DNA from: a virus
Lineage: Duplodnaviria > Caudoviricetes
DNA: 62,174 nucleotides
IMG/VR virus record: IMGVR_UViG_3300026512_000013
Coordinates: 1 to 62,174 of that record
Reading direction: 5' to 3' (one strand)
Shown here: one piece after another, positions 1 through 62,174 of the stretch
How positions within the stretch are numbered: position 1 is the stretch's first letter
Layout: each line of letters starts with the position of its first letter
The notes under the pieces: generated by a model
What the model saw: the letters and a program-made list of their open reading frames with translations, nothing else
Database searches by the model: none
Told to the model about the DNA's origin: nothing
Made by a program: the position numbers and the translations under genes

Positions 1-11
1 TTTTCTCATTC

Positions 12-25
12 TGAACGTATGTTCT
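12..25. promoter_or_regulatory. LexA (Gram-positive SOS) box-like site
   Basis: tGAACgtatGTTCt matches GAAC-N4-GTTC. Confidence 0.4.
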
Positions 26-39
26 ATAATTATAAAATT

Positions 40-150
40 TTAACATTCTATTAAAAATCAATTCTAAGCAACTTTATTATATAGTAATATCAAAATATCA
101 GTATATTATATAAATAGCTTAAAACTCAAATTTAAGCGTTATAATGATAT
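40..150. repeat. ~110-bp quasi-palindromic periodic element, degenerate copy
   Basis: shares gcttaaaactcaaattt..gcgtta with the copy at 252-368. Confidence 0.5.
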
Positions 151-251
151 TTTAATAATATTCTACTATTGATATTTTAAGCTATTAATATCAATTTAAT
201 ATCTATCTAATATCTATCAATCAATTAAATATCAATACATTATAATTGCTA

Positions 252-368
252 TAATAGCGTTTTAACGCCCAAATTTGAGTATATAGCGACTTTTAGCGTT
301 AACTTGATATTATATTCATGTTAGCATTAAAGTTGCTTAAAACTCAAATTTGGGCGTTAAAATTATAT
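252..368. repeat. ~110-bp quasi-palindromic periodic element
   Basis: perfect outer arms ttaacgcccaaatttgagt / actcaaatttgggcgttaa plus imperfect inner arms. Confidence 0.7.
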
Positions 369-382
369 TTTTATTTATTGCA

Positions 383-417
383 ATAAAAAAGCAAGTTAAT
401 TATATTATTAACTCGCT
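383..417 (-). terminator. probable intrinsic terminator
   Basis: imperfect stem agttaat/attaact followed by a T-run on the minus strand, just after ORF 443..988. Confidence 0.55.
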
Positions 418-442
418 CAAGTTGTTGATATTACTTATTTTA

Positions 443-988
443 TTAACAAGTTTCAATACTTAACAACCCGTCAACGTAATACTCCCCACCATTCACAGAA
501 AATAGTTCTTCTATTTCATCGTCTGTTATTTCATCAGTTTGTAATTGTTCAGGTGTATATATACAAAATTCAAATTTATTATCTTGTATATACTCATCTA
601 TTACTTCAATTTCGTCTAATTGATATGGATTTGGTATTATAATAGTTTCTGTGTATATTGTACCAGTGCTAAACGTTGCAATTACAAAATCCATTTCTAT
701 AAATTCATTGTAAACTACCTCATTTATTAAATTTTCATAAATTGCAAATCCTTGCACATCATCAACGATACACAATTTTAATTCATTTTGTAAAAAATCG
801 TTAATATCGCTATAGCTTATAAGTAAACAACCACCACTAACCATGCCATATTGATAATCATTTTTAATAGCTTCTATTGTATCGATTTTATCCTGAACAG
901 TTTCGCCAAAATCATACATTTCTAAAACATGATTTCTTACTACTTCAACCTGATTGTCTGTTAATTCCACGTTAATTTTTAAATTCAT
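443..988 (-). CDS. acidic hypothetical early protein
   Basis: 181-aa ORF, RBS AAGGATGGT, D/E-rich. Confidence 0.85.
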   Translation of the reverse strand: MNLKINVELTDNQVEVVRNHVLEMYDFGETVQDKIDTIEAIKNDYQYGMVSGGCLLISYSDINDFLQNELKLCIVDDVQGFAIYENLINEVVYNEFIEMDFVIATFSTGTIYTETIIIPNPYQLDEIEVIDEYIQDNKFEFCIYTPEQLQTDEITDDEIEELFSVNGGEYYVDGLLSIETC

Positions 989-1090
989 TTTATACCATCC
1001 TTTTTTTTATATATATTATACATTATTGTATAATAACATGAATATTTTTTTATTCTATGTATCGGGTAAAATACCCGTTTGTTACTTATG

Positions 1091-1399
1091 TTAAAATTCA
1101 ATTTCTTCTTCAAGTTCTTCAAGTTCTTCAAGTTTATAATAATAATCATTTAATAATTCTTCAATTTCTTCAAGATAATATTCTATAATACGATATTCTT
1201 TATAATAATCTATATAATCATTTTTTACACTTTTTAATTCTTCTCTAAAAAAAATTTCGCTCATTTCTTCAAGTTGACTAATTACATCGTTTATTTCGTT
1301 TTCATATTGAGAATTGATATCAAATTCATTTTTAAAATCTTCAAGTTCTTCAATTTCATTGACAAATTTTTCTTCAAATGTTAAATTATTATTTTTCAT
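1091..1399 (-). CDS. extremely acidic small protein (DNA-mimic / anti-defence candidate)
   Basis: 102 aa, about one third D/E, RBS AAGGGTGGT. Confidence 0.8.
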   Translation of the reverse strand: MKNNNLTFEEKFVNEIEELEDFKNEFDINSQYENEINDVISQLEEMSEIFFREELKSVKNDYIDYYKEYRIIEYYLEEIEELLNDYYYKLEELEELEEEIEF

Positions 1400-1482
1400 T
1401 TTATACCACCCTTTTTTATAATTTAGTATTACATTGTTGTAATACTTATGTATACCACTTATAAAGTGGTTTGTTACTTATG

Positions 1483-1647
1483 TTATATATTTAATAATAT
1501 ATCTAATTTTGAAGTATCGTAATACTGATAACATTCAGTAAAATTATTGTATTCATTTTCTTTAATATCGTTTGATACGTTACTATTAAATACATTGATT
1601 AAATTTTCTAATGCTTGCTCAAATGTTGCGTTTGTTGTTTTTTTCAT
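1483..1647 (-). CDS. small hypothetical early protein (54 aa, MKKTTNATFEQ...LLNI), not in ORF track
   Basis: hand-translated ORF, RBS AAGGATGGT, same leader module as its neighbours. Confidence 0.7.
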   Translation of the reverse strand: MKKTTNATFEQALENLINVFNSNVSNDIKENEYNNFTECYQYYDTSKLDILLNI

Positions 1648-1749
1648 TGTTTTACCATCCTTTTATATTGATATTAACATTGTTATTAATATCTATGTAT
1701 ACACGCTTTAAAGCGTGTTATTTGTTGCGTTTGTTCTATGTTTGATGGT

Positions 1750-1980
1750 TTTCTTATTCAATTTTCAAGGTTCAATTTAAAATTTAATATTTGATAAATC
1801 CTCTGTATTCTATCTATTTTCCCGGTACTTACTAACTAGAGTAAGTATGCTATTTTATCTTATAGATTTATAAGAACCGTTTTAGCGTTACCTGGTATAA
1901 CGTGTGTATAGTTTCAATTTATCAATTATTAAATTTTCAAAGTACAGTATTAAATTTGTTAGGAACGCCACCTCCTAACA
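1750..1980 (-). ncRNA. structured leader/ncRNA with two boxA-like antitermination motifs
   Basis: TGTACTTTGAAAATTTAATA (1927-1946) and TGAACCTTGAAAATTGAATA (1755-1774) flank several hairpins; TTGACG promoter upstream at ~2015. Confidence 0.45.
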
Positions 1981-2001
1981 CTCATAATACTAAACCTCAT
2001 T

Positions 2002-2212
2002 TAAACGTTCGTCAAGTATTTTTTATTATTTTTTTAATTTATTTTAAAAAACTACTAACAAATCTAGCTATATCAACATATTTTTTTTATTTTTATTTTC
2101 AATTTTTTTATTTTTAATTTTCTTCAATTTCTCAATAAATTAAAAACGTTCGTGTTTTAAGGGTAAAATACCTTAAAATTAGATAAAATAAAATTAAACG
2201 TTCGTGTTTTTT
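2002..2212. repeat. three copies of AAACGTTCGT, putative operator
   Basis: copies at ~2003, ~2145 and ~2196; the first overlaps the -35 of the leftward promoter. Confidence 0.55.
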
Positions 2213-2216
2213 AGGG

Positions 2217-2749
2217 TGATAATAATTCTCATTTAAAAATGCCATTTTTAAATTAAAGTAAAAACTTAAAAATACTTTATTTAATAAAGTCAAAATTTTA
2301 AATACTTTATTTAATAAAGTCAAAATTCTATAATTTTATTAATTTTCAGCTATATTTTATGAGAATGATAATCATTATCATAAATTGATTTTAATCAAAA
2401 AAAGTTTCTTCCTTATATAGTAAAAAAAGCGTATTTTACTATATAATAACAAACGTTGATATTTCAACGTTATATCATGTTTTAATTTAATATGATTATA
2501 ATAGTATAAAATACCGTTATTTTACCATTTTTAATTATATTAATGATAATCATTCTCATTAATATAACTATATGATATTGATAATCATTCTCATTAACTT
2601 AAATGATAATAATTCTCATTGATAATAATTCTCATTTGCATATTATTATATTGTTTATACAATTTATATTGTTTATATAATTTCTAATTGATAATTATTC
2701 TCATTGATAATCATTCTCATTACTAAATTGATATTGATAATCATTCTCA
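2217..2749. promoter_or_regulatory. array of 9 Fur-box-like sites
   Basis: TGATAATnATT(C/A)TCA at 2217, 2366, 2544, 2579, 2604, 2620, 2689, 2705, 2735; 2361-2379 GAGAATGATAATCATTATC is 18/19 to the classical Fur box. Confidence 0.8.
2270..2327. repeat. tandem direct repeat (30-bp period) containing near-palindrome ACTTTATTTAATAAAGT
   Basis: aaatactttatttaataaagtcaaaatt occurs twice. Confidence 0.75.
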
Positions 2750-2758
2750 ATTAGAAAG

Positions 2759-3017
2759 TTATTAACATGTTATCAACAACTAAAAAAAGTTATCAACAAT
2801 TTATTGACTTATGCACAATTTTATTATATACTGTGCATAACTTAAAGAAATAAAAGTTATTAACAAGTTATTAACAATTTTATCAACAACTCAAAAAGTT
2901 TACAATAAACTTACAATTGAGTAAGCGTGACTTATTAACAATTTATGTTATAATGTTAATAACGTTATTCACAGTTTATCAACAACTTATTCACAGTTTA
3001 TCAACAGTTTATCAACA
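2759..3017. promoter_or_regulatory. array of ~15 DnaA-box-like 9-mers
   Basis: TTWTNCACA matches at 2809, 2832 (reverse), 2965, 2987; TTATCAACA/TTATTAACA variants elsewhere; five in tandem with 11-bp period at 2965-3017. Confidence 0.8.
2804..2832 (+). promoter_or_regulatory. plus-strand sigma-A promoter overlapped by DnaA boxes
   Basis: TTGACT-17bp-TATACT. Confidence 0.55.
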
Positions 3018-3018
3018 G

Positions 3019-3032
3019 AGAACAAATGTTCG
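3019..3032. promoter_or_regulatory. LexA box
   Basis: AGAACAAATGTTCG vs consensus CGAACRNRYGTTCG. Confidence 0.65.
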
Positions 3033-3085
3033 ATTTTAAGCGAAAATTCTAAATTTTTCAAACTAATGTTTGGTAAACAGAACAG

Positions 3086-3115
3086 TACAAATGTAAACTA
3101 AATTCTATAAATGTA
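3086..3115. promoter_or_regulatory. paired TACAnnTGTA-like boxes (CopY/BlaI/MecI family type)
   Basis: tacaaatgta at 3086 and tataaatgta at 3106; the same 20-bp spacing recurs at 9903/9923. Confidence 0.45.
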
Positions 3116-3185
3116 ATATATAATTTAATTTACAAAAATAAATTTTCAATTACAAAAGAAAATCAAAAAACATTTGAGATTTTTG

Positions 3186-3246
3186 AAATGTGCCGCTGAG
3201 GGACAATATACGTCCCATAGCACGAATTTTCAGATGTGCCGCCTAG
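3186..3246. repeat. GC-rich motif ATGT(G/C)CCGC(TG/CT)AG, two copies; third at 9949-9972
   Basis: aaatgtgccgctgag; cgaattttcagatgtgccgcctag; cgaattttcaaatgtcccgctgag. Confidence 0.7.
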
Positions 3247-3273
3247 ATTACAATGTTTAATTATTATTCTAAT

Positions 3274-3316
3274 TAAAAAAAGACTAATTAAAATTAATTA
3301 ATTAGTCTTTTTTTTA
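3274..3316. terminator. bidirectional intrinsic terminator
   Basis: aaaaaaagactaattaa...ttaattagtctttttttt. Confidence 0.7.
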
Positions 3317-4238
3317 CACCTCTATATTTATTATTTTCTTTTCTACTTAACCAACAACATGTATCTTTTGAATATATTCTTTTACTGTGAGGTAAATTAA
3401 ATTGTAATTTGTCTTTGTCCAAATCTAATTTATTATTTAATATTTTACTTTCATTGTACCCTTCTAATTTAATTATATCTAAAAGATAGTTGTCAAACCT
3501 AAACCAACTTTTATGAACAGTAATTCCCTTTGCACCATAGTTATGAAAATTTTTACTATTTTTATTATAACAACGTATTATCATACCATCCCATCTATCA
3601 TATAATGTATCTTTTAAACTTTGACTAATAGGGATATATTTACTATACCCTTGCGTTTTATTAAAACTAGTATATTTAAGATAATCAGTAAATTTATTAA
3701 GTATAATATCATGAAAATTACAATGCCAAATTGCATTGTTTTTGTGTCCTTTAACTATATAGCAATCCTTTAATCTACTTTTAGCAATTACAGTAACCTT
3801 TTGATTATCTGATTGATAAGTATATCCAACTTTTATATTATCATAATATTTATCTCTAATTTCACCAGTCCATACATGATGTTGTTGTTCTAATTGCTCA
3901 TTTCCACTATTAATAAATTTAATCAAATAATGTTTTCTATTATCATTTTTATTATATTTTATTATTAATCCACTACCTATTAACATAAATTTCCCATATT
4001 GATTAGTATTAAATATTTGTCCTAAATATGCATTTTTAGATATACTAACATCATATACACTTCCCATATTAACTTGTTTACTTCGTGCCCACTTTTTAAA
4101 ATTAGTATTTATAAATTCAATATTATACCCTTTTCTTTTATTTCTTATTTCAAAATTTAATACTTTATATTTACCACAATTATTACTTTCATATATATTA
4201 CCTATTTCAATGTTATACTTTTGATATGTTTCTTTCAT
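3294..4238 (-). CDS. putative HNH-type (His-Me finger) homing endonuclease with repeated N-terminal DNA-binding modules
   Basis: W..M..RCY, YGAKGITV..W..F, LDKD, YSKDTCCW motifs. Confidence 0.75.
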   Translation of the reverse strand: MKETYQKYNIEIGNIYESNNCGKYKVLNFEIRNKRKGYNIEFINTNFKKWARSKQVNMGSVYDVSISKNAYLGQIFNTNQYGKFMLIGSGLIIKYNKNDNRKHYLIKFINSGNEQLEQQHHVWTGEIRDKYYDNIKVGYTYQSDNQKVTVIAKSRLKDCYIVKGHKNNAIWHCNFHDIILNKFTDYLKYTSFNKTQGYSKYIPISQSLKDTLYDRWDGMIIRCYNKNSKNFHNYGAKGITVHKSWFRFDNYLLDIIKLEGYNESKILNNKLDLDKDKLQFNLPHSKRIYSKDTCCWLSRKENNKYRGVKKRLIN

Positions 4239-4346
4239 AATTTCCTTTCTTATTAATATCCTTCATATTAATATATTATTTATAAAAGTATAACATACTT
4301 CAATAAAATTGTCAAGGAGTTATTTTAAAATTTTATTATTCTAAAT

Positions 4347-4386
4347 AAAAAAAACTCATTACATTTATATTATGTAATGAGTTTTA
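4347..4386. terminator. intrinsic terminator
   Basis: aaaactcattacat/atgtaatgagtttt inverted repeat. Confidence 0.7.
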
Positions 4387-4413
4387 TTTTATTATTATTA
4401 CTATATTATTTAA

Positions 4414-4536
4414 CTATTTTCTACTTGTCAATTGTATACACCTAACCCCTATAAGTCCTACAGTAAACCATAAACCACTTATTAATAACATTCTAATTGG
4501 TAATACCATTATATCTAAAAACACCTTAAAATACAT
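4414..4536 (-). CDS. 40-aa hydrophobic peptide (MYFKVFLDIMVLPIRMLL...), not in ORF track
   Basis: RBS AAGGAAGGT, single TM-like stretch. Confidence 0.6.
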   Translation of the reverse strand: MYFKVFLDIMVLPIRMLLISGLWFTVGLIGVRCIQLTSRK

Positions 4537-4584
4537 TTTTAACACCTTCCTTTTGATTACTACTATAATTATTAATATACTATT

Positions 4585-4929
4585 TTATAACTCTTCATTA
4601 TAACTGTAACTATTTTCAATCTCTTCACATGTTAAATAATAATGTTCATTTTCTAATAAATCAGTTACTAATAAATTTAATAACTCATAATTTCCTTCAA
4701 CTTCTAAATAATTTTCATCCTCAACAACAACATGATAATAAGCATTAATTATATATTGTTCTGAAAAAATTAAATCTTTATCATTTAAAAATTCTTCTAA
4801 AGTATCCCAATAAACACCCTCATTATACATATCTAAATTACTTTGAGTTGTCCAGTTTCCACTACCTTTAAATGTTTCTTTTAATAAATCATATAATTCA
4901 CTATCAAATTCAATATTACCTTTTTTCAT
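4585..4929 (-). CDS. acidic hypothetical early protein
   Basis: 114 aa, own promoter and RBS AAGGATGGT. Confidence 0.85.
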   Translation of the reverse strand: MKKGNIEFDSELYDLLKETFKGSGNWTTQSNLDMYNEGVYWDTLEEFLNDKDLIFSEQYIINAYYHVVVEDENYLEVEGNYELLNLLVTDLLENEHYYLTCEEIENSYSYNEEL

Positions 4930-4958
4930 TTTATACCATCCTTTTGATTTAATTTCTC

Positions 4959-5011
4959 TTATGTATTTCCTTGACTTAATTATACTACAAGTAATATGTT
5001 AAGTCAAGGAA
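4959..5011 (-). promoter_or_regulatory. palindromic early sigma-A promoter
   Basis: TCCTTGACTTAA...TATAAT-TAAGTCAAGGA-AATACATA; TTGACT-17-TATAAT. Confidence 0.8.
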
Positions 5012-5060
5012 TTTTTACTATTTATTTTATTATTCTATGTTATTTTATTCTATGTTATTT

Positions 5061-5576
5061 CTATTGATAATTAATATCTTTTATTAATTCATTTGTTAAT
5101 TTATACTTTATTTCATTCCCAATGAAATCAAACCAATCATCAACATTTTCTAATACATCACAAAATTCTTCTGGTGTTAAATGTTTCATAATATAATCAG
5201 TATCAAACATTAATTTTAAAAACTCATATTCATCTACTATACGTATTAAAAACTCTTTGAGTGTGATTTTACGAGCAAATAAGTACTTAAAGAAATCAGT
5301 ATCATATAAATTTTTATTGTTTAATTTTATAACAGTTTCAGTATAAATTTTTAAATTTTTATAAGTTTCTTCAATGCAATAATTCATACATATTTGATTG
5401 AATTTCATTAATTCAGTAAATTGTTTAACTTTTAATTTGTCATTTTTTAATTTGTTATTTTCTAATTGTTTTAATTGTTTATTTTTCAATTTGTCACTTC
5501 CTTTTAATATTATTCTAATGTATCCCACTTGTTTAACTAACTTCATTATATCATAGTAGTATAATGAAGTTAACAT
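5061..5576 (-). CDS. hypothetical protein (true start probably TTG at 5489)
   Basis: RBS AAGGAAGTG upstream of TTG; annotated N-terminus overlaps a promoter-like sequence. Confidence 0.75.
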   Translation of the reverse strand: MLTSLYYYDIMKLVKQVGYIRIILKGSDKLKNKQLKQLENNKLKNDKLKVKQFTELMKFNQICMNYCIEETYKNLKIYTETVIKLNNKNLYDTDFFKYLFARKITLKEFLIRIVDEYEFLKLMFDTDYIMKHLTPEEFCDVLENVDDWFDFIGNEIKYKLTNELIKDINYQ

Positions 5577-5596
5577 TTATTTACTTATTTTTATTA

Positions 5597-5839
5597 TTAA
5601 AATTCATCTAACCATTCTAAAAATTCATTAATAGTATTATCTGTTATTACTAAAAAATTTGCATACCTTGAATCACTAAAACTACACCATAGTATATAAA
5701 TTCGATATATTGATATATATTCAATTGAATTATCAATATTTTGTAATTTTGATTTAATTTCATAAATACTGTTTATATACTCATCTGGGATAATTTCTTC
5801 TTTTTTTATTTTTTTAAATATCATTGCTGTTAATTTCAA
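5597..5839 (-). CDS. hypothetical protein
   Basis: 80 aa, RBS AAGGAAGTG, TTG start. Confidence 0.75.
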   Translation of the reverse strand: MKLTAMIFKKIKKEEIIPDEYINSIYEIKSKLQNIDNSIEYISIYRIYILWCSFSDSRYANFLVITDNTINEFLEWLDEF

Positions 5840-5944
5840 TTTGTCACTTCCTTTTTTAATTTTAGAGAATTACTTTTTAATTCTCTTTCCTCTATTTCTA
5901 AATATATTATACCACTATTAATATTATAAGTCAAACATTATTTA

Positions 5945-6199
5945 CTATTTAATTTTATATAAAAATTCATTAATTTTATTATTACTTATGATATATCTAT
6001 ATAAATTATTTTTAGTATATAAGTATTCATTATTTTTAAATTTTTTATATATACATTTTTCTAAAAATTCAACATCAACTTTTTTCCATCCTATTGTATA
6101 CCAATTATTTCTAATTTTAGCTTCTTGATATATTAAAATCTGTTTATTTTCTAATATGTAAGAATTTCTATCATTCAATAAATTACTATTGTTTTTCAT
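5945..6199 (-). CDS. hypothetical protein
   Basis: 84 aa, own promoter, RBS AAGGATGGT. Confidence 0.75.
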   Translation of the reverse strand: MKNNSNLLNDRNSYILENKQILIYQEAKIRNNWYTIGWKKVDVEFLEKCIYKKFKNNEYLYTKNNLYRYIISNNKINEFLYKIK

Positions 6200-6325
6200 T
6201 TTAATACCATCCTTTTATAATTTTACTGTATTTCCTTTGATACTCTTATTATACTATAAGTAATATAATAAGTCAAACATTATTTATAATATTTATTTTA
6301 TTATTTATTTTAATTAATTTTAAAT

Positions 6326-6630
6326 AAAAAAATGCTACTATATTAATATAGTAGCTAAGCAATTGTATATTATAGCAAAAAGGTTGGTACAAAACTATAA
6401 TATTTTATCGGTAATTAATTACATAAGATATTATTAAATATCATTAGAAATCAAGTATTATACACGCATATACACGCAAGTATAATATCTTATGTTATGA
6501 ATTTACACAGTATTAAATTGTAGTTGTGTATATACGCATTTATTAAATATTACTGTATTTCTAACATTTTTATGTTTAAGAAATACAGTAATAACAACAG
6601 TTTCTTCAAGTGTAAATTATAAATTTTAAG
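6326..6630 (-). ncRNA. candidate 3'-UTR-derived regulatory sRNA
   Basis: gene-free ~300 nt with several stems, a 9-bp stem presenting an anti-RBS loop (6367-6403) and a terminal terminator (6326-6356). Confidence 0.5.
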
Positions 6631-6634
6631 TAAA

Positions 6635-6904
6635 TTATATAAATTTTGTGTAGTCTGTAATATCACACACTATATCAGTTAAACTCATATCAAAATTTAT
6701 ACATATATCATTTAACTTTTTTAAATTTATTGAATAAATACCATTTTTATAATTATGATATGTTTGTTTACTCATGTTATTTAATTCATAAAATTCCTTT
6801 TGATACATACCTTTACCATTTCTAATTTTATCAATTTTTTTAAATATTTCTATTGTCTTAACACATATATTATTATTATTATTATTATTATTCATTTTCA
6901 TCAA
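6635..6904 (-). CDS. XRE/Cro-like helix-turn-helix regulator
   Basis: R..KGM.QKEF...MSKQTY..Y.NG..SINL..L..IC..FDMSL pattern. Confidence 0.75.
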   Translation of the reverse strand: MMKMNNNNNNNNICVKTIEIFKKIDKIRNGKGMYQKEFYELNNMSKQTYHNYKNGIYSINLKKLNDICINFDMSLTDIVCDITDYTKFI

Positions 6905-7070
6905 CTTCTTTTAAATTTTCAATCCCATAATATTCAATAAAAATAAGTAGTATTTCTAAATAGTTTTTATTTTTATAAAAATTTAATATCTCTTGAATAG
7001 TGTTAAATCCATTTTCTTTTATATTTTCAATATCTACATTAATACAATCTAATAACATTTTATTATTCAT
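6888..7070 (-). CDS. hypothetical protein
   Basis: 60 aa, RBS AAGGAAGGT, coupled to HTH gene. Confidence 0.7.
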   Translation of the reverse strand: MNNKMLLDCINVDIENIKENGFNTIQEILNFYKNKNYLEILLIFIEYYGIENLKEVDENE

Positions 7071-7091
7071 TTTAATACCTTCCTTTTATAG

Positions 7092-7366
<275 letters not shown>

Positions 7367-7402
7367 TTTAATACCTTCCTTTATATTGTTTAATAATTTC
7401 TC

Positions 7403-7455
7403 TTATGTATTTCCTTAACTTTATTATATCACTGTATAATATTAAAGTTAAGGAA
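7403..7455 (-). promoter_or_regulatory. palindromic early promoter
   Basis: TTCCTTAACTTTAA...TATAAT-AAAGTTAAGGAA-ATACATA. Confidence 0.7.
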
Positions 7456-7497
7456 TATTTATTATTTTATTCTATTACTTATTTTATGTTGTTTATT

Positions 7498-7980
7498 CTA
7501 TTGTTCACACAATAAACCAAAATCAGTCAACCAACTTCCACCATCCATTAATATATCTCTTCCAAAACTCTTATAATTAAAATATCTTTCAGTAGTTTCA
7601 CATAATTCTAAAAATTCTGCATAATATTCACCAACATCATACTCATCATCAATATCATATAATAAATAATAATTTCCAATATTTACCAACTCTTCAGAAC
7701 CATGTATTTCAATTATTGCTTTTACTAAATTTTCATCATCATCACATAATTCATAAATATCAAATAATTCATCAACATTATCATATTCATTAATTTCTAA
7801 ATTTAAATCATTTTCATAATCATGAATAGCAAACTCTTCATTACCATTTTTATTTAACATATTTTGAATTTCCTCTTCAACTTCTGAACTATCTGAGTAA
7901 TTATTAAAATCTAACCATTTCCCTACTAAATTCCCATTGTTATATTCTGCTAAATCTGCTACATAAATTTTAAAGTTCAT
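7498..7980 (-). CDS. ardA: antirestriction protein ArdA (DNA mimic, inhibits type I R-M)
   Basis: IYVADLAEYNNGNLVGKW, EEFAIHDYE, YFNY.SFGRD motifs; very acidic. Confidence 0.9.
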   Translation of the reverse strand: MNFKIYVADLAEYNNGNLVGKWLDFNNYSDSSEVEEEIQNMLNKNGNEEFAIHDYENDLNLEINEYDNVDELFDIYELCDDDENLVKAIIEIHGSEELVNIGNYYLLYDIDDEYDVGEYYAEFLELCETTERYFNYKSFGRDILMDGGSWLTDFGLLCEQ

Positions 7981-8017
7981 TCTAATACCATCCTTTTAAT
8001 TTTAATTTAATTTCCCT

Positions 8018-8070
8018 TATGTTTCTTCCTTGACTTAATTATACTATAGTATATTAATCAAGTCAAGGAT
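8018..8070 (-). promoter_or_regulatory. palindromic early promoter
   Basis: TCCTTGACTT...TAGTATAAT-TAAGTCAAGGA. Confidence 0.8.
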
Positions 8071-8091
8071 TATTTATTTTATTTTATAAAT

Positions 8092-8472
8092 TTATTTCCT
8101 TAATAATATTTTATAATCTTTTAATCCTATATCATATTTTATAGAATCTTTATCATCACTTTTTAATAAGCGTGTTATACGTTCAATTTTACAAAATAAT
8201 TCATGATATAATTGTTCTAACATTTCTTCATAATTTTCATTTCCAATATTTGAGTGAACACAAATTTCTTGTTTTTCACCATTTAAATAATAATATGAAA
8301 TACCATTTTTTTCTACTGTTAATTTATTTTTAATAAAAACTCTACTTAAAAAACTAATATATGTATTTTTCATATTATAATTTTTAAAGTCTGAGTTTTT
8401 ATTTATTCTTTTGTTACTATATCTAAAATATTCTTCTACCATTGATTTGTCTAATACTAATTTATTTTTCAT
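8092..8472 (-). CDS. hypothetical protein
   Basis: 126 aa, RBS AAGGTGGT. Confidence 0.8.
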   Translation of the reverse strand: MKNKLVLDKSMVEEYFRYSNKRINKNSDFKNYNMKNTYISFLSRVFIKNKLTVEKNGISYYYLNGEKQEICVHSNIGNENYEEMLEQLYHELFCKIERITRLLKSDDKDSIKYDIGLKDYKILLRK

Positions 8473-8528
8473 TTTATACCACCTTTAATTTTAATTTAAT
8501 AATCAACTATTGATTATTATTTATTTAT

Positions 8529-8580
8529 CTTATGTATTTCCTTGACTTAATTATACTACAAGTAATATATTAAGTCAAGA
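8529..8580 (-). promoter_or_regulatory. palindromic early promoter (near-identical to 4959-5011)
   Basis: cttatgtatttccttgacttaattatactacaagtaatat.ttaagtcaag shared. Confidence 0.8.
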
Positions 8581-8595
8581 AATTTTTACTTTATT

Positions 8596-9015
8596 TTATA
8601 AATATTTTATGTTATTTTCATATCTTAATTTTTCAACTGGTTCATACATAAAGCTTAATAATCTACAATATAACCATCCATGATTGATATATAAATTAGT
8701 TTTAAATATTTCTGTATAATCACCTTTAAAATAACATTTAAACAATAATTCAATATCTTTTCTATTTATAATATTTGTGTGTTTTATAAATCTATTATCA
8801 ACTACAATTTTTTTATACATTTTATTTATAGCTTTTCTATCTATAATAGAATTAATAAATTGTTTATCATTTAATTTTTTAAATTTTATTATTTCTAAAT
8901 CTGAAAAATATAATGGATAATCACCTTTTATTTTAATTTTGAATTGTTCAAATTTCATATCGGTAAAATAATTTTTTACTTCTTTACTAATAGTAATTTT
9001 AACTTCATATAACAT
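8596..9015 (-). CDS. hypothetical protein
   Basis: 139 aa, RBS AAGGATGGT. Confidence 0.8.
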   Translation of the reverse strand: MLYEVKITISKEVKNYFTDMKFEQFKIKIKGDYPLYFSDLEIIKFKKLNDKQFINSIIDRKAINKMYKKIVVDNRFIKHTNIINRKDIELLFKCYFKGDYTEIFKTNLYINHGWLYCRLLSFMYEPVEKLRYENNIKYL

Positions 9016-9040
9016 ATTAACACCATCCTTTTAATTTAAT

Positions 9041-9358
9041 TTATTTTGAATAATTATTTAATAAATTTTCAACTCTAATTATATTCGCTTGAATATTTGT
9101 TAATATAAAATCATATTCAAATTTATTCACTTTTGCAATTTCTCTTTCATACCCTTTTACGGTTTTAGTATCATTTGCTTTTGTTAATATTGTAAATAAA
9201 TTTTTAACACCTTTTGAAAAATAAATACTTATATCATTTCTTTCTTCTTCATTAATTATTTTTTTTTCTAATAACTCAGACAATTTCATTTCTAAATTAG
9301 ATACTTTTTCACTTTTTAAAATTGTTAATGTTTTTTCTACCATTTGATTTTTAGTCAT
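9041..9358 (-). CDS. hypothetical protein, first gene of early cluster
   Basis: 105 aa, promoter TTGACT-17-TATACT at ~9407-9435. Confidence 0.8.
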   Translation of the reverse strand: MTKNQMVEKTLTILKSEKVSNLEMKLSELLEKKIINEEERNDISIYFSKGVKNLFTILTKANDTKTVKGYEREIAKVNKFEYDFILTNIQANIIRVENLLNNYSK

Positions 9359-9473
9359 TTTAATTACTTCCTTTCAATAGTTTATGTATTCCCTTTGATT
9401 AATTACAGTATATCACATTGATATTATAAGTCAAGTTTTTTAATATTTATTTTTAGTTTATTCTCATTAATTT

Positions 9474-9546
9474 TTTCTCTTCCTTTATATAAGATAATTA
9501 TAACGCTATTTTTACATTAATTATATACTATATAAGGAAGAGAAAA
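9474..9546. repeat. inverted repeat with TCTTCCTTATATAGTA motif shared with 2407-2422
   Basis: ttttctcttcctt...aaggaagagaaaa; 9526-9541 is the exact reverse complement of 2407-2422. Confidence 0.7.
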
Positions 9547-9597
9547 ATTATTTTGATTTCATTACCAACTATCAACTGAAAATAATTAAAATAATGT

Positions 9598-9626
9598 TTG
9601 CAATTTAATTAAACTTATGATATACT
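9598..9626 (+). promoter_or_regulatory. plus-strand sigma-A promoter into non-coding DNA
   Basis: TTGCAA-17bp-TATACT with extended -10 TG. Confidence 0.55.
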
Positions 9627-9811
9627 GTATTTAAGTTAAAGAAGTAAAGAAAAGAAATAGAGAAGTAAAGAAATTAAAATTAAAATTAAAATTAAAATTA
9701 AATAAAAAAATAAGTTAAAAAATGATACTAATATAATTTAGTTGGAAAAATTCCACCTCGATAACCACTATCAACGCAAACAATATGGGGAGTATATTTT
9801 TTTGGACTTAT

Positions 9812-9889
9812 CGAACATAGTTTATTAATTTTAAAAAAGAGAACAATTGTTCGGAAAACTTCTGTTCTATATTATCGAACACTTGTTTT
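9812..9889. promoter_or_regulatory. cluster of LexA-box-like sites
   Basis: AGAACAATTGTTCG at 9840; weaker copies at 9812, 9855, 9876. Confidence 0.6.
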
Positions 9890-10017
9890 GTATTATAAAA
9901 ATTACGAATGTAAAATTAAGATTACAAATGAGAAAAAAGTTACTGAAACGAATTTTCAAATGTCCCGCTGAGCTATGACAATCTGGCGACACTGTCTTGC
10001 CGACATAGATTTACATT

Positions 10018-10052
10018 AAACTATTATAATTAAATTATAATAGTTTTTTTAT
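10018..10052 (+). terminator. plus-strand intrinsic terminator
   Basis: aaactattataat/attataatagttt followed by a T-run on +. Confidence 0.55.
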
Positions 10053-10084
10053 TGTCTACAATTAATAACATATAGTATTTTATA

Positions 10085-10115
10085 ATAAAAAAAAGAGTGA
10101 TTATTAATCACTCTT
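10085..10115 (-). terminator. intrinsic terminator
   Basis: aagagtgatt/aatcactctt plus T-run on minus. Confidence 0.75.
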
Positions 10116-10144
10116 AATTTATTTACTTTATTATATTTTATTAT

Positions 10145-10528
10145 TTATCTACTTATTGTAAAGCTATCTTTTAATGTTAAATCATCATAATATATATTTA
10201 CTAATATTTTTGTTGAAGTTAAATTAATAACTGATACATCTCCATTAATATAACAGAAATACTCGTCTGTTTTCTTTCCATTCATAAATCCTGTAACCTT
10301 ATAACCATAGTTCTCAATTTTATTTTCAATAGTCCTATTTAAACTTATAGTTTGTGTTGATGTCGATGTATTAGATGATACATTATTTCTATTGTCATTA
10401 TCGCTACTTAGATGTGCTATTAATAGTGAGAATAATAATAATATTATCACTATAGCAAGAGTTATACTCCCATCACTTTCTATTCTTTTATTATTATTAT
10501 TGTTAATAGTATTAATATTATTTTCCAT
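10145..10528 (-). CDS. membrane-anchored hypothetical protein
   Basis: one TM helix followed by S/T/N-rich linker. Confidence 0.8.
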   Translation of the reverse strand: MENNINTINNNNNKRIESDGSITLAIVIILLLFSLLIAHLSSDNDNRNNVSSNTSTSTQTISLNRTIENKIENYGYKVTGFMNGKKTDEYFCYINGDVSVINLTSTKILVNIYYDDLTLKDSFTISR

Positions 10529-10563
10529 ATATTCATCTCCTTATTTATTCTTATAATTTAATA

Positions 10564-10869
10564 TTACTCTTTATCCTCATCTGGAAATCTAACTTCAGTA
10601 AATGGTATATCCAATGCCTCATTGTTCTCATCAATCAATCTTAATTCTTCCATTTTATTATCAATAAATTCTTTAGCTAATTCCATAGTTTTAAATTTCC
10701 CTAATATCATAGTTTTGTTAGTGCCACCAAATATTTGACCCATAAAATTAATTCCATTATTTATCAATACCTTGAAACATTTGTTATTTTTACGCTCAAT
10801 CCAAATATTTACACCATACCCCCGCTTAATATATTGTTCATAGTCATTGTTGATTTTTGTATTATTCAT
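10564..10869 (-). CDS. hypothetical protein
   Basis: 101 aa, RBS AAGGAG. Confidence 0.75.
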   Translation of the reverse strand: MNNTKINNDYEQYIKRGYGVNIWIERKNNKCFKVLINNGINFMGQIFGGTNKTMILGKFKTMELAKEFIDNKMEELRLIDENNEALDIPFTEVRFPDEDKE

Positions 10870-10883
10870 ATTATTCTCCTTTT

Positions 10884-11249
10884 CTATTTAACCATTTCTA
10901 ATAGTTTCTGTATTGTCCAAAATTGAGGACTTATTAAATATGGGATTATTTCAACTAAGCTAAGTATGATAGATATTACTATTGGATAAAACCAAGTTTT
11001 CTTTATTAATTGTTTAAATTCTCCTTCTTCTCCGTTGTATTCATAATGAAATATATAAGTTCCCATCATTGTAAATACATAAAGTAAATAAAACAGAAAT
11101 ATGCTAAATGGGATTTCTGTTAATAATTCTTTTGCTATTAAATATCTTCCTATCTCAGGTAAACTTTCCATGAAATTTGCTTTTAAAAATTCAATCCCTA
11201 TTCCTAATTGACTACTAATTTGCAACAATAATTCGTTTAAACCTTCCAT
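10884..11249 (-). CDS. membrane protein
   Basis: two hydrophobic segments. Confidence 0.8.
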   Translation of the reverse strand: MEGLNELLLQISSQLGIGIEFLKANFMESLPEIGRYLIAKELLTEIPFSIFLFYLLYVFTMMGTYIFHYEYNGEEGEFKQLIKKTWFYPIVISIILSLVEIIPYLISPQFWTIQKLLEMVK

Positions 11250-12004
11250 TATTCCATCTCCTTTAAATTTTTAATTTCTCCTAATTTTGCTAACACTATT
11301 GTAACATAAGGTGCATCATAAGTCAAATGTTTATTATAATAATTTTTACTTCCATTATTCCCCATATTATATCTCAGTAGACTCTCTTTAATATTATTAG
11401 TTTGAATTGTGCTAAAATAATATACTCCTGCCATTACATTATCATAATAATCTAAATAGTCTAACTCTCTCCCAAAATGTTTATTAAGTGTTGAATGATT
11501 ACATGAATTTACCTGAAATAAACCTTTGTCTACAGTCCCATTGCTATTATGATTAATAGCTTTAGGATTATAATTACTTTCTAACTCTATTAAAGCTAAC
11601 ATGAGTTTATAGTCTACATTATATATATCACATTGTAAATACAAATACTGTTGTTGTTCCATATTAAGTGGTATATTAGGCATATAGAACGTTTTTAATA
11701 GTTCAGAGTGTAAATTGTCAATAGACTCTTTAAGTACGCTAATTTCATTGTCTAAGATAGCTGTGAGTGTATCTACATCATCTTGAGCTATTGACAATTC
11801 ATCTTCATAATAATTTTCTATAATCTTTTGATTATTATATAGTAATGTAATCTCTTTGTGTAAGTCTATTGTTTTTCTAATTTGTGTTCCTATAAATAAT
11901 ATACTTACTAATAATAATAGAGATAATATAAATATAACTCCATTTTTAGTATTAACTTTGTTTCTTTCTGTATAATATAGTCTCTCGAATAATGTTGATT
12001 TCAT
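11249..12004 (-). CDS. membrane-anchored lytic transglycosylase (SLT family) with coiled coil
   Basis: ESNYNPKA, GLFQVN, YNMG motifs; N-terminal TM. Confidence 0.85.
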   Translation of the reverse strand: MKSTLFERLYYTERNKVNTKNGVIFILSLLLLVSILFIGTQIRKTIDLHKEITLLYNNQKIIENYYEDELSIAQDDVDTLTAILDNEISVLKESIDNLHSELLKTFYMPNIPLNMEQQQYLYLQCDIYNVDYKLMLALIELESNYNPKAINHNSNGTVDKGLFQVNSCNHSTLNKHFGRELDYLDYYDNVMAGVYYFSTIQTNNIKESLLRYNMGNNGSKNYYNKHLTYDAPYVTIVLAKLGEIKNLKEME

Positions 12005-12022
12005 TTTATATTCTCCTTTGTA

Positions 12023-12232
12023 TTAATCATCTAATGATATTAATATTCTATAATTTCCTGTTTTGCTATTTTCACGTCTTTTAATATAAGCTGGTCTCTT
12101 ATAAAATCTAATAGTACTCTCAGCCACTTTTAATTGATTGGCTATCTCTTTAATAGTGCCCATACTTAATACCTCTTCACCTTTATATAAGGCATATTCT
12201 CGTGTCTCATGAATAGTTTTTCTCTTAGTCAT
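12023..12232 (-). CDS. small phage HTH DNA-binding protein
   Basis: YALYKGEE...GTIKEIA.QL.V..STIRFY. Confidence 0.75.
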   Translation of the reverse strand: MTKRKTIHETREYALYKGEEVLSMGTIKEIANQLKVAESTIRFYKRPAYIKRRENSKTGNYRILISLDD

Positions 12233-12322
12233 ATTATCTCTCCTCTCTTTAACTTAAATTTATTATATCATAGCGTGACAAACTTGTCAAATATTTATTA
12301 TTAAATATTATAATAGTTTATA

Positions 12323-12356
12323 ATAAAAAAGAGAGTAATAATTTCTTACTCTCTTT
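12323..12356 (-). terminator. intrinsic terminator
   Basis: aaagagagtaa/ttactctcttt. Confidence 0.7.
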
Positions 12357-12406
12357 AAACTTTCAATATTATTTAAGACTATTTTGTAGTTGAGCCTATA
12401 CCCCCA

Positions 12407-13575
12407 TCAATCTGTAATTTCAACTTCATAATTATACATAGCTCTATATAATTTTTCTGGAATATCTTTTTTATAATAGTCTGCTACTTTTTTAATATAT
12501 TTTTCTTTATATTCTTTATAAGCATTAAAAGCTAATTTAGGAGTTGAATAATATCCTATAAATCTATGCCCCAATATATCAGTAGGTAAAGATAGAGTGT
12601 TATACTGAGTGACAAAAGATTTTTTTTCTTTATCATAAGTTACTCCTATTGGGAATTTACCTCTTGCATCTTTTCGTGTTACAAATAAATTATTTATGTT
12701 ACTAGGAACAATTATACAAGTTTCAGGGGAGTATAATTTATTTCCTTTTACTAAAATGTCTTTATCTAATGACATTTTTTTGCCTTCTATTTGATAATAA
12801 TTTTCATCATACCAATCTCCAAATACTTGAAAATTATGCCACTCTTCACAAACTGTGGTATTTTTATATGAAGGATTTTTTTCTTTAAATAATTGGTTAT
12901 ACCCTCTTTCTATCATTCCACTCCAAGTTCCATAACACTTTAAAATTTTCCCTCCTTTTCTTGATACATGCTTCCCTTGCCCTAAATACCCTACTCCATG
13001 AACAGAACGTTGATAAGGATTTTTAACTTGTTTTGATATAAAACTTGAATAAGATGTTTCAACAACACCTTTATGTTCATCTTGGAATTCTATAATAATT
13101 CTCGTTGAATTTATACATTTAATTATTTTCATAGGAACACCTTTATTAGAAATTACGATTTTACCAATTTTTGATTCAATTGATGATTTTATCGCTATTT
13201 TTCTTGTTGAAGGTTTATGTGGACTTTCTACATTTCCTTTTTTAAAGTTTTCATATGTTACTCTAACCATAGTGTTATAACCATCATAAATTTTTACTAA
13301 AATATTATGACAATTTTCATATTTAATAATTTCAATTTTACAACCTTGTTTTGACATTCCTGTTTTGCCAACTCTAATAGCAGAAGTAGGGTTGGCAACG
13401 CTTCCACTTTTAAATCGGTCATAACGTGTTTTAACTATAAATTTATTTTTATCTTGAAATTCTACTATTACTTTATTAGCTCCATATACTCGACAATTTT
13501 CATTATATCGCCTTGATTATTAGTCTCTACTTCTCCAGTTCTTTCTTCTTTCTTTTCCTTTAAATCAGCTCTCAT
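12407..13575 (-). pseudogene. HNH-type homing endonuclease, frameshifted near the 5' end
   Basis: RBS+ATG at 13575 (MRADLKEKK...MKIVEY); frame break at ~13485; resumes GANKVIVEFQD and joins ORF 12407..13357 (W..M..R, CEEWHNFQ.F, LDKD, YSPETC). Confidence 0.7.
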
Positions 13576-13605
13576 ATATACTCCTTGCCTATATTATTTT
13601 ATTTA

Positions 13606-14076
13606 TTATTCACTTGTAGACCCAAATCCACCATTCCTATCTTCTTTTTCAATTTCGCCATCGTTATCACTAATTAAATATTTAGAAAATATCCCCTGTG
13701 CGATACACTCACCTTTTTTAATATGGATGGTTTTATTAGATGTATTCAGTAAACCTAATCCTATGTTAGCTTCATAATCGAAATCTATCACTCCAGTCCC
13801 ATTTTGTAATACCAACCCTTTCTTAATCGCCAATGAACTTCTAATATATATTTTTAATACTTCATCATCAAGCATATAAGTCTTAACGTCAGTAAATAAT
13901 AATATTTTACCTTGAGGTGGAATAGTAATTGCCACAGGAGTAGAGAAATCATATCCTGCTGAATATTTAGTTTTTCTAACAGGAAGTATAATTTTTTCCT
14001 CTGGATACTTTCTGTGTTTTTTACCTACTACTTTAAATCCTCTTTGTTTAACTTCTTTAGTCTTTGCTTTAGCCAT
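13606..14076 (-). CDS. dut: dUTPase (trimeric)
   Basis: SAGYD, RSS, GVID.DY, IAQG, RNGGFGST motifs. Confidence 0.95.
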   Translation of the reverse strand: MAKAKTKEVKQRGFKVVGKKHRKYPEEKIILPVRKTKYSAGYDFSTPVAITIPPQGKILLFTDVKTYMLDDEVLKIYIRSSLAIKKGLVLQNGTGVIDFDYEANIGLGLLNTSNKTIHIKKGECIAQGIFSKYLISDNDGEIEKEDRNGGFGSTSE

Positions 14077-14128
14077 AATTTAATTCTCCATTCTTATTAT
14101 ATTATATAATGATACTATATCATTATTA

Positions 14129-14389
14129 TTATACTAATTCATATACACTAATATATCCCATTATCATTTTAGCTTTTAATATAGTTGATGTTATTGGTTT
14201 TCCATATGACTCTTCAGGATATTTTTTTATAAGGAAATATTTATTATATTCTTTAGTCACTTTTGCTAAATAAAAGTGGACTGTTTCTCTATTGTCTATA
14301 ACAGTTTTTTCTTTAAATCTATATACCTTATTTAATTCAATTTTATTATGTTTAACACTATTCCCTATTTTATATTTTGTTTTTTTCAT
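14129..14389 (-). CDS. hypothetical protein
   Basis: 86-aa ORF overlapping upstream gene. Confidence 0.65.
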   Translation of the reverse strand: MKKTKYKIGNSVKHNKIELNKVYRFKEKTVIDNRETVHFYLAKVTKEYNKYFLIKKYPEESYGKPITSTILKAKMIMGYISVYELV

Positions 14390-14987
14390 TATTCGCCCTC
14401 TCTAACATATCCTGTTTTAAATGATAAGCTTTCATTATTTTAAAAGTTTCTTCATGAATATCTACAGTTTGAGTATTTATTTCAATATCAAAAGAATATC
14501 CTTGGCTTAAATTATCATTATCTTCTCTTAGCATTTCTATTGACTTAATTAATTTAACATACTTATTATCAGTAATAACATCTACAGATACATTATTATC
14601 ATTTCTTTCTAACATTCTATAAATTTGCTCATTGAAATCACATGTTAATTTAACTATGAAATAATTATTTCTATTACTCTTACTTAATATTTGTTGAAGT
14701 CCTTTTCTCTCAACTACTAATACATTATTTTCCTCATTTAATAAATCTTTTTTAAGTATTCCATACCAAGAGCCATAATTATTAACACTCTCAATAAATT
14801 CCTCATTTATAGTTCTTTCTACAAATTCTACTTCATTTATAAAATGATAATCTACTCCATCTACTTCATCTAATCTTGGATTTCTTGTTGTATATGATAC
14901 TATTTTCTTAAAGCCATATATTCTTTTTAACTCATTTTCTAATACAGATTTTCCTGTGCATTTATTTCCTATTATTAATATATTCAT
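14370..14987 (-). CDS. gmk: guanylate kinase-like NMP kinase
   Basis: P-loop GNKCTGKS, SYTTR.PR..E.DGVDYHF, YG.WYG. Confidence 0.85.
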   Translation of the reverse strand: MNILIIGNKCTGKSVLENELKRIYGFKKIVSYTTRNPRLDEVDGVDYHFINEVEFVERTINEEFIESVNNYGSWYGILKKDLLNEENNVLVVERKGLQQILSKSNRNNYFIVKLTCDFNEQIYRMLERNDNNVSVDVITDNKYVKLIKSIEMLREDNDNLSQGYSFDIEINTQTVDIHEETFKIMKAYHLKQDMLERANNEKNKI

Positions 14988-15205
14988 CTAATAATTCCTC
15001 TCTTAATATTATTATTAATTTCTTTAAGTGTTTCTCCAATATCTATTAAATAACTAACTACATTTATAAGTAATATTCCTATGACAAAATTATCTACTTC
15101 TTTATTAATTAGTACTGAAGGTATTACAATGAGCAATGTTAATATTACTCTAATATCTAATAATCTATTCCATTTCATCTCCACTTTCATATTATCCCTC
15201 CTCAA
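14984..15205 (-). CDS. small membrane protein
   Basis: two TM segments. Confidence 0.7.
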   Translation of the reverse strand: MRRDNMKVEMKWNRLLDIRVILTLLIVIPSVLINKEVDNFVIGILLINVVSYLIDIGETLKEINNNIKRGIIR

Positions 15206-15512
15206 CTTCTATATATAATTTATCCACTTCCATGTCAAGATTAGGATGAATAACTTTTCCATCTGGCTTAATTGGAAATTCTATAATATCTAATTCTATA
15301 ATATTAACATTGCCATTAACTCTTAAATTATATATTCCAAATTTATTTTCAATATTTAATTCCTCTCTTAATCTATTAGCAACATAAACAACAAGTTCAT
15401 CATCTTCAATACCATGTGTAGACTTATAGACTAACTGTCCTAATAATACAGCCATGCTTAAACTTCTTATTGTTATAGTTTCTCTATTAATTTCATAAAC
15501 TCTTTTTAACAT
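15192..15512 (-). CDS. hypothetical protein
   Basis: 106 aa, RBS GGAGG. Confidence 0.75.
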   Translation of the reverse strand: MLKRVYEINRETITIRSLSMAVLLGQLVYKSTHGIEDDELVVYVANRLREELNIENKFGIYNLRVNGNVNIIELDIIEFPIKPDGKVIHPNLDMEVDKLYIEVEEG

Positions 15513-15513
15513 A

Positions 15514-16131
15514 TTATCCCTCCTCAGTTATTTTACTTTTAGTTAAAATCTCATTAAATTCTTCTCTATTAACTAAATAAGATATAAATTCTCTCCACTC
15601 TGGTAATTTATGATTATGTCTTTGTATAGCCATTGTTTTAATTTGCTCAAGATTTAATGTAATTCCCGCTTTAAGTTTTAGCCCAGATGGATGAGAGTAT
15701 ATTAAATTTAAATAATTCTCTTTAGTAGGATTATTATTATATATCTTTTGTAATTCTTTAAGTCTATTAATAATTTCTTTGTCTACATAATTGATAAACA
15801 TTCCATCACTATCTAAATTAAACTTAGCTAATTTATGCATAGTACTTTGAGATGAAATAATTTCTTGGTGATGATAACGTTGAAATTGAACCCAGAATTT
15901 AGTTGTTGCGGTTAATTCCATATATACTAATACACCTTTAGCTACACAACTATGCCCTGAGCCTATAGGACTATTTATTAAACTTTTGTAAGTATTAGTT
16001 ACATCAGTATTAGGCTCACCCTCTTTAGTCCACATTGGTAATTTTGAAGCTCTAATGCTATCTTCTAAAAATGCTACTTTAAAATTGTTAATTGAAATAT
16101 AATTTAACTCACTTTCTTTAGTTATTTTCAT
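15514..16131 (-). CDS. ThyX-like (flavin-dependent thymidylate synthase fold) protein, divergent
   Basis: GHS, QFQRYHH...SQSTMH, QRHNHKLPEW motifs; located among nucleotide genes. Confidence 0.6.
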   Translation of the reverse strand: MKITKESELNYISINNFKVAFLEDSIRASKLPMWTKEGEPNTDVTNTYKSLINSPIGSGHSCVAKGVLVYMELTATTKFWVQFQRYHHQEIISSQSTMHKLAKFNLDSDGMFINYVDKEIINRLKELQKIYNNNPTKENYLNLIYSHPSGLKLKAGITLNLEQIKTMAIQRHNHKLPEWREFISYLVNREEFNEILTKSKITEEG

Positions 16132-16153
16132 TTTATCTTCTCCTTTTAATAGT

Positions 16154-16366
16154 TTAATATAAATCTTCAGACAATCTATTTAAATCGTCTAATATCTCTT
16201 CTTTTGTATAATTATCATCATTCTCAATTTCTTCAATAATATTATTAACAACGCTTTCAATCTCATCTAATATTCTATCTACAGTTTCAGCATCATATAC
16301 TTCAGTTGCTCCATTATTAATTTTATCCCTATACATTCCCATTAATTTCACTCTCCTTAAATTCAA
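16154..16366 (-). CDS. acidic hypothetical protein (start probably ATG ~16342)
   Basis: RBS AAGGAGAGTG. Confidence 0.7.
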   Translation of the reverse strand: MNLRRVKLMGMYRDKINNGATEVYDAETVDRILDEIESVVNNIIEEIENDDNYTKEEILDDLNRLSEDLY

Positions 16367-16475
16367 TATGGCTCAATATAACGCTTATACAGAGCTTTTA
16401 ATACTTACAGGTCTAATAACACTCTGACACCCTAAAACACTCTAAAAACAGCTTGTAGGACGTCATAGCACTATA
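16366..16475. repeat. ~110-bp periodic quasi-palindrome
   Basis: contains ATACAGAGCTTTTAAT (also at 47380 and 61085) and TAGGACGTCATAG (reverse complement at ~32217). Confidence 0.75.
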
Positions 16476-16614
16476 TACTTGTTATTCTAACTCTCAATAT
16501 TGTGTTGTCTTGTTGATATATCTTATTATACACTAATTAATATATACTGTCAAGAAAATAGTTATTATTAATGTTGATAAATTAATGTTGATAAAAATAA
16601 AGGTACACTTAGTA

Positions 16615-16713
16615 TTAATTCCAATACTGAGTATACCAATTTACATTACGTATGATATCATCTATATTATTATCACTATTATTAAATAATATATCAATAA
16701 AAAATGGGAACAT
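16615..16713 (-). CDS. 32-aa peptide (MFPFFIDILFNNSDNNIDDIIRNVNWYTQYWN), not in ORF track
   Basis: own promoter TTGACA-17-TACACT at ~16757-16786, RBS GAGGTG, downstream stem-loop. Confidence 0.5.
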   Translation of the reverse strand: MFPFFIDILFNNSDNNIDDIIRNVNWYTQYWN

Positions 16714-16811
16714 ATTATCACCTCTCTTAATATTATTATGTTATTTTAACACTAAGAGAGTGTATCATATAATAATAATTTTGTCAAGTTTATCACAGGA
16801 TAATATAATAG

Positions 16812-17213
16812 TTATTCTATGAGGTTAGTTAAATTATTAATAATATCCAATAATTTATCAATTTTATCTTTATAATACTTAATGTCATTATCCTTATTAT
16901 CTTTAGTGATAAATTCTACTTTAGGTGATGATACTTCTGGCATAGGAATAATAGTTTGAGTCTTTGGTAATGTAAACTTTGGAATAACTGGAGACCATAC
17001 ACACTCATCGAATACAGTATAGCAAACAGAACCATTTGAAGTTCCCCAAATAATCTTTAAACTACTATTTCCCTCATTTCTTTTATGTGTTAACGATACC
17101 GTATCATTAACAGCATCCCCATATACTCTATTATCTTCAATACAAATTAATTCTTCACCTTGATTATCAATTAACCAATTTACACATTGCTTAATACCTT
17201 GTAATTTTTTCAT
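16812..17213 (-). CDS. hypothetical protein
   Basis: 133 aa, RBS GGAGG. Confidence 0.75.
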   Translation of the reverse strand: MKKLQGIKQCVNWLIDNQGEELICIEDNRVYGDAVNDTVSLTHKRNEGNSSLKIIWGTSNGSVCYTVFDECVWSPVIPKFTLPKTQTIIPMPEVSSPKVEFITKDNKDNDIKYYKDKIDKLLDIINNLTNLIE

Positions 17214-17215
17214 TA

Positions 17216-17431
17216 TTATTTATCCTCCTTATTGGCTTCAATTTCAACTATTTCAAATACGCCTTGTCTAAAAGGATGCTCAGTAAAACCACATTTTTCA
17301 CAAATAGCTTTTCCACTTTCCCATTCAATTAATTCAGATTCTCCATTTGTATTTACTACACAATCACCATCAATCTTACAATGAATATAATCTGTTAAAT
17401 TTCCGCATGATGGACATTTCCATTTTTTCAT
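17216..17431 (-). CDS. zinc-ribbon protein
   Basis: CPSCG...CEKCG. Confidence 0.75.
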   Translation of the reverse strand: MKKWKCPSCGNLTDYIHCKIDGDCVVNTNGESELIEWESGKAICEKCGFTEHPFRQGVFEIVEIEANKEDK

Positions 17432-17432
17432 A

Positions 17433-17822
17433 TTAATTATCCTCCTCTAAATTTCTATTAGCATCTTCAATTATTTCATTTAATATTACAAATTCATCTA
17501 CATATAATCCTACTACAATAAATTCTTTATTAACCACTGTCTCATTATATTCACTAATATCAATGTCAACCTCTAAGTCAAGTTCATCATATTGTAATTC
17601 AGTAATACGTTTAATTGTTATTCCTGACTGTGGTGAATTATTAACCAATTTAAAATTAATAGTATCATTAATTAATAGTTTCATATTATCATAAATATTA
17701 TAATCTAATTTAGTAAGTTTACTATTATTATAAAATTCACTAAAGTTCATAATTATATTCTTGTATGGATTTATAATTATAAAACCATTTTTATTATTTT
17801 TAATTAACACCCATTTATTCAT
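17433..17822 (-). CDS. hypothetical protein
   Basis: 129 aa, RBS GGAGG. Confidence 0.75.
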   Translation of the reverse strand: MNKWVLIKNNKNGFIIINPYKNIIMNFSEFYNNSKLTKLDYNIYDNMKLLINDTINFKLVNNSPQSGITIKRITELQYDELDLEVDIDISEYNETVVNKEFIVVGLYVDEFVILNEIIEDANRNLEEDN

Positions 17823-17888
17823 TGTTGTTACTCCTCCTCTATATTTAATATATCTGATATTAATGTAGGCTCAGGGTTACCCATTTTA

Positions 17889-18239
17889 TTATTCTTTTGG
17901 CATTGTGTAAATAGCGTTTTCTTTAGAAAGTTTTACTAATCTGTCTAACAATTCATATGCGGGTGGTGAAAATTCTATACTCATATGTGACATTATTACT
18001 TTATCAGCATAGAGTTCACAAATAAAATTTTCTATTTCTTTCATAACTTCTATTGCTCGTTCTACTGTTTTGTAATTACCTAATACATAATGTGCTTCAT
18101 TACTTTCCAATTCTTCTGAATTTACTAAAATAATTGGTGATGTTGGTATACCTATGATTTCAGTTTGCGTTTGATAATTTAAATTTATACTCCCATAATT
18201 TCTAATGCTTTTTCCATCTTGACTTTTAATTATAATCAT
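17889..18239 (-). CDS. conserved phage hypothetical protein
   Basis: IKSQD...LG.Y.T.ERA.EV..EI...Y.MP.E pattern common in Firmicute phages. Confidence 0.75.
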   Translation of the reverse strand: MIIIKSQDGKSIRNYGSINLNYQTQTEIIGIPTSPIILVNSEELESNEAHYVLGNYKTVERAIEVMKEIENFICELYADKVIMSHMSIEFSPPAYELLDRLVKLSKENAIYTMPKE

Positions 18240-18244
18240 TTTAA

Positions 18245-18475
18245 TTATTCACTCTCCTTATTCCAACACGTTTCACAACTAATACCTCTACATCCTACAA
18301 TTTTATTTTTATTATAATTAATGTTATCATATATTGCTGAATCAATGTCACAATTAACATTACCGCAATATAAATCTTGAGGACAATAATCTAAATAAGT
18401 TTTTAAATCAAACTCTTCTAACCATAATAATTCATTATTTTCTATGTCATCTTTTAATTTTTCTAATTTAGTCAT
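18245..18475 (-). CDS. Cys-rich hypothetical protein
   Basis: CP...C...C..CWN pattern. Confidence 0.7.
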   Translation of the reverse strand: MTKLEKLKDDIENNELLWLEEFDLKTYLDYCPQDLYCGNVNCDIDSAIYDNINYNKNKIVGCRGISCETCWNKESE

Positions 18476-18480
18476 ATTAA

Positions 18481-18639
18481 TTAACTCTTCCTTTCTAAAA
18501 TATTTAATATTTCAACTAATGTAAATAATATACCCATTAACATAATAAGCATAAGATTTGTTTCGTTTAGTCCATGAGATACTATTAATATAATTAAATT
18601 TAATGTTACTGATATAGTTATTATTGTACTTGTTTTCAT
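18481..18639 (-). CDS. 52-aa membrane peptide, not in ORF track
   Basis: RBS AAGGAGG; MKTSTIITISVTLNLIILIV... Confidence 0.6.
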   Translation of the reverse strand: MKTSTIITISVTLNLIILIVSHGLNETNLMLIMLMGILFTLVEILNILERKS

Positions 18640-18670
18640 GTTAATTATTCCTCCTTATAATTTCTAAAAT

Positions 18671-18808
18671 TTATACCCCTAAAATATTAAATAAACCAAT
18701 ATCCATTAATACAATAGTTATTAAAATTAATGCTGTTGTTTCGCCAATTGATTTTAATACAGTGTAATTCAATAATGTTATCATAATTATTATTATAATT
18801 TTTCTCAT
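18671..18808 (-). CDS. 45-aa membrane peptide, not in ORF track
   Basis: RBS AAGGAGG; MRKIIIIIMITLL... Confidence 0.6.
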   Translation of the reverse strand: MRKIIIIIMITLLNYTVLKSIGETTALILITIVLMDIGLFNILGV

Positions 18809-18840
18809 TTTAATTATCCTCCTTTGATTTTAAATTTAAA

Positions 18841-19209
18841 TTATTCCCATTTATTTCCTACAACTTCAAATTTATAACTTTCTTCAATAGATAATTGTGG
18901 ACTATAAGTCTTATCCTGTACACAAAACATTCCATGTTTAAATTTTACTATTGAATAAAATGTTTTTGTTAAATACTTATATTTAACCATATCCCCTGTA
19001 AATATTTCTTTGTCATTTTTATCATTAAGTCCTGTGTATTGCATAAATATAATATTATCTCCATATTTATCGTTAGGATAAACTTTTCTTACTTCACCAT
19101 TTCTTTTTAAATGAGCTGATATAATTTGATTATCTGCCCAATCAATAGCAACAACTTCATACATTTTCTTTACGTCAACATACCATGCTCTAAATTTAGT
19201 GTTTTCCAT
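18841..19209 (-). CDS. YopX-family protein
   Basis: KFRAW...MQYTGLND.N..EI..GD...EVVGN. Confidence 0.85.
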   Translation of the reverse strand: MENTKFRAWYVDVKKMYEVVAIDWADNQIISAHLKRNGEVRKVYPNDKYGDNIIFMQYTGLNDKNDKEIFTGDMVKYKYLTKTFYSIVKFKHGMFCVQDKTYSPQLSIEESYKFEVVGNKWE

Positions 19210-19599
19210 TTAGTCCTCCTTTGATAATAACTCTGGGTTATCGTGAATGTTGCCTATGATTTCAACATCTTCATTTATTTCATTTAATAATATAATTATA
19301 TTTCCTAATGTTACATAAAAAGTTCCTTCATCATATAATACTAACCCTACTTCATTAGTATCTTCGTCAGGGTCATATACTATATCGCCTGAGTATATTT
19401 CTTTGTCAGATATATCGTTAAGTCCTGATGACATACATACTGTACCATTTTTAACAGGTTGATTAAAATGTCCCCAAGAAATTCTTTGAGAAAATTTACT
19501 ATAATATGCAGTGTCATTTGGCATATCATGAATTAAATCTCCATATACCCATTCGTTACTACTTGTTAAACCTCTAAATTTAATATTTAATTCTTTCAT
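19210..19599 (-). CDS. YopX-family protein
   Basis: KFRG...WVYG...EIYSGDIV...EIIGNIHDNPELL. Confidence 0.85.
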   Translation of the reverse strand: MKELNIKFRGLTSSNEWVYGDLIHDMPNDTAYYSKFSQRISWGHFNQPVKNGTVCMSSGLNDISDKEIYSGDIVYDPDEDTNEVGLVLYDEGTFYVTLGNIIILLNEINEDVEIIGNIHDNPELLSKED

Positions 19600-19604
19600 G
19601 TTAA

Positions 19605-20084
19605 TTATTCCTCCTTGTAATCATCCTCAATAACTGTATAATACTTTAAAAGTATATTCCAATAAATTTTACCTTGTTCACCTTCATTATTCCAATTCTC
19701 ATTCCATCTTTCATCAGTTAATTCTGTTCTTACCCAATAACCATTTTCGTATGATATACCTATTGTATGCTTAAAAAATTTACCTGTTGACATATTTCCA
19801 AAATGTGTATATAATTGCTGTGTGCTCTCCATAACACTATCAGAGTATATTTCTATTCCATTTTTATCTTTGTAGCCTGAGTATAAGCTTACTGAGTCGG
19901 GATAGACCTCATTGCATTCAAGTATTAAGCCTTCTGATAAACCATACCCAGCTATCCCTGAAAATATCCAATGTATTTTCTCCTTGCTCTCATATCCTCC
20001 ATCTCCACTACAAACATAATAACCATATACCCATTTATTAGTTTTAATAGATTTACCTCTAAATTTAATTTTTAATTCTGACAT
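19605..20084 (-). CDS. YopX-family protein
   Basis: IKFRGK...WVYGY...YSG.KDKNG.EIY. Confidence 0.8.
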   Translation of the reverse strand: MSELKIKFRGKSIKTNKWVYGYYVCSGDGGYESKEKIHWIFSGIAGYGLSEGLILECNEVYPDSVSLYSGYKDKNGIEIYSDSVMESTQQLYTHFGNMSTGKFFKHTIGISYENGYWVRTELTDERWNENWNNEGEQGKIYWNILLKYYTVIEDDYKEE

Positions 20085-20152
20085 TTAATTATTCCTCCTT
20101 ATTTAATAATAACTCTTCTTTAGTTAATTCTTCTTTTAATATTGATATCTCT

Positions 20153-20395
20153 TTAAGTCTCATTTTTTTTAGTTATTTGTCTAATTATTCTTATCTCTGA
20201 ATTTCTCATTTCTAATCTATTTAAAGTAGAAGTTCTATAATTTAAATATACTCTATGTTTTTCTATCCAATATTTTGTTATATTGTTTATTTTCAAATAT
20301 TCTTGAAAATCGTCTTTATATTTCTCATGAATAGAGATAATTAAATTACCATTTTTAAATTCCTCTAAATTAAATTCTAAATCTTGTTTATTCAT
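20153..20395 (-). CDS. hypothetical protein
   Basis: 80 aa, RBS AAGGAGG, promoter at ~20495-20520. Confidence 0.65.
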   Translation of the reverse strand: MNKQDLEFNLEEFKNGNLIISIHEKYKDDFQEYLKINNITKYWIEKHRVYLNYRTSTLNRLEMRNSEIRIIRQITKKNET

Positions 20396-20610
20396 TATTC
20401 AATTGCCTCCTTTTGATTAGTTTTTTTTATTTAATAGATTATTGAATTGATTAATTACCTCTTTGATTAATTACCTCTTTGATTAATTATTATTATATAG
20501 TATAGTGAGAATATTGTCAAGAAGTAATTTATAAAATAAATTGTAATTAAAAAAACCAGACTATAATTATGCTGTAGTGGCATAATAGTCTGGTTTTGGT
20601 AAGAGTGGTA

Positions 20611-21759
20611 TTAAATTGTATTAGGAAATTCAGTGTTAGTTTTATTCAATGTTATTATATTTGAAAGGTTTTCAATATAGCTAAATTCCCACCCTTTATA
20701 ATCTTTCTTCCCAGCAAGTAATATCCGACTAAGTTTCTTAGGCTTTATTATTCCAAAACGATTAATAAATTTTTGAATACTGTAAGAATAGTAAACATTA
20801 CCTTCAGGAGAAATTGCTTTAAATATTGTTTTTTTATTTGTCCATATAGAATTAATTAATTTAATTTTTAATTCTCCACTATAGTTTAAAAATGATGTTT
20901 TACTTGGAGTAACAGGGATATACATATCTTTAATACCAATAAATTGATTTTCAATATTATATGGAGTTATTCCTTTTGGGAAAATATCTACATATTCACA
21001 ATACCAACCATAGTATAAATGTTCTTTACTTCTTTTTAAGCCATTTTCTATACCTTTCCGAGTCATAAAGTCTAATTTTTTTGCCATATCTGTTAAATTA
21101 AAATGATAATATATAAGTTCTCCATCTGGAGATGTGAGTTTAAATAGTTTTTGTTTATGAGGTTGATACATATAGTTTTTAGTCCCACTTGTCCACATGC
21201 AATCATCCCTACTATATATATCATTATGTTGAGTATAATTCTTATAGTCTTTATCTAAAGAAATTTCATTCTTATAAAATTTTTCTTTATCCCAATTAGG
21301 CAACTCTTGTATGTCATTTAGAAAATATTCAAAGCGATGCCATCTCTCATCTACTGTAATGCCTAAAGCACCATAAGTATTATATTTCTTATCATTTTTA
21401 TTATAACATCTATTAATCATTCTTTCCCAAAAAGAATATTCTTTCTCATAATTAGCAATTACATTTTTTACATACCCTATATACCCTATATTTCCCACAT
21501 TTGGTTTTAGATAATCTTTAATATTACATCCATCTCTAGGGTGTGTTCTCATGGAAGTTTTATACCCTGTTTTAATAAATTCAATATTATAAATAAATCT
21601 CCCCTTATCATTTTTTCTTTTGTCTACAATTTTAAATCTCCCTGATTCACAAGATTCATAAATGTTTCCAATTTTTACAAAATTTCTTTTATTACTCATA
21701 ATTTGTGTTCCCCTTTCATTCCCTATTAATAACTTCACTATGGGAACAGTATACCACAC
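20611..21759 (-). CDS. HNH-type homing endonuclease with C-terminal NUMOD-like repeats (start probably ~21699)
   Basis: W.RMINRCY, YGALGITV.ERW..F, LDKD, YSRDDC; repeated SP.G...Y...GW modules; directly downstream of nrdD. Confidence 0.75.
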   Translation of the reverse strand: MWYTVPIVKLLIGNERGTQIMSNKRNFVKIGNIYESCESGRFKIVDKRKNDKGRFIYNIEFIKTGYKTSMRTHPRDGCNIKDYLKPNVGNIGYIGYVKNVIANYEKEYSFWERMINRCYNKNDKKYNTYGALGITVDERWHRFEYFLNDIQELPNWDKEKFYKNEISLDKDYKNYTQHNDIYSRDDCMWTSGTKNYMYQPHKQKLFKLTSPDGELIYYHFNLTDMAKKLDFMTRKGIENGLKRSKEHLYYGWYCEYVDIFPKGITPYNIENQFIGIKDMYIPVTPSKTSFLNYSGELKIKLINSIWTNKKTIFKAISPEGNVYYSYSIQKFINRFGIIKPKKLSRILLAGKKDYKGWEFSYIENLSNIITLNKTNTEFPNTI

Positions 21760-21816
21760 ATATGTTCTTTTGTCAAGAAAAATATATAAATTTATATAAA
21801 TAGAGAAAGTTTGTAA

Positions 21817-21846
21817 TAAAAAAAGAGAGATGATTAATCTCTCTTT
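21817..21846 (-). terminator. intrinsic terminator
   Basis: aaagagagat/atctctcttt. Confidence 0.7.
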
Positions 21847-21861
21847 AAGGTTTATATTTAT

Positions 21862-23829
21862 TTAATTAAAATCATAAAACACTCTTTCTGATAATTCTTT
21901 TTTTCTTTCTCCACTAAATGAATCTTGTTTAACTAAGTATCCTACTATTTTAATTCCTTTAGTTACTGACTTACCCCCACAGATAGGACATGTATCACCA
22001 AAGAAACTGTGGTCATTCGCACATATATCTATTATACTTATATAAGAATAGTATTTAACACCTTTTTTTGCTAACCCTTCTGTAAATGCCCAAGCATCTT
22101 CAAATGTATTAAAGTTTTCCCCATGATTAAAATGCTGGATTGCACCGCCACCACAGAAGTCATCTAATCTTGCTGTCTCAATCCTATCAAAAATATCAGT
22201 GTTTTGATTTAACGGTATCCATTGATTGCCATAAATATTATAGCCAACATCTAAAAGCTTATTAATCTTTCTATTACCAAAATATAATCTGTCTTTTTTG
22301 TTAAGCTTGATTGAAGCACTCTCCGCAGGTGATTGTTCCACATTTGACATATACCCGTATAATTCTTTTGTCTCAGAATTTAGTCCATTAATCAACCCAA
22401 ACATTTTATCTGCAATAGAGAAACCATCTTCATTATATTTTACATTATTCTCTTCATCATGGTCTATTCCACCTAAAATATCTATTGCTTCAAATACTCC
22501 ATTAATACCAACAGTGGCGAATTGTCTTTCAAATTGCATTAAACCATGTTTATACAAAGGTAATAGTCCACGTTTATCTAATTTCTTTAATATTTTTCTA
22601 TGAGCAAAATGATACTTGTGAATAATATCTACTGACTCTGTTATTAATTCTTTAAAATTCTCAATATTATCGCCTTCCATATCATCTGCTAAAATAGCAT
22701 GCCTAACTAAATTAAGAGTTACCACTTTAGTTGACCCTACATTTAAATCACTACCGCCTATTGAGTTAAAAGTAGCTCCCTCACTTAGCTCATTAGTATC
22801 AGAAACTAATCTACAACAACTCGCAACTCCTGTGACTTCTTCCACATTCATAATATTAACATCATTAAATCCGTATTTCCAATTATGATTAACTACCATT
22901 TTAGCAGTTTCTTCGTCAACATATTTTCCATCTTTAAAGATTAAACTTGCTGAAATTACTGGGAACGTGTGCCATTTTACTTGTCTTAATTGTCCAATAT
23001 AATCTAAAAAATCTGCTTGAAAATCCATTATTTCATTAAGATGAGATAAAATAGGAGTTCCATCTGGATAATTTTTATTATTAAAGAATTTAGCCATATG
23101 GTCTATATCTAAAATTGATATATTGGTATAAGCGGATTGTATCCCACCTTTTAAATATGGCTGATTTAAACTATATACAAACTCTTGGAATTTTTGTTCT
23201 CTATATTTTTTTGTGTTTTCTTCAGTCATGTCGGCAGTATCTTTTTTAAAAAAATAATAAGCATATATAACATAATCAGGTATACCCACAGCTCCACTCG
23301 CTTGATTAGTAGCATAGCTAATAAACTCTAATGTATGATGATTAAATGTATCCCAATGTTTAGGACTACTTGCTTTCATTTCAGTTAAAAAATGTAATCC
23401 CTTTTCAACTATTGTTTCCAAACTATAAGCAAAACAATATGGTTTGTAACTTGAATCATGACTATCATGTTCATAAATTCTACCATTAATATCATATTCT
23501 AAAAATTTCTGAGCCACTTCTAGCCCAAACTCTTCTTTCATTTCAATAAATATTTTATTTCTACTTAAAAGCTTTCTAAGTGGTTTCTGAGACTCATTTA
23601 ACATAGTATTAATATTTTTATCACTAACATTTGCATTGTCATCTATTGTTGCATCTGCAACTGTTGTACTATTCATAAAATCTGCGAAAAATTTACATGT
23701 ATCTAATTGTTCAGGTGACATTCCTGAAATATCCATCATTTCTGTTCCATATTTGCTGTGTAAGTGTTCTAACTGTTCTTTAAATTGTTTGTCTAACGTC
23801 ATTGGGAAATTATAATTCATTTTAATCAT
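21862..23829 (-). CDS. nrdD: anaerobic (class III) ribonucleotide reductase
   Basis: PYC, NQASGA, SCCRL, PAES, C..H...CPICG zinc site, glycyl-radical loop KIVGY. Confidence 0.93.
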   Translation of the reverse strand: MIKMNYNFPMTLDKQFKEQLEHLHSKYGTEMMDISGMSPEQLDTCKFFADFMNSTTVADATIDDNANVSDKNINTMLNESQKPLRKLLSRNKIFIEMKEEFGLEVAQKFLEYDINGRIYEHDSHDSSYKPYCFAYSLETIVEKGLHFLTEMKASSPKHWDTFNHHTLEFISYATNQASGAVGIPDYVIYAYYFFKKDTADMTEENTKKYREQKFQEFVYSLNQPYLKGGIQSAYTNISILDIDHMAKFFNNKNYPDGTPILSHLNEIMDFQADFLDYIGQLRQVKWHTFPVISASLIFKDGKYVDEETAKMVVNHNWKYGFNDVNIMNVEEVTGVASCCRLVSDTNELSEGATFNSIGGSDLNVGSTKVVTLNLVRHAILADDMEGDNIENFKELITESVDIIHKYHFAHRKILKKLDKRGLLPLYKHGLMQFERQFATVGINGVFEAIDILGGIDHDEENNVKYNEDGFSIADKMFGLINGLNSETKELYGYMSNVEQSPAESASIKLNKKDRLYFGNRKINKLLDVGYNIYGNQWIPLNQNTDIFDRIETARLDDFCGGGAIQHFNHGENFNTFEDAWAFTEGLAKKGVKYYSYISIIDICANDHSFFGDTCPICGGKSVTKGIKIVGYLVKQDSFSGERKKELSERVFYDFN

Positions 23830-23835
23830 CCTCTC

Positions 23836-24345
23836 TTACTCTTTCAAGTCTATTGGTTTTAGTTTACATTTATTATTAAAATCATAAATATATTGATTAG
23901 TGCTTGCTGGAAGAGTGTTATTAACATGTAAATCTTCATTGTATGCTCCTAATACCCCATAATCAATATATTTAATTTTTTCAATATCTACTTCATTTGC
24001 TAATTCTTCAAGAGTTCTCCATGAATATAAAATAGTAGGAATATTTTTATATTTTTCTTTAAAATATTTACTGACTTTATAAACAATATCTATATTATAT
24101 TTAGCTGTAGGTTCTCCCCCAAGAAATACTAATGTTGTATTTTCATTAAATTCTTTTGCTCTTTTGTAATCATTTTCTATCTTATTTATTATAATATTTA
24201 TATCATAATCTTTTTCCGATTTTTCTTGAAGTTCATAGTTATGACAGCCTTTGCATTTAATTGGCTTATCACACCCTGTTAAATATAAAGATATTGCAGG
24301 TTTTCCTAGCCCATTTTTTAAATTGTAGTCTATTATATATCGCAT
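23836..24345 (-). CDS. nrdG: class III RNR activating radical-SAM protein
   Basis: GC.....CKGCHN, LGGEP, STNQ; adjacent to nrdD. Confidence 0.9.
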   Translation of the reverse strand: MRYIIDYNLKNGLGKPAISLYLTGCDKPIKCKGCHNYELQEKSEKDYDINIIINKIENDYKRAKEFNENTTLVFLGGEPTAKYNIDIVYKVSKYFKEKYKNIPTILYSWRTLEELANEVDIEKIKYIDYGVLGAYNEDLHVNNTLPASTNQYIYDFNNKCKLKPIDLKE

Positions 24346-24463
24346 TTTAATTGTGCCTACCTTTCACTATTCCACTATCGCCCTAAATTTTAGGGGTATT
24401 TACTATTATATCACAACTCACTATTTCTGTCAAGTTTTATACGGGATTATTTAAATTTAATAA

Positions 24464-25057
24464 CTATACTATCCATCTATAAATTGGTTCACCTTCATAT
24501 CCATTCTCAAATACATACCAACAAAGAAACATTGCTCCACTCCAAGCTTTATTGGTTTTAGGATTTAAATTAATTCCACCTCTCCAACAATTAATTCTAC
24601 TTGAAGAACCATAAATATATTTTAATGGCATATCTTTTAGTTTTTCGCTTCTATTTATTCCTTCTAATAATTGCATTTTAGCAAGTATTACTACTGTATT
24701 AGATATTTCAAGTCCTTTTTCAATAAATTCTACTGCATATTTAAAAGGAGGGTTTGTTATAGTTAAATCAAATTTTTCTGTTATTTCATCTTCAAGAAAA
24801 TTAACTACTTTATCTTGATAACCTCTATCAATTAAATCCCAACTGTATACATTATCATTAAATTCTTTTAACACTTCACTCATATGACCTTCTCCACAAG
24901 CAGGTTCTAACACACTTTTAAAATTTGATATATCAAAATAATCTTTTAAAAATCTTCTAGTGTCATTTGGTGGAGTTGCATAATAATCATTCTCTTCTCT
25001 GTCCCAATTATTACTTTTGCCTCCTGTAAACATTTTAGCTTTATTTATCATTTTCAC
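24464..25057 (-). CDS. DNA amino-methyltransferase (N6-adenine type), orphan
   Basis: DYYATP, LEPACGEG, ITNPPF. Confidence 0.85.
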   Translation of the reverse strand: MKMINKAKMFTGGKSNNWDREENDYYATPPNDTRRFLKDYFDISNFKSVLEPACGEGHMSEVLKEFNDNVYSWDLIDRGYQDKVVNFLEDEITEKFDLTITNPPFKYAVEFIEKGLEISNTVVILAKMQLLEGINRSEKLKDMPLKYIYGSSSRINCWRGGINLNPKTNKAWSGAMFLCWYVFENGYEGEPIYRWIV

Positions 25058-25077
25058 TATTTATTTCTCTTTCTACT

Positions 25078-25302
25078 CTACTCAAATACATTAACAATCT
25101 CAAATACTACACCTTCATCAATTCCGCCAATTTCACCTCTTGCTAATTCATATCTACCTTCTATTCTAAATAAAAATCTATACATTCTATCACCTTGACC
25201 ATTTACTTCTTCATCAACAACTTTTCTTATATCTCCAGCTACTATATCAGTTTGCTCAAGACTTTTCAGAAAATGCAAATATTTATTCTTTTTCTTTTTC
25301 AT
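25078..25302 (-). CDS. hypothetical protein
   Basis: 74 aa with RBS. Confidence 0.65.
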   Translation of the reverse strand: MKKKKNKYLHFLKSLEQTDIVAGDIRKVVDEEVNGQGDRMYRFLFRIEGRYELARGEIGGIDEGVVFEIVNVFE

Positions 25303-25316
25303 AATATCTCTCCTGT

Positions 25317-26042
25317 CTATTTTATATATTTTTTATGCATACATATTAAACACTGTTTATTATTAACTCTATGAGGTGTATTTTGTCCACATTCTTCACA
25401 ATAAAGTTCTTCTATTTCTCCTCTGGCTTTTGTGTAGGCTAGCGTAGTTATTATTACATCTTTTAAAAATTCAAAAATTAATTTATCATTAAAATAACAA
25501 CTTGCTTCCATAGTGTCTTTTGATAATATGCTTATATTTTCTACAGTCATACTTTGCTCATTCTGAATTAATTGATAAGCATTTCTTACAATTTTACTTT
25601 CTATACTATCTTTTTTACATATGTTGATTTCCAATATTTTCCCAATTTCAAATAAACCTTTTATTCTATTTAATAAAATCTTTGTTTCACTTACAGTCTC
25701 CTCAATATCTCTCGTAATTATTTTAAGAACGCTAAATTCTTCATTGTCCTCTACCTCATAGAATTTTTTAATTAACTCAATACTCCAATTTTTATGTTTT
25801 CCAAGTTTAAAATTAAACCCTTTTAATCCCATTATAAAATAAGCTGTATTATCTTTTACTACAAAATTATCATCTTCAGTATTTTTACCATCATTAAAAA
25901 TTTTAACAACATCACCAACTTGCATTACCTCACCATTTTCATATGTCATATCAGTAACATCTCCAACAATACCATATTTATAAAAATCACATTCAGTAAA
26001 ATTACAATCTGTGTTTTTATGTACTATTATTCTTGTACTCAT
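25317..26042 (-). CDS. hypothetical protein with C-terminal zinc ribbon
   Basis: CEECG..TPH...CLIC. Confidence 0.75.
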   Translation of the reverse strand: MSTRIIVHKNTDCNFTECDFYKYGIVGDVTDMTYENGEVMQVGDVVKIFNDGKNTEDDNFVVKDNTAYFIMGLKGFNFKLGKHKNWSIELIKKFYEVEDNEEFSVLKIITRDIEETVSETKILLNRIKGLFEIGKILEINICKKDSIESKIVRNAYQLIQNEQSMTVENISILSKDTMEASCYFNDKLIFEFLKDVIITTLAYTKARGEIEELYCEECGQNTPHRVNNKQCLICMHKKYIK

Positions 26043-26068
26043 ATTATCTTCTCCTTTTTATCTTTGAT

Positions 26069-26425
26069 TTAATCCCACCAATTTTCTATTTTACTAAAAT
26101 TTTCTCCTATTGAATTAAATACTTTTGTATAATTATTACTCCAAGTTTCATAATCATTACCTTCAATTAAATTACTATACTCTTTAACATCTAATTCAAC
26201 ATTTAAAACCTTATGAATATTATCTCTCATTTCTAATATCTCACTCTTAATTTTCTCATCACCTACATGAATAGTATCAACACACCAATGTTTTAACATA
26301 TAATTTAATTGATGTTCCATTAATACTAATAAAAACCCATAATCCCACCATCTATTTTTCCATATGATAGGTAGCCAATAAAATAACTGTTTAATACTAT
26401 CATTAAATCTTCTTATCTTACCCAT
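26069..26425 (-). CDS. conserved phage hypothetical protein
   Basis: WLPIIWK.R.WDY...WWD pattern. Confidence 0.75.
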   Translation of the reverse strand: MGKIRRFNDSIKQLFYWLPIIWKNRWWDYGFLLVLMEHQLNYMLKHWCVDTIHVGDEKIKSEILEMRDNIHKVLNVELDVKEYSNLIEGNDYETWSNNYTKVFNSIGENFSKIENWWD

Positions 26426-26531
26426 ATTTTCTCCTCTCTAAACACAATTACTTTCTCACTACAGTCATTATACCATAGTAAGAAAGTAATGTCTATTATT
26501 TTATTTAATTATTTTATTATTTATCTATTTA

Positions 26532-26753
26532 TTATATAGCAATCATAATTATAAAGAAACCAATAATTACAGGTATTATTATTGGACTTAATACCCAAAA
26601 CCAACTCCATGCTATTATATTAGTTAATTTCAACGCTATAAATACAATAGTTAATAACTCTAAAAACCCCATTCCACTATTACTATCATTATTATCACTC
26701 ATTGTTATTATCTCCATCAACTTCAGTCTCATCATTTTCTTCAGTCTCTTCAC
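26532..26753 (-). CDS. small membrane protein (start probably ~26702)
   Basis: GMGF..LLTIVFI.LKL...I.WSW.WVLSP family pattern. Confidence 0.75.
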   Translation of the reverse strand: MKRLKKMMRLKLMEIITMSDNNDSNSGMGFLELLTIVFIALKLTNIIAWSWFWVLSPIIIPVIIGFFIIMIAI

Positions 26754-27159
26754 CTAATTTATCTACTATCATTTTAATAGTAGCTACTTCAATAAAACTA
26801 TTTATTAAAGGCTCAATACTAAAATCTTTACTCATATAATTTTTCTTATAAGCTTTTATATTATTTTTAATAAATTTATAAAAAATTGACTCTTTATCTA
26901 ATAACTTAACTAACTCCATAATATAATTTTTAGAATCTTTTTTAGTAGCTTTACAATATCCCATTTCTCTAACTCTTTTATTATCTGATTTATCACTTTT
27001 TAAATAAACGTCAATACTCTCTTCATCTACTAATACCTCTTTTAAATCATCAGTCAACATATTTTTTAAATAACTATATTCACCATTAAGTATATTTTCT
27101 TTTAAAGTTACAAACTCAATTTTAAATAATTCATACTCACTCTTTGCCATTATTATCAT
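26695..27159 (-). CDS. hypothetical protein
   Basis: 154 aa with RBS. Confidence 0.75.
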   Translation of the reverse strand: MIIMAKSEYELFKIEFVTLKENILNGEYSYLKNMLTDDLKEVLVDEESIDVYLKSDKSDNKRVREMGYCKATKKDSKNYIMELVKLLDKESIFYKFIKNNIKAYKKNYMSKDFSIEPLINSFIEVATIKMIVDKLGEETEENDETEVDGDNNNE

Positions 27160-27171
27160 CTCCTTTTAATA

Positions 27172-27978
27172 TTATTTAACTATATTATTATACTCAATAT
27201 AATTTTTAATTACGCCTCTTTTAGTTATCCAACTAACTCCTCCACTAACTGAAGTATACCCTTGATGTGGCATATCTTTAAAAATTTCAATTAACTCTTG
27301 TTTACTTTTTAATTTACTTTTTATATAATACCCTCTATTATTTTTAGTAACATCTTCAATTTCTTTTACAGTATTAATACTTGCTCCAAGAATAAAAAAA
27401 TCTGCATTATGTTTATCAGAAGGCTTTATAAAAGTAAAGTCATCAGTTTCATACTCGTCTATTTTCTCTCTTAAATTAATATTACTATCATCTTTAGTCC
27501 ATATAAAAAAACTTGTTAATACATTATACTCTTCTCCATTATTAATAGTAAAAGAATCCTTTGGTAAATCTTTAATCTCTATTAATTTATATTCACTTGG
27601 GAATACTTGTTGCATATTATATTTTTTATACACTTCAGGTAAAATAAAAGCAATAGTATCAAAATTAAGCTCTATGCATTTATTAATAAAACTCTTAGAC
27701 AATTTATTTCTTTTACCAAAAGGAGGATTACCTATTGCTATTTTCTTATTACCTTTTATCTCATTTACAGTAAGCCAATCTTGTTTAATAATATTCTTAC
27801 TATCAGGGAGTATATCAAAAGCAATTGTCCTATTTGGTAAATATTTTAAGAAATTCCCTTTCCCAGCTGAGGGTTCTACTATAATATCATATTTATCTAA
27901 ATTAATTAATGATACACATAATTCGCATATTTTATCTTTAGTATAAAATTTATCATAGTCTACATCTTTACTATACAT
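27172..27978 (-). CDS. DNA amino-methyltransferase (N6-adenine type), orphan
   Basis: DKFYT, EPSAGKGNF, IGNPPFG, IAFILP. Confidence 0.85.
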   Translation of the reverse strand: MYSKDVDYDKFYTKDKICELCVSLINLDKYDIIVEPSAGKGNFLKYLPNRTIAFDILPDSKNIIKQDWLTVNEIKGNKKIAIGNPPFGKRNKLSKSFINKCIELNFDTIAFILPEVYKKYNMQQVFPSEYKLIEIKDLPKDSFTINNGEEYNVLTSFFIWTKDDSNINLREKIDEYETDDFTFIKPSDKHNADFFILGASINTVKEIEDVTKNNRGYYIKSKLKSKQELIEIFKDMPHQGYTSVSGGVSWITKRGVIKNYIEYNNIVK

Positions 27979-28448
27979 TAAATTTCCCTCACTCTCTCTA
28001 TTATATTATTTGCTATTTCTTTTGCAATTCCATTATACATTATCTTATAAGCTTCATATGGAATACTATTATCTAATATCTTATTGTTTAATTTTATATT
28101 TTTACTATAAGCAGTTTGAAACTCTATATCATGCATTTCTCTATTTGAACAACCTTGTATTCTTAAATCAGACTCTTCTACTATATAAGTGACTCCTGTA
28201 GACTCATCAAAGCTAATTAATCCATCATACTCACTCTTACTATACTGTCTACATAATAAATAATCTTCCTTATGTCCTGTAATTGTTATTGCATAAGTTT
28301 TATTATTAATTCTTACTATATGTCTATTAGTACCAGATAATATATCTGTCTGATACCCTAAATCACTTAAATATCTTACAAAAGAAACTGTTGCATTAGA
28401 AGGTTGTGTTATTCTTCTTGTTAACATTGTTTTTAAATTCTTATTCAT
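27978..28448 (-). CDS. hypothetical protein
   Basis: 156 aa, RBS AGGAG, promoter ~28490-28520. Confidence 0.75.
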   Translation of the reverse strand: MNKNLKTMLTRRITQPSNATVSFVRYLSDLGYQTDILSGTNRHIVRINNKTYAITITGHKEDYLLCRQYSKSEYDGLISFDESTGVTYIVEESDLRIQGCSNREMHDIEFQTAYSKNIKLNNKILDNSIPYEAYKIMYNGIAKEIANNIIERVREI

Positions 28449-28541
28449 ATTTTTTCTCCTTAATAATTATCCTATTTGGTTGATAAATTAATTATACTAT
28501 AACCTTATTTTAATGTCAACAGTTTATTTTATTATTTTAAT

Positions 28542-29021
28542 CTACTTATAATCTTTTAACTCAATCATGTTAATATTAACACCATCAGGCATTACACTTT
28601 TAACAATTTTACTTGTCTTTCTATCTTTGCTAATTACTTTAACTGATAAACTTGATTCACCATTATTATGATAAGTTTTATATGAGAATACATCAATTTG
28701 CATCTCTCTTAATTTATCAATACTTGGCTGTAAATCTTCTTTCTTACCTTTATATGTTATTATTAATAACCATACACTTGATTTAACTAATAATTTATCT
28801 AACTTATATGATAATAACTTACCTATAAACCCACCTAATGCAACTAATAATATTGTTATCATAGAATTAGTTTGCAATATTTTAGTAATAATACTAAAGA
28901 ATATTAATGTACTAAAGAATTTTACTATTGCAGAAGGTAATTGCTTATTCTTCCCTGTTAATATCATACTGAACGATGTTAATAACTCATCAATCATCTT
29001 GCCTACGAACGCTAATAACAT
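28542..29021 (-). CDS. membrane protein, DUF2179/DUF5698-like (TM domain plus small alpha/beta domain)
   Basis: three TM segments then ACT/PII-like C-terminus. Confidence 0.6.
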   Translation of the reverse strand: MLLAFVGKMIDELLTSFSMILTGKNKQLPSAIVKFFSTLIFFSIITKILQTNSMITILLVALGGFIGKLLSYKLDKLLVKSSVWLLIITYKGKKEDLQPSIDKLREMQIDVFSYKTYHNNGESSLSVKVISKDRKTSKIVKSVMPDGVNINMIELKDYK

Positions 29022-29027
29022 TGATTA

Positions 29028-29918
29028 TCACTCCTCTCTCGCCTCTGTATGCTCATAGCCACTATTCCATCCTTTCTTTTTCTCCTGTTCTTTTCTCATA
29101 TTCTCAAAGAGTTTATGATATTCTACAATATCTTCAAATATCTCATCAGTACCATAAATATAATTAACATAAGTTTTATTAATTTTATAGTCTTTTTTCT
29201 TTTGCATTGCTTTATATCTCATTTTTATTAATTTCTTACTTTTATTCCCAAAAGTATTTCCATATTTTCTTACTACTTGGTCAGGAGTATATTCATCTAT
29301 TGCACATTGTTTTAATATTTCTAAATCTTCATTAAGCCATGCAGTATTTTTCTTTACAGCTTCTAATTTAATAGCATGAGTTGCTAACCAATCTTTGCCA
29401 ATAGAGAGATTAGTATCATCTGTTGAATGTATCCTATTCCATACTTCTCCAAATGACACATAATATGAATCACTTTGATGTCTAAAAGCCATTATATAGC
29501 CACAATATATATTTTTCTTTTTAGATATTTCTTTAAACTTTAATAACTTTTTAGCCTTAATTACACCATAATTATGCACTATTTTATTACCATTTTTATC
29601 TGTCATAATCTGCCCTATATCAGAAAGAACATTATCATTTTCATCATAACTATTAAAAAATTGTACTTCATAATTTGGGATTAAAGAAATATAATCATAA
29701 TAACTTTTCTTTGTGTCAAATATAACATCAATAATATATAAATTAGAATCTTTAAATACTACTATATCTCCAGCCATACCTTTAGCTAATTTTGATTGTC
29801 TATATTGTATAAAAGTATTTGGAATAGTTGAGAATGAATCTACTAAATCATTTACATACAATTTCATTAATTCTTTTTTATCATATAATTCATTAATATC
29901 AAATTTTCTTTCTCTCAT
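29028..29918 (-). CDS. degenerate RecU-like paralog with helical (Myb-like) insertion
   Basis: aligns by eye to 32634..33371 (GDIVVF, CGYIMAFR, YYVS, SIGKDWL, YKINK.Y..Y.Y) but lacks ExK. Confidence 0.55.
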   Translation of the reverse strand: MRERKFDINELYDKKELMKLYVNDLVDSFSTIPNTFIQYRQSKLAKGMAGDIVVFKDSNLYIIDVIFDTKKSYYDYISLIPNYEVQFFNSYDENDNVLSDIGQIMTDKNGNKIVHNYGVIKAKKLLKFKEISKKKNIYCGYIMAFRHQSDSYYVSFGEVWNRIHSTDDTNLSIGKDWLATHAIKLEAVKKNTAWLNEDLEILKQCAIDEYTPDQVVRKYGNTFGNKSKKLIKMRYKAMQKKKDYKINKTYVNYIYGTDEIFEDIVEYHKLFENMRKEQEKKKGWNSGYEHTEAREE

Positions 29919-30595
29919 TAATTATCACTCTCATCTTCACTCTCATTATCTTCATTATAGTTATTATAATCATCATCACTCATTGCGTCAATAGGTGCAT
30001 AACCATATTTAATTTTAAAATCATATATATCTATTTCATAGTTTTTTAATCTAAGGGTTTTATTTATAGTCCCATCTTCATTAAATCTATATATTCCTTT
30101 ATATTGTTCTTGTTCTTCTTCAGAAAATACATAGTCTAAAGGGTAAAAATATTTATCAGTTTGTTTAATATTGCTGTAAATATTCCTCTCTCCCATAAAA
30201 GTATTAATATAATCTGAGTATGGAAAATTCCTCTTTTTCAATGAAGCTGTTAATTTAGGACTTAAATATATTCTTGATTTACTACCATTTTTTTCTTTTA
30301 TATTTACATACAACCCTAAATGATTATGTTTTAATTTTTTCTCATATATGTGAGTAACACAACCTTCTACTTTCTCTGGATTTCTAAATATAGTATTTAA
30401 TCTTGGAACTCTTGATTTAAATATATTAAAATCATCTCTTATTACTGTTAATATATAAGGCTCATCAAAATCTCTTGTTAGTATTGGTAATATTTTTCTT
30501 TCATATCTTAATTGCTTTCTTTGTAATTTTGTTAATTTTCTTGCTCTCTTGAAATTCCTTTCACTTTTCTTTTCTAAGTCTTTTTTTTCTGTCAT
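29918..30595 (-). CDS. hypothetical protein, basic N-terminus and acidic tail
   Basis: 225 aa, RBS AAGGAGG. Confidence 0.75.
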   Translation of the reverse strand: MTEKKDLEKKSERNFKRARKLTKLQRKQLRYERKILPILTRDFDEPYILTVIRDDFNIFKSRVPRLNTIFRNPEKVEGCVTHIYEKKLKHNHLGLYVNIKEKNGSKSRIYLSPKLTASLKKRNFPYSDYINTFMGERNIYSNIKQTDKYFYPLDYVFSEEEQEQYKGIYRFNEDGTINKTLRLKNYEIDIYDFKIKYGYAPIDAMSDDDYNNYNEDNESEDESDN

Positions 30596-30671
30596 AGATT
30601 ACCTCCTTATAAATAAATACTTTAATTGTCTACTATATTAGTATAGCACAATTAAAGTATTCTGTCAATTA

Positions 30672-31745
30672 TTATTCAAATATTTTATCCCAAGTACAAT
30701 CTGTTTCATCTATATCATCTCTCCATTGTATTAGTCTTGGGTGTCTTAATTTATCTTTATCTACACTCATAGCTTGTACAGTAAATGGTCTACCTAAATA
30801 TTTATTAGGATTTAATTTAATATCGATTAACATATCTTCAGTTAATCCACTTGATACTCTGCCTATTGAAATTAAACCTCCATCTTTATATACTCCATAT
30901 TCAATAGACCCAATCCACTTTTTATAATATGCTTTAGTAATAGGAATTTTAACATTATTTTCATATGAGTAATATAACCAAGTATCTATATTTTTATTTT
31001 TCCATGCATACTCTTTAGTAGGTGGTAAGAAACTTAAACAAATAACATCATGACTTTCTTCAGTTTTAAATTTAATAATAGAGTCAACAGGTCTTTTCCC
31101 AGCCATATATAATGCATCTCTTTTTCTAAGAATAGTACCCTCTTCACCTTTATCAAAATTATTTTTGATATATTCTTCTAAATTATCAAATGTAGCTTTA
31201 GCATAAGAAATATATTTATTATCTATTAATTCTTTTGTCTCTGAAATAAGTGCTAAACTTTTATATCTTGAGTAATGATTATACTCATCTTTAACAAAAT
31301 CTATTCCATCATACTCTAATATATCAAACATATAAAAATGTAGTTTACCTTGTTTCTCTTGTCTTTCTAAAGACTTCTCTTTCTTACAATTATATAACTT
31401 AGCTACATCTTTACTCGTACCATTAGGTATAAATAACTCACCACATATAATAGTTCCATTAGGTAATTTACTATCAAGAAATTCCATTATATGAGGTATA
31501 TTCTCACCTTTTTCTTTTAGGTAACCATTTTTAGCTATATTCCTACCAAATGCAAAACAATTACCTTCACTGTCTTTCTCAAATGTTAAATAAAATCCAT
31601 CAATTTTCACTTGTCCAAAATAATCACCTGAGTTAAACATAGCTTGTTTATACTCTTCATTATCTCTACTTTTAGTTAATTTAGCAGGCTTATGAGGCAG
31701 GTACATTTTAGCATATTGATATTTCTGTTTTAAATTTTCTTCCAT
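30672..31745 (-). CDS. lig: ATP-dependent DNA ligase
   Basis: KIDG, GEL, FDIL, EGTILR, IKFK, LRHPR...RDD. Confidence 0.9.
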   Translation of the reverse strand: MEENLKQKYQYAKMYLPHKPAKLTKSRDNEEYKQAMFNSGDYFGQVKIDGFYLTFEKDSEGNCFAFGRNIAKNGYLKEKGENIPHIMEFLDSKLPNGTIICGELFIPNGTSKDVAKLYNCKKEKSLERQEKQGKLHFYMFDILEYDGIDFVKDEYNHYSRYKSLALISETKELIDNKYISYAKATFDNLEEYIKNNFDKGEEGTILRKRDALYMAGKRPVDSIIKFKTEESHDVICLSFLPPTKEYAWKNKNIDTWLYYSYENNVKIPITKAYYKKWIGSIEYGVYKDGGLISIGRVSSGLTEDMLIDIKLNPNKYLGRPFTVQAMSVDKDKLRHPRLIQWRDDIDETDCTWDKIFE

Positions 31746-31746
31746 A

Positions 31747-32181
31747 TTAATCCTCCCCTTTTAGTTTATCAATTGAAATTTCTTTTTCAATATTTTTACC
31801 TACTCTAATTAAATACGATTGTATTTGCATATATAAATCAATTTTAATAAATTCAATAATATTATAAGCCATAAATCCTACTTTATTAAATATTATTTCA
31901 TCTTTCTCATACATTACAGTATTTTTATAATTATTTTCATAACAAGAATTACCATACTCCGAAAATCCTAATATAGAGCTATATTTATAATATTTTAATA
32001 AATTATATTTTTTAGCTAATAATTTAAAATCTTTGAAGTTTCCTTTCGTAAATTTTTTGCAATCTTTAGCTTCACTTTTGTGGGTAAAATAATTTATTAT
32101 TATTAAAAAAATACTTGTTGATATTATTCCTAATAATATAAAAATAATCATTAATAATAATATTCCCATTAACGTACTCAT
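31747..32181 (-). CDS. membrane-anchored hypothetical protein
   Basis: N-terminal TM. Confidence 0.7.
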   Translation of the reverse strand: MSTLMGILLLMIIFILLGIISTSIFLIIINYFTHKSEAKDCKKFTKGNFKDFKLLAKKYNLLKYYKYSSILGFSEYGNSCYENNYKNTVMYEKDEIIFNKVGFMAYNIIEFIKIDLYMQIQSYLIRVGKNIEKEISIDKLKGED

Positions 32182-32210
32182 ACTAATTCCTCCTTTACTT
32201 ATTCTCTACA

Positions 32211-32320
32211 ATAGCCCTATGACGTCCTAAGAGGCGTTTCTAGCCACTTTAATCATCTTGCCATAGTTTTAGTCCTCTGGCTATTATCTCCTCTGAAATC
32301 ACGTTTATAAACGCCATATC
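32211..32320. repeat. ~110-bp periodic element, inverted relative to 16366 copy, overlapping an ORF end
   Basis: atag..ctatgacgtccta...gccatat. Confidence 0.6.
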
Positions 32321-32578
32321 AGTTAAATTACTAATACCCAATTCTCTTGATGTTAAATATTTAAGTAAATTAACTAAATGTACATAAGACATATCTTTAA
32401 TTTTAATTCCTATGCAATCTTCAGTAATCCATTTAATCTCATTCCCAGATTCCATTATTACTTTAGCATTTAATACATCTTTAGCATCTACTTTATTCAT
32501 ATTTATCACACTCTCCATCATTTTTTTGCTTATTCCACTTTCGCCTATTACTCCAACTCTAAGTGTTCGTTTATTCAT
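32249..32578 (-). CDS. hypothetical protein
   Basis: 109 aa; W.T....I.I.DM...HL.N motif seen in phage proteins. Confidence 0.7.
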   Translation of the reverse strand: MNKRTLRVGVIGESGISKKMMESVINMNKVDAKDVLNAKVIMESGNEIKWITEDCIGIKIKDMSYVHLVNLLKYLTSRELGISNLTDMAFINVISEEIIARGLKLWQDD

Positions 32579-32633
32579 AGTATCTCCTTTAATTTAATAA
32601 TATTATAACACAGTATTAAATACTATGCAAGTA

Positions 32634-33371
32634 TTAATTATTAATTATTTGTCTACGTTCTATTTCCTCTGCAAATTCAACATAATCAAATAATTCTAAT
32701 AAATCATATTTATAGTGTATATATTTATCATTTATCTTATAGCCTTCATCTTTCTTAATTTTATTAAATTTAGTTCTAATAGATTGTTTACTTCTATTCC
32801 ATTTACCTTCTATCCTACTATAACATTTATCAAAACTTTCTTCATTTAAAATACACTCTTCTAAATAATCCATTTCAATATTCATCCAATATTTAGAAAC
32901 TAACTCTTCATCTAATCTTAAACAATTATCCTCTAAATAGTCAATGTGTATAGATTTTCTAGTTATACTCTTATCATTAACATAATCTAAAAATTGTTTC
33001 AAAGTCATATAATAAACTAAATGATTAAAATCACCTCTGAACTCTAATAAAAAACCACAATTGACTCCATTAATTTTAGCTTTTTCTATCATTTTTTCAA
33101 CTTGTTTACCATCAATTCTACCATACTTACAAATGTATTTATTACCATTTTTATCAGTTTCATAAACTTTACTCACACTAATAGATTTACCTTTTGTAGA
33201 TTTAGCCTCAAGATAAATCTTAGTAGGTTTTCTATACAAGGTAAAGTCAGCAATATTAATTACTGACTTTAATTCAATACTATCTTTAATTCTGAAAATA
33301 TCTATATTATCTCCTGTAACAACAGAGTCAAAAATATCTGACTCAAATTTCTTCCCAACATTTTTTGCCAT
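32634..33371 (-). CDS. recU: RecU-like Holliday junction resolvase with helical insertion
   Basis: GKKFE, ADF, LEAKST, Q, GFLLEF motifs. Confidence 0.8.
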   Translation of the reverse strand: MAKNVGKKFESDIFDSVVTGDNIDIFRIKDSIELKSVINIADFTLYRKPTKIYLEAKSTKGKSISVSKVYETDKNGNKYICKYGRIDGKQVEKMIEKAKINGVNCGFLLEFRGDFNHLVYYMTLKQFLDYVNDKSITRKSIHIDYLEDNCLRLDEELVSKYWMNIEMDYLEECILNEESFDKCYSRIEGKWNRSKQSIRTKFNKIKKDEGYKINDKYIHYKYDLLELFDYVEFAEEIERRQIINN

Positions 33372-33383
33372 AGTTACTTCTCC

Positions 33384-36300
33384 TTAATCTTCATTCTCAC
33401 TAATATCATCTTCATATTCATTATCTAAAGTGTCTAATATATTATCAACAGTACCATAGTCTAAAAAATGTCTTAAATAAGCTTGACTTAATACAGTTTC
33501 ACTTGTATCAATAGCTTTATGTAAAGCCTCATTCTCAGCAACTAACCATACTTTCTCTTTACCTCTACTTAACATTACATAAAGTATTTGTCTATTTAAC
33601 ATAGTCCAACCACTTGTTGATAAGGCTAACACTGCATAATCTACTTCACTACCTTGAAATTTATGAGCTGTACAAGCATAAAATAATACTAAACCTCTTT
33701 GACTATCCCATAATGAACTTGGGATTGCTATATATTTATCTATGTCATCTACATAAACTATTATATCTTTAGGATTATCTTTTTCATCATAAGTAGCATC
33801 AATAACAGTTCCACCAAAACCATTGAATACTGCATCATCATTAAGATTTCTATCTCTTGTGCCATCATGTCTTAATAACCAAGGCTTAAAAATAACTTTC
33901 CATTCATTATCTACTAACTCAACTTCTTCAGTACTATAATCATTTTTAATAATCATAACTCTATCATTTATTCTAAATACAAATGGATAACTTGGATTGT
34001 CTTTATTATCAGTAGCATAACCTACAGCACCTTCTATCTCTACAGATTTTCCATTCGTAGGGCTTGTTTTAGGTGTAGGATTTAAATACTCTTGAGCCAT
34101 ATTATTTAAATTATACACACTTGAGTCACCTCTGGTAGTTACAGTAGTAATCATTAAAGCTCTCTTAGTATCTCCATTAGCTAATTTAAGAGCTTGCTTA
34201 TAGTAATCAAAAGTCTTTATAGCACATGTATCACGATTATTATATTTACTTAAAAATATATCAGTAACTAAATCTTTAACTTCACCTTCACATTCTACTC
34301 CCTCATATTGCTTATGATATAATTGTTCACCTTTAGCTACTTTAAGAGATATATTTTTAATTTGAGAACCATCTTTTTGTCTAAATAATTTAGTTAATTC
34401 AAACACAGGAATTGTTTTACTCTCTAATAATTCAATGCCTAATTTAGCTCCTCTAATAGCATTTAATTGAGATACATCACCTAAGAATATTAATTTAGTT
34501 GAAGTTGATATTGCTTTTAATAAATTTAATAATAACCAAGCATCTACCATTGAAAATTCATCTATAACTATTACATCATAAGGCATTTTACATTTTTCAT
34601 GATAAGTAAAATACATCATGCGACCAGTTTCTTCATCAACTCCCCAACCTTGAGGATTAAATCCTAATAATCTATGGATAGTTGAAGCACTAAAGTCTGA
34701 TACTTGCTGTATTCTTGCACTAGCTTTGCCCGATAAAGTTGAAAGCCTTGGAGCTACTGGATTTAACGCTTTAACTGCAACATCAGCTATTGAAGTCTTG
34801 CCCGAATTTCCTGTAATAAATATTCTATTATCTCTTCTTAGTATCAACATTCCACTCGGAACAGTGAAGCAATATTTATAGTTATCTTCTAATTGATTAC
34901 TAAATAAATGTCTTATCTCAAGTAAATGATATTCAACATTTATAAACATATTATCTACCATAATATACATAGTACTTTTTGCATCATCATCTAATTTTAA
35001 AAATTCTGCCACAGTGATTTTAAGATAATCTATTTTTGTAGTAGGTATATCAGCTACTTGATTAACATCTATATATACCATTTTATGTTCTAATGACAAT
35101 ACTTGCTTACCATATCTCCCATAATTAAACTCTACTAAGCATTCATTCTCTTCAAGTTCATAATTATGATATTCCTCAATATCAGTTAATTCTTGTTCAC
35201 CATCTGAATTATATTGTAATACTTTTTCACCTTCAGTATAATCACATATTTGTTTCCATTCTACCCCATTAAAATATTCAGTCTCAGAGTCAACACAACC
35301 ACCACGCCCCGTAACTATGCCAACTTTTTTATCCATAATAAATTCAATAGCATCTCTTTGTTCATCTGAATATTCCCAACCATTGCGTTTTTGTTGACTT
35401 TCAATAATAGTATTAGCAATCTCTTTATCTTCATTTAAATAAGATTTTCCATTGATTATCCTTTTTAACTCTTTAGCTATTGCCTTCTCATTATAATAGT
35501 GTTTAGATAAACCTACTAACCCTTGAATACCATCAACTAATAATTTTTCTTCTCTTAATTGAATAACAACTTCTGCTATCTCATCAACAGTAAATTCAGT
35601 ATCAAATAAATCTTCATCAATATGATTGATTAAAACATCACTTTCTAAATAAGAATAACCATTATCATAAGCACTATCTAATAAAAATAATATATAAGCT
35701 CTTAATCTTTCTGGTGAATCTCTATCTATACCCACATTTCTTGCCATATCATCTGCTTTAGCAAATGAGAAACCTACTATTTCAACTAATTTATATGGAT
35801 TGCTTTTAATAATTTCAATAGCAGTTTCTGCTGAATGAAAGTAGTCTACTACTTTTTTAATTGAATTAACTGAAATTTCATAATCAGCTAAACCAGCATA
35901 AGCTTTAATATAAGCTTTATTACTTTCATATTTTTTAAATAAATTTAATACAGTTACTTCACCTAATCCTTTAACTTTCATTAAAGCTTCAGTATCACCA
36001 GAAACAATATACTTTAAAGGTTTATCATATACTGCAAATAAATTCTCAAATTGAGTCTCAGTTAATATTCCTTTGAAAAAACCTCTTTGTGTATCTTCAG
36101 TTGCATTAATATCTAAATTTTCAGTACACACTACATTACTAAAACTATAACCATATTTATCATGAATATCTTTAACTTTAGCTACAATATAATATTCTTT
36201 ATCAAAATTATTTCTAAAATTATGAGGTAACCCTATCCCTGCTATTGATACATTTCCATAAAAATTAATAGGAATAGGGATAATTTCATCTGTACTCACA

Positions 36301-36473
36301 ACTTCAAATCTTAGTATAGAATGCTCACCAGCATGAAAAGGTTTATTATTCTTAGGATAAGCTTGAGGTGATTTTCTACTTACTTTTCCAATAAATTTTA
36401 CAATATCCCCAATTTCGTATTTAGTTTTAGTTCTCTTTTTACCTATTCCCTTTTTTATATTATTCTTTGACAT
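33384..36473 (-). CDS. recD2: RecD2-like SF1B helicase containing an intein
   Basis: HhH, NPY.L..I.G.SF.KAD, Walker A G.GG|SGKT, STIHRLL, DEFSM, GD..QL, FRQ, YA.T.HK.QGSE, SR. Confidence 0.9.
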   Translation of the reverse strand: MSKNNIKKGIGKKRTKTKYEIGDIVKFIGKVSRKSPQAYPKNNKPFHAGEHSILRFEVVSTDEIIPIPINFYGNVSIAGIGLPHNFRNNFDKEYYIVAKVKDIHDKYGYSFSNVVCTENLDINATEDTQRGFFKGILTETQFENLFAVYDKPLKYIVSGDTEALMKVKGLGEVTVLNLFKKYESNKAYIKAYAGLADYEISVNSIKKVVDYFHSAETAIEIIKSNPYKLVEIVGFSFAKADDMARNVGIDRDSPERLRAYILFLLDSAYDNGYSYLESDVLINHIDEDLFDTEFTVDEIAEVVIQLREEKLLVDGIQGLVGLSKHYYNEKAIAKELKRIINGKSYLNEDKEIANTIIESQQKRNGWEYSDEQRDAIEFIMDKKVGIVTGRGGCVDSETEYFNGVEWKQICDYTEGEKVLQYNSDGEQELTDIEEYHNYELEENECLVEFNYGRYGKQVLSLEHKMVYIDVNQVADIPTTKIDYLKITVAEFLKLDDDAKSTMYIMVDNMFINVEYHLLEIRHLFSNQLEDNYKYCFTVPSGMLILRRDNRIFITGNSGKTSIADVAVKALNPVAPRLSTLSGKASARIQQVSDFSASTIHRLLGFNPQGWGVDEETGRMMYFTYHEKCKMPYDVIVIDEFSMVDAWLLLNLLKAISTSTKLIFLGDVSQLNAIRGAKLGIELLESKTIPVFELTKLFRQKDGSQIKNISLKVAKGEQLYHKQYEGVECEGEVKDLVTDIFLSKYNNRDTCAIKTFDYYKQALKLANGDTKRALMITTVTTRGDSSVYNLNNMAQEYLNPTPKTSPTNGKSVEIEGAVGYATDNKDNPSYPFVFRINDRVMIIKNDYSTEEVELVDNEWKVIFKPWLLRHDGTRDRNLNDDAVFNGFGGTVIDATYDEKDNPKDIIVYVDDIDKYIAIPSSLWDSQRGLVLFYACTAHKFQGSEVDYAVLALSTSGWTMLNRQILYVMLSRGKEKVWLVAENEALHKAIDTSETVLSQAYLRHFLDYGTVDNILDTLDNEYEDDISENED
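34806..35297 (-). mobile_element. mini-intein (164 aa) inserted in the RecD2 P-loop
   Basis: starts CVDSETEY, block-B-like SLEH, ends YCFTVPSG...ITGN followed by Ser; removal restores TGRGGSGKT. Confidence 0.9.
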
Positions 36474-36563
36474 AATTACTCTCCTTTATATTCATTAAAT
36501 ATATTATAACATAGCTTTAATTTTCTGTCAATAATATATTCAATGAATTATTACTTGTTCTCA

Positions 36564-39500
36564 TTACTCTTCAGCTCTCACTCTATCAACTTGTAAATCA
36601 ACCTCTCCATCATTTAAATGTAATTTCATAACAGAGTGCATAAATGTACTACCACTTTTATTAGCTTTATATTGTATTCCATCTCTATACCCTGTTACAA
36701 TTAATAAAGTACCTCTTTGAAACCAACTTTTTTCTAATGTAGTAGAAGTTCCATCACCATTATCTTGAGTAACTTGTTGATTATAATGATTATAAGCACC
36801 TTTACTAAATTTAACATCTATAATCTCATCATCACATAATAATGTAATAGTATGTTTAGCATTGTTTTTATTAACACAAGTACCAGCAATTCTACTCTTA
36901 GGATATTGAATGTATTTAACTCCTTTATATTCATTAACATCAAAATATTGTAATTCCTCTTTAGTATAATCTTCAATATTAACAATATTAGTTAATTTAG
37001 CTACTTTATATTTAGTTAAATCAATATTACTTAATTCATGTTTACCTATATATATATTCATAGAATCCATTTCCCATTTACTAAGAGTGCCACTTGCTAA
37101 CTCTTGTTTAAGATTATTGAATTTAATCTCATTAAATTTATTAATACTATCTTTACTATTTAACCATTTTACAAAATCTGCTGTTTGTTCTTTATATAAT
37201 TTTTCAAAAGTAGATGAGCCAAATACCATAATATGCAATCCTAATTCGTCAATATAATAATCTTCTTGTTCCTTCATTTTAGCAATAAAAAAATCTTCAA
37301 AAAAATTCATAACATGTTCATATTCCTCAATATTATTATTTTTTATTAAATGCCATTTTTTACTTTTTATCTGTTTACCTTTAGAAATAACAGGTTTTTC
37401 ATAATTAAATTTATCATTAATATAACTTCTAAAATTTACTATTCTAACTACATCACTATATTTTTCTGGGATAATACTCATCTCATATACTTGATTGAAT
37501 ACATTCATACCCAAAGACTTTCTATTTGGTTGTAATTTAAGTAAAAACTTTGTCATAATTTCTTCTCTTGAGATATTTTCCGTATAATCTAAAGCTCCAC
37601 TTTTAATTAGACTGACAATTCCTTTTTTACCTAATAACTTTTTATTTTGAATTTCACCTTTAGTATTAATTACTTCTTCAGTAACCATAAACAATCTATT
37701 GTATATATCATCTAAATTTTCATAAGGAGCATTATTAAGTAAATGATGAGCTTCTCTATCGCCTATATCAACTATTGATTTTAAGCCCATAATTATTCTA
37801 TTATGTTCTTCATCAGGAGCAAACCCAAACTTTACTTGATTAATATATGGTGGTGCTATATCAACCCCTGAAAATTGTAAATTACTTAAAGCTGTAGCTA
37901 TTTTACCATAATCAACAGTTCTTTTTTTACTATCATATTCATTCTCTAATGAGCCACTATTAACCAATAGAGTAGCTGTTTGCCAATAAATAGGTGGATA
38001 GTCTACATTTAATACTGCCTCAGCTAATAATACTAATGAGTATAAATTAGAATGTATATTAGAAAATGAATATCCTTTAGATGCAGATATTTGTTCTTCC
38101 CATACATATGTAGCAGTATTAATATTAACATTATTTTTCTTACAAGCTTCGTAAAATTTAGTTCTAATTTTATTATACTTATCTTCATTTTTCTTAGCAA
38201 TAGCACTACGAACAGCATGAGCTCCAGCTACGTCAAAATTGGATAATCCTTCTAACATTACTAATTTCATTAAAGCCTCTTGATTTTCAGCTACACCTGT
38301 TAATTTTAATAATACTGTTTCTAACATTTTCTGGTCTTTTTTAGAAACACCTGCTTTAGTCATATCATCATACCATTCTTGAATATTATTATTATATCTC
38401 AAGAAACGAGTAGTTAAATCTTCATTTAAATGTTCAGGTTTTTGTAATCTCATTAAAGAATTAGTTTGACTTAATTTAGTTAAAGTATCTGGTTTAATTT
38501 TACGTAGTATATCTTTAGCAACTTTCGTAGCAAATTGAAAAGCATCTACTATACTATTTGTATTAATAGCTTCCCATATTTCAGGTCTATTATAATTTAA
38601 TACTTGAGGATGTAGTATACTCTCATAAGTATCTCTTAAAGTATCTTTCTCTTCTATTTTATTATTCTCTATTAATAAATCTAAATTAGTTCTTATTTTA
38701 TCTTGAGCAGTTGTAACCAACATATCATATTTTAATAGCCCAGCATCTTCGCCATCATGTAAATCATATTGTGATACTACTAACCCCGTTTTAGTTTTCA
38801 TTACAGCAGAGTAAATATAAAAAGGTTTATTTACAGCAAATACTCCAGCTGGATGTTCTGAGAATGATACTTTTAAATTTTCTATTAACATGGCAGTTTC
38901 TAATATACCATCATATTTATCTATTGCATTAATAAAATCTTTGTTTTTTTCAACTTCATCAGTACCATAATACATTTCAGTTAGAGTGTAAGTATTTCCT
39001 CTTATAGTAGGTATCATAGAAGCTAACTTATTACCATAACTATCTGGAACATGAGCTAATCCCCTACATGTTGTTTTGAGAGCTGATTTACTTTTAATTT
39101 TACCATAAGTAGCACAACCTACTAAATCTCCACCTATTGACTTAAAATACTCTTTAACAAAGTGTATTACTCTACGTCTTTTCATGCTTTCAATATCTAT
39201 ATCTATATCACTTAACTCAGGTCGTTGTTTATCCATAAGTCTATAAACACTTAATTCAACGCCTGTCATTATTTGTATATTAGTAGGACTCTCTTGTATT
39301 ATTCCTAATGCAAAGGCTACATCACTTGCTCCAATTGACCCTCTCCCTGCACCAATAATACTATTCCCTTTATTTTTATCCCATATTATCTCTATTATTT
39401 TTTCCATAGTGATAAAATAATTAGTTAATGACTGTTGTATTATCTCACTAACTTCTAACATTACCTGTAATTCATAATCAATTCTTTTAATACTTGTATC

Positions 39501-40637
39501 ATAGTCCAATAAATACTTTTTCCTTAATAATAACCCTTTAGCTATTCTCCATAATAGATATTTATTAGCTTTATTATTACTTTCTAAAATTGTTTTAAAA
39601 GTACCTGTGTTAGGTAATACATCAGTAATCTCTTTTACTTTATATTTTTCATATTTTATAACAGGTACATCTTGTTTCTTTAGTAAAGTGTATTTTTTGC
39701 ACTTTACTGATATTTTAATAGTGTTTTCCATAGCTTTCTCAAACTCATCTAAAGGGAAATCAACTTTCATAAAATAATCTTTTAACTCTTCATAGTCCAT
39801 TAGATAAGCTGTCCCATAGATTTCTCTTAACCTCTCTATATTATCCTCATCATTTTTACCTCTATCAGCCAATAAAAATGCCTTATGCAATTCCCATAAT
39901 TCTTTCCCACTATAATGAGCATCAGTAGTTATTATCATTTCAGTATTAGTTATTTTAGATAATTTAATTAAATAATTATTAAATCTATCTTGAAGACTAT
40001 CTTTCTCTAAAGGTGGTTGCATTTCTAAGTAGAAATTATCATTACCAAAGATATATTTTATCTCCTCAATAAATTCAATATTCCATTCAATAGGTCTGTC
40101 ATTAGCAAAATATTTCCCTATCTGTCCACCAATACATGAAGAACTCGCAATTAAATGCCCTTTCTCCTCAATTACTTCATATAAATCAGACATCAGAGTT
40201 GGACGTCTCATTATCCCACTTTTTAAAAAACTATTCTTTTCCCAAGCTCTTGATGATAATTTTCTTAAATATTCATGTCCTATTTCATCAGTAGCCAATA
40301 ATATAAAATGTGGGAAATAATGTTCTTTACTTGTATATTCAGTACTTTTTAAAATCTCATATTGTTCTTTAGTAACTAAATAAATTTCATTCCCTCTTAT
40401 TATTTTAAAATTATGTTTCTTTTGTAATTTTTCAATCTCAACATGATTAGATAATATCTCATGTTCAGTTATAGCAATAGAATGTAAACCTTTCTCTTTA
40501 GCCTTGATAATCAAAGTTTCTAATTTTTGAGATGAGTCTCCAAATCCCAAAGACATATTAGAATCTCCTGTGTGATTATGTAAACCACTATAAGTCTTAT
40601 TCATAAATCCCCCCTTAAATATTAAAACCTCTTGCAA
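36564..40637 (-). CDS. dnaE: DNA polymerase III alpha subunit (C-family; start probably ~40603)
   Basis: PHP HNHT, ITEH, TTDAHY; GAGRGS; SDIDID; KYDML; YSFS..H. Confidence 0.95.
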   Translation of the reverse strand: MQEVLIFKGGFMNKTYSGLHNHTGDSNMSLGFGDSSQKLETLIIKAKEKGLHSIAITEHEILSNHVEIEKLQKKHNFKIIRGNEIYLVTKEQYEILKSTEYTSKEHYFPHFILLATDEIGHEYLRKLSSRAWEKNSFLKSGIMRRPTLMSDLYEVIEEKGHLIASSSCIGGQIGKYFANDRPIEWNIEFIEEIKYIFGNDNFYLEMQPPLEKDSLQDRFNNYLIKLSKITNTEMIITTDAHYSGKELWELHKAFLLADRGKNDEDNIERLREIYGTAYLMDYEELKDYFMKVDFPLDEFEKAMENTIKISVKCKKYTLLKKQDVPVIKYEKYKVKEITDVLPNTGTFKTILESNNKANKYLLWRIAKGLLLRKKYLLDYDTSIKRIDYELQVMLEVSEIIQQSLTNYFITMEKIIEIIWDKNKGNSIIGAGRGSIGASDVAFALGIIQESPTNIQIMTGVELSVYRLMDKQRPELSDIDIDIESMKRRRVIHFVKEYFKSIGGDLVGCATYGKIKSKSALKTTCRGLAHVPDSYGNKLASMIPTIRGNTYTLTEMYYGTDEVEKNKDFINAIDKYDGILETAMLIENLKVSFSEHPAGVFAVNKPFYIYSAVMKTKTGLVVSQYDLHDGEDAGLLKYDMLVTTAQDKIRTNLDLLIENNKIEEKDTLRDTYESILHPQVLNYNRPEIWEAINTNSIVDAFQFATKVAKDILRKIKPDTLTKLSQTNSLMRLQKPEHLNEDLTTRFLRYNNNIQEWYDDMTKAGVSKKDQKMLETVLLKLTGVAENQEALMKLVMLEGLSNFDVAGAHAVRSAIAKKNEDKYNKIRTKFYEACKKNNVNINTATYVWEEQISASKGYSFSNIHSNLYSLVLLAEAVLNVDYPPIYWQTATLLVNSGSLENEYDSKKRTVDYGKIATALSNLQFSGVDIAPPYINQVKFGFAPDEEHNRIIMGLKSIVDIGDREAHHLLNNAPYENLDDIYNRLFMVTEEVINTKGEIQNKKLLGKKGIVSLIKSGALDYTENISREEIMTKFLLKLQPNRKSLGMNVFNQVYEMSIIPEKYSDVVRIVNFRSYINDKFNYEKPVISKGKQIKSKKWHLIKNNNIEEYEHVMNFFEDFFIAKMKEQEDYYIDELGLHIMVFGSSTFEKLYKEQTADFVKWLNSKDSINKFNEIKFNNLKQELASGTLSKWEMDSMNIYIGKHELSNIDLTKYKVAKLTNIVNIEDYTKEELQYFDVNEYKGVKYIQYPKSRIAGTCVNKNNAKHTITLLCDDEIIDVKFSKGAYNHYNQQVTQDNGDGTSTTLEKSWFQRGTLLIVTGYRDGIQYKANKSGSTFMHSVMKLHLNDGEVDLQVDRVRAEE

Positions 40638-40697
40638 CTTAATGATAGTATATCATAGGTCACAAGAGGCGTCAATAGTTTATTTAATTATTTTCCA

Positions 40698-42651
40698 TTA
40701 AAATTTAATAGTCTTTCTTTGTTTAGTACCTTTATTAGGTTTAACATACTCTTTAAATTCCCACTCTTTAATAATTAACTGTGGGTATTCTTTTCCTTCA
40801 TACTCATTAATATCAGCAGTACATACACAAGTAATTTCTGTTTTAGCCCAGCCTTTTGTCAAGTTAAATCCTTTTTTACTTACGCCTCTTAGAGCTAATA
40901 ACTCTTTATCGTTACCATGATATTTTATCATAGCAATATTCGGGTTTTTAGTTATTTTTAAAATCTTTTGTTTATTCCCCATTAAAGCAACATCATTCTC
41001 TACATTAATTACAGCTTTAACTATAAACAATGGAGTAGGTAATGTATTAGAGCCAAATATATCATGGTATTTATATATATCTTTAATATCTTTAGTTTTT
41101 AATCTATTTAAATTAGTAATAAAATCTACTAAGAATACAGGTTTCATTTCGTAGTCTTTATATGCTTCATTCATTTTAGCTAAATCACTTTCTAATTTAT
41201 CTACTTCTATAAAACAACCAAATGCACTATCATGCCCCAATCCAATTATATCACTATATTTACCTAAATCACCCCTAAAATCTTCAACAGGACTATCATC
41301 ATAATTTCTACCTGAGCCAGTATATTCACCATCTATAATATTTTTTAATACTAATGTAGGTCTTTTATATTTATTTGCTATCTGACTTGCTATAACTCCT
41401 GATAATTTCCATTTACTTGGTTCGTCAAAATAATCTATCGCATTAACAATTATAATTTTATTTTCATATAATTTATTATTAACAATATCTTCCTCACATT
41501 GTTTGGCTATTTTCTTAGCCCATCTTGCTTGAGTTCCTCTTGCATTAGTGCATAATCTCATTATTTCTTTTTGAATACTTCTAATCTCAATATCTGGCTT
41601 AGGGTCAGTTTTAACCTTACGTCTTGGTTGGTATTCCACTAACTCAGTAGAACCTGTCATACTTTCTATTAATTTTAAAGTATCATTTCTACTGCCAACT
41701 CTTGCCATTGCATTTCCCATTGGTGCTACTTCCCAGCCTATAGTTTTAAATGAGAATTTACTAAACATATAGCCTGTTAATTTTTCAATTAATTCTCTAA
41801 TATATAAATTTTCTATCTCATCTGCTTTATCTTCATTAAATAAAGCAAGGTCATCATTTAACATTGCAATACCTTGTAAAGCTAAATAACGTGTTTCATA
41901 TGCTCTCATATCCATCATATCACTTACTAATCCCATAGCTACATAAGGTAAATAATAATCTGCTTTATTTATTTTTAATTTCTCATCTATTGCTTGACAA
42001 GTTTTATATACTACTGCAACTCCTGCAATTTGCTTATTAGGATAGTCACAAGTTTGTGGGTTAACCAATACATCAGCAGGATGATTATCTAAAGCTTCTT
42101 GCTCTGAATTGTATTTTTCTGTGTTATAAAATATGGGATGATGGTCTAGGATTACAATTACTAACTCTTTATTCCATTCTTTTAAATATTCTATCATCTC
42201 AGTATCACTTGTACCAGCATCAGGAACAATTAATAAATTAATTTTATTCATAATTTCTTCATTCTCTGCTCCATCAAATAAATCTTCTTTATTTAATCCA
42301 TGCTTTCTGTGTAAATTATGAATTAATATATGAGAGTCAATATCAAATACATCTTTAATATATCCTTTTGTTGTAGCTGTACTTGTTATTCCGTCAAAGG
42401 TCTCCATCCAACAAGATACCTACCTCTACCTCCTTGCTATTTAACATTTTAATTAATAAATCACTTGCCTCATCTACATTTTTTAATCTACTCCAATGGT
42501 AAACATCATCTTGAGATACTTTTAATAACTCATCTGCATTTTCTACATTCCTTGTTTCCAATAAATAATTAATTACTTTACCTTCTACATCAGAATAATA
42601 TTTCATTCCTGAAGTACCATTCTCTCTTAATTTATAATCCAATAGTATCAC
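40698..42651 (-). CDS. recJ: RecJ-like DHH ssDNA exonuclease, encoded in two frames joined by a +1 shift at 42393-42399
   Basis: motif I DGD-L|DG split between ORFs 42394..42651 and 40698..42407; HGL, PD, LDHH, AG..V, SDMM, GSGR, GH..AFG. Confidence 0.85.
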
Positions 42652-42672
42652 TCCTTAATCTATAATCTAAAA

Positions 42673-43794
42673 TTACTCAATTGTAATTTTATTCTCCATT
42701 AATAACTCTAATTTCTTTTTATCAACATCTAAAGGACATTGTTTATATTCCATTATGTTATCATCGTCATATAACACATGTACAATACAAAATGGACTTA
42801 ACATATTAACTATTTTATCAATTTTATCTCCATGCCTCTTAGCTTTTAGCTCTTCTTGCTCATCCATATTGTCCTTATGCTCTTTATCTAAAGCTATAAA
42901 TACTTCTTCAACTTCTAACTCAAATACTATTAAATTTCTCTGAGCTATACTAAATGATGTACCACATAATCCAACTACAAAATTATCATCTCCATATAAT
43001 GTATCACCTCTCATTACACCCTTTTCAGATTCAACTAACATTATTTTCTTTTGTCTTTTAATAGCTTTCTTATTTTGATATAGTCCATATAAATTAGCTT
43101 GAATAGGATAAGAGTACAATGTATTTTCAAAGAATAAAGGTTTATATTTACCACCATAAGTAATTTCATTTTCTAATAACACTCTTACTCTAATTCCTAT
43201 TAATCTACCATTAATATCTCTATGTGGAATTACTATTTTATGTTGCCAAGTTAACATACATATTTCATATTTTCTCATAGTATCAGTTGATATACCTTCA
43301 TTTTCCCATGTCTCAGGATATATATTAGGAAATATAGTTAATATATTACTATTATACTCAGGCAGTGTTGACATAACTTGTTGGCTATTTATTCTCTCTT
43401 CAATCTCATATTGAGATAAATATTCATCATCATCTACCTCAAACCTTTTCATATTATAACCTTTTTTCCTTTTAGGTGATAAGTTTCTATTTAAATTTAA
43501 TTCATCACTATAGAAATTAATTGCTTGTATAAAGCTATAACCTTCAACTTGCATAATTAAATCAAATATGCTCATTTGTCCACAAGATGAATAACAATGA
43601 AAACTTGGAGGTATATCTGGTTCAGTTTCATTTCCATAATAGTATAATTTATATGAAGTAGAATTATGACAAATTGATTGAAATATTAATTGCCCATTGA
43701 TTTCTCTATAATCAGCTCCTAAGCCTCTCATAATTTTAATTATATCTTCCTTTGTAATTTTATTTAATATTTCTTGTTTTAACTCCATAGACAC
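42673..43794 (-). CDS. DNA primase (zinc finger plus TOPRIM)
   Basis: CH...CYSSCG, IPHRD..GRLIGIR.R, LYGL, VESEK, ALDKE. Confidence 0.88.
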   Translation of the reverse strand: MSMELKQEILNKITKEDIIKIMRGLGADYREINGQLIFQSICHNSTSYKLYYYGNETEPDIPPSFHCYSSCGQMSIFDLIMQVEGYSFIQAINFYSDELNLNRNLSPKRKKGYNMKRFEVDDDEYLSQYEIEERINSQQVMSTLPEYNSNILTIFPNIYPETWENEGISTDTMRKYEICMLTWQHKIVIPHRDINGRLIGIRVRVLLENEITYGGKYKPLFFENTLYSYPIQANLYGLYQNKKAIKRQKKIMLVESEKGVMRGDTLYGDDNFVVGLCGTSFSIAQRNLIVFELEVEEVFIALDKEHKDNMDEQEELKAKRHGDKIDKIVNMLSPFCIVHVLYDDDNIMEYKQCPLDVDKKKLELLMENKITIE

Positions 43795-43804
43795 TACTCC
43801 TTAA

Positions 43805-45403
43805 TTATTCTATGTCAATTATCTCTGCTTTAACTCTATCAACTTTAATTACCATATTATTATAATCAGTTACTAATAAATCTCTAATATCTAAATTTCC
43901 TAAGTTAACATATTGAAATATTTTAATTTCTACTAATACTCCATTTCTATTTTTAAATAAATGCTTAATAGCATTGGGTCTAATTAATTCTGTGCTAAAT
44001 CCTTTTTGAGTAACAACATATTCTTCGTATATTTTCATCTCTTCTTTAGAAGGAACTAATACTATACTTGCAATATCTGCTTTATCCATTACAGCAAATG
44101 ACCCTCTAAACATACTCGCTCCTACTTTATGCTCTCTGGTTGTACTTGTAGCATTTAATTGAGTACTTGACATAACAAATATATTTAATTTTTTAGCTAA
44201 TCTTTCTTTTAAACTTTTAGATACATATAAGAATAACTCATGTGAAGGAACAAATTGAGTAGAGTATATTTCTTTAAACTCTTTAATTATATTCCCTGTT
44301 TTCTCAATATAGTCAAAATATAAACCATATACATCTTCATTATGTTGATGTTTTTTAACTAATCTTTCCATAGTTCTCATATCATAATTTTCTAAAGAAT
44401 ACAAATGTAATTTAGTTTTTTCCATTATTTTCTTAGCGTATTCTATTCTATCTTTTTGCTCATCAGTAAGATTGTCATAATTTTTAATGTCAACTGTTTC
44501 TACTCCCGATATAGTCGCTAATATAATTGGTTTAACTTCAAAGTTAATATCTAACTCACTGCCTATATAAACACTACTTAATTTATTCTCGGGGTTATTA
44601 CTATTTATAATAAATCTATTTTCTTCTCTACTCCATATCTCAGGAGCGGTTAAGTAAACCATTTTACCAATTAATCGTCTACTCTTTCCTCCACCACTAC
44701 CACCACTTAATAGCTCAACAGTTTTACGCTTATTCCCTAATGTAATTGAATTACTATATTCTTCATTAGTTAATAAGCCATAAGTATCACCTTGTCTAAA
44801 TACTTCTAATATATCTTCAATATTCTCTCCAGCTTCACTGTATTCTATCTCTTCATCTACATTATAATTTTCTCTATACTTCATAGATTTATACTCTATT
44901 GTTTCCATAATAATATCATCTAAAGACCATTTATCAAACTCTTCCTCTTGCTCTCTAATAACTTTTTTATCAAGAGTTCTACTTTTATCTAAAATATTAT
45001 TTATATCCACATTATCATCTATCATATCTCTTAATAATGAAAACTTCTTTATTCTATTGTAATGATAACTAAAGTTATCCATTTTACTAAACTTAGCCAT
45101 AGTAGATATAACTTCTAACCCATTATTAATTTCAAATACAATTCTCGCTCCACTCTCAGACACTCTATCTAAATAGTCTTTAATAGTTGTAGCAGTAATA
45201 TCATTTAAACCATCTATATGCATATTATAAATACTTTTATAAATATAACTATGGAATGGCTCAATGAAATCTTCAGGTGTTAATTTATACTCTCTTGCAT
45301 CAATTAAATCAGTGTCTTGTAATAAACAGCCTAATACTTGAGTTACATCTGCTTTACTGTAATACTTTCGTTTTAATTCTTTTTTCTCTTTTTTAGTTAA
45401 CAA
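43805..45403 (-). CDS. replicative DnaB-like helicase
   Basis: GGSGGGKSR, FDYI, STQLN, RGS....DKAD, KNR. Confidence 0.88.
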   Translation of the reverse strand: MLTKKEKKELKRKYYSKADVTQVLGCLLQDTDLIDAREYKLTPEDFIEPFHSYIYKSIYNMHIDGLNDITATTIKDYLDRVSESGARIVFEINNGLEVISTMAKFSKMDNFSYHYNRIKKFSLLRDMIDDNVDINNILDKSRTLDKKVIREQEEEFDKWSLDDIIMETIEYKSMKYRENYNVDEEIEYSEAGENIEDILEVFRQGDTYGLLTNEEYSNSITLGNKRKTVELLSGGSGGGKSRRLIGKMVYLTAPEIWSREENRFIINSNNPENKLSSVYIGSELDINFEVKPIILATISGVETVDIKNYDNLTDEQKDRIEYAKKIMEKTKLHLYSLENYDMRTMERLVKKHQHNEDVYGLYFDYIEKTGNIIKEFKEIYSTQFVPSHELFLYVSKSLKERLAKKLNIFVMSSTQLNATSTTREHKVGASMFRGSFAVMDKADIASIVLVPSKEEMKIYEEYVVTQKGFSTELIRPNAIKHLFKNRNGVLVEIKIFQYVNLGNLDIRDLLVTDYNNMVIKVDRVKAEIIDIE

Positions 45404-45419
45404 TTATATCACCCCTATA

Positions 45420-45911
45420 TTAATCTATATCCACTTTATCATCTAATGTAATTTTTCTTTTTAATTTTAATTTATTGCTATTACTATTTGGTTTAACTAT
45501 TATTATATTGTCATCTAATTCAATAGTATCATTATATTCCATAGTATCTATAATTTTATTAAAATACTCTTCTGCTTCATCATATATATAAGGTACAATA
45601 CCTATTCCTTTAGTATCGTCTATAGGGTTTTCCATATATTCATAAAAATATTTTAAACTCATCATAATTCCATAGTGAGTCATATCATCTCTAATATAAT
45701 CTTTTATCTGTTTAAACATTTGCTTAGTAGGAGGTTTCTTATATAATTCTAATATATAATCATATAATTTATTATAGTCAGATTTCCCCTCTTCTTTCTT
45801 TTTTAATAATACTTCATAACACTCTTTACAATAATACCTACCATTTTTTTTATAGTTTACAACTGTTTCTTTCTCATTTAATTTTCCACACATCGGACAC
45901 TTAACAGCCAT
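45420..45911 (-). CDS. zinc-finger replication protein (SPbeta YorH-like)
   Basis: CPMCG...YYCKEC; GIGIVPYIYDEA..YF; position upstream of helicase. Confidence 0.65.
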   Translation of the reverse strand: MAVKCPMCGKLNEKETVVNYKKNGRYYCKECYEVLLKKKEEGKSDYNKLYDYILELYKKPPTKQMFKQIKDYIRDDMTHYGIMMSLKYFYEYMENPIDDTKGIGIVPYIYDEAEEYFNKIIDTMEYNDTIELDDNIIIVKPNSNSNKLKLKRKITLDDKVDID

Positions 45912-45993
45912 TTACTCATCTCCTTTCAACATTCATAATTATATATTATTCTATGTATAATGTCAACATATTTATAAAAATATTATTCTATGT

Positions 45994-46028
45994 AAAAAAG
46001 AGTAGAGCATATTAATACTCTACTCTTA
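45994..46028 (-). terminator. intrinsic terminator
   Basis: aagagtagag/ctctactctt. Confidence 0.7.
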
Positions 46029-46035
46029 TAATTTA

Positions 46036-47316
46036 TTATTCTTCAGTAGCTTCTTTTTGTCTTTTTAATAATTCTTCTTCTAAGTTAGATTCTCCACCAA
46101 TTAGTCCATAATTAATAGCTATTGGTAATACTCTTTCATATAAAGACTCTAAATGTGATTTTTGTTTATAATTACAATGTGAAATCTTTTTACCATGTAA
46201 AATTTCTACCATTGCTTCATTAAATAAATAAAATATTTCACTCTCTTCTTCTAACTCAAAATCACCATCACCTTCACCAATATAAAATATTTCAGCTAAT
46301 AATTGTAATTTGTCTTTAAGCTCTTCAGTATTGTCAATAATAGTTTCATTAACAATCTCTTCAGTTTGCTTTCTTGTCAAAGGTGTTACTCCAGACTCTG
46401 TAGCTACACCTGCAATCGCATTATTAATAGCTTCATTTAAATTTTCCATAGTATAAGGGTGAATATAATCCACCATTGTATTCCACTTACATCTTGCGAA
46501 AAACTCTGTTGTCATTCTAAAATGAGCAGATGAATCTATTTCTAATCCATCATCATCATATTCTTTTCTTAAATACATTACTATATCACAAGAGTCAATA
46601 ATAGCTTTAACTACTGATTTTTCACCATATGGGTAATATTGATAAATAGGATTATCATTCGTTCCACCAACTCTTACAGCTTTTCTATGAGCAGTAATGA
46701 ATATAGTCATGCCTAAACTAAGTATATTATGATAAGGTGCAAAGAACTCATTTTCTAACTCTTTAAATAAAGCTCCCCATTTACCATCATTTAATACAAT
46801 AGCATCATTTCTATCCATAACAAATCTTTTAGCTAACATTGAGAATGATGTTAATGAATCAAATATTAATTTATCATATAAATCAGTAAATAATTTAAAT
46901 TCATCTTTCTCCAATTTCTCTTCTTGTTTACTTAATAATTTCTCTAACTCTTTAACTCTATTTTCTAAGCTTTTAGTTTGAGTTTTATCTTCATTATTCT
47001 CTAATTTAGACTTAGCCTCATCAACTTTCTTAGTAAATTTTTTAATATTACTTTTAATTAATTGATTTTTTTGCTTAGCAATAAATAAATCTTTTGAAAA
47101 CTTTTGATACTTAGCAAATGTAGAACAATCTACTACATTGGCTTGACCTAATGAATTAACTGCACTCTGTTCAAATACTAAAAATAAACTTTTAGGGTGT
47201 CTTGAAAATTGCTCAGTTTTCCCTGTATTATTATCTCCATAAGCCATTGTAACTTTACCAATTACTCCCTCTTTAATTATATGTTTCTCTACCATATCTA
47301 ACAATCCCATGTTCAC
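46036..47316 (-). CDS. AAA/Sak4-like P-loop ATPase with coiled-coil insertion
   Basis: YG...TGKT, IFDSLT, WG, ITAH, DIV.YL. Confidence 0.8.
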   Translation of the reverse strand: MNMGLLDMVEKHIIKEGVIGKVTMAYGDNNTGKTEQFSRHPKSLFLVFEQSAVNSLGQANVVDCSTFAKYQKFSKDLFIAKQKNQLIKSNIKKFTKKVDEAKSKLENNEDKTQTKSLENRVKELEKLLSKQEEKLEKDEFKLFTDLYDKLIFDSLTSFSMLAKRFVMDRNDAIVLNDGKWGALFKELENEFFAPYHNILSLGMTIFITAHRKAVRVGGTNDNPIYQYYPYGEKSVVKAIIDSCDIVMYLRKEYDDDGLEIDSSAHFRMTTEFFARCKWNTMVDYIHPYTMENLNEAINNAIAGVATESGVTPLTRKQTEEIVNETIIDNTEELKDKLQLLAEIFYIGEGDGDFELEEESEIFYLFNEAMVEILHGKKISHCNYKQKSHLESLYERVLPIAINYGLIGGESNLEEELLKRQKEATEE

Positions 47317-47352
47317 TCTCCTTATTTAATTTGATATATTATTTATCATACA

Positions 47353-47465
47353 ATACCGTTTTAACGTCCTACAACGCCCATACAGAGCTTTTAATGAGTT
47401 CAAGGTATAAATTGTTACCTAACTATTAAAAACTCTCTACGCTCGTTTTTAGAGCCTATTCTATA
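47353..47465. repeat. ~110-bp periodic quasi-palindrome
   Basis: GC clusters every ~10 bp; gagcttttaat...aggta/tacct...attaaaaactc. Confidence 0.75.
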
Positions 47466-47482
47466 TATTAACTATATTATTA

Positions 47483-48481
47483 TTAAAAATTACCTCTTCT
47501 TTTAGTAGGTTTATTATCAGTATTAGCCTTAAAACCTTTAGTTTTTTTAGAAGTTGGAGCTTTCTTATTTTCAGCTTTATTTCTTAGCTCAGCTTCATAC
47601 TCCTCATTATTATCAACAGCTGTCATTAAAGCATGAACATCATAAATTTTAGAAGGCTCAGCTCCTGTTACCATTAAATCAGATGTGAATACAGAAGTCT
47701 CAACAACTCTTCCTTTACCACCATACATAGATTTCTTTTCTTCTCTAACAGTAATATTAGCCAATGAAGCATCTCCCCATAATCTTAATTGAGGTACTAC
47801 TTCAAAAGGAATTTTTTGTCCTTTATAATCTTCACAAATTTCTCTTAGAGTTTCAAAACTATCAAGTCCTTCAAGCTCAGAAATACCTTCAACAAACTCT
47901 TCCTCTACACTTTTAAAAGTCATAATATGATAGCCACCTTTGTAGTCGACTATAGCACCTTTAATAATTAAAGTAGTTCCATCTTCATCATATTCTAAAT
48001 CCCCTACAGGAACAACGTCAATCTCAAATTCACTTCTAAAGTCTTTCTCAGTAAGATTATCATTAATTTCCAATGAAGCAAATCCTACTTTAGCTTTAAC
48101 GATACTTTTAAATTCTTCTTTCTCTTTGTCCCAGAATTTTTCTATCTCAATACTTGGTGAAAACGCTGGGTTATTACCAGATATTACAATAACAGATGCT
48201 GGATTTTCAGGGGTAGCTTTACTTAATGTAACTAAATTATTAATAGTATCTAAACTCTTTGTATAACTTTTATTCTCATTTCCTGTAGAATAAGTTTCGC
48301 TAGTGTACATATCTAAAGTAACTACTTGAGTATCTTTCTCACCACATTTAACAACTATCTTACCTTTAATAACATTGACACCATTATACTCTTCAACTTT
48401 TAATTTGTTTTCTAACACATTGCCTACAATTGTTAATTGCTTTCTACTGTTAAATTGTCTGTCCTCATTTTTCTTAGCCAT
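47483..48481 (-). CDS. putative single-stranded DNA-binding protein (SPbeta YorF-like)
   Basis: beta-rich two-OB-like domains, flexible tail ending in F, position in replication module. Confidence 0.6.
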   Translation of the reverse strand: MAKKNEDRQFNSRKQLTIVGNVLENKLKVEEYNGVNVIKGKIVVKCGEKDTQVVTLDMYTSETYSTGNENKSYTKSLDTINNLVTLSKATPENPASVIVISGNNPAFSPSIEIEKFWDKEKEEFKSIVKAKVGFASLEINDNLTEKDFRSEFEIDVVPVGDLEYDEDGTTLIIKGAIVDYKGGYHIMTFKSVEEEFVEGISELEGLDSFETLREICEDYKGQKIPFEVVPQLRLWGDASLANITVREEKKSMYGGKGRVVETSVFTSDLMVTGAEPSKIYDVHALMTAVDNNEEYEAELRNKAENKKAPTSKKTKGFKANTDNKPTKRRGNF

Positions 48482-48596
48482 AATTATTACTCTCCTTTTC
48501 TACATGTTGTATTTATTACAACATAAACTATTTATATTTTATTTATTGCTAACATAATATATCATACCACATTAATTATTATTTGTCAACATTAAT

Positions 48597-49028
48597 TTAA
48601 ACATTAATATGATAATCTAATACATACTCCACTAAAGTATCCCAATTTTTAAATTTTCTTGTTATAAACTCTTCCACCCAAGGATGATGAGAAATACCTT
48701 TACTACTATATGCTATGACAGGAATATTATTTTGCCATGCTGTATATAATTCAATATTAGTACCTGTTGAATTATCAAAATCTAAATTAACAATTATAAC
48801 ATCACTATTTTTAACTGCATTTAATTCCCAATTAATTATCTCAAGCATATTATCATGTAATTTTTTCTCAAATCCAAAATACTCATGTGGATTAATAACA
48901 GTTAAATCAACTCTATCGCTATCCATTTTATAAAATAAATTTTCAGTTAAATCATTTCTCCATTTTTTATATTCTTTAGGTAATAAACCACCCATTTTTC
49001 CAGCCGTATAAATTTGTCTATTTTTCAT
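48597..49028 (-). CDS. nucleoside 2-deoxyribosyltransferase / nucleotide hydrolase family protein
   Basis: IYTAG.M, INP, SD.IIVNL...STGT.IEL..A. Confidence 0.85.
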   Translation of the reverse strand: MKNRQIYTAGKMGGLLPKEYKKWRNDLTENLFYKMDSDRVDLTVINPHEYFGFEKKLHDNMLEIINWELNAVKNSDVIIVNLDFDNSTGTNIELYTAWQNNIPVIAYSSKGISHHPWVEEFITRKFKNWDTLVEYVLDYHINV

Positions 49029-49050
49029 TAATACTTATCATCTCCTTTAA

Positions 49051-49968
49051 TTATTGGTTGTCTCCCATTTCAGATTTAATCTTAGTTTTTTTATAATTAA
49101 TAAGTTTTTGTATATTTTGTATCTCTTTTTCTAATTCTTCAATAGTTAAACTTTCTGTGATATCAGTATTTTTATCATATTCATCATATTCAATATACTC
49201 TTCATCAAATAAATCAGCAATATCATTTATATCCATATCACTATCAAAATTCTCATTAAAATTATCAAAATCTTGTGGATAAACAGTAGGAGTATCTTCA
49301 GTATAGCCACCTTCAATAGGATTATCAATACTACTTCCATCAACATCATCATCATATTCATCAGGCTCAATAATTAAAGTATTATTATAATCTTTGGGTA
49401 ATTTCATTAACTGTAAATCTTTAGTATTAACATAATAAGTATTATTTCCTACACTACTTACATACTGTTGAGTAACGTTTACAGCTGACATTAATTTCTC
49501 TCTAATAGTTAAACCATCAATAGTATCTAATACTTTAATAGCTGAACTCGCATGATATTCACCACTACCAATAGCATATGACTTTTGATAAACAGGATAC
49601 ATTGCATATTGTCCATCAAATACATATAGCTGTTTACCATATGCAATCAATAACTCTCCACTAAAACCTTTCTCACTCGCCATAATATCTACATTATGAA
49701 TAATTTTAATTAACTCATATCTAACCTGAGTAAGGAAAAACTCTTCATCTAACTCAACAGGTCTATACTTATGAGGTGGTAAAATAGAATAATATTTTAA
49801 TGAAGTTAAACTCATATTCCCAACATTCCCAATTATAACATCCATATCTGCTGTTATATTCACTTTACATACATCTAACTGAGTATCCGTCATTACTGTA
49901 CTCGCCATTGAATCTGAAGCTAAATGTACATAACCTTCCTTATCTCTTGTCGCAACTACTACTGACAT
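49051..49968 (-). CDS. HslV/proteasome-beta-like Ntn hydrolase with long acidic tail
   Basis: N-terminal (M)SVVVA...ASDS, K, AIGSG, SVG; D/E-rich C-terminus and terminal coiled coil. Confidence 0.7.
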   Translation of the reverse strand: MSVVVATRDKEGYVHLASDSMASTVMTDTQLDVCKVNITADMDVIIGNVGNMSLTSLKYYSILPPHKYRPVELDEEFFLTQVRYELIKIIHNVDIMASEKGFSGELLIAYGKQLYVFDGQYAMYPVYQKSYAIGSGEYHASSAIKVLDTIDGLTIREKLMSAVNVTQQYVSSVGNNTYYVNTKDLQLMKLPKDYNNTLIIEPDEYDDDVDGSSIDNPIEGGYTEDTPTVYPQDFDNFNENFDSDMDINDIADLFDEEYIEYDEYDKNTDITESLTIEELEKEIQNIQKLINYKKTKIKSEMGDNQ

Positions 49969-50081
49969 ATATCATCTCCTTTTAATTTAATATTATGAAT
50001 TATATAACGTTTATATAATATCGCTATGACATTAATTATAACATAGTATATCTCTATTGTCAACTTATTTATTTAATTATT

Positions 50082-50930
50082 TTAAAATAAATTATTAGTT
50101 GCATTTCTTTTTGACTCTTTACTACTGTCTAAATAAATTTGAGTAGTAGTAATTTGTTTATGGTTCATTAACTCTCTTACAGTATTAATATCAGTAACTT
50201 TAATAGCCATAGATGCAAATGAAGCTCTTAAAGTATGAGTATGTTGTAACTCAATATCATTAGTAACTAATTTAAGATATTTTTTAGCAACTCTCTCAGC
50301 ACTTCTATTAGATAATTTAGTCTTTTGATTAGATAAAAATAAATAATTACTATCTACATTAGGTCTCTCATTGTTAATATAGTTATCAATACTCTTCATA
50401 GCTTTATCATTAATAGGCAATACTCTACGCTCTCCTCCTTTTCTTATAATAGTAACTTCATTAGTATCATAATTAATATTGTTTAATTGAACATTGCATA
50501 TCTCATTTAATCTCATTCCTGTTGCTAATGATAAAGTAATAAAACATTCATCTCTTAAATTTTTCTTTTCAATAGATAATAACTTATTAACTTGAGTCTC
50601 ATTTAAAGCTCTACGTTTAGTATCATCTTTCTTAATTTTAAAAGTTCTTAATTTAAGAGAAGGATTGCTTTCAATAACTTCAATATCAGTTAGAAAACTA
50701 TAATATTTTTTTAATGAAACAATATAATTATTAATAGTGTTTAAGCTCATAGAAGCCATTCTAAGCTCTTTTATTATGCTTGCCAACTCAAAGTACCTAG
50801 AGTTGATTAAATCGTGTGTATGGGCGATTTTGACAACGTTAGAGCTATATTTATCAATACTTAATTGTGCTAAATTCTCATTGTATCTCATATAGTCTTT
50901 CCATTCATTAATATAATTATTAGTTTTCAT
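50082..50930 (-). CDS. XerC/D-like tyrosine recombinase
   Basis: TGMR..E, RKGG.ER, HTLR.SFA, LMNH....TTQIY. Confidence 0.9.
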   Translation of the reverse strand: MKTNNYINEWKDYMRYNENLAQLSIDKYSSNVVKIAHTHDLINSRYFELASIIKELRMASMSLNTINNYIVSLKKYYSFLTDIEVIESNPSLKLRTFKIKKDDTKRRALNETQVNKLLSIEKKNLRDECFITLSLATGMRLNEICNVQLNNINYDTNEVTIIRKGGERRVLPINDKAMKSIDNYINNERPNVDSNYLFLSNQKTKLSNRSAERVAKKYLKLVTNDIELQHTHTLRASFASMAIKVTDINTVRELMNHKQITTTQIYLDSSKESKRNATNNLF

Positions 50931-51036
50931 ATATACCTCCTATTAATTTAATATCCCTTTGTTGATAAAGTTATTATATGACACTTTAAATAATTTGTCA
51001 AGAGAATAAATTAAATAAATTAAATTAAACTGTTGT

Positions 51037-51399
51037 TTAAGTATTAAGACTTTTAACAATATCAATTTCGTATTTAGATAAAAGAACCATTATTTCAAAT
51101 TCAATAGAATTTAAATTGTGTTCCATTCGTACATCAGATAAAAAATTATATATTGAGCTATTATTAAAATTAGGATTATTATACATACTATTATAATATA
51201 CTCCTGCCATTCTTACATATTCAATCATTTCATCAATATTATCAAAATCTCCATCATTATAATTCATTTGTTCTATTATAATTTTAATCTCAATTAAACT
51301 TAAATCAAAATTCTCCATTAGTTTTAACTCATAATCTTTAATCTCATAATCTTCTTGCTCATTTTTCTCATAGTCTTTCATATTACTCTCCTCTCTCAT
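51037..51399 (-). CDS. acidic hypothetical protein
   Basis: 120 aa with RBS. Confidence 0.7.
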   Translation of the reverse strand: MREESNMKDYEKNEQEDYEIKDYELKLMENFDLSLIEIKIIIEQMNYNDGDFDNIDEMIEYVRMAGVYYNSMYNNPNFNNSSIYNFLSDVRMEHNLNSIEFEIMVLLSKYEIDIVKSLNT

Positions 51400-51574
51400 A
51401 TATTATAATACACAATTGTATTATTTAATTTACAAGTCTTAAAACTACAAAAGACTCAATAAATCAAAATTAATTGATTTATCAAGTCTTTTTAATGCTT
51501 AATTCTTGTTGATAACTGTTTACTTTGTAAGTATATCACACTATAATATAAAAGTCAACAATTATTTTATTTAT

Positions 51575-51904
51575 TTAATCATTAGTGTTAGTATCTATTT
51601 CAGTTTTAACTTTAATATCTTTAGTACCTTTTAAAACAGAGTCATTAAAATCACTAATACCATTACTTGTAAAAGAAATACTACAAGCTGAAAGAACATA
51701 TAATACTATATCCCAATATTCAAATGTACCACCATGTAAATTTACTATAACCAATAATATAAATGCAATTATAGCACTATAATATTTAGTTCTAATTAAT
51801 TTTATTAAAGGTAATTCCTTTGTAAACTCAACTAACATAAATACAGAAGCTACAAAAGTGGAAAATGTTATTAACATATCCCAACTTACAAAACTCTCAA
51901 ACAT
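51575..51904 (-). CDS. putative holin
   Basis: three TM segments, VEFTKELP motif, charged tail; near lysis genes. Confidence 0.65.
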   Translation of the reverse strand: MFESFVSWDMLITFSTFVASVFMLVEFTKELPLIKLIRTKYYSAIIAFILLVIVNLHGGTFEYWDIVLYVLSACSISFTSNGISDFNDSVLKGTKDIKVKTEIDTNTND

Positions 51905-51923
51905 ATTTAATCATCTCCTTATA

Positions 51924-52265
51924 TTAAACTTCTTCAGTCTTAGTCTCTTCAGTTTTAACTTCATCTATTACTTCTACTTCATTAATCATTGGTAATTCTA
52001 CAAGAGGTTTTACATTCTCTTTGCCAAATAATTCTCGTAAAATATCAAGTTTATCAGAAGTCATTGTACGATTACCACCAAATTTATCAGCCTCTGGAGT
52101 AAAATACCATTGTGTTCCACGTTGAAATACTAAATACCCATTATCCTCATAACTTAATTCTGGGTCGCCTAAATCTGCATGGCACTTTGCATCTTCACTC
52201 TCGATTGGAATACAAAACGCTCTGTTGATATAAAAACTATTTTCAATTACATTTACATTTTTCAT
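51924..52265 (-). CDS. hypothetical (virion-accessory region) protein
   Basis: 113 aa, RBS AGGAGG. Confidence 0.7.
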   Translation of the reverse strand: MKNVNVIENSFYINRAFCIPIESEDAKCHADLGDPELSYEDNGYLVFQRGTQWYFTPEADKFGGNRTMTSDKLDILRELFGKENVKPLVELPMINEVEVIDEVKTEETKTEEV

Positions 52266-52278
52266 AATTTATTCCTCC

Positions 52279-52779
52279 TTATACTAATATAACTTTATTT
52301 ACTACTAATACTACTGAAAAGTGATAAATGGTTGCTGTGCATGCACCATCTGAAATTATCTTAAGATTTATTGTATCATTTTTCGATAAACTGAAAGGTG
52401 CGTCAATTGAGAATGGCACTTTAGATATATTACTCTCTGACTTAGATACGTTCTCTGAACTCTTAACTTCTACATTATTCTGAAATTGTGCTAATCTTAA
52501 CGTTACGTTTTTAGTATCACAGTATATAGAACAAGATATATTCATTCCTAATTCTACATCATTATCTCCTATATATGTCACTACACCATTTGAATAAGTA
52601 AAATCTCCAGACGTTTCAAATTCCACATCTACAAAAGTTACGTCCATTGTGCCTGCTTCTGTAAATATGTGAGGTGAACCAATATCGCTTGTTGACTTTC
52701 CTTCAAATTTAGAAGGATTGATTATATTTTTAATTGCTACATCTAATTCCTTACCTGTGCTTAAACTTTGATAACTCAT
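52279..52779 (-). CDS. putative fibre/decoration protein, C1q/BclA-like beta C-terminus
   Basis: N-terminal MSY..LSTG.ELD motif; beta-rich. Confidence 0.55.
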   Translation of the reverse strand: MSYQSLSTGKELDVAIKNIINPSKFEGKSTSDIGSPHIFTEAGTMDVTFVDVEFETSGDFTYSNGVVTYIGDNDVELGMNISCSIYCDTKNVTLRLAQFQNNVEVKSSENVSKSESNISKVPFSIDAPFSLSKNDTINLKIISDGACTATIYHFSVVLVVNKVILV

Positions 52780-52798
52780 TGTTCAATCACCTCTTTCT

Positions 52799-53365
52799 TT
52801 ATTTAGTAAAAACCCCACGACTTCCGTCACCGTTTTTCAAAAAATGGTAGCCAAGCGAAAGAAACAGAGCATCTGAGCCATATGTATCCTCTGCATCTGT
52901 AGGGTCTCTGAATAATCTAAACCCTATTATATCACCTATATTTATATTAGTACCATCAATAACTTGAAACTCTACTACTTTATGAACTCTATCTTCATCA
53001 TCGGTAGAGTCTACTGCATCTAATGTTACAACAGTTGTTGGAGCATTATCTACACTAAATATACTGTATTCTAATTGCCATTTAACATCGCCTGCGTTAG
53101 CATTATCAGCACACCAATGAATATGAGGTCTTAAATCTGAACCCACAAAATAACTATGTGGTATCTCAAAACTTCCACTCATTTCTTCTGTTGTCGATGC
53201 TCCATTAAAACCATACACATCAATATTACCGATTAAAGTTTTCTTATCTGGTCTAGCAGTCCCACCTTGAATAGTATAAGGTAATAGTATAATATCGTCC
53301 CATACTGTGTCGGAATGAAAACCTTTATCCAAGTCTACACCTGTTGTTACTGTTTCATAACTCAT
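52799..53365 (-). CDS. putative virion fibre/decoration protein
   Basis: N-terminal MSY..VTTG.DLD; WDD, PH.Y..GS...PHIHW, V.WQLEY, LFRD....DTY..DA. Confidence 0.6.
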   Translation of the reverse strand: MSYETVTTGVDLDKGFHSDTVWDDIILLPYTIQGGTARPDKKTLIGNIDVYGFNGASTTEEMSGSFEIPHSYFVGSDLRPHIHWCADNANAGDVKWQLEYSIFSVDNAPTTVVTLDAVDSTDDEDRVHKVVEFQVIDGTNINIGDIIGFRLFRDPTDAEDTYGSDALFLSLGYHFLKNGDGSRGVFTK

Positions 53366-54561
53366 TCTACCGCCTCCAATTTTATAATTCTTTCATTTTT
53401 TATTCTTTCCATATTTTCAAAATTACTATATTCACACCATCCAATTTTAGTCCCTCTTCTTAAATATTTTTTTATAGTTTCAGGATGTAAATTATAACAT
53501 GTTGATAGTGCTGACACAGATTTTCCACTTTTAAAATCTATCGATATATCTTTAACTACTCCTTTTTGGGAATCAGAATAAACTCTAATCCAATCTACTC
53601 TTTCCATATGAAAATGCTGTTTTAAAGATTTTATACACTGGTTTTTAATGTATTCAAAATTTGTTTTTTTTAAATTAATAATAATATAATTGTTCTTTTT
53701 TATATTATTATTTATAGCTAAATCAAATTTTATTTTATCATTTTCTTTAATCTTTTCAAGTGTCCACTTACCCCACCCAACACTTCTATTATAATGTATA
53801 CATCCATGAGCTTCAATTATAATATTTTTTTCTGGAATATAAAAATCATATCTTTTACTTTTAGCCCATTCTGGAGAATATTCTCTCTCATACGTAATTT
53901 TAATTTGATTTAATACATTCTTAACAATGTTTTCAGACATATATGTTGCATCCCCACAAATTGGACAATTATAACCGTATAAATATAAAGAGTAAATTGG
54001 TTTCACTTCCTCAAACCCGCAAATTGGGCAAATTACATTAACCTTATGTTTTGAATGGCATGTATAGCTAAATGCCTCATTTTTATTTTTAAAATATTGA
54101 ATTAAATCTTTTCTATTTTCCCCTACACTACCTCTTTTGTTCACAATATTTTTAATGCGACTATTTACAATACTTTCCATTGTACATATATCACATCCAA
54201 GTATACTTTTCTGAGATAAACGAGTCCAACTAATTTTAAAATAATGATTATGTTTTTTACAAAAGAATGTTAAAAGTGAATGAGTATTAATATACGTACT
54301 TTTATTAAACATTAATTTTAAGTCACTATTATGAATAATTAAATACCTTTGTATATTATATAGAACATATTTATTTGAATTATAAAATGGCTTCGAAACA
54401 CCACTTTTCTTTAATTTTTTTATTGTGACTCTTAAAATATACCCATTAACATCATAACAATATATAGGGGCAATTCTATTTTTAATTGATTCCCCTTTTA
54501 TTAATGAAAGGTTATTTTCCTTTAACATTCTTAAATAATTATCTCTTAATTTTTTATTCAC
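53362..54561 (-). CDS. free-standing endonuclease (zinc ribbons plus Vsr/DUF559-like PD-(D/E)XK domain plus HTH)
   Basis: CPICG repeats; SE, RYDFYIP...IEAHG..HY...ND..K. Confidence 0.75.
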   Translation of the reverse strand: MNKKLRDNYLRMLKENNLSLIKGESIKNRIAPIYCYDVNGYILRVTIKKLKKSGVSKPFYNSNKYVLYNIQRYLIIHNSDLKLMFNKSTYINTHSLLTFFCKKHNHYFKISWTRLSQKSILGCDICTMESIVNSRIKNIVNKRGSVGENRKDLIQYFKNKNEAFSYTCHSKHKVNVICPICGFEEVKPIYSLYLYGYNCPICGDATYMSENIVKNVLNQIKITYEREYSPEWAKSKRYDFYIPEKNIIIEAHGCIHYNRSVGWGKWTLEKIKENDKIKFDLAINNNIKKNNYIIINLKKTNFEYIKNQCIKSLKQHFHMERVDWIRVYSDSQKGVVKDISIDFKSGKSVSALSTCYNLHPETIKKYLRRGTKIGWCEYSNFENMERIKNERIIKLEAVE

Positions 54562-54597
54562 GATTCCACTTCCTATAGGTTTATAAACTATGTTATA

Positions 54598-55452
54598 TTA
54601 CCTTGATACTGTGACTCCTTCTTTTAACACGTATAGCATTCCATCAGCTGTAATATAAGGCTCATATTCACCACTGCCCTCAGCAGTTTGTACCATGTAA
54701 GGCTCGTTTAATTTTAATGCTTTACATGCTTTGTATAAACAATCGCCTGTTAATGGTGTTTCATAAAACATTATTTTCTGCTTATCAAGTGATACGAATA
54801 ACTGATTGTTAGTGATGTTTGCTAACTTATCAACTTGCAATAAATTAGGTTTTCCATCAGTGAATAATATCTCATTATCATCGTAACTCGCTGCAAAATA
54901 GTCATCTGCCATTGCTATTACATTACAACTTTCAAAATATCCTTGTTGTACTAGCTTTAACATTACTTCTTCTGAATAATCTTCAATGCCTAATTCAGTT
55001 TTATCAACACCTATAAAATCGTCAAAATAATGTTCGCCATCAGAAGAAAGTGTTTCATCAATTCGTATACCACCGTTCGTAGCAATTACAGTTGTATGGC
55101 TTAATTTCCAATCACCCGAAACAATTTCGCCATAATCAAGAGGTGTCCAAGTACCATGTTCATTAATTTTTAATCTTGCACCAACATCACTTTTTATATA
55201 AACACAACAAAAGATTTCATGCCCATTAGGAAAAATGACATCTCGATATAATGCATCAGATGCTGTATATTTATAAGCTGATTTTCCGCTACTATGAAAT
55301 TCACTTGTAGATATTGCTGTGTTTCCACTTGCAATCCAATTGGCAAAATCATCGCTGAAATCACCATTTGTAACTTCGTTATCAATTGCCATTTCTACGA
55401 AATTACTTTTTATTTCTCCAATTGATTCTGCTTTCGGCATATAACTACTCAT
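54598..55452 (-). CDS. putative fibre protein segment with carbohydrate-binding-like module
   Basis: N.VTNGDFS...W...YFDDF; C-terminal ITADG.LYV. Confidence 0.6.
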   Translation of the reverse strand: MSSYMPKAESIGEIKSNFVEMAIDNEVTNGDFSDDFANWIASGNTAISTSEFHSSGKSAYKYTASDALYRDVIFPNGHEIFCCVYIKSDVGARLKINEHGTWTPLDYGEIVSGDWKLSHTTVIATNGGIRIDETLSSDGEHYFDDFIGVDKTELGIEDYSEEVMLKLVQQGYFESCNVIAMADDYFAASYDDNEILFTDGKPNLLQVDKLANITNNQLFVSLDKQKIMFYETPLTGDCLYKACKALKLNEPYMVQTAEGSGEYEPYITADGMLYVLKEGVTVSR

Positions 55453-55472
55453 ATTTCACCTCTTTAATTATC

Positions 55473-56417
55473 TTAATCATTTTTAACCATCCTTTCTATT
55501 ATGCCGAAATGAATATACGAAAAACATTCAGTATGTCCATCTCTACGTTTAAATTTTGGCATATAACTATATTTACTATGAATACTATGTAAACTATTTT
55601 CAATGTAAGTTGCATCATATTTATTAGTTTCTATAGTATATAATATATCTATCTCATAGCCATTAATTAATAAATGACTTCTTCTTGATTTAGGATTAGT
55701 ACTTATTCCTATTTTATAAAATGATACTTCGTCATTATAAAAATGCATAACATAAACATAAGCTTTCTCATTTAACCATTCTGATTTATTTCTTTCAGCT
55801 ATTACAAAATTATATCCACCTTTTCTATTTAACATTGTTGGATGGCATTTTTTACATGTATAAATATCTTTATGTAAAAAATTATAGAAACCCTCTTCAA
55901 CAACATGTCCACATGATGCAATATATTTAACTCTTGTTTCAATATTTTGTCCTTCACACCATAATAATTTACAACCTCTACTAGCAAATAGTTTTTCTCT
56001 GTTTTCATAATACCATGGATTACCATCACCAAATATTGTTGGATTAATATGATTTCTTATAGTGCCTATTGAAACATATACATAATATCCATCTTTATTT
56101 ATACATTTAACTTTTACTTGAATATTGTACATTATGGTATTATTATCAACTACTTCATACCCATTATCTTTTAATATTTTATGATATTCTATATCCTTTT
56201 GAACAATCTTTTCTGCGTTATGGCATTCTGAACAAAATCCTGTATTATTAGAATATATAGTAGATGAAGCGGAAGTAGATATACAGCCACATTTTCCAAT
56301 ATATGTTATTAATTTATATTTACCTGAATAATCAAAACAAATAAATTCAGCACCTATTTTTTTTAGTCTTTCTTCTGTATCTCGATACATCTTTTCTAAC
56401 CTTTTATTACTCACCAT
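55473..56417 (-). CDS. free-standing GIY-YIG/T5orf172-like endonuclease with zinc-finger repeats
   Basis: YVYV...FYKIGIS.NP..R...E..LH...GHTECF. Confidence 0.75.
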   Translation of the reverse strand: MVSNKRLEKMYRDTEERLKKIGAEFICFDYSGKYKLITYIGKCGCISTSASSTIYSNNTGFCSECHNAEKIVQKDIEYHKILKDNGYEVVDNNTIMYNIQVKVKCINKDGYYVYVSIGTIRNHINPTIFGDGNPWYYENREKLFASRGCKLLWCEGQNIETRVKYIASCGHVVEEGFYNFLHKDIYTCKKCHPTMLNRKGGYNFVIAERNKSEWLNEKAYVYVMHFYNDEVSFYKIGISTNPKSRRSHLLINGYEIDILYTIETNKYDATYIENSLHSIHSKYSYMPKFKRRDGHTECFSYIHFGIIERMVKND

Positions 56418-57201
56418 CTTTTACCCACGCAAAAAGTGTGCCATAGCGGTCTGCTGAAATAGGTGTACCATCTTCCGCAGGTATTGTGCATAATTCGTCA
56501 AGGTGGTAGCCTTCCCATGGGACGTAAGGTGTGGGTTCTATGCCGAGTTCGAGTTGTGGTGTAATAATTAAATTATCAAATGCAATTCCGCTCGGTATAT
56601 ATAAATAAGCATATGAATAATATTTATCATTTAATATTTCAGTTTTAGATATATTAACTGATTGTACTGACAAAATCATTTCATCAGTTTTATTTCTAAA
56701 ACCTAACGCATATCCATCAGACGTACCAGAAATTTTATTTAAACTTAGTGTATAGTTTTCACCTGTATTTTCAATTAAAATATTTTGTTTTGTCCATTCA
56801 ATTTGCCTTGAAATATTTAATTCTAAGCCTCGTGTAAGCTTTACCCAAGTTGTATTATTAGTAGTTCCGTCAATCTTTATTTGATTATTAGAAATCTCAA
56901 CAGTAATTCCGTTTAAAGTTTCAATGCCTTCTTCAAATAATAACAAATTCTTCCCTGTTGCCTTCGCAATCGTTCCCCCGTACTTGTCAAAGTCTGACTT
57001 AACCGCAAGGGTTTCTACTGTTGGAGTTGCAGGGCTAAGCATCTGTTGAAACTCTTTCACCTCTATTGCTTGACCTTGTGAATTAACTACGTTCACAGGT
57101 ATCATTCCCAAAGATTGTCTTTCATTTATCGCTAATTTAAGCAATCTACCATTTGGATAACTTGATTTATCCATATTTAATACCTCCTTCCAATAACTCA
57201 T
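56407..57201 (-). CDS. putative fibre protein segment (start probably ATG 57174)
   Basis: GKNLL...PQLELG..PTPYVP module; RBS AAGGAGGT before MDKSSY. Confidence 0.6.
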   Translation of the reverse strand: MSYWKEVLNMDKSSYPNGRLLKLAINERQSLGMIPVNVVNSQGQAIEVKEFQQMLSPATPTVETLAVKSDFDKYGGTIAKATGKNLLLFEEGIETLNGITVEISNNQIKIDGTTNNTTWVKLTRGLELNISRQIEWTKQNILIENTGENYTLSLNKISGTSDGYALGFRNKTDEMILSVQSVNISKTEILNDKYYSYAYLYIPSGIAFDNLIITPQLELGIEPTPYVPWEGYHLDELCTIPAEDGTPISADRYGTLFAWVKDGE

Positions 57202-57230
57202 GCTTATTCCATAAATTTTTAAGAAATATT

Positions 57231-58180
57231 TTATTCATTATAAATACCACCTATTTTTATTATTCTATCAATCTCATTTTGTGTTTCATTAGATATTTTA
57301 GAGAAACATTCTGTGTGTCCTTTGAAAAATATTTTAGGTTCATATGAATATTCACTGTTTAATTCATGCAAATGTTTTTCAATATATACAGCATAATAAA
57401 AATTAGTTTTAATATATATTCTATCTTTCTTATTTTTTTATATGGAATATGTGCTAATCTTATATAAGGTTTATTTTTAGTTAGCCCAATTTTATATAAT
57501 GATTCATTATCATTGTATAAATTCACAATATATACTGTGCATGGAATAGTTAACCATTCTTCTTTATTTAATTCTGCCTTCTCTTTAGATAAGTAAGCAC
57601 GTTTATTCCCCTCACATTTTTTTCTCGCACAAGCAGAGCACAATTTAGGATATTTTGTTTTCGTTAAATTTCCACAATTTCTAACTATTGTATGTCCACA
57701 CTCTCCTATATAAGTGACTTCTGAATAAGAGCCATATCTCTTTTTCTCTATGAATTCACAACCTAATGACTCTATTATATCTTTAGTTTTCTTGTCCATT
57801 CTTTGAGCAAATGCATTACCTTTTTCTAACTTACATTTTTCACATTGTTGACGTCCTCCACTTTTAAACTCATTAATAAGTTCATACACTTCATGCCCAC
57901 ATTTTGTTATAAAATGGCTCTTTTTTCCAACAATATAATAATCATCTAAAAATTCACAACCAACTGATTTCATATACTTTTTAAAATTATAAACAACATA
58001 AGGATTTCTGTCAAAAAGAACAGGAGTATTACCAGCTCTAAGCATTTTTAAACTTGTGCTAACTAAATACCCTTCTGAGTTTCTACATTTCACCTTATCT
58101 TTAACTTTATTAACAGAAGTAACATCAATTAATTCTAAATTATATTTATCAAAATCTTTTTGAGTATACATAATTATCAC
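57231..58180 (-). pseudogene. GIY-YIG/T5orf172-like endonuclease, frameshifted at ~57415
   Basis: paralog of 55473..56417; after IEY the homologous IKTNFYYAVYIEKHLH...GHTECF continues in another frame to a stop at 57231. Confidence 0.7.
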
Positions 58181-58740
58181 GATTGTGGAATATAATCTAT
58201 TTCTAATAAACTTAAATTATTATTAAATTTATATGAGCTTGACCCTATTACAAATAATCTATCAATTATGAAAGAAGCATTACTTGATAAAGTTTGTGTG
58301 TCTTTTAATATATCATCTACCATTAATTTAACATTTGTATCTTCTCTAACTATTTTCACATTCTTATTTTCAAAACTTATATCAGAAATTAAAGTAACAC
58401 TAATACCGCTTCCTATTGCATGTCTTAATTGTGTTGTGGAATCAACAATTAACCACATATTAGTATCTGTAGAATTTCCTAATAAAGTTTGTGTACTTAC
58501 ATTTTGAAAATCAAACATAGTTTCAATTGTATAATTTGTGCCTAAATTAATTTCATCAAATGTTGCATATGTCTCAGAATTAGCAACTAATGCCAAAGCT
58601 CTTTCTGCATCTCTACTCTTTTTCCCTATTTTATCAATTAGTGGAGTGGTGTATAGGTCTAAACCACAATTTTTCTGTAAATAATAAGTAGAATTAAATA
58701 CATTTCTATTTAATAAAGTCATACTCATTGTATTTAACAT
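58177..58740 (-). CDS. LamG/ConA-like domain protein (virion accessory)
   Basis: beta-rich, YTIE..F, IVRE...VKL.VD, IG...F..NL pattern. Confidence 0.55.
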   Translation of the reverse strand: MLNTMSMTLLNRNVFNSTYYLQKNCGLDLYTTPLIDKIGKKSRDAERALALVANSETYATFDEINLGTNYTIETMFDFQNVSTQTLLGNSTDTNMWLIVDSTTQLRHAIGSGISVTLISDISFENKNVKIVREDTNVKLMVDDILKDTQTLSSNASFIIDRLFVIGSSSYKFNNNLSLLEIDYIPQS

Positions 58741-58754
58741 ATAATCACCTTACC

Positions 58755-59036
58755 TTATATTGTTCTAAAAGCTACAAGAGAACCTTCAATAACAGTTATC
58801 TCAGTAAATCCAATTTCTCCACCAAATCTAACTTCTCCGCTTGCTAATTCATAAGTTATTGTTTCAGGAGCATTTTCCCATGTAGGTTTAACTGTTACAG
58901 TACAATTTTCTTGAGCTTGTATTATTTTAAAATGTCCCTCTACTAATTCATCAATAGGTGCAATGTAATACCCATTTAATCCTACGCTTGCTTGCCACAT
59001 TATCTCTGTTTTTCTGTCCATACCCATATAATTCAC
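58755..59036 (-). CDS. small beta-rich hypothetical protein
   Basis: 93 aa, FTEITVIEGSLVAF. Confidence 0.65.
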   Translation of the reverse strand: MNYMGMDRKTEIMWQASVGLNGYYIAPIDELVEGHFKIIQAQENCTVTVKPTWENAPETITYELASGEVRFGGEIGFTEITVIEGSLVAFRTI

Positions 59037-59106
59037 CTCTTTCTAATATTATTAAATTAATTAGTAATAATTTACTAATTATTATTCATTAATTATTACT
59101 CACTAA

Positions 59107-59838
59107 TTATTCACTTAATCTATCTATCATAGCCCAAAATACATAAGGCTCAATAGTTTCATTTTTTAAATTTTCTATATGCTCTTCTGGATTATTTAAA
59201 AAACCTTTTTTAGCTAAATTATTAATTGATTTTACAGCTAAATTATTTTTCCAATTATCTTTATCATTATCTTCTTTTTTATTATTTAATTTAATATTTA
59301 CAAAATCTTTAACTTGTTGTTTAAATTCAATAAATTTATCTTCATAAATGACAAAATATTTATGACAATTTTTACCTGTAATATCAAAATGCCTTATAAC
59401 ATCTTCTATTGGGTTTAAATTATACTCAATACATAAATCAGATACTCTATCAATCAAAGTTAAATAAGTATCTAAACTCATAAATCCTTCATCTGTAGTA
59501 TGAGTACACTCAATAGAATAAATACTATCATTAGGGTATTTACCTAACTCTTCAGCTAATCCACTTTCATTATAATAATAATCATTATTAGCACAACCAT
59601 ATGATATTTCATTATCTGGAATAATAACCCATACATCACCCGATAAATCAATAATTTCTTGACTGCTTCCGTATCCTGTCTTACCATTCTTTCTATTTTC
59701 AAAAAATTGTCTATTTTGCTTAGCTGTAGTATTACTATTACCTACCCAATGTATTACTAACTTTTTAATTTCCTTTAACTCTATTTGAGGTCTACTATAT
59801 TTATTTGGAGTTAAATAATCCGTTATTATTTTATACAT
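59107..59838 (-). CDS. endolysin, N-acetylmuramoyl-L-alanine amidase (Amidase_2)
   Basis: LVIHWVGN, SIE, IRHFDITGKNC. Confidence 0.85.
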   Translation of the reverse strand: MYKIITDYLTPNKYSRPQIELKEIKKLVIHWVGNSNTTAKQNRQFFENRKNGKTGYGSSQEIIDLSGDVWVIIPDNEISYGCANNDYYYNESGLAEELGKYPNDSIYSIECTHTTDEGFMSLDTYLTLIDRVSDLCIEYNLNPIEDVIRHFDITGKNCHKYFVIYEDKFIEFKQQVKDFVNIKLNNKKEDNDKDNWKNNLAVKSINNLAKKGFLNNPEEHIENLKNETIEPYVFWAMIDRLSE

Positions 59839-59872
59839 AATATTACTCTCCTTTTAATTTAGTAACTATTTA

Positions 59873-60820
59873 CTATTTACTATTTATTATCTCTAATAAA
59901 GCTTCATATACATTATTAGCTAAAGCAACACTTTCAGCTCTTGTAATAGTATTATTAGGCTTAAAACTTCCATCTGGATAACCATTAACTAAACCTCTTT
60001 GTACAGCTTTTTCAACTTCTTCTTCAATCCAACTATTTTTCTCAATATCAGTAAAAATTTTAACTTCCTCCTTAGTTTTCTCTGGGATACTATCCATAAC
60101 TCCCCAACTTTCCATAATAGGATAATCATAAGCTAAAGTAGCTCTGCCATCAATGCCCCATTCTTCTCCCCAACTATTTTGAAATATAAATCCATTATTA
60201 TCCCAACCAACTAATAATATCATATGTCCGCCATATTTTTTAACCCCACCATTATGAGCAATATTATTCTCTAAATGATAAAATTTCTCAGTGACCATGA
60301 CTCCAATTGGAACAGGTCTATTTTCTAATAATACTCTTTTAATTTCGTCTATAGTATATAATCTAACATAAGACTTAATAACTTGTTCTTTAGCTTGAGT
60401 ATAAATACTAACTTGTTCATCAGAATTTAATTTATCAAATTCACTTTTGATATAATCATAATCACCTAAATGATTAAATAACTCTAAATTAGGAGTGCCT
60501 CCGCCTTTTAACACTTGTAAAGCTTTTCTAGGTATCATACCCTCTCCGCCTGATATATGTCCTAACATAAAAATATAAGCTGGTGAATATAATTGATATT
60601 TACCTCTTTCAATAAACTCTTGATACTCTTTCATTTTAGCTAATGTAAAAGCTACACACATTCCTGTAGCACCTTGATTACCAACTTTAGGTAAATTAGG
60701 TATAATATACTCTTTAGGTAACTCTATATCGTCTAATTGATATTGAGCTAAACAATAGTCTCTCTTATCATACTCAGATTTACTGTAACCTAATGGTAAT
60801 ACTTTGTTTAATTCTTCCAT
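59873..60820 (-). CDS. papain-like (C1) cysteine peptidase with C-terminal SLH domain
   Basis: QG..GMCVAF, GGH, QNSWG; F.DI...W...GLVNGYPDGSFKPN..ITRAE. Confidence 0.85.
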   Translation of the reverse strand: MEELNKVLPLGYSKSEYDKRDYCLAQYQLDDIELPKEYIIPNLPKVGNQGATGMCVAFTLAKMKEYQEFIERGKYQLYSPAYIFMLGHISGGEGMIPRKALQVLKGGGTPNLELFNHLGDYDYIKSEFDKLNSDEQVSIYTQAKEQVIKSYVRLYTIDEIKRVLLENRPVPIGVMVTEKFYHLENNIAHNGGVKKYGGHMILLVGWDNNGFIFQNSWGEEWGIDGRATLAYDYPIMESWGVMDSIPEKTKEEVKIFTDIEKNSWIEEEVEKAVQRGLVNGYPDGSFKPNNTITRAESVALANNVYEALLEIINSK

Positions 60821-61063
60821 ATTTTTTCTCCTTTCTATTTAAATATACTTTTAGTACACCTTTTTAGTATACTTTTAATTTTAATTGTAATTGTAATTTT
60901 AATTGTATGTAACACTATACTTATATTAATAATAATGAGTATAGTAATACAAATATACCTCTTGTATAAAACACTCGCTATATAAGTATATCATACTTTG
61001 GCTAAATTGTCAAGGTATATCTGTATTTATTTTTAGTAATTTTTGTTAATAATTTAATAATTA

Positions 61064-61172
61064 ATATGGCGTAATATAAGGCTCATACAGAGCTTTTAAT
61101 AGTTAGACAACAATTAGTATACCTAACCCATTAAAAGCTCACCACACTCAATTTTCGAGCTTGTAGCACTAT
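61064..61172. repeat. ~110-bp periodic quasi-palindrome
   Basis: colinear with 16366 copy: atatggc..aatataa.gct.atacagagcttttaata...tagcactat. Confidence 0.75.
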
Positions 61173-61203
61173 TATGAGATATTTATAGTATCTAAATTAA
61201 ATG

Positions 61204-61611
61204 TTATTTTATACTTTGATATATATAGCCAAGTATACTTCCATATACCATTAAATCTATCATTTTAGTCACAAGTAATTCTTTAATATCTAATTTTTTA
61301 CTCGACATTGCTACACCTAATGCTTTTATTATTTCTTTAGTATTTTCTTGACTACGAGTCTCTTGTTCATTAATACGAATACTTATTAAATCATTTTGTA
61401 CTTTTAATTGGTCTTTAATATTATTCATATCTAATTGTATATTAGATAATAATACATGAGTTTTTTGTACCTCTTTCATATCTTCTTTTAATTCATCAGT
61501 AACATTCCAATTAGATTTAATACTCTCATTAATTTTAATTAAATCATTTTTATTGTCAGCTATACTCTGTACTATCCCATCATATTTCTCACATACCATA
61601 TTACACCTCAC
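61204..61611 (-). CDS. coiled-coil protein with C-terminal TM (XhlA/holin-like)
   Basis: heptad pattern plus hydrophobic C-terminus, upstream of lysis enzymes. Confidence 0.6.
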   Translation of the reverse strand: MRCNMVCEKYDGIVQSIADNKNDLIKINESIKSNWNVTDELKEDMKEVQKTHVLLSNIQLDMNNIKDQLKVQNDLISIRINEQETRSQENTKEIIKALGVAMSSKKLDIKELLVTKMIDLMVYGSILGYIYQSIK

Positions 61612-61618
61612 TTTTATT

Positions 61619-61858
61619 CTAATTCAATATTATTTTCTGGTATATTACTTTATCAAATATAATATACCATTTAACTGTATATTTTTCACCATTATTCAAT
61701 TGGGTTTCATTTGTATCAACTATATTTTCCATAATTCTGAGTTGATTATCAACTGCTATTACATCACATGAGTTAACTCTAAATGAAAATGCACTTATTA
61801 ACATTATAGATATAATTAATATTAATAATATTGTTTGATATTCTTTAAGTTTATGCAT
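61619..61858 (-). CDS. small secreted/membrane protein
   Basis: N-terminal hydrophobic segment. Confidence 0.6.
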   Translation of the reverse strand: MHKLKEYQTILLILIISIMLISAFSFRVNSCDVIAVDNQLRIMENIVDTNETQLNNGEKYTVKWYIIFDKVIYQKIILN

Positions 61859-61860
61859 AA

Positions 61861-62136
61861 TTACAACCCTAATAATTCTTTTAATTCTGCTTGTTCAGTT
61901 GTGCAGTCCATATCTAAAAGTTTTTTATTCGATATTAATTCTTTTAATTCTGCTATTCTTATAGGTTTATTTCGTTCTGCCAATTCTTCTTCTGTTGGAA
62001 TATAATCTGAAAAAGTACCGTCTTTATTCATAACTTGTCCTAACTTGCCTATATCGGATTGAATTTCACCTTTAACAATTGATTTTCCTTGTCTAGTTGC
62101 TATTACTTTGTTATTTTTTAATGTAATAAATCTCAT
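61861..62136 (-). CDS. small tail-associated hypothetical protein
   Basis: 91 aa, RBS AAGGTGG, typical of genes following tail fibres. Confidence 0.6.
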   Translation of the reverse strand: MRFITLKNNKVIATRQGKSIVKGEIQSDIGKLGQVMNKDGTFSDYIPTEEELAERNKPIRIAELKELISNKKLLDMDCTTEQAELKELLGL

Positions 62137-62174
62137 ATTGCCACCTTTCTAATTAAATTCTAACACATACCATC

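What the first reader, a model, noticed from the sequence alone, without database searches (positions are those of the whole stretch)
2000..3260. Gene-free 1.2-kb collage of host regulator binding sites: a candidate phage-borne DNA sponge for Fur, DnaA and LexA
Seen: ordered, non-overlapping arrays of distinct motifs. These are AAACGTTCGT x3, ACTTTATTTAATAAAGT x2, nine Fur-type 7-1-7 boxes (2217-2749), about 15 DnaA-type boxes (2759-3017), a WalR/OmpR-like TTACA-N6-TTACA repeat (2899-2915), a LexA box (3019) and two TACAnnTGTA boxes (3086, 3106). No credible ORF lies here. Established: these match consensus sites of abundant Firmicute DNA-binding proteins, and multicopy sites can titrate them (Fur titration assay, datA/DnaA-box clusters). 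Inference: the copy number far exceeds what one promoter needs. The block may act as protein-free host takeover that scales with phage DNA copy number. Alternatively it could be a landing pad whose bound host proteins ratchet or protect the incoming genome.
Basis: partly seen in the sequence, partly recalled or inferred. Interest (0 to 1): 0.88.

Follow-up and report, generated by a model that had tools for sequence, protein, structure and literature searches.

The report
Phage DNA pad for host regulators
A 1.65-kb gene-free stretch of a large phage genome is packed with ordered binding-site arrays for three bacterial regulators (LexA, DnaA, Fur), the same three site types in the same order that I find at the still unexplained DNA-injection stop region of phage T5.

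Summary
Window 1648-3293 is the largest gene-free gap of a 62-kb fragment of a roughly 140-kb SPbeta-like phage with 25% G+C. It holds 9 Fur-type 7-1-7 boxes, against 0.01 expected. It also holds 15 DnaA-type 9-mers, against 1.4 expected, many phased at 11 bp, and one Cheo (LexA) box abutting a promoter-like site. Nested palindromes and operator-like repeats are present too.

The Fur-type tandem recurs beside iron-uptake genes in 9 of 9 bacterial loci. Phased DnaA-box triplets occur in at least 119 viral contigs of 22-67% G+C. Host proteins are therefore the likely ligands, not a phage-specific protein.

The closest known thing is Repeat Region 3 of phage T5, which carries the injection stop signal. 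There I find terminator, then SOS box, then DnaA boxes, then Fur-like repeats. This is the same order and polarity as here, with the LexA box of the Gram-negative type.

No close relative, genome end or expression data could be obtained. The function remains inference.

The parts
1648..3293 (.). Whole gene-free region, the largest gap in the window (18-24% G+C)
   Evidence: ORF lists. No PHROG hit for the internal small ORFs. No Rfam hit at gathering score or at E up to 1.
3294..4238 (-). Upstream gene: HNH (homing-type) endonuclease, 314 aa
   Evidence: phrog_2081, E 1.2e-37
3275..3314 (.). Perfect 17-bp inverted repeat flanked by an A-run and a T-run. It looks like a two-way terminator that ends the HNH gene.
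   Evidence: the repeat finder I23, 100% complementary. Dominant hairpin in the RNA fold.
3178..3242 (+). Two 19-nt direct repeats (3178-3196 and 3224-3242) flanking the G+C-rich hairpin 3200-3216. A third copy of the repeat lies at 9951 in the second gap.
   Evidence: (D16)
3086..3116 (+). Two TAYAAATGTAA repeats 20 bp apart
   Evidence: Four such sites in the window, two of them here.
3033..3061 (-). Promoter-like site reading leftward (TTGAAA, 17 nt, TAAAAT). Its -10 element abuts the LexA-type box.
   Evidence: consensus scan, 10 of 12; sequence
3019..3032 (.). Cheo/LexA-type box AGAACAAATGTTCG, 13 of 14 to the recalled consensus. A weaker second box lies at 3059-3072.
2759..3017 (+). Array of 15 DnaA-type 9-mers, 13 on the + strand, in runs phased at 11 bp
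2804..2840 (+). Rightward promoter-like site P1 (TTGACT, 17 nt, TATACT) bracketed by inverted TTATGCACA boxes at 2809 and 2832
   Evidence: repeat D18
2927..2962 (+). Rightward promoter-like site P2 (GTGACT, 16 nt, TG-extended TATAAT) bracketed by inverted TTATTAACA boxes at 2932 and 2954. It is a paralogue of P1.
2217..2749 (+). Nine Fur-type 7-1-7 boxes. Two adjacent pairs are spaced at 16 bp (2604/2620 and 2689/2705).
2356..2597 (.). 240-bp imperfect palindrome with inner hairpins. Fur-type boxes sit on both arms.
   Evidence: the repeat finder I1, I4, I6. ssDNA fold z = -8.3, with 0 of 200 shuffles as stable.
2646..2681 (+). 18-bp tandem repeat, 2 copies, between the Fur-box clusters
   Evidence: D14
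2262..2323 (-). 30-bp tandem repeat with two 8-1-8 palindromes (2274-2290 and 2304-2320). These lie in the spacer of a leftward promoter-like site (TTGACT, 17 nt, TAAAAT) and look like an operator for a dimeric phage regulator.
   Evidence: (D11)
2003..2205 (+). Three AAACGTTCGT boxes (2003, 2144, 2196). The first overlaps the -35 element of a leftward promoter-like site at 2015-1987. An A+T tract spans 2014-2140.
   Evidence: (D19, D20)
1483..1647 (-). First gene downstream (54 aa, no family), followed by very acidic small ORFs at 1091-1399 and 443-988
9359..10144 (.). Second gene-free gap. It holds a module of about 200 bp that is 65% identical to 2990-3200. The module has the Cheo box at 9840-9853, a weaker box at 9876, a TACAAATG repeat, the G+C-rich repeat at 9951, and a +-strand hairpin followed by a T-run near 10019-10055. 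It carries no DnaA- or Fur-type arrays.

Best explanation
The region is a cis-acting docking platform for abundant host DNA-binding proteins. It is of the same kind as the untranslated Repeat Region 3 (injection stop region) of phage T5.

Read in the direction in which all genes of this phage run (right to left), the parts follow in this order:
1. The terminator of the upstream gene.
2. A LexA (SOS) box pressed against a promoter.
3. 15 DnaA-type boxes, many one helical turn apart.
4. 9 Fur-type boxes set in nested palindromes.
5. Promoters with phage-type operators in front of the next block of small acidic early-type genes.

I infer that host DnaA oligomerises on the phased boxes and that Fur polymerises on the tandem boxes. 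Together with LexA they would coat about 800 bp of phage DNA. This nucleoprotein block would act on the phage's own DNA as a gate between two early gene blocks. It would stop whatever travels along the DNA from the right until host state or phage proteins clear it.

Within this reading I put about 60% on a barrier or insulator for read-through transcription from the LexA-controlled promoter. I put about 40% on a pause or anchor for the entering genome, as at the T5 stop signal. Titration of the three regulators would be a by-product that grows with phage copy number.

Shown: the arrays, their enrichment, orientation and phasing; that the motif types occur at true Fur operators and in many unrelated phages; and the parallel with T5. 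Inferred: binding by host proteins and every functional consequence.
For: 1. The arrays are real and far above chance.

2. The ligands are probably host proteins.
- The tandem Fur-type pair occurs in 9 bacterial loci from two phyla. In the 4 loci whose neighbours I scanned, they are Peripla_BP_2, FecCD, ABC_tran, IucA_IucC/FhuF or solute-binding proteins. The other 5 (Pelagibacter type) show the same 342-aa binding-protein gene by eye.
- DnaA-type triplets at 11-bp phase occur in at least 119 viral contigs of 22-67% G+C.
- No FUR or Bac_DnaA_C domain is encoded in the window.
- All 3 of 3 GAAC-N4-GTTC sites lie in the roughly 7% of the window that is gene-free.

3. The T5 parallel.
- A Fur-array region of an unrelated viral contig hits, by blastn, the T5 left terminal repeat at the feature annotated as the injection stop signal.
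- T5 reads: terminators, then an exact SOS-type palindrome at 9332, then 4 DnaA-type boxes at 9358-9439, then Fur-like direct repeat C at 9468-9637. The exact window unit TGATAATGATTCTCA sits at 9579.
- In the whole T5 genome the Fur-type pattern within 1 mismatch occurs only in the terminal repeats.
- Order and strand polarity equal those of the window's minus strand. By my count of arrangement classes, chance would give this about 1 time in 12.
- The LexA box is of the Gram-negative type in T5 and of the Cheo type here, as expected if each phage uses its host's LexA.
- The box variants here (TTATCAACA, TTATTAACA, TTATTCACA, TTATGCACA) are the ones listed for T5-like phages in section 3.3.3 of the Davison preprint 10.1101/866236.

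4. Context fits an early or leading region: an ArdA anti-restriction gene at 7498-7980, an XRE regulator at 6635-6904, and small acidic ORFs on both sides.

5. The region has nested palindromes, as the preprint describes for T5.
Against: - No protein binding, expression or genome-end data exist for this phage.
- No relative close enough to test conservation was found. Distant relatives (SPbeta, G002, G003) lack such clusters.
- In T5 itself the role of the DnaA boxes in the injection stop is only a preprint hypothesis.
- The LexA-like and Fur-like parts vary among the T5-like phages I checked. The SOS box is exact in 3 of 5 and has one mismatch in 2 of 5. Fur-like boxes within 2 mismatches after the DnaA boxes occur in 2 of 5. 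One (Vibrio VCPH) has a different repeat there.
- No homologue of T5 A1, A2 or dmp is present in the window. Only about 44% of the genome is held.
- None of the 15 DnaA-type boxes is the perfect consensus, and 11 of 15 fall outside TTATNCACA.
- Promoter calls rest on consensus scans in 80% A+T DNA: 32 found against 21.1 +/- 4.9 in shuffles.
- Same-strand arrays could simply reflect tandem duplication.
- Viral contigs with Fur arrays mostly lack DnaA or LexA boxes (0 of 18 loci). DnaA arrays mostly lack Fur boxes (1 of 119 loci). The full three-part combination is therefore rare.
Confidence: 0.45

Rival explanations
1. Trans-acting sponge. As phage DNA multiplies, the arrays soak up Fur, DnaA and LexA. 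This would derepress iron uptake and SOS genes and starve the host origin of DnaA.
For: - Site numbers (9 and 15) exceed what a promoter needs.
- Multicopy Fur sites do derepress the Fur regulon. The Fur titration assay is described in the introduction of PMC2189734 (passages seen).
- Per-cell arithmetic from recalled protein abundances makes titration feasible at 100 or more genome copies.
- This window has the largest Fur-type array that I saw. The other viral arrays have 3-8 boxes.
Against: - A sponge needs no fixed order, common orientation, helical phasing, overlap with promoters or nested palindromes. All of these are present.
- The same order recurs in T5, where the region matters at a single copy, before replication (preprint text).
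- At one copy, 9 sites cannot titrate thousands of Fur molecules. At late times a lytic host is already lost.
- There is only one strong LexA box here.
- The idea was not tested.
Confidence: 0.15
2. Phage replication origin that recruits host DnaA. Phased DnaA boxes, internal promoters, palindromes and A+T tracts would open the DNA and load the phage DnaB-like helicase. Fur and LexA would modulate firing.
For: - 11-bp phased same-strand boxes resemble low-affinity DnaA arrays of chromosomal origins (recalled).
- Two promoter-like sites lie inside the array.
- There is an A+T tract at 2014-2140 and a palindrome with z = -8.3.
- Viral contig L278 combines 14 copies of a 31-bp repeat, a Fur box and 4 DnaA boxes, much like a plasmid-type origin.
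- The window encodes helicase, primase and polymerase, but I recognised no initiator.
Against: - The cumulative GC skew shows no turn at the region.
- The A+T tract is 620 bp from the DnaA-type array, with the Fur array in between.
- No rep, dnaA or dnaN gene is adjacent.
- According to the preprint, the T5 origins lie near the centre of the molecule, not at these boxes.
- Among 150 scanned ORFs flanking DnaA-box arrays in viral contigs, the commonest families were terminase subunits (8 small; 7 and 6 in the two commonest large-subunit families). Replication initiation had 3 and helicase 4.
- SPbeta and two distant relatives have no DnaA-box cluster.
Confidence: 0.15
3. Purely transcriptional multi-input control region. 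Tandem early or decision promoters would each be repressed by a different regulator (LexA, DnaA, Fur, phage repressors). Downstream genes would then respond to DNA damage, replication status and iron, with no role in DNA entry or replication.
For: - The LexA-type box abuts the -10 of a leftward promoter-like site.
- Palindromic operators lie in a promoter spacer at 2262-2323.
- Boxes bracket P1 and P2.
- A paralogous SOS-box module lies in a second gap.
- An XRE regulator gene lies nearby.
- In the L039/L077/L120 contig family a single Fur box overlaps a gene start downstream of a DnaA-box array.
Against: - Nine and fifteen sites spread over 800 bp is far beyond known operator designs.
- Most boxes do not overlap a credible promoter.
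- In the L016/L049 phage group the Fur boxes lie 100-400 bp upstream of the nearest promoter-like site and do not overlap it.
- The promoter predictions are weak.
Confidence: 0.15
4. Iterons for phage-encoded proteins (a partition site, copy control or a phage repressor). They would only resemble Fur and DnaA boxes because the DNA is A+T-rich.
For: - Directly repeated same-strand units are typical of iterons and centromere-like sites.
- All 8 exact Fur-type units share the same off-consensus C and a TT tail.
- 11 of 15 DnaA-type boxes miss the relaxed consensus.
- 56% of the genome is unseen and could encode the binder.
Against: - The identical 17-mer occurs in arrays in unrelated phages of 33-54% G+C, in T5, and at bacterial iron-uptake promoters.
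- The same DnaA-type variants occur in T5-like phages.
- No par or rep gene is adjacent.
- The LexA-type box changes with host type while the other two motif types stay the same.
Confidence: 0.1

Closest known systems
Phage T5 Repeat Region 3 / injection stop signal (iss) in the left terminal repeat
   Same: - It is a 1.2-kb untranslated, repeat- and palindrome-dense region downstream of terminators (preprint passages).
- It holds DnaA and variant DnaA boxes of the same sequence types.
- By my own reading it also holds an SOS-type palindrome before the DnaA boxes and Fur-like repeats after them. Order and strand polarity match this window.
   Different: - There is no sequence homology and no A1, A2 or dmp homologues.
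- T5 has 4 DnaA-type boxes in pairs 3 bp apart and 1-2 strong Fur-like boxes. This window has 15 and 9.
- The LexA box is of the Gram-negative type in T5 and of the Cheo type here.
- Whether this region lies in a terminal repeat, or whether this phage enters in two steps, is unknown.
- In the preprint, the words LexA, SOS, Fur and iron do not occur.
Bacterial Fur operators, and the Fur titration assay
   Same: The unit is within 1 mismatch of the recalled 7-1-7 Fur box. The 16-bp-spaced tandem is found beside iron-uptake genes in Pelagibacter, Ammoniphilus, Fictibacillus and Macrococcus loci. Multicopy Fur sites are known to titrate Fur (PMC2189734 introduction).
   Different: There are nine boxes over 530 bp with no iron gene nearby. 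The boxes lie in phage DNA, and most do not overlap a promoter.
Chromosomal DnaA-box clusters (oriC low-affinity arrays, datA, Bacillus DnaA-box clusters; recalled)
   Same: Same-strand 9-mers separated by 2 bp, which is the geometry that favours DnaA oligomers.
   Different: There is no perfect box, no flanking dnaA or dnaN, no adjacent unwinding element and no skew turn.
DnaA-box arrays near the ends of other phage genomes (found here)
   Same: Phased TTATCCACA-type arrays lie in non-coding DNA of T7-like Berlinvirus A7 (bases 21-150, beside the large terminase gene), of Klebsiella podoviruses, of Enterobacter phage phiEap-1, of Microviridae and at the end of an Arthrobacter phage record.
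   Different: Those arrays use mostly the perfect consensus and have no Fur boxes. Only 1 of 119 viral-contig arrays has a Fur-type box within 500 bp. The position of the present region relative to the genome ends is unknown.
Iteron origins and partition sites of plasmids and plasmid-prophages (recalled)
   Same: Arrays of directly repeated protein-binding units with DnaA boxes and palindromes. L278 is a possible example.
   Different: No initiator or partition gene is adjacent. The units match host-regulator consensus sites found in unrelated replicons.

Membership tests
T5-type injection stop region (Repeat Region 3) | Large untranslated, repeat- and palindrome-dense region downstream of terminators at the edge of an early gene block | tested here: met
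   1.65-kb gap, terminator at 3275-3314, 20 direct-repeat families and 85 inverted pairs
T5-type injection stop region (Repeat Region 3) | Cluster of DnaA and variant DnaA boxes | tested here: met
   15 boxes of the same variant types as listed for T5-like phages. The arrangement differs: 11-bp runs here, pairs 3 bp apart in T5.
T5-type injection stop region (Repeat Region 3) | Sequence homology to the conserved IRD'-spacer-IRC' and direct-repeat cluster | tested here: not met
   No blastn match of 1700-3400 to 50,697 phage records. The T5 core itself matches 541 records.
T5-type injection stop region (Repeat Region 3) | Pre-early A1 and A2 proteins that restart transfer | tested here: not met
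   tblastn of T5 dmp, A1, A2 and five other ORFs gives a best E of 2.0. phrog_1745 (the A1 family; positive control on T5) finds nothing in the window. Only about 44% of the genome is held.
T5-type injection stop region (Repeat Region 3) | Position inside a long terminal repeat, about 8% from the entering end; entry stops there | not testable with these tools
   The record is a linear fragment.
Fur operator | 7-1-7 inverted repeat close to the consensus (recalled motif) | tested here: met
   1 perfect box and 8 with one mismatch. Shuffles give 0.01.
Fur operator | The same site type controls iron genes in bacteria | tested here: met
   9 of 9 genome loci with the tandem pattern lie beside iron-uptake genes. 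Pfam confirmed this for 6 proteins from 4 loci.
Fur operator | Bound by the host's Fur | not testable with these tools
   The host is unknown. An SLH-domain peptidase and 25% G+C point to a low-G+C SLH-bearing bacterium.
DnaA-dependent origin (oriC type) | DnaA boxes matching TT(A/T)TNCACA | tested here: inconclusive
   4 of 15 match, 10 of 15 are within one mismatch of TTATCCACA, and none is perfect.
DnaA-dependent origin (oriC type) | Adjacent unwinding element, flanking dnaA/dnaN or initiator gene, and a strand-skew turn | tested here: not met
   The A+T tract is 620 bp away. There is no Bac_DnaA_C domain. The cumulative skew is monotonic.
LexA (Cheo-type) operator | GAAC-N4-GTTC palindrome at a promoter | tested here: met
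   The box at 3019-3032 matches 13 of 14 and abuts the -10 of the site at 3061-3033. All 3 such sites in the window lie in gene-free gaps.
WalR/OmpR-type direct repeat | TGTWAH-N5-TGTWAH (recalled motif) | tested here: not met
   2 matches in the window against 1.73 expected. The claimed site at 2899-2915 does not match.
Trans-acting titration locus (datA-like or FURTA-like) | Multicopy carriage changes host regulon expression or replication initiation | not testable with these tools
   This needs wet experiments.
Iteron origin / partition site | Iterons next to the gene of their binding protein (Rep, ParB/ParR/TubR) | tested here: not met
   The neighbouring ORFs are an HNH endonuclease and small acidic proteins without any family.

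The most novel reading that the evidence does not exclude
This region and the T5 injection stop signal would be the same kind of device. It would be a brake or anchor built from sites for three host proteins, LexA, then DnaA, then Fur. It would hold the entering phage genome, or its first transcription wave, at the end of the host-takeover block until the host's state or phage proteins release it.

This would mean three things. Stepwise genome entry would exist outside the T5 family, here in a phage with an SPbeta-like replication module and a Cheo-type LexA box. The long-sought ligands of the T5 stop signal would be ordinary host regulators. And arrays of host-regulator sites would be a general, overlooked class of protein-free phage elements.
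Probability: 0.17. Interest if true: 0.9.

Novelty: new variant of a known kind. Interest (0 to 1): 0.75.

Why it matters
What stops T5 DNA after 8% has entered has been open for decades. The only proposal in the papers I could search invokes DnaA.

The same ordered set of LexA, DnaA and Fur sites appears in an unrelated phage, with the LexA site switched to the other host type. This turns the question into a comparative and directly testable one. The tests are first-step transfer and pre-early expression of T5 in fur, lexA and dnaA hosts, and footprints on the region.

More broadly, the session shows that arrays of host-regulator sites recur in non-coding DNA of many unrelated phages. DnaA-box triplets occur in at least 119 viral contigs. 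Fur-box arrays occur in 7 unrelated groups. Annotation pipelines ignore such protein-free elements. They may couple phage development to host replication status, iron and DNA damage, or they may manipulate these pathways.

Tried and rejected
Relatives.
- blastn of the region and of 20 kb of the window against GenBank phages gave no match.
- Protein-seeded scans with the 181-aa downstream ORF found nothing in viral contigs or metagenome contigs.
- The polymerase found only 32-36% relatives in viral contigs. It found one 78% relative on a 12.7-kb metagenome contig that does not reach the region.
- Distant relatives (SPbeta, G002, G003) have no Fur or DnaA clusters. The large gaps of G003 hold small ORFs, not arrays.
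- A scan for the G+C-rich repeat of the SOS module hit only a coding region of an unrelated contig, which I take as chance.

RNA.
- Rfam gave nothing at gathering score for the whole window. It gave nothing at E up to 1 for 1600-3400 or 9300-10200.
- No tRNA was found.
- The fold of 3066-3320 has z = -5.1, mostly from the terminator hairpin. The fold of 9884-10060 has z = -1.9.
- A coding reading of the G+C-rich repeat is rejected. Its two copies in 3174-3260 fall in different frames (and the sequence).

Sequencing runs.
- No RNA holder is listed.
- Besides the possible source run (a hydrothermal-vent metagenome), one marine-sediment study holds the stretch (X2 0.66 and X3 0.48 of the words).

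Other points.
- WalR is rejected.
- Literature searches found no paper on phage Fur-box arrays or decoys. None combined DnaA boxes, phage genome and titration, or DnaA box, terminase and cos site. None combined 'first-step transfer' and Fur. One unrelated paper matched phage T5, LexA and terminal repeat.
- Older subscription papers on T5 (1987, 2005) are not in the library, so these T5 features may be in print there.
- The supplements of the Davison preprint were not seen. They may list box conservation in more phages.
- The orientation match with T5 is weak evidence. Other composites (the L039/L077/L120 family) have other orientations.
- The enrichment of terminase genes beside DnaA arrays is only suggestive. 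Families were counted per protein, not per locus. Only 150 of 170 flanking ORFs of at least 100 aa were scanned (198 ORFs of at least 80 aa in all).


Full report
SETTING. The window is a complete IMG/VR virus record of 62,174 bp. It is classed as linear and about 44% complete, with about 25% G+C. Of 70 ORFs of at least 90 aa, 67 lie on the minus strand. The 3 plus-strand ORFs overlap longer minus-strand ones.

The replication block is arranged as in Bacillus phage SPbeta. It has a Sak4-like ATPase, a DnaB-like helicase, a primase, a RecJ-like nuclease and a YorL-type polymerase that is 33% identical to SPbeta's. The window also encodes an anaerobic ribonucleotide reductase, a ligase, a Xer-like tyrosine recombinase, four HNH endonucleases, an amidase endolysin and an SLH-domain peptidase. 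The host is unknown. The SLH domain and the low G+C point to a low-G+C, SLH-bearing bacterium.

The finding lies in the largest gene-free gap, 1648-3293. On its right is an HNH endonuclease gene that ends in a perfect two-way terminator hairpin (3275-3314). On its left is a run of small, very acidic ORFs without any family. An ArdA anti-restriction gene (7498-7980) and an XRE-type regulator (6635-6904) lie a few kb upstream in the direction of transcription. The setting therefore looks like an early, host-takeover type block.

THE OBSERVATION.
- Eight exact copies of TGATAATNATTCTCA lie on the plus strand and one perfect palindromic box lies at 2366. That makes nine sites within one mismatch of the recalled Fur 7-1-7 consensus. 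Dinucleotide shuffles give 0.01.
- Fifteen TTATNNACA boxes lie at 2759-3017, thirteen on the plus strand, with six 11-bp steps. Shuffles give 1.39.
- A Cheo-type LexA box lies at 3019-3032.
- The three AAACGTTCGT boxes and the two 8-1-8 palindromes occur nowhere else in the window.

The corrections are minor. The gap is 1.65 kb. One of the two 'TACA' boxes is really TATA. The WalR-like repeat is at chance level. None of the DnaA-type boxes is the perfect consensus. The small ORFs inside the gap have no family, and no known RNA family matches.

HOST SITES OR PHAGE ITERONS? Four lines of evidence favour host proteins.

1. I searched one genome per bacterial species for the 16-bp-spaced tandem of the Fur-type unit and got nine loci. 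Six are of the Pelagibacter type. The other three are from Ammoniphilus, Fictibacillus and Macrococcus. All sit beside iron-acquisition genes. Pfam confirmed Peripla_BP_2, FecCD, ABC_tran, IucA_IucC with FhuF, and a solute-binding protein for the six proteins I scanned from four loci. The remaining Pelagibacter loci show the same 342-aa binding-protein gene by eye. Several of these true operators carry the same off-consensus C as the phage unit.

Their G+C ranges from 22 to 67%, and 241 of the 360 boxes are TTATCCACA. A motif kept across such a range of composition is most simply the site of the universal DnaA protein.

3. The window encodes no FUR or DnaA DNA-binding domain. More than half of the genome is unseen, however.

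4. All three GAAC-N4-GTTC sites of the window lie in gene-free gaps. These gaps make up about 7% of the window.

Arrays of three or more same-strand Fur-type boxes are rare but recurrent in viral contigs. There are 18 loci in 7 unrelated groups, with 3-8 boxes each. In one complete 41-kb genome the array straddles the contig ends. In its relatives it lies upstream of the terminase-portal operon. Klebsiella phage KP13-26 has three such boxes in an 800-bp gap.

THE T5 LINK. I used the Fur-array region of one of those unrelated contigs as a blastn query against GenBank phages. It hit the left terminal repeat of phage T5, at the features annotated as 'injection stop signal' and 'direct repeat C'.

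Reading that T5 stretch gives this order:
1. Two terminators.
2. An exact SOS-type palindrome, CTGTATAAATATACAG, at 9332.
3. Four DnaA-type boxes at 9358-9439.
4. Four copies of direct repeat C at 9468-9637. These are Fur-like and include the exact window unit at 9579.
5. The major nick and nine copies of another repeat.

In the whole T5 genome the Fur-type pattern within one mismatch occurs only in the terminal repeats, at 233, 9579 and their right-end copies. The approximate shear point that defines the first-step DNA, 9618 according to the Davison preprint (passages), falls between the two best Fur-like boxes.

The preprint (abstract, section 3.3.3 and searched passages) describes this 1.2-kb untranslated Repeat Region 3 as conserved among T5-like phages. 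It lists TTATCAACA and TTATTAACA as the commonest variant boxes, which are the two commonest boxes in my window. It proposes membrane-bound DnaA as the brake. The words LexA, SOS, Fur and iron do not occur in it.

Read on its minus strand, which is the direction of all genes, the window shows the same sequence of elements. It runs terminator, LexA box, DnaA-type boxes (as TGTNNATAA), then Fur-type boxes (as TGAGAATNATTATCA). Order and polarity agree. By my count of arrangement classes this has a chance of about 1 in 12. The LexA box is of the Gram-negative type in T5 and of the Cheo type here.

LIMITS OF THE PARALLEL.
- Among five T5-like phages, DnaA-type boxes are present in all five.
- The SOS palindrome is exact in three (T5, Erwinia KEY, Vibrio VCPH) and has one mismatch in two (TrudiGerster, Kpn02).
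- Fur-like boxes within two mismatches follow the DnaA boxes in only two (T5, KEY).
- TrudiGerster and Kpn02 keep repeats that share a 13-nt core with the window unit. VCPH has a different repeat at that place.
- A distant T5-like viral contig, L118, has an A1-family protein (E 1e-130, with a positive control on T5). It also combines DnaA, SOS and Fur boxes.
- The window has no A1, A2 or dmp homologue and no sequence homology to T5.
- Most viral Fur arrays lack DnaA or LexA boxes (0 of 18 loci). Most DnaA arrays lack Fur boxes (1 of 119 loci).
- Cheo-type boxes interleaved with DnaA boxes occur in 10 loci of 5 groups.
- One contig, L278, combines a Fur box, DnaA boxes and 14 copies of a 31-bp repeat.

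The full three-part combination is therefore uncommon. I call the present region analogous to the T5 region, not a member of its family.

FINE STRUCTURE.
- A leftward promoter-like site at 3061-3033 has its -10 directly against the LexA-type box. Transcripts from it would have to cross both arrays to reach the next ORF at 1647.
- Three further leftward promoter-like sites follow: 2467-2438, at the centre of the 240-bp palindrome; 2323-2295, with the 8-1-8 palindromes in its spacer; and 2015-1987, with an AAACGTTCGT box over its -35.
- Two paralogous rightward promoter-like sites, P1 at 2804 and P2 at 2927, lie inside the DnaA-type array. Each is bracketed by inverted boxes. They point at the two-way terminator.
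- A module of about 200 bp runs from the LexA-type box to a G+C-rich repeat. It is duplicated at 65% identity in a second gap, 9359-10144, again followed by a plus-strand terminator hairpin. It may be an SOS-controlled small transcript.

All promoter calls are consensus matches in very A+T-rich DNA, 32 sites against 21.1 +/- 4.9 in shuffles. They are leads only.

INTERPRETATION. The ordered, oriented and phased layout, the overlap with promoter-like sites, the nested palindromes (ssDNA fold z = -8.3) and the T5 precedent argue for a cis-acting nucleoprotein platform (0.45). Either a transcription barrier or an entry pause would fit it.

The sponge (0.15) cannot be excluded and may be a side effect. 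It explains none of the architecture.

An origin (0.15) is possible but lacks an adjacent unwinding element, an initiator gene or a skew turn. The preprint places the T5 origins elsewhere. ORFs flanking DnaA arrays in other viral contigs are more often packaging genes than replication genes (counts per protein).

A purely transcriptional control region (0.15) and phage-protein iterons (0.10) remain possible.

WHAT COULD NOT BE DONE. No close relative with the region was found. The genome ends are unknown. Supplements and older subscription papers on T5 could not be read, so the SOS-like and Fur-like character of the T5 repeats may already be in print there.

Noticed in passing
window 9359-10144: This is a second gene-free gap. 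It holds a paralogue (65% identity over about 160-200 bp) of the module at 2990-3200. The module has a Cheo-type box at 9840, a weaker box at 9876, a TACAAATG repeat, a G+C-rich repeat at 9951 and a plus-strand terminator hairpin. A strong plus-strand promoter-like site (TTGCAA, 17 nt, TG-extended TATACT) lies near 9598-9630. It may be an SOS-controlled small transcript opposite to all the genes.
   Followed up: partly
window 1-442: The left end of the record is also gene-free. A GAAC-N4-GTTC box at 13-24 lies directly before a perfect TATAAT, and a motif of about 20 nt (AAACTCAAATTTRRGCGTTA) is repeated.
   Followed up: no
phage T5 AY587007 9330-9640 (L286) and 6137, 233: The T5 injection stop region contains an exact SOS-type palindrome and Fur-like direct repeats flanking its known DnaA boxes. 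A second SOS-type palindrome lies in Repeat Region 2. A perfect Fur-type box lies 233 bp from the left end. None of this is mentioned in the preprint I could read.
   Followed up: partly
viral-contig loci L039, L160-L277; GenBank hits H16-H42: Head-to-tail DnaA-box triplets at 11-bp phase occur in at least 119 viral contigs (22-67% G+C). They also occur in named phages: T7-like Berlinvirus A7, Klebsiella podoviruses, phiEap-1, P483, Microviridae, Proteus PM135 and Arthrobacter BillyTP. They are mostly in unannotated DNA and are often at record ends or beside terminase genes.
   Followed up: partly
viral-contig loci L016, L049, L092, L299-L313; Klebsiella phage KP13-26 (L287 2700-2790): Arrays of 3-8 same-strand Fur-type boxes occur in 7 unrelated groups of viral contigs. 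In a complete 41-kb genome (G005) the array straddles the contig ends. In its relatives it lies upstream of small zinc-finger ORFs, the large terminase and the portal gene.
   Followed up: partly
L278 1300-1860: A 69.6-kb viral contig has about 14 copies of a 31-bp tandem repeat. These are followed by a perfect Fur box, two forward and two reverse DnaA-type boxes, and then a promoter-like site. It looks like a plasmid-type origin.
   Followed up: no
L288-L297: Cheo-type GAAC-N4-GTTC boxes are interleaved with perfect DnaA boxes in repeated units of about 43 bp. This is seen in 10 viral-contig loci of 5 unrelated groups (34-59% G+C).
   Followed up: no
L039, L077, L120, L118: In one contig family a single Fur-type box overlaps the first codons of a gene (reading ATGAGAATCATTATCATG) about 300 bp downstream of an array of 8-9 DnaA boxes. 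L118, a distant T5-like contig with an A1-family gene, shows the same gene start.
   Followed up: partly
window 3294-4238, 12407-13357, 20611-21759, 53362-54561: Four HNH (homing-type) endonuclease genes are scattered through the fragment. One of them directly abuts the region.
   Followed up: no
window 59107-60820: An Amidase_2 endolysin lies next to a papain-family peptidase with an SLH domain. This is a clue that the host has an SLH-anchored cell envelope.
   Followed up: no
L280: A 12.7-kb metagenome contig encodes a polymerase 78% identical to the window's. It is the only close relative found, and it is too short to reach the region.
   Followed up: no

Follow-up and report, generated by a model that had tools for sequence, protein, structure and literature searches.

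Just ahead of the terminator of an early phage operon lies a hairpin. Its loop is antisense to the initiation region (TIR) that many early genes of the same phage share, and the match is non-random. The phage is uncultured, very AT-rich and probably virulent. The window analysed here is a 62-kb stretch of its DNA, and the minus strand carries all of the called genes. The replication genes of the phage bear a distant SPO1/SPbeta likeness. Because the loop is antisense to the TIR and a distant relative has the same design, the element might work as an RNA brake on early-gene translation. The probability that the hairpin acts as an RNA by pairing with the early TIR is put at roughly 0.45.

The early TIR is present at 10 of the 16 early starts examined; the starts without it are those at 2323, 4238, 5489, 5839, 6901 and 9358. 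The original prediction had cited ten starts with a uniform initiation region, and the region was found at all ten. Its wider statement, that the whole early gene set shares this ribosome-binding site, was overstated, since six of the 16 early starts lack the TIR. The core variants at early starts are GGATGG, GGGTGG, GGAAGG and AGGTGG. An AGGAGG-type Shine-Dalgarno sequence is the pattern of the later genes, and the early TIR therefore forms a distinct class that is potentially recognisable by a specific regulator. Labelling the early genes as toxic or anti-defence is justified for the ArdA gene (7498-7980) and for no other gene. For an Aca-type HTH autorepressor, to which the original prediction likened the candidate RNA, an inverted-repeat operator in its own promoter would be expected; inverted repeats lie beside the early promoters.

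The operon that ends in this hairpin is read on the minus strand from an early-type promoter (7423-7451; TTAACT-17-TATAAT with TG), which is followed by the leader motif GGAAATACATAAGAG. It comprises the genes starting at 7366 and 7070 and, as its last member, an XRE/Cro-type HTH gene (6635-6901, minus strand). The HTH protein matches Pfam HTH_26 (E 9.8e-06) and HTH_3 (E 8.9e-05), its PHROG match is a transcriptional regulator, and the closest solved chain is the PezA HTH domain (E 8.5e-04). The candidate RNA was correctly described as lying downstream of an HTH gene. The two genes before it gave no informative family match, only one sub-threshold match to DUF3060 and one weak match to a PHROG of unknown function. 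The ArdA gene is part of the preceding operon and lies outside the HTH operon.

The stretch of about 280 nt between the HTH gene and the intrinsic terminator (6356-6634, minus strand) is probably a structured 3'UTR. The terminator (6326-6355, minus strand) is composed of a hairpin at 6355-6334, with a 9-11 bp stem containing three G-C pairs, and a U7 tract. It fits the minus strand only and bears out the claim that the candidate RNA ends in a terminator. Terminator-like sites number 12 in 12 kb against 0.5 expected. The idea of a separate sRNA gene fared worse: the search for a dedicated promoter gave only matches attributable to the AT-rich background (183 found against 140 expected), and the candidates at 6661-6634 and 6643-6616, scoring 10/12, fall within it. 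This lack of a dedicated promoter makes a 3'UTR the probable identity of the stretch, which at best gives rise to a 3'UTR-derived RNA. The extended -10 sequence TGcTATAAT at 6377-6369 was rejected as an sRNA promoter, as the RNA would start just ahead of the terminator, which is meaningless. Transcription of the stretch is likely given its position on the coding strand, with a gene before it and a terminator after it. No RNA run was found among the sequencing runs matching 4900-8100. Four DNA runs match all or part of this interval, with word shares of 0.98, 0.51, 0.36 and 0.13; the first of them may be the source run.

Several other contents of the stretch were considered and discarded. A small protein was rejected, all three ORFs (6273-6392, minus; 6524-6622, plus; 6550-6666, minus) being without a TIR. 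An origin of replication at 6356-6634 was also rejected, as there is no GC-skew turn and a better candidate with repeat arrays is located at 2330-3290. At the gathering score, Rfam gave no matches in the whole window. At E up to 5, four matches were obtained in 6250-6700 (miRNA families and STnc180), reaching 15-22 bits where the cut-offs are 50-100. A search of the window for tRNA and tmRNA genes found none.

Hairpin C (6367-6403, minus strand) consists of a 9-10 bp A/U stem presenting the loop UUUUGUACCAACCUUUUUG (6376-6394, minus strand), which is antisense to the early TIR by complementarity and duplex energies. The stem 6367-6375/6395-6403 and the minus-strand loop given in the original prediction, TTTTGTACCAACCTTTTTG, were confirmed in both coordinates and sequence, and the predicted fold extends the stem to 10 bp with a terminal U-G pair. 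The hairpin folds with -7.0 kcal/mol (z -2.5) on the minus strand and with -4.1 kcal/mol (z -0.28) on the plus strand. In the predicted fold the anti-SD core is unpaired, and the loop is closed by 10 bp. When the motif was fixed and its flanks were shuffled, the same loop presentation arose in 12 of 400 shuffles.

On the plus strand, the loop reads as an early TIR, the upstream ATTATA included, and the similarity spans about 30 nt and ends at the start codon. The reverse complement of the loop differs from the TIRs at 988 and 1399 in 3 of 19 positions. The window contains three matches at this level, one of which is the site itself, whereas 0.02 would be expected by chance; the antisense relation is confirmed as non-random. 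The motif AAAAGGWTGG occurs seven times in the 62-kb window (0.38 expected); six of the copies lie at minus-strand gene starts, and the only plus-strand copy is at 6378. The regular expression ACC.{1,2}CCTT has four sense-strand matches, and the loop is the only non-coding one.

Duplex predictions support a pairing of the loop that is selective for early TIRs. The mean duplex energy against the ten TIRs is -14.1 kcal/mol; shuffles give -7.0 +/- 1.5 kcal/mol, and none of the 500 reaches the real value. Among 673 non-coding sense-strand 19-mers, the loop ranks first for pairing with the ten cited TIRs. Predicted pairing averages -11.3 kcal/mol over the 16 early starts and -7.3 kcal/mol over 70 later starts, three of which reach about -13 kcal/mol. 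The strongest early-start duplexes (energies are given in kcal/mol as duplex / cofold, all sites being on the minus strand) are predicted for the candidate trans targets at 986-1007 (start 988; -18.4 / -16.6), 1397-1418 (start 1399; -18.4 / -13.9) and 4927-4948 (start 4929; -17.0 / -10.8) and for the AGGTGG variant at 8470-8491 (start 8472; -15.6 / -11.0), also a candidate target. Further candidates are the trans target at 1645-1666 (-12.0 / -5.7), the TIR of the ArdA gene at 7978-7999 (-13.4 / -7.9) and the TIR at 9013-9034 (-11.5 / -5.0). The GGAAGG variants at 7068-7089 (-11.1 / -8.6) and 7364-7385 (-10.2 / -5.1) are weaker candidate targets. The TIR of gene 5945-6199 (6197-6218, minus strand; duplex -13.3 kcal/mol) is the putative cis partner of the loop on a read-through RNA. 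Every target has a central mismatch or bulge because the core of the loop reads GGTTGG and those of the TIRs read GGATGG, GGGTGG, GGAAGG or AGGTGG; nearly all loop-target duplexes contain a central A-A mismatch. The strongest predicted site on the whole sense strand (-18.6 kcal/mol) falls inside the coding sequence 13606-14076. This site, at 13829-13800, was rejected as the top target, being a chance site and no ribosome-binding site itself.

The distant relative is L033, a metagenome contig with an HTH protein 48% identical to that of the window. In L033 the HTH gene is followed by a structured non-coding stretch about 280 nt long (z -4.4), a terminator-like hairpin with a U-run, a promoter and the next gene. 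The antisense sequence AAAAGGATGT is found at 924-933 of L033 within a hairpin at 917-942, where CATCCT makes up a 6-nt loop; the corresponding variant GGATGT is one of the three TIRs on this contig. Such placement of the antisense core in a loop arises in 8 of 400 shuffles, and the hairpin folds with -7.9 kcal/mol on the minus strand versus -6.3 kcal/mol on the plus strand. The stems are wholly different between the window and L033 and the flanking non-coding DNA cannot be aligned, so that the antisense motif has outlasted its surroundings. The L033 stretch also contains repeated TATACAC-type motifs and, at 1025-1003, a sense leader with a degenerate TIR that has no ORF. The comparison of loop and TIR across relatives rests on this one contig.

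L033 was the only related sequence among the 23 loci retrieved from metagenome contigs by the promoter/leader 18-mer, and the search of metagenome contigs by the HTH protein gave none. In IMG/VR the same 18-mer gave 39 loci, none of them related by blastn of window 1-12000. The 19-nt TIR gave six loci with GC 0.31-0.49, each with one or two copies of the motif and none of them related, and the conserved 19-mer gave no locus. No confirmed relative was found in IMG/VR by five proteins, namely the HTH protein, the product of gene 6199, ArdA, the 251-aa protein 11249-12004 and the helicase. Blastn of 5900-7100 against phage records gave no match. In genome contigs the 18-mer gave at least 120 loci, with none related among the matches listed. 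Tblastn of the helicase against phage records returned 118 records, which are too distant to share this non-coding stretch because all have less than 60% identity, the best having 32%.

Hairpin C is accompanied by further elements in the tail. Hairpin A (6548-6593, minus strand) is a 15-bp perfect inverted repeat with five inner pairs; it repeats the leader motif of gene 6199, AAATACAGTAA, in sense in its 3' arm and in antisense in its 5' arm. The 13-mer AAATACAGTAATA of this hairpin is also present in the L033 3'UTR. Hairpin B (6413-6503, minus strand) has 22-nt arms that are 91% complementary, the 5' arm being a sense and the 3' arm an antisense copy of the motif ACATAAGATATTAT. Its 47-nt loop contains two tandem TATACACGCA repeats (6459-6478), candidate protein-binding sites that occur nowhere else in the window except for a third, 90% copy at 6529-6538. 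The other motifs that the original prediction had called complementary to the early leader motif, UCUUAUGUA and UUACUGUAUUUC, are present, but both lie within long perfect stems; they are not free for trans pairing because the partner arms of these stems are sense copies of the same leader motifs. The 19-mer at 6514-6532, part of an imperfect palindrome at 6507-6556, is unique in the window with up to three mismatches allowed and identical in L033 (19/19, E 1.5e-06). The L033 copy has the opposite orientation relative to the HTH gene, which suits a DNA site better than an RNA. As a whole, the stretch folds with z -5.3 on the plus strand versus z -4.2 on the minus strand, and since the hairpins are DNA palindromes, structure alone names neither RNA nor strand.

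If the hairpin acts by pairing, transcription from the promoter at 7451-7423 would proceed through two small genes and the XRE-type HTH gene into the 3' tail and end at the terminator (6355-6326). The terminator-proximal hairpin (6403-6367) would present the antisense TIR as a single-stranded loop, which could base-pair with early TIRs and cover the Shine-Dalgarno sequence and the start codon. Such occlusion would lower the translation of early genes, amounting to negative feedback from an early transcript. Of the explanations considered, this pairing is the likeliest. We infer the transcription of the stretch, any processing of it and any translational effect. Action in trans on several early mRNAs, whether by the intact transcript or by a fragment processed from its 3' end, is somewhat unlikely. 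Repression of an entire class of early genes, including the ArdA antirestriction gene, by one early-operon 3' RNA would have equally modest odds. The proposal that a single RNA shuts off all early genes draws support from the TIR-selective predicted pairing and from the same design in L033, and is weakened by the TIR being present at only 10 of the 16 starts. One 3'UTR copy would moreover have to act on mRNAs from at least eight strong promoters, which would create a stoichiometry problem. Other pairing-based roles of the hairpin are highly unlikely.

A cis role on read-through RNAs fits as well as the trans action of the original prediction; pairing confined to cis, a sub-case, is decidedly unlikely. 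The anti-TIR of a read-through RNA would silence the TIR of gene 5945-6199, and this gene would then be translated only from its own promoter at 6276-6248. The promoter scan places this consensus promoter (6248-6276, minus strand; TTGACT-17-TATAAT) between the anti-TIR and the TIR, the order being loop (6394-6376), promoter (6276-6248) and TIR (6218-6197), and the order is the same in L033. In silico, the minimum-energy folds of the read-through RNAs pair both elements in both phages, the SD and AUG among the paired bases, and the ensembles hold 12.5 and 14.7 expected base pairs. There is a precedent in the T4 genes e, soc, 49 and I-TevI: in their long transcripts the SD and start codon are paired to an antisense segment upstream, whereas RNAs starting at a proximal promoter between the two segments are translated (PMC3014915). 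The anti-TIR, promoter and TIR follow one another there as in the window and L033. However, the T4 arms are adjacent and the proximal promoter is late, whereas here about 165-215 nt and a terminator separate the arms, and the promoters are both early-type. Being of the same early class, the two promoters speak against a cis-only role, as does the efficient-looking terminator that already separates the anti-TIR from the TIR. Terminator and anti-TIR are both lacking at other early junctions, so it is not apparent why gene 5945-6199 alone should need insulation. The whole-hairpin duplex is also weaker at the downstream TIR (-17.8 kcal/mol) than at 988 and 1399 (-22.3 and -22.5 kcal/mol).

It is unlikely that the antisense TIR is a functionless inverted leftover of the repeated promoter-leader-TIR cassettes, for example a spacer that was turned round between short inverted repeats, or what remains of the beginning of a lost gene. 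The stretch would then be a collection of cassette fragments. Small hairpin-loop inversions are a mutational process known in AT-rich non-coding DNA from the chloroplast literature, which counts for this origin. Sense leader copies without a gene do occur in the stretch (AAATACAGTAATA at 6560-6548 and ACATAAGATATTAT at 6495-6482), and the gene-less leader with a degenerate TIR in L033 is of the same kind. The confinement of the TIR similarity to the approximately 30-nt part of the cassette, the mismatch of the window's loop to every real TIR and the size of the gap (about 280 nt, equal to one small early gene) could likewise arise from rearrangement. However, a 10-19 nt motif is unlikely to have persisted neutrally in both phages when the HTH proteins are only 48% identical and the surrounding non-coding DNA is unalignable. 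Nor would a leftover be expected to have its core, in both phages, in the loop of a hairpin with a 10-bp closing stem, given the 12/400 and 8/400 shuffles. Furthermore, the antisense leader precedes the antisense TIR, which is not the order of a simple inverted cassette, and no plus-strand ORF follows the motif in either phage.

Quite unlikely, too, is that the stretch is an array of protein-binding sites at the DNA level, such as operators of the adjacent HTH protein or of another regulator. The palindromes, among them the one that encloses the SD-like core, would then function in double-stranded DNA. Every hairpin is a DNA inverted repeat and folds equally on either strand. The HTH gene adjoins, and the repeats overlap a plus-strand promoter-like site at 6459-6486. 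The conserved yet inverted 19-mer, the TATACACGCA copies confined to this part of the window and the TATACAC-type motifs of L033 also fit binding sites. Still, the SD-like core is not palindromic and matches the TIR, which is an RNA-level signal, and a DNA-binding protein would have no reason to recognise TIRs at gene starts. An array of sites accounts for the 19-mer and the repeats more readily than for hairpin C, and a DNA role of the neighbouring elements may hold alongside an RNA role of hairpin C. Very improbable, and the least likely of all, is a plus-strand product. On such an RNA, the SD-like sequence would serve as a ribosome-binding site, or be the remnant of one, or would form a hairpin bound by a protein. 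Although the plus strand reads as an early TIR and the whole stretch folds slightly better on it, neither the window nor L033 has a start codon or ORF after the motif, the called genes are all on the minus strand, the terminator serves that strand only, and hairpin C is unremarkable on the plus strand. A plus-strand hairpin binding a CsrA-type protein was rejected, as the loop has no GGA triplet and there is no sign of plus-strand transcription.

The pairing of hairpin C with early TIRs would have relatives among known phage systems. The C4 antisense RNA is needed for full ant repression and has a binding site in the operon, as reported (PMC8198154). As is proposed for the candidate, c4 of the P1/P7 immI operon is a phage RNA pairing with phage mRNA, where it blocks icd and ant, and it acts away from its own coding site. 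The c4 loops bind a segment that contains the icd ribosome-binding site, and c4 is processed from the same transcript. It has one target, which follows it within its own operon, and its phage is temperate, whereas the candidate is placed at the 3' end of another operon in a probably virulent phage, would have up to ten targets and matches no Rfam family in sequence or structure at the gathering score. The sar RNA of P22 is transcribed from the strand opposite its target, that is, it is cis-encoded. This small RNA pairs with ant mRNA and interferes with translation initiation (PMC12197685). The candidate differs from sar in being encoded away from its targets and having only partial complementarity to them.

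Temporal shut-off of early genes, those for host takeover and anti-defence, is known mainly through proteins, namely T4 RegA, T4 RegB and Aca repressors. In T4, RegA competes with ribosomes on about 30 mRNAs and RegB cuts GGAG in early SD sequences (PMC3014915). Both achieve class-wide early shut-off via initiation regions, but they are proteins, while the candidate would be an RNA acting via a shared phage-specific TIR. To our knowledge, known phage antisense RNAs, such as P1 c4 and P22 sar, each control one target. SPO1-like host-takeover modules have many small early genes, repeated strong sigma-A-type promoters and strong, similar ribosome-binding sites. The early region described here resembles them in these features, and we know of no antisense-TIR element in an SPO1-like module. 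The candidate is plausible, and it would extend the antisense control of translation known from phages in a new form.

If the element acts only in cis or as a DNA site, it would belong to ordinary early-region regulation. If the wider pairing model is true, one RNA reading the TIR of about ten genes would be a simple and evolvable class switch, an RNA counterpart of T4 RegA and RegB. It would explain why the early genes retain a uniform, non-canonical initiation region. It would also provide a search rule for uncultured phages, namely an antisense early TIR in a hairpin loop ahead of a terminator.

All called genes of the window (62,174 bp, estimated 44% complete, 19-30% G+C) are carried on the minus strand. 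Its replication genes (a DnaB-like helicase, a family-A-type polymerase, a RecJ-like nuclease and NrdD) show a distant likeness to SPbeta-like and Herelleviridae-type phages of Firmicutes; the best identity of the helicase among 118 records was 32%. Positions 1-9,400 form an early-type block of small genes, including an ArdA gene (7498-7980, minus strand; Pfam E 2.2e-25), in which near-consensus promoters (TTGACT-17-TATAAT type) recur. The early translation-initiation region (TIR) is distinct, with AAAAGGATGGTATAAAATG or its variants at 10 of the 16 early starts. AGGAGG-type Shine-Dalgarno sequences are found in genes from 10.1 kb onward. Four HNH or homing-endonuclease-like genes are spread over the early and replication regions (3294-4238, 12407-13357, 20611-21759 and 53362-54561; PHROGs 2081, 953, 374 and 559).

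All the features described in the original prediction are present. Between the gene of an XRE/Cro-type HTH protein (6635-6901, minus strand) and a terminator followed by U7 (6355-6334, minus strand), about 280 non-coding nt adopt a predicted fold of four hairpins. Its energy is -65.5 kcal/mol, with a z of -4.2 for the minus strand; for the plus strand z is -5.3, and the structure is thus a property of DNA palindromes. No promoter above background for a separate RNA was found within it. Because the site is on the coding strand between gene and terminator, the simplest view of its RNA is as the 3'UTR belonging to the operon begun at 7451-7423. One of the hairpins, hairpin C (6403-6367, minus strand), has a stem of 9-10 bp and a loop of 17-19 nt.

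The reverse complement of this loop differs from the TIRs at 988 and 1399 by 3 mismatches in 19, where 0.02 matches are expected per window. The similarity extends over about 30 nt, includes the upstream ATTATA and ends at the start codon. AAAAGGWTGG has six copies at minus-strand gene starts and a single plus-strand copy, which is the loop site. For the ten TIRs originally cited, the mean predicted duplex energy is -14.1 kcal/mol, a value reached by 0 of 500 loop shuffles; of 673 non-coding 19-mers in the early region, the loop comes out best. Over a set of 86 gene starts, the predicted duplexes average -11.3 kcal/mol for the 16 early ones and -7.3 kcal/mol for the 70 later ones; as modelled, the loop prefers early TIRs. 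The putative target is present at ten of the 16 early starts, short of the whole early set. The GGTTGG of the loop is unlike every TIR version (GGATGG, GGGTGG, GGAAGG or AGGTGG), which leaves a central mismatch or bulge in each duplex. The best predicted site anywhere in the sense strand (-18.6 kcal/mol, 13800-13829, containing GGTTGGTA) is probably due to chance; its position inside coding sequence 13606-14076 indicates that strong chance sites exist. The two further antisense motifs attributed to this RNA are real, but each forms one side of a long perfect stem (hairpin A, 6593-6548; hairpin B, 6503-6413; minus strand), opposite a sense copy of its own leader motif. Neither is likely to be available for pairing in trans.

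Among 23 metagenome loci with the 18-nt promoter/leader motif, one contig, L033 (2,097 bp, 21.8% G+C), is related to the window. Promoter and leader are identical over 31 nt, in contrast to about 48% identity of the neighbouring proteins. Three L033 gene starts have a window-like TIR, and the HTH homologue shares 48% identity over 84 residues. The window's layout recurs downstream of its gene, with about 280 non-coding nt (fold z -4.4), then a 15-bp hairpin with a U-run (L033 856-811), a TTGACT-type promoter and a SprT-like next gene. The two non-coding stretches can be aligned in short blocks only. L033 has one antisense TIR motif, AAAAGGATGT (924-933), which one of the three L033 TIRs matches exactly, and the CATCCT core of this motif makes up the 6-nt loop above a 10-bp stem (942-917). 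This hairpin and hairpin C are each somewhat stabler as minus-strand RNA. When the motif was fixed and the flanks were shuffled with dinucleotide content kept, the core was unpaired in a hairpin loop with a closing stem of 8 or more contiguous pairs in 12 of 400 shuffles (window) and 8 of 400 (L033). The stems have nothing in common and the core is in the loop in both phages, so the design outlasted the surrounding sequence. An anti-SD element in a loop shortly before the HTH-operon terminator, which appears to have outlived its sequence context in the two genomes compared, forms the principal case for function.

Pairing of the loop with early TIRs is the most likely function, with a probability of roughly 0.45. 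In the two main modes, the loop of the operon 3'UTR would act in trans, on several early mRNAs as originally proposed, or in cis, where it would pair with the TIR of the next gene (5945-6199, minus strand) on read-through transcripts. The trans mode fits the loop's best predicted partners, 988, 1399, 4929 and 8472, none of which is the neighbouring gene; the boldest reading, that one RNA analogue of RegA acts on the whole TIR class, is doubtful. The anatomy is equally compatible with the cis model. In both phages the next gene's TIR is separated from the anti-TIR by the promoter of that gene, and when read-through transcripts are modelled, the predicted folds pair anti-TIR and TIR (12.5 and 14.7 expected pairs). 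Cis-type TIR sequestration is described for T4 genes e, soc, 49 and I-TevI in PMC3014915. However, a good terminator already lies between anti-TIR and TIR, and other early junctions lack a device of this kind. From sequence, the original interpretation seems partly supported.

Orphan sense leader fragments in both 3'UTRs and the mismatch in the window loop are consistent with a relic of cassette rearrangement, an unlikely origin that leaves the retention of the motif in a loop in both lineages unexplained. A putative DNA-level array of binding sites, less likely still, would account for the 19-mer TATACACAACTACAATTTA (window 6514-6532, where it is unique; L033 972-990), 100% conserved but with its orientation to the HTH gene reversed between the two phages, and for the TATACACGCA repeats, found in the window's stretch only. 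Both 19-mer copies belong to imperfect palindromes, of which each forms one arm, so an ancestral palindrome that decayed differently in the two phages is no less likely than an inversion. Such an array may well be the true reading of these elements and is compatible with an RNA role for hairpin C. A plus-strand product, for which the stretch has neither ORF nor promoter nor terminator, is highly improbable.

Other repeats accompany the early genes. Promoters at 4979-5007, 7423-7451, 8038-8066 and 8550-8578, and at about 150-185 in L033, lie inside the inverted repeat CCTTGACTTAA-N18-TTAAGTCAAGG, in which the complement of the -35 box comes after the -10 box; its role may be that of an operator or, where transcripts read through, of a processing hairpin. 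Genes 988, 1399 and 1647 have no TTGACT promoter. Each is instead preceded by a G+C-rich hairpin with ATACATA(A/G) directly after it (1062-1077, 1453-1470 and 1700-1718, minus strand), a motif that elsewhere comes after promoters; transcripts may be processed, or their 5' ends defined, at these sites. Perfect AAT/TTA runs of 8-10 units at gene boundaries (6868-6892 and 7094-7122; L033 about 1860-1885) encode poly-Asn N-termini (window HTH protein; 176-aa protein of L033) or sit just upstream of a TIR, and are possible slippage-prone tracts. About 1 kb of non-coding DNA (2330-3290) is dense with repeat arrays. It holds about eight TGATAATCATTCTCA-type units at 2544-2750, with a related palindromic unit near 2366-2381; these units resemble Fur-box sites. 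Six of the window's 15 copies of TTATCAACA (2.0 expected) lie at 2770-3017. The related 9-mers TTATTAACA and TTATTCACA are present too, and all three resemble DnaA boxes. Two plus-strand promoter-like sites (2804-2832, 2927-2954) occur among the repeats. The region could be a replication origin or could titrate host factors.

The candidate matched no Rfam family. The closest known systems by function are the c4 antisense RNA of P1/P7 (PMC8198154), sar of P22 (PMC12197685) and the cis-sequestered TIRs of T4 (PMC3014915), while T4 RegA and RegB are protein counterparts with class-wide early shut-off (PMC3014915). Unlike these systems, the candidate sits in a 3'UTR, is not antisense-encoded to its own targets and would reach up to ten genes through one common TIR. 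The parts of PMC12197685 and PMC3014915 covered here contain no description of such an element, and its absence from print is not claimed. The trans mode, if true, would give a reason for the uniform early TIR. If real, the element would add a variant to the antisense control of phage translation.
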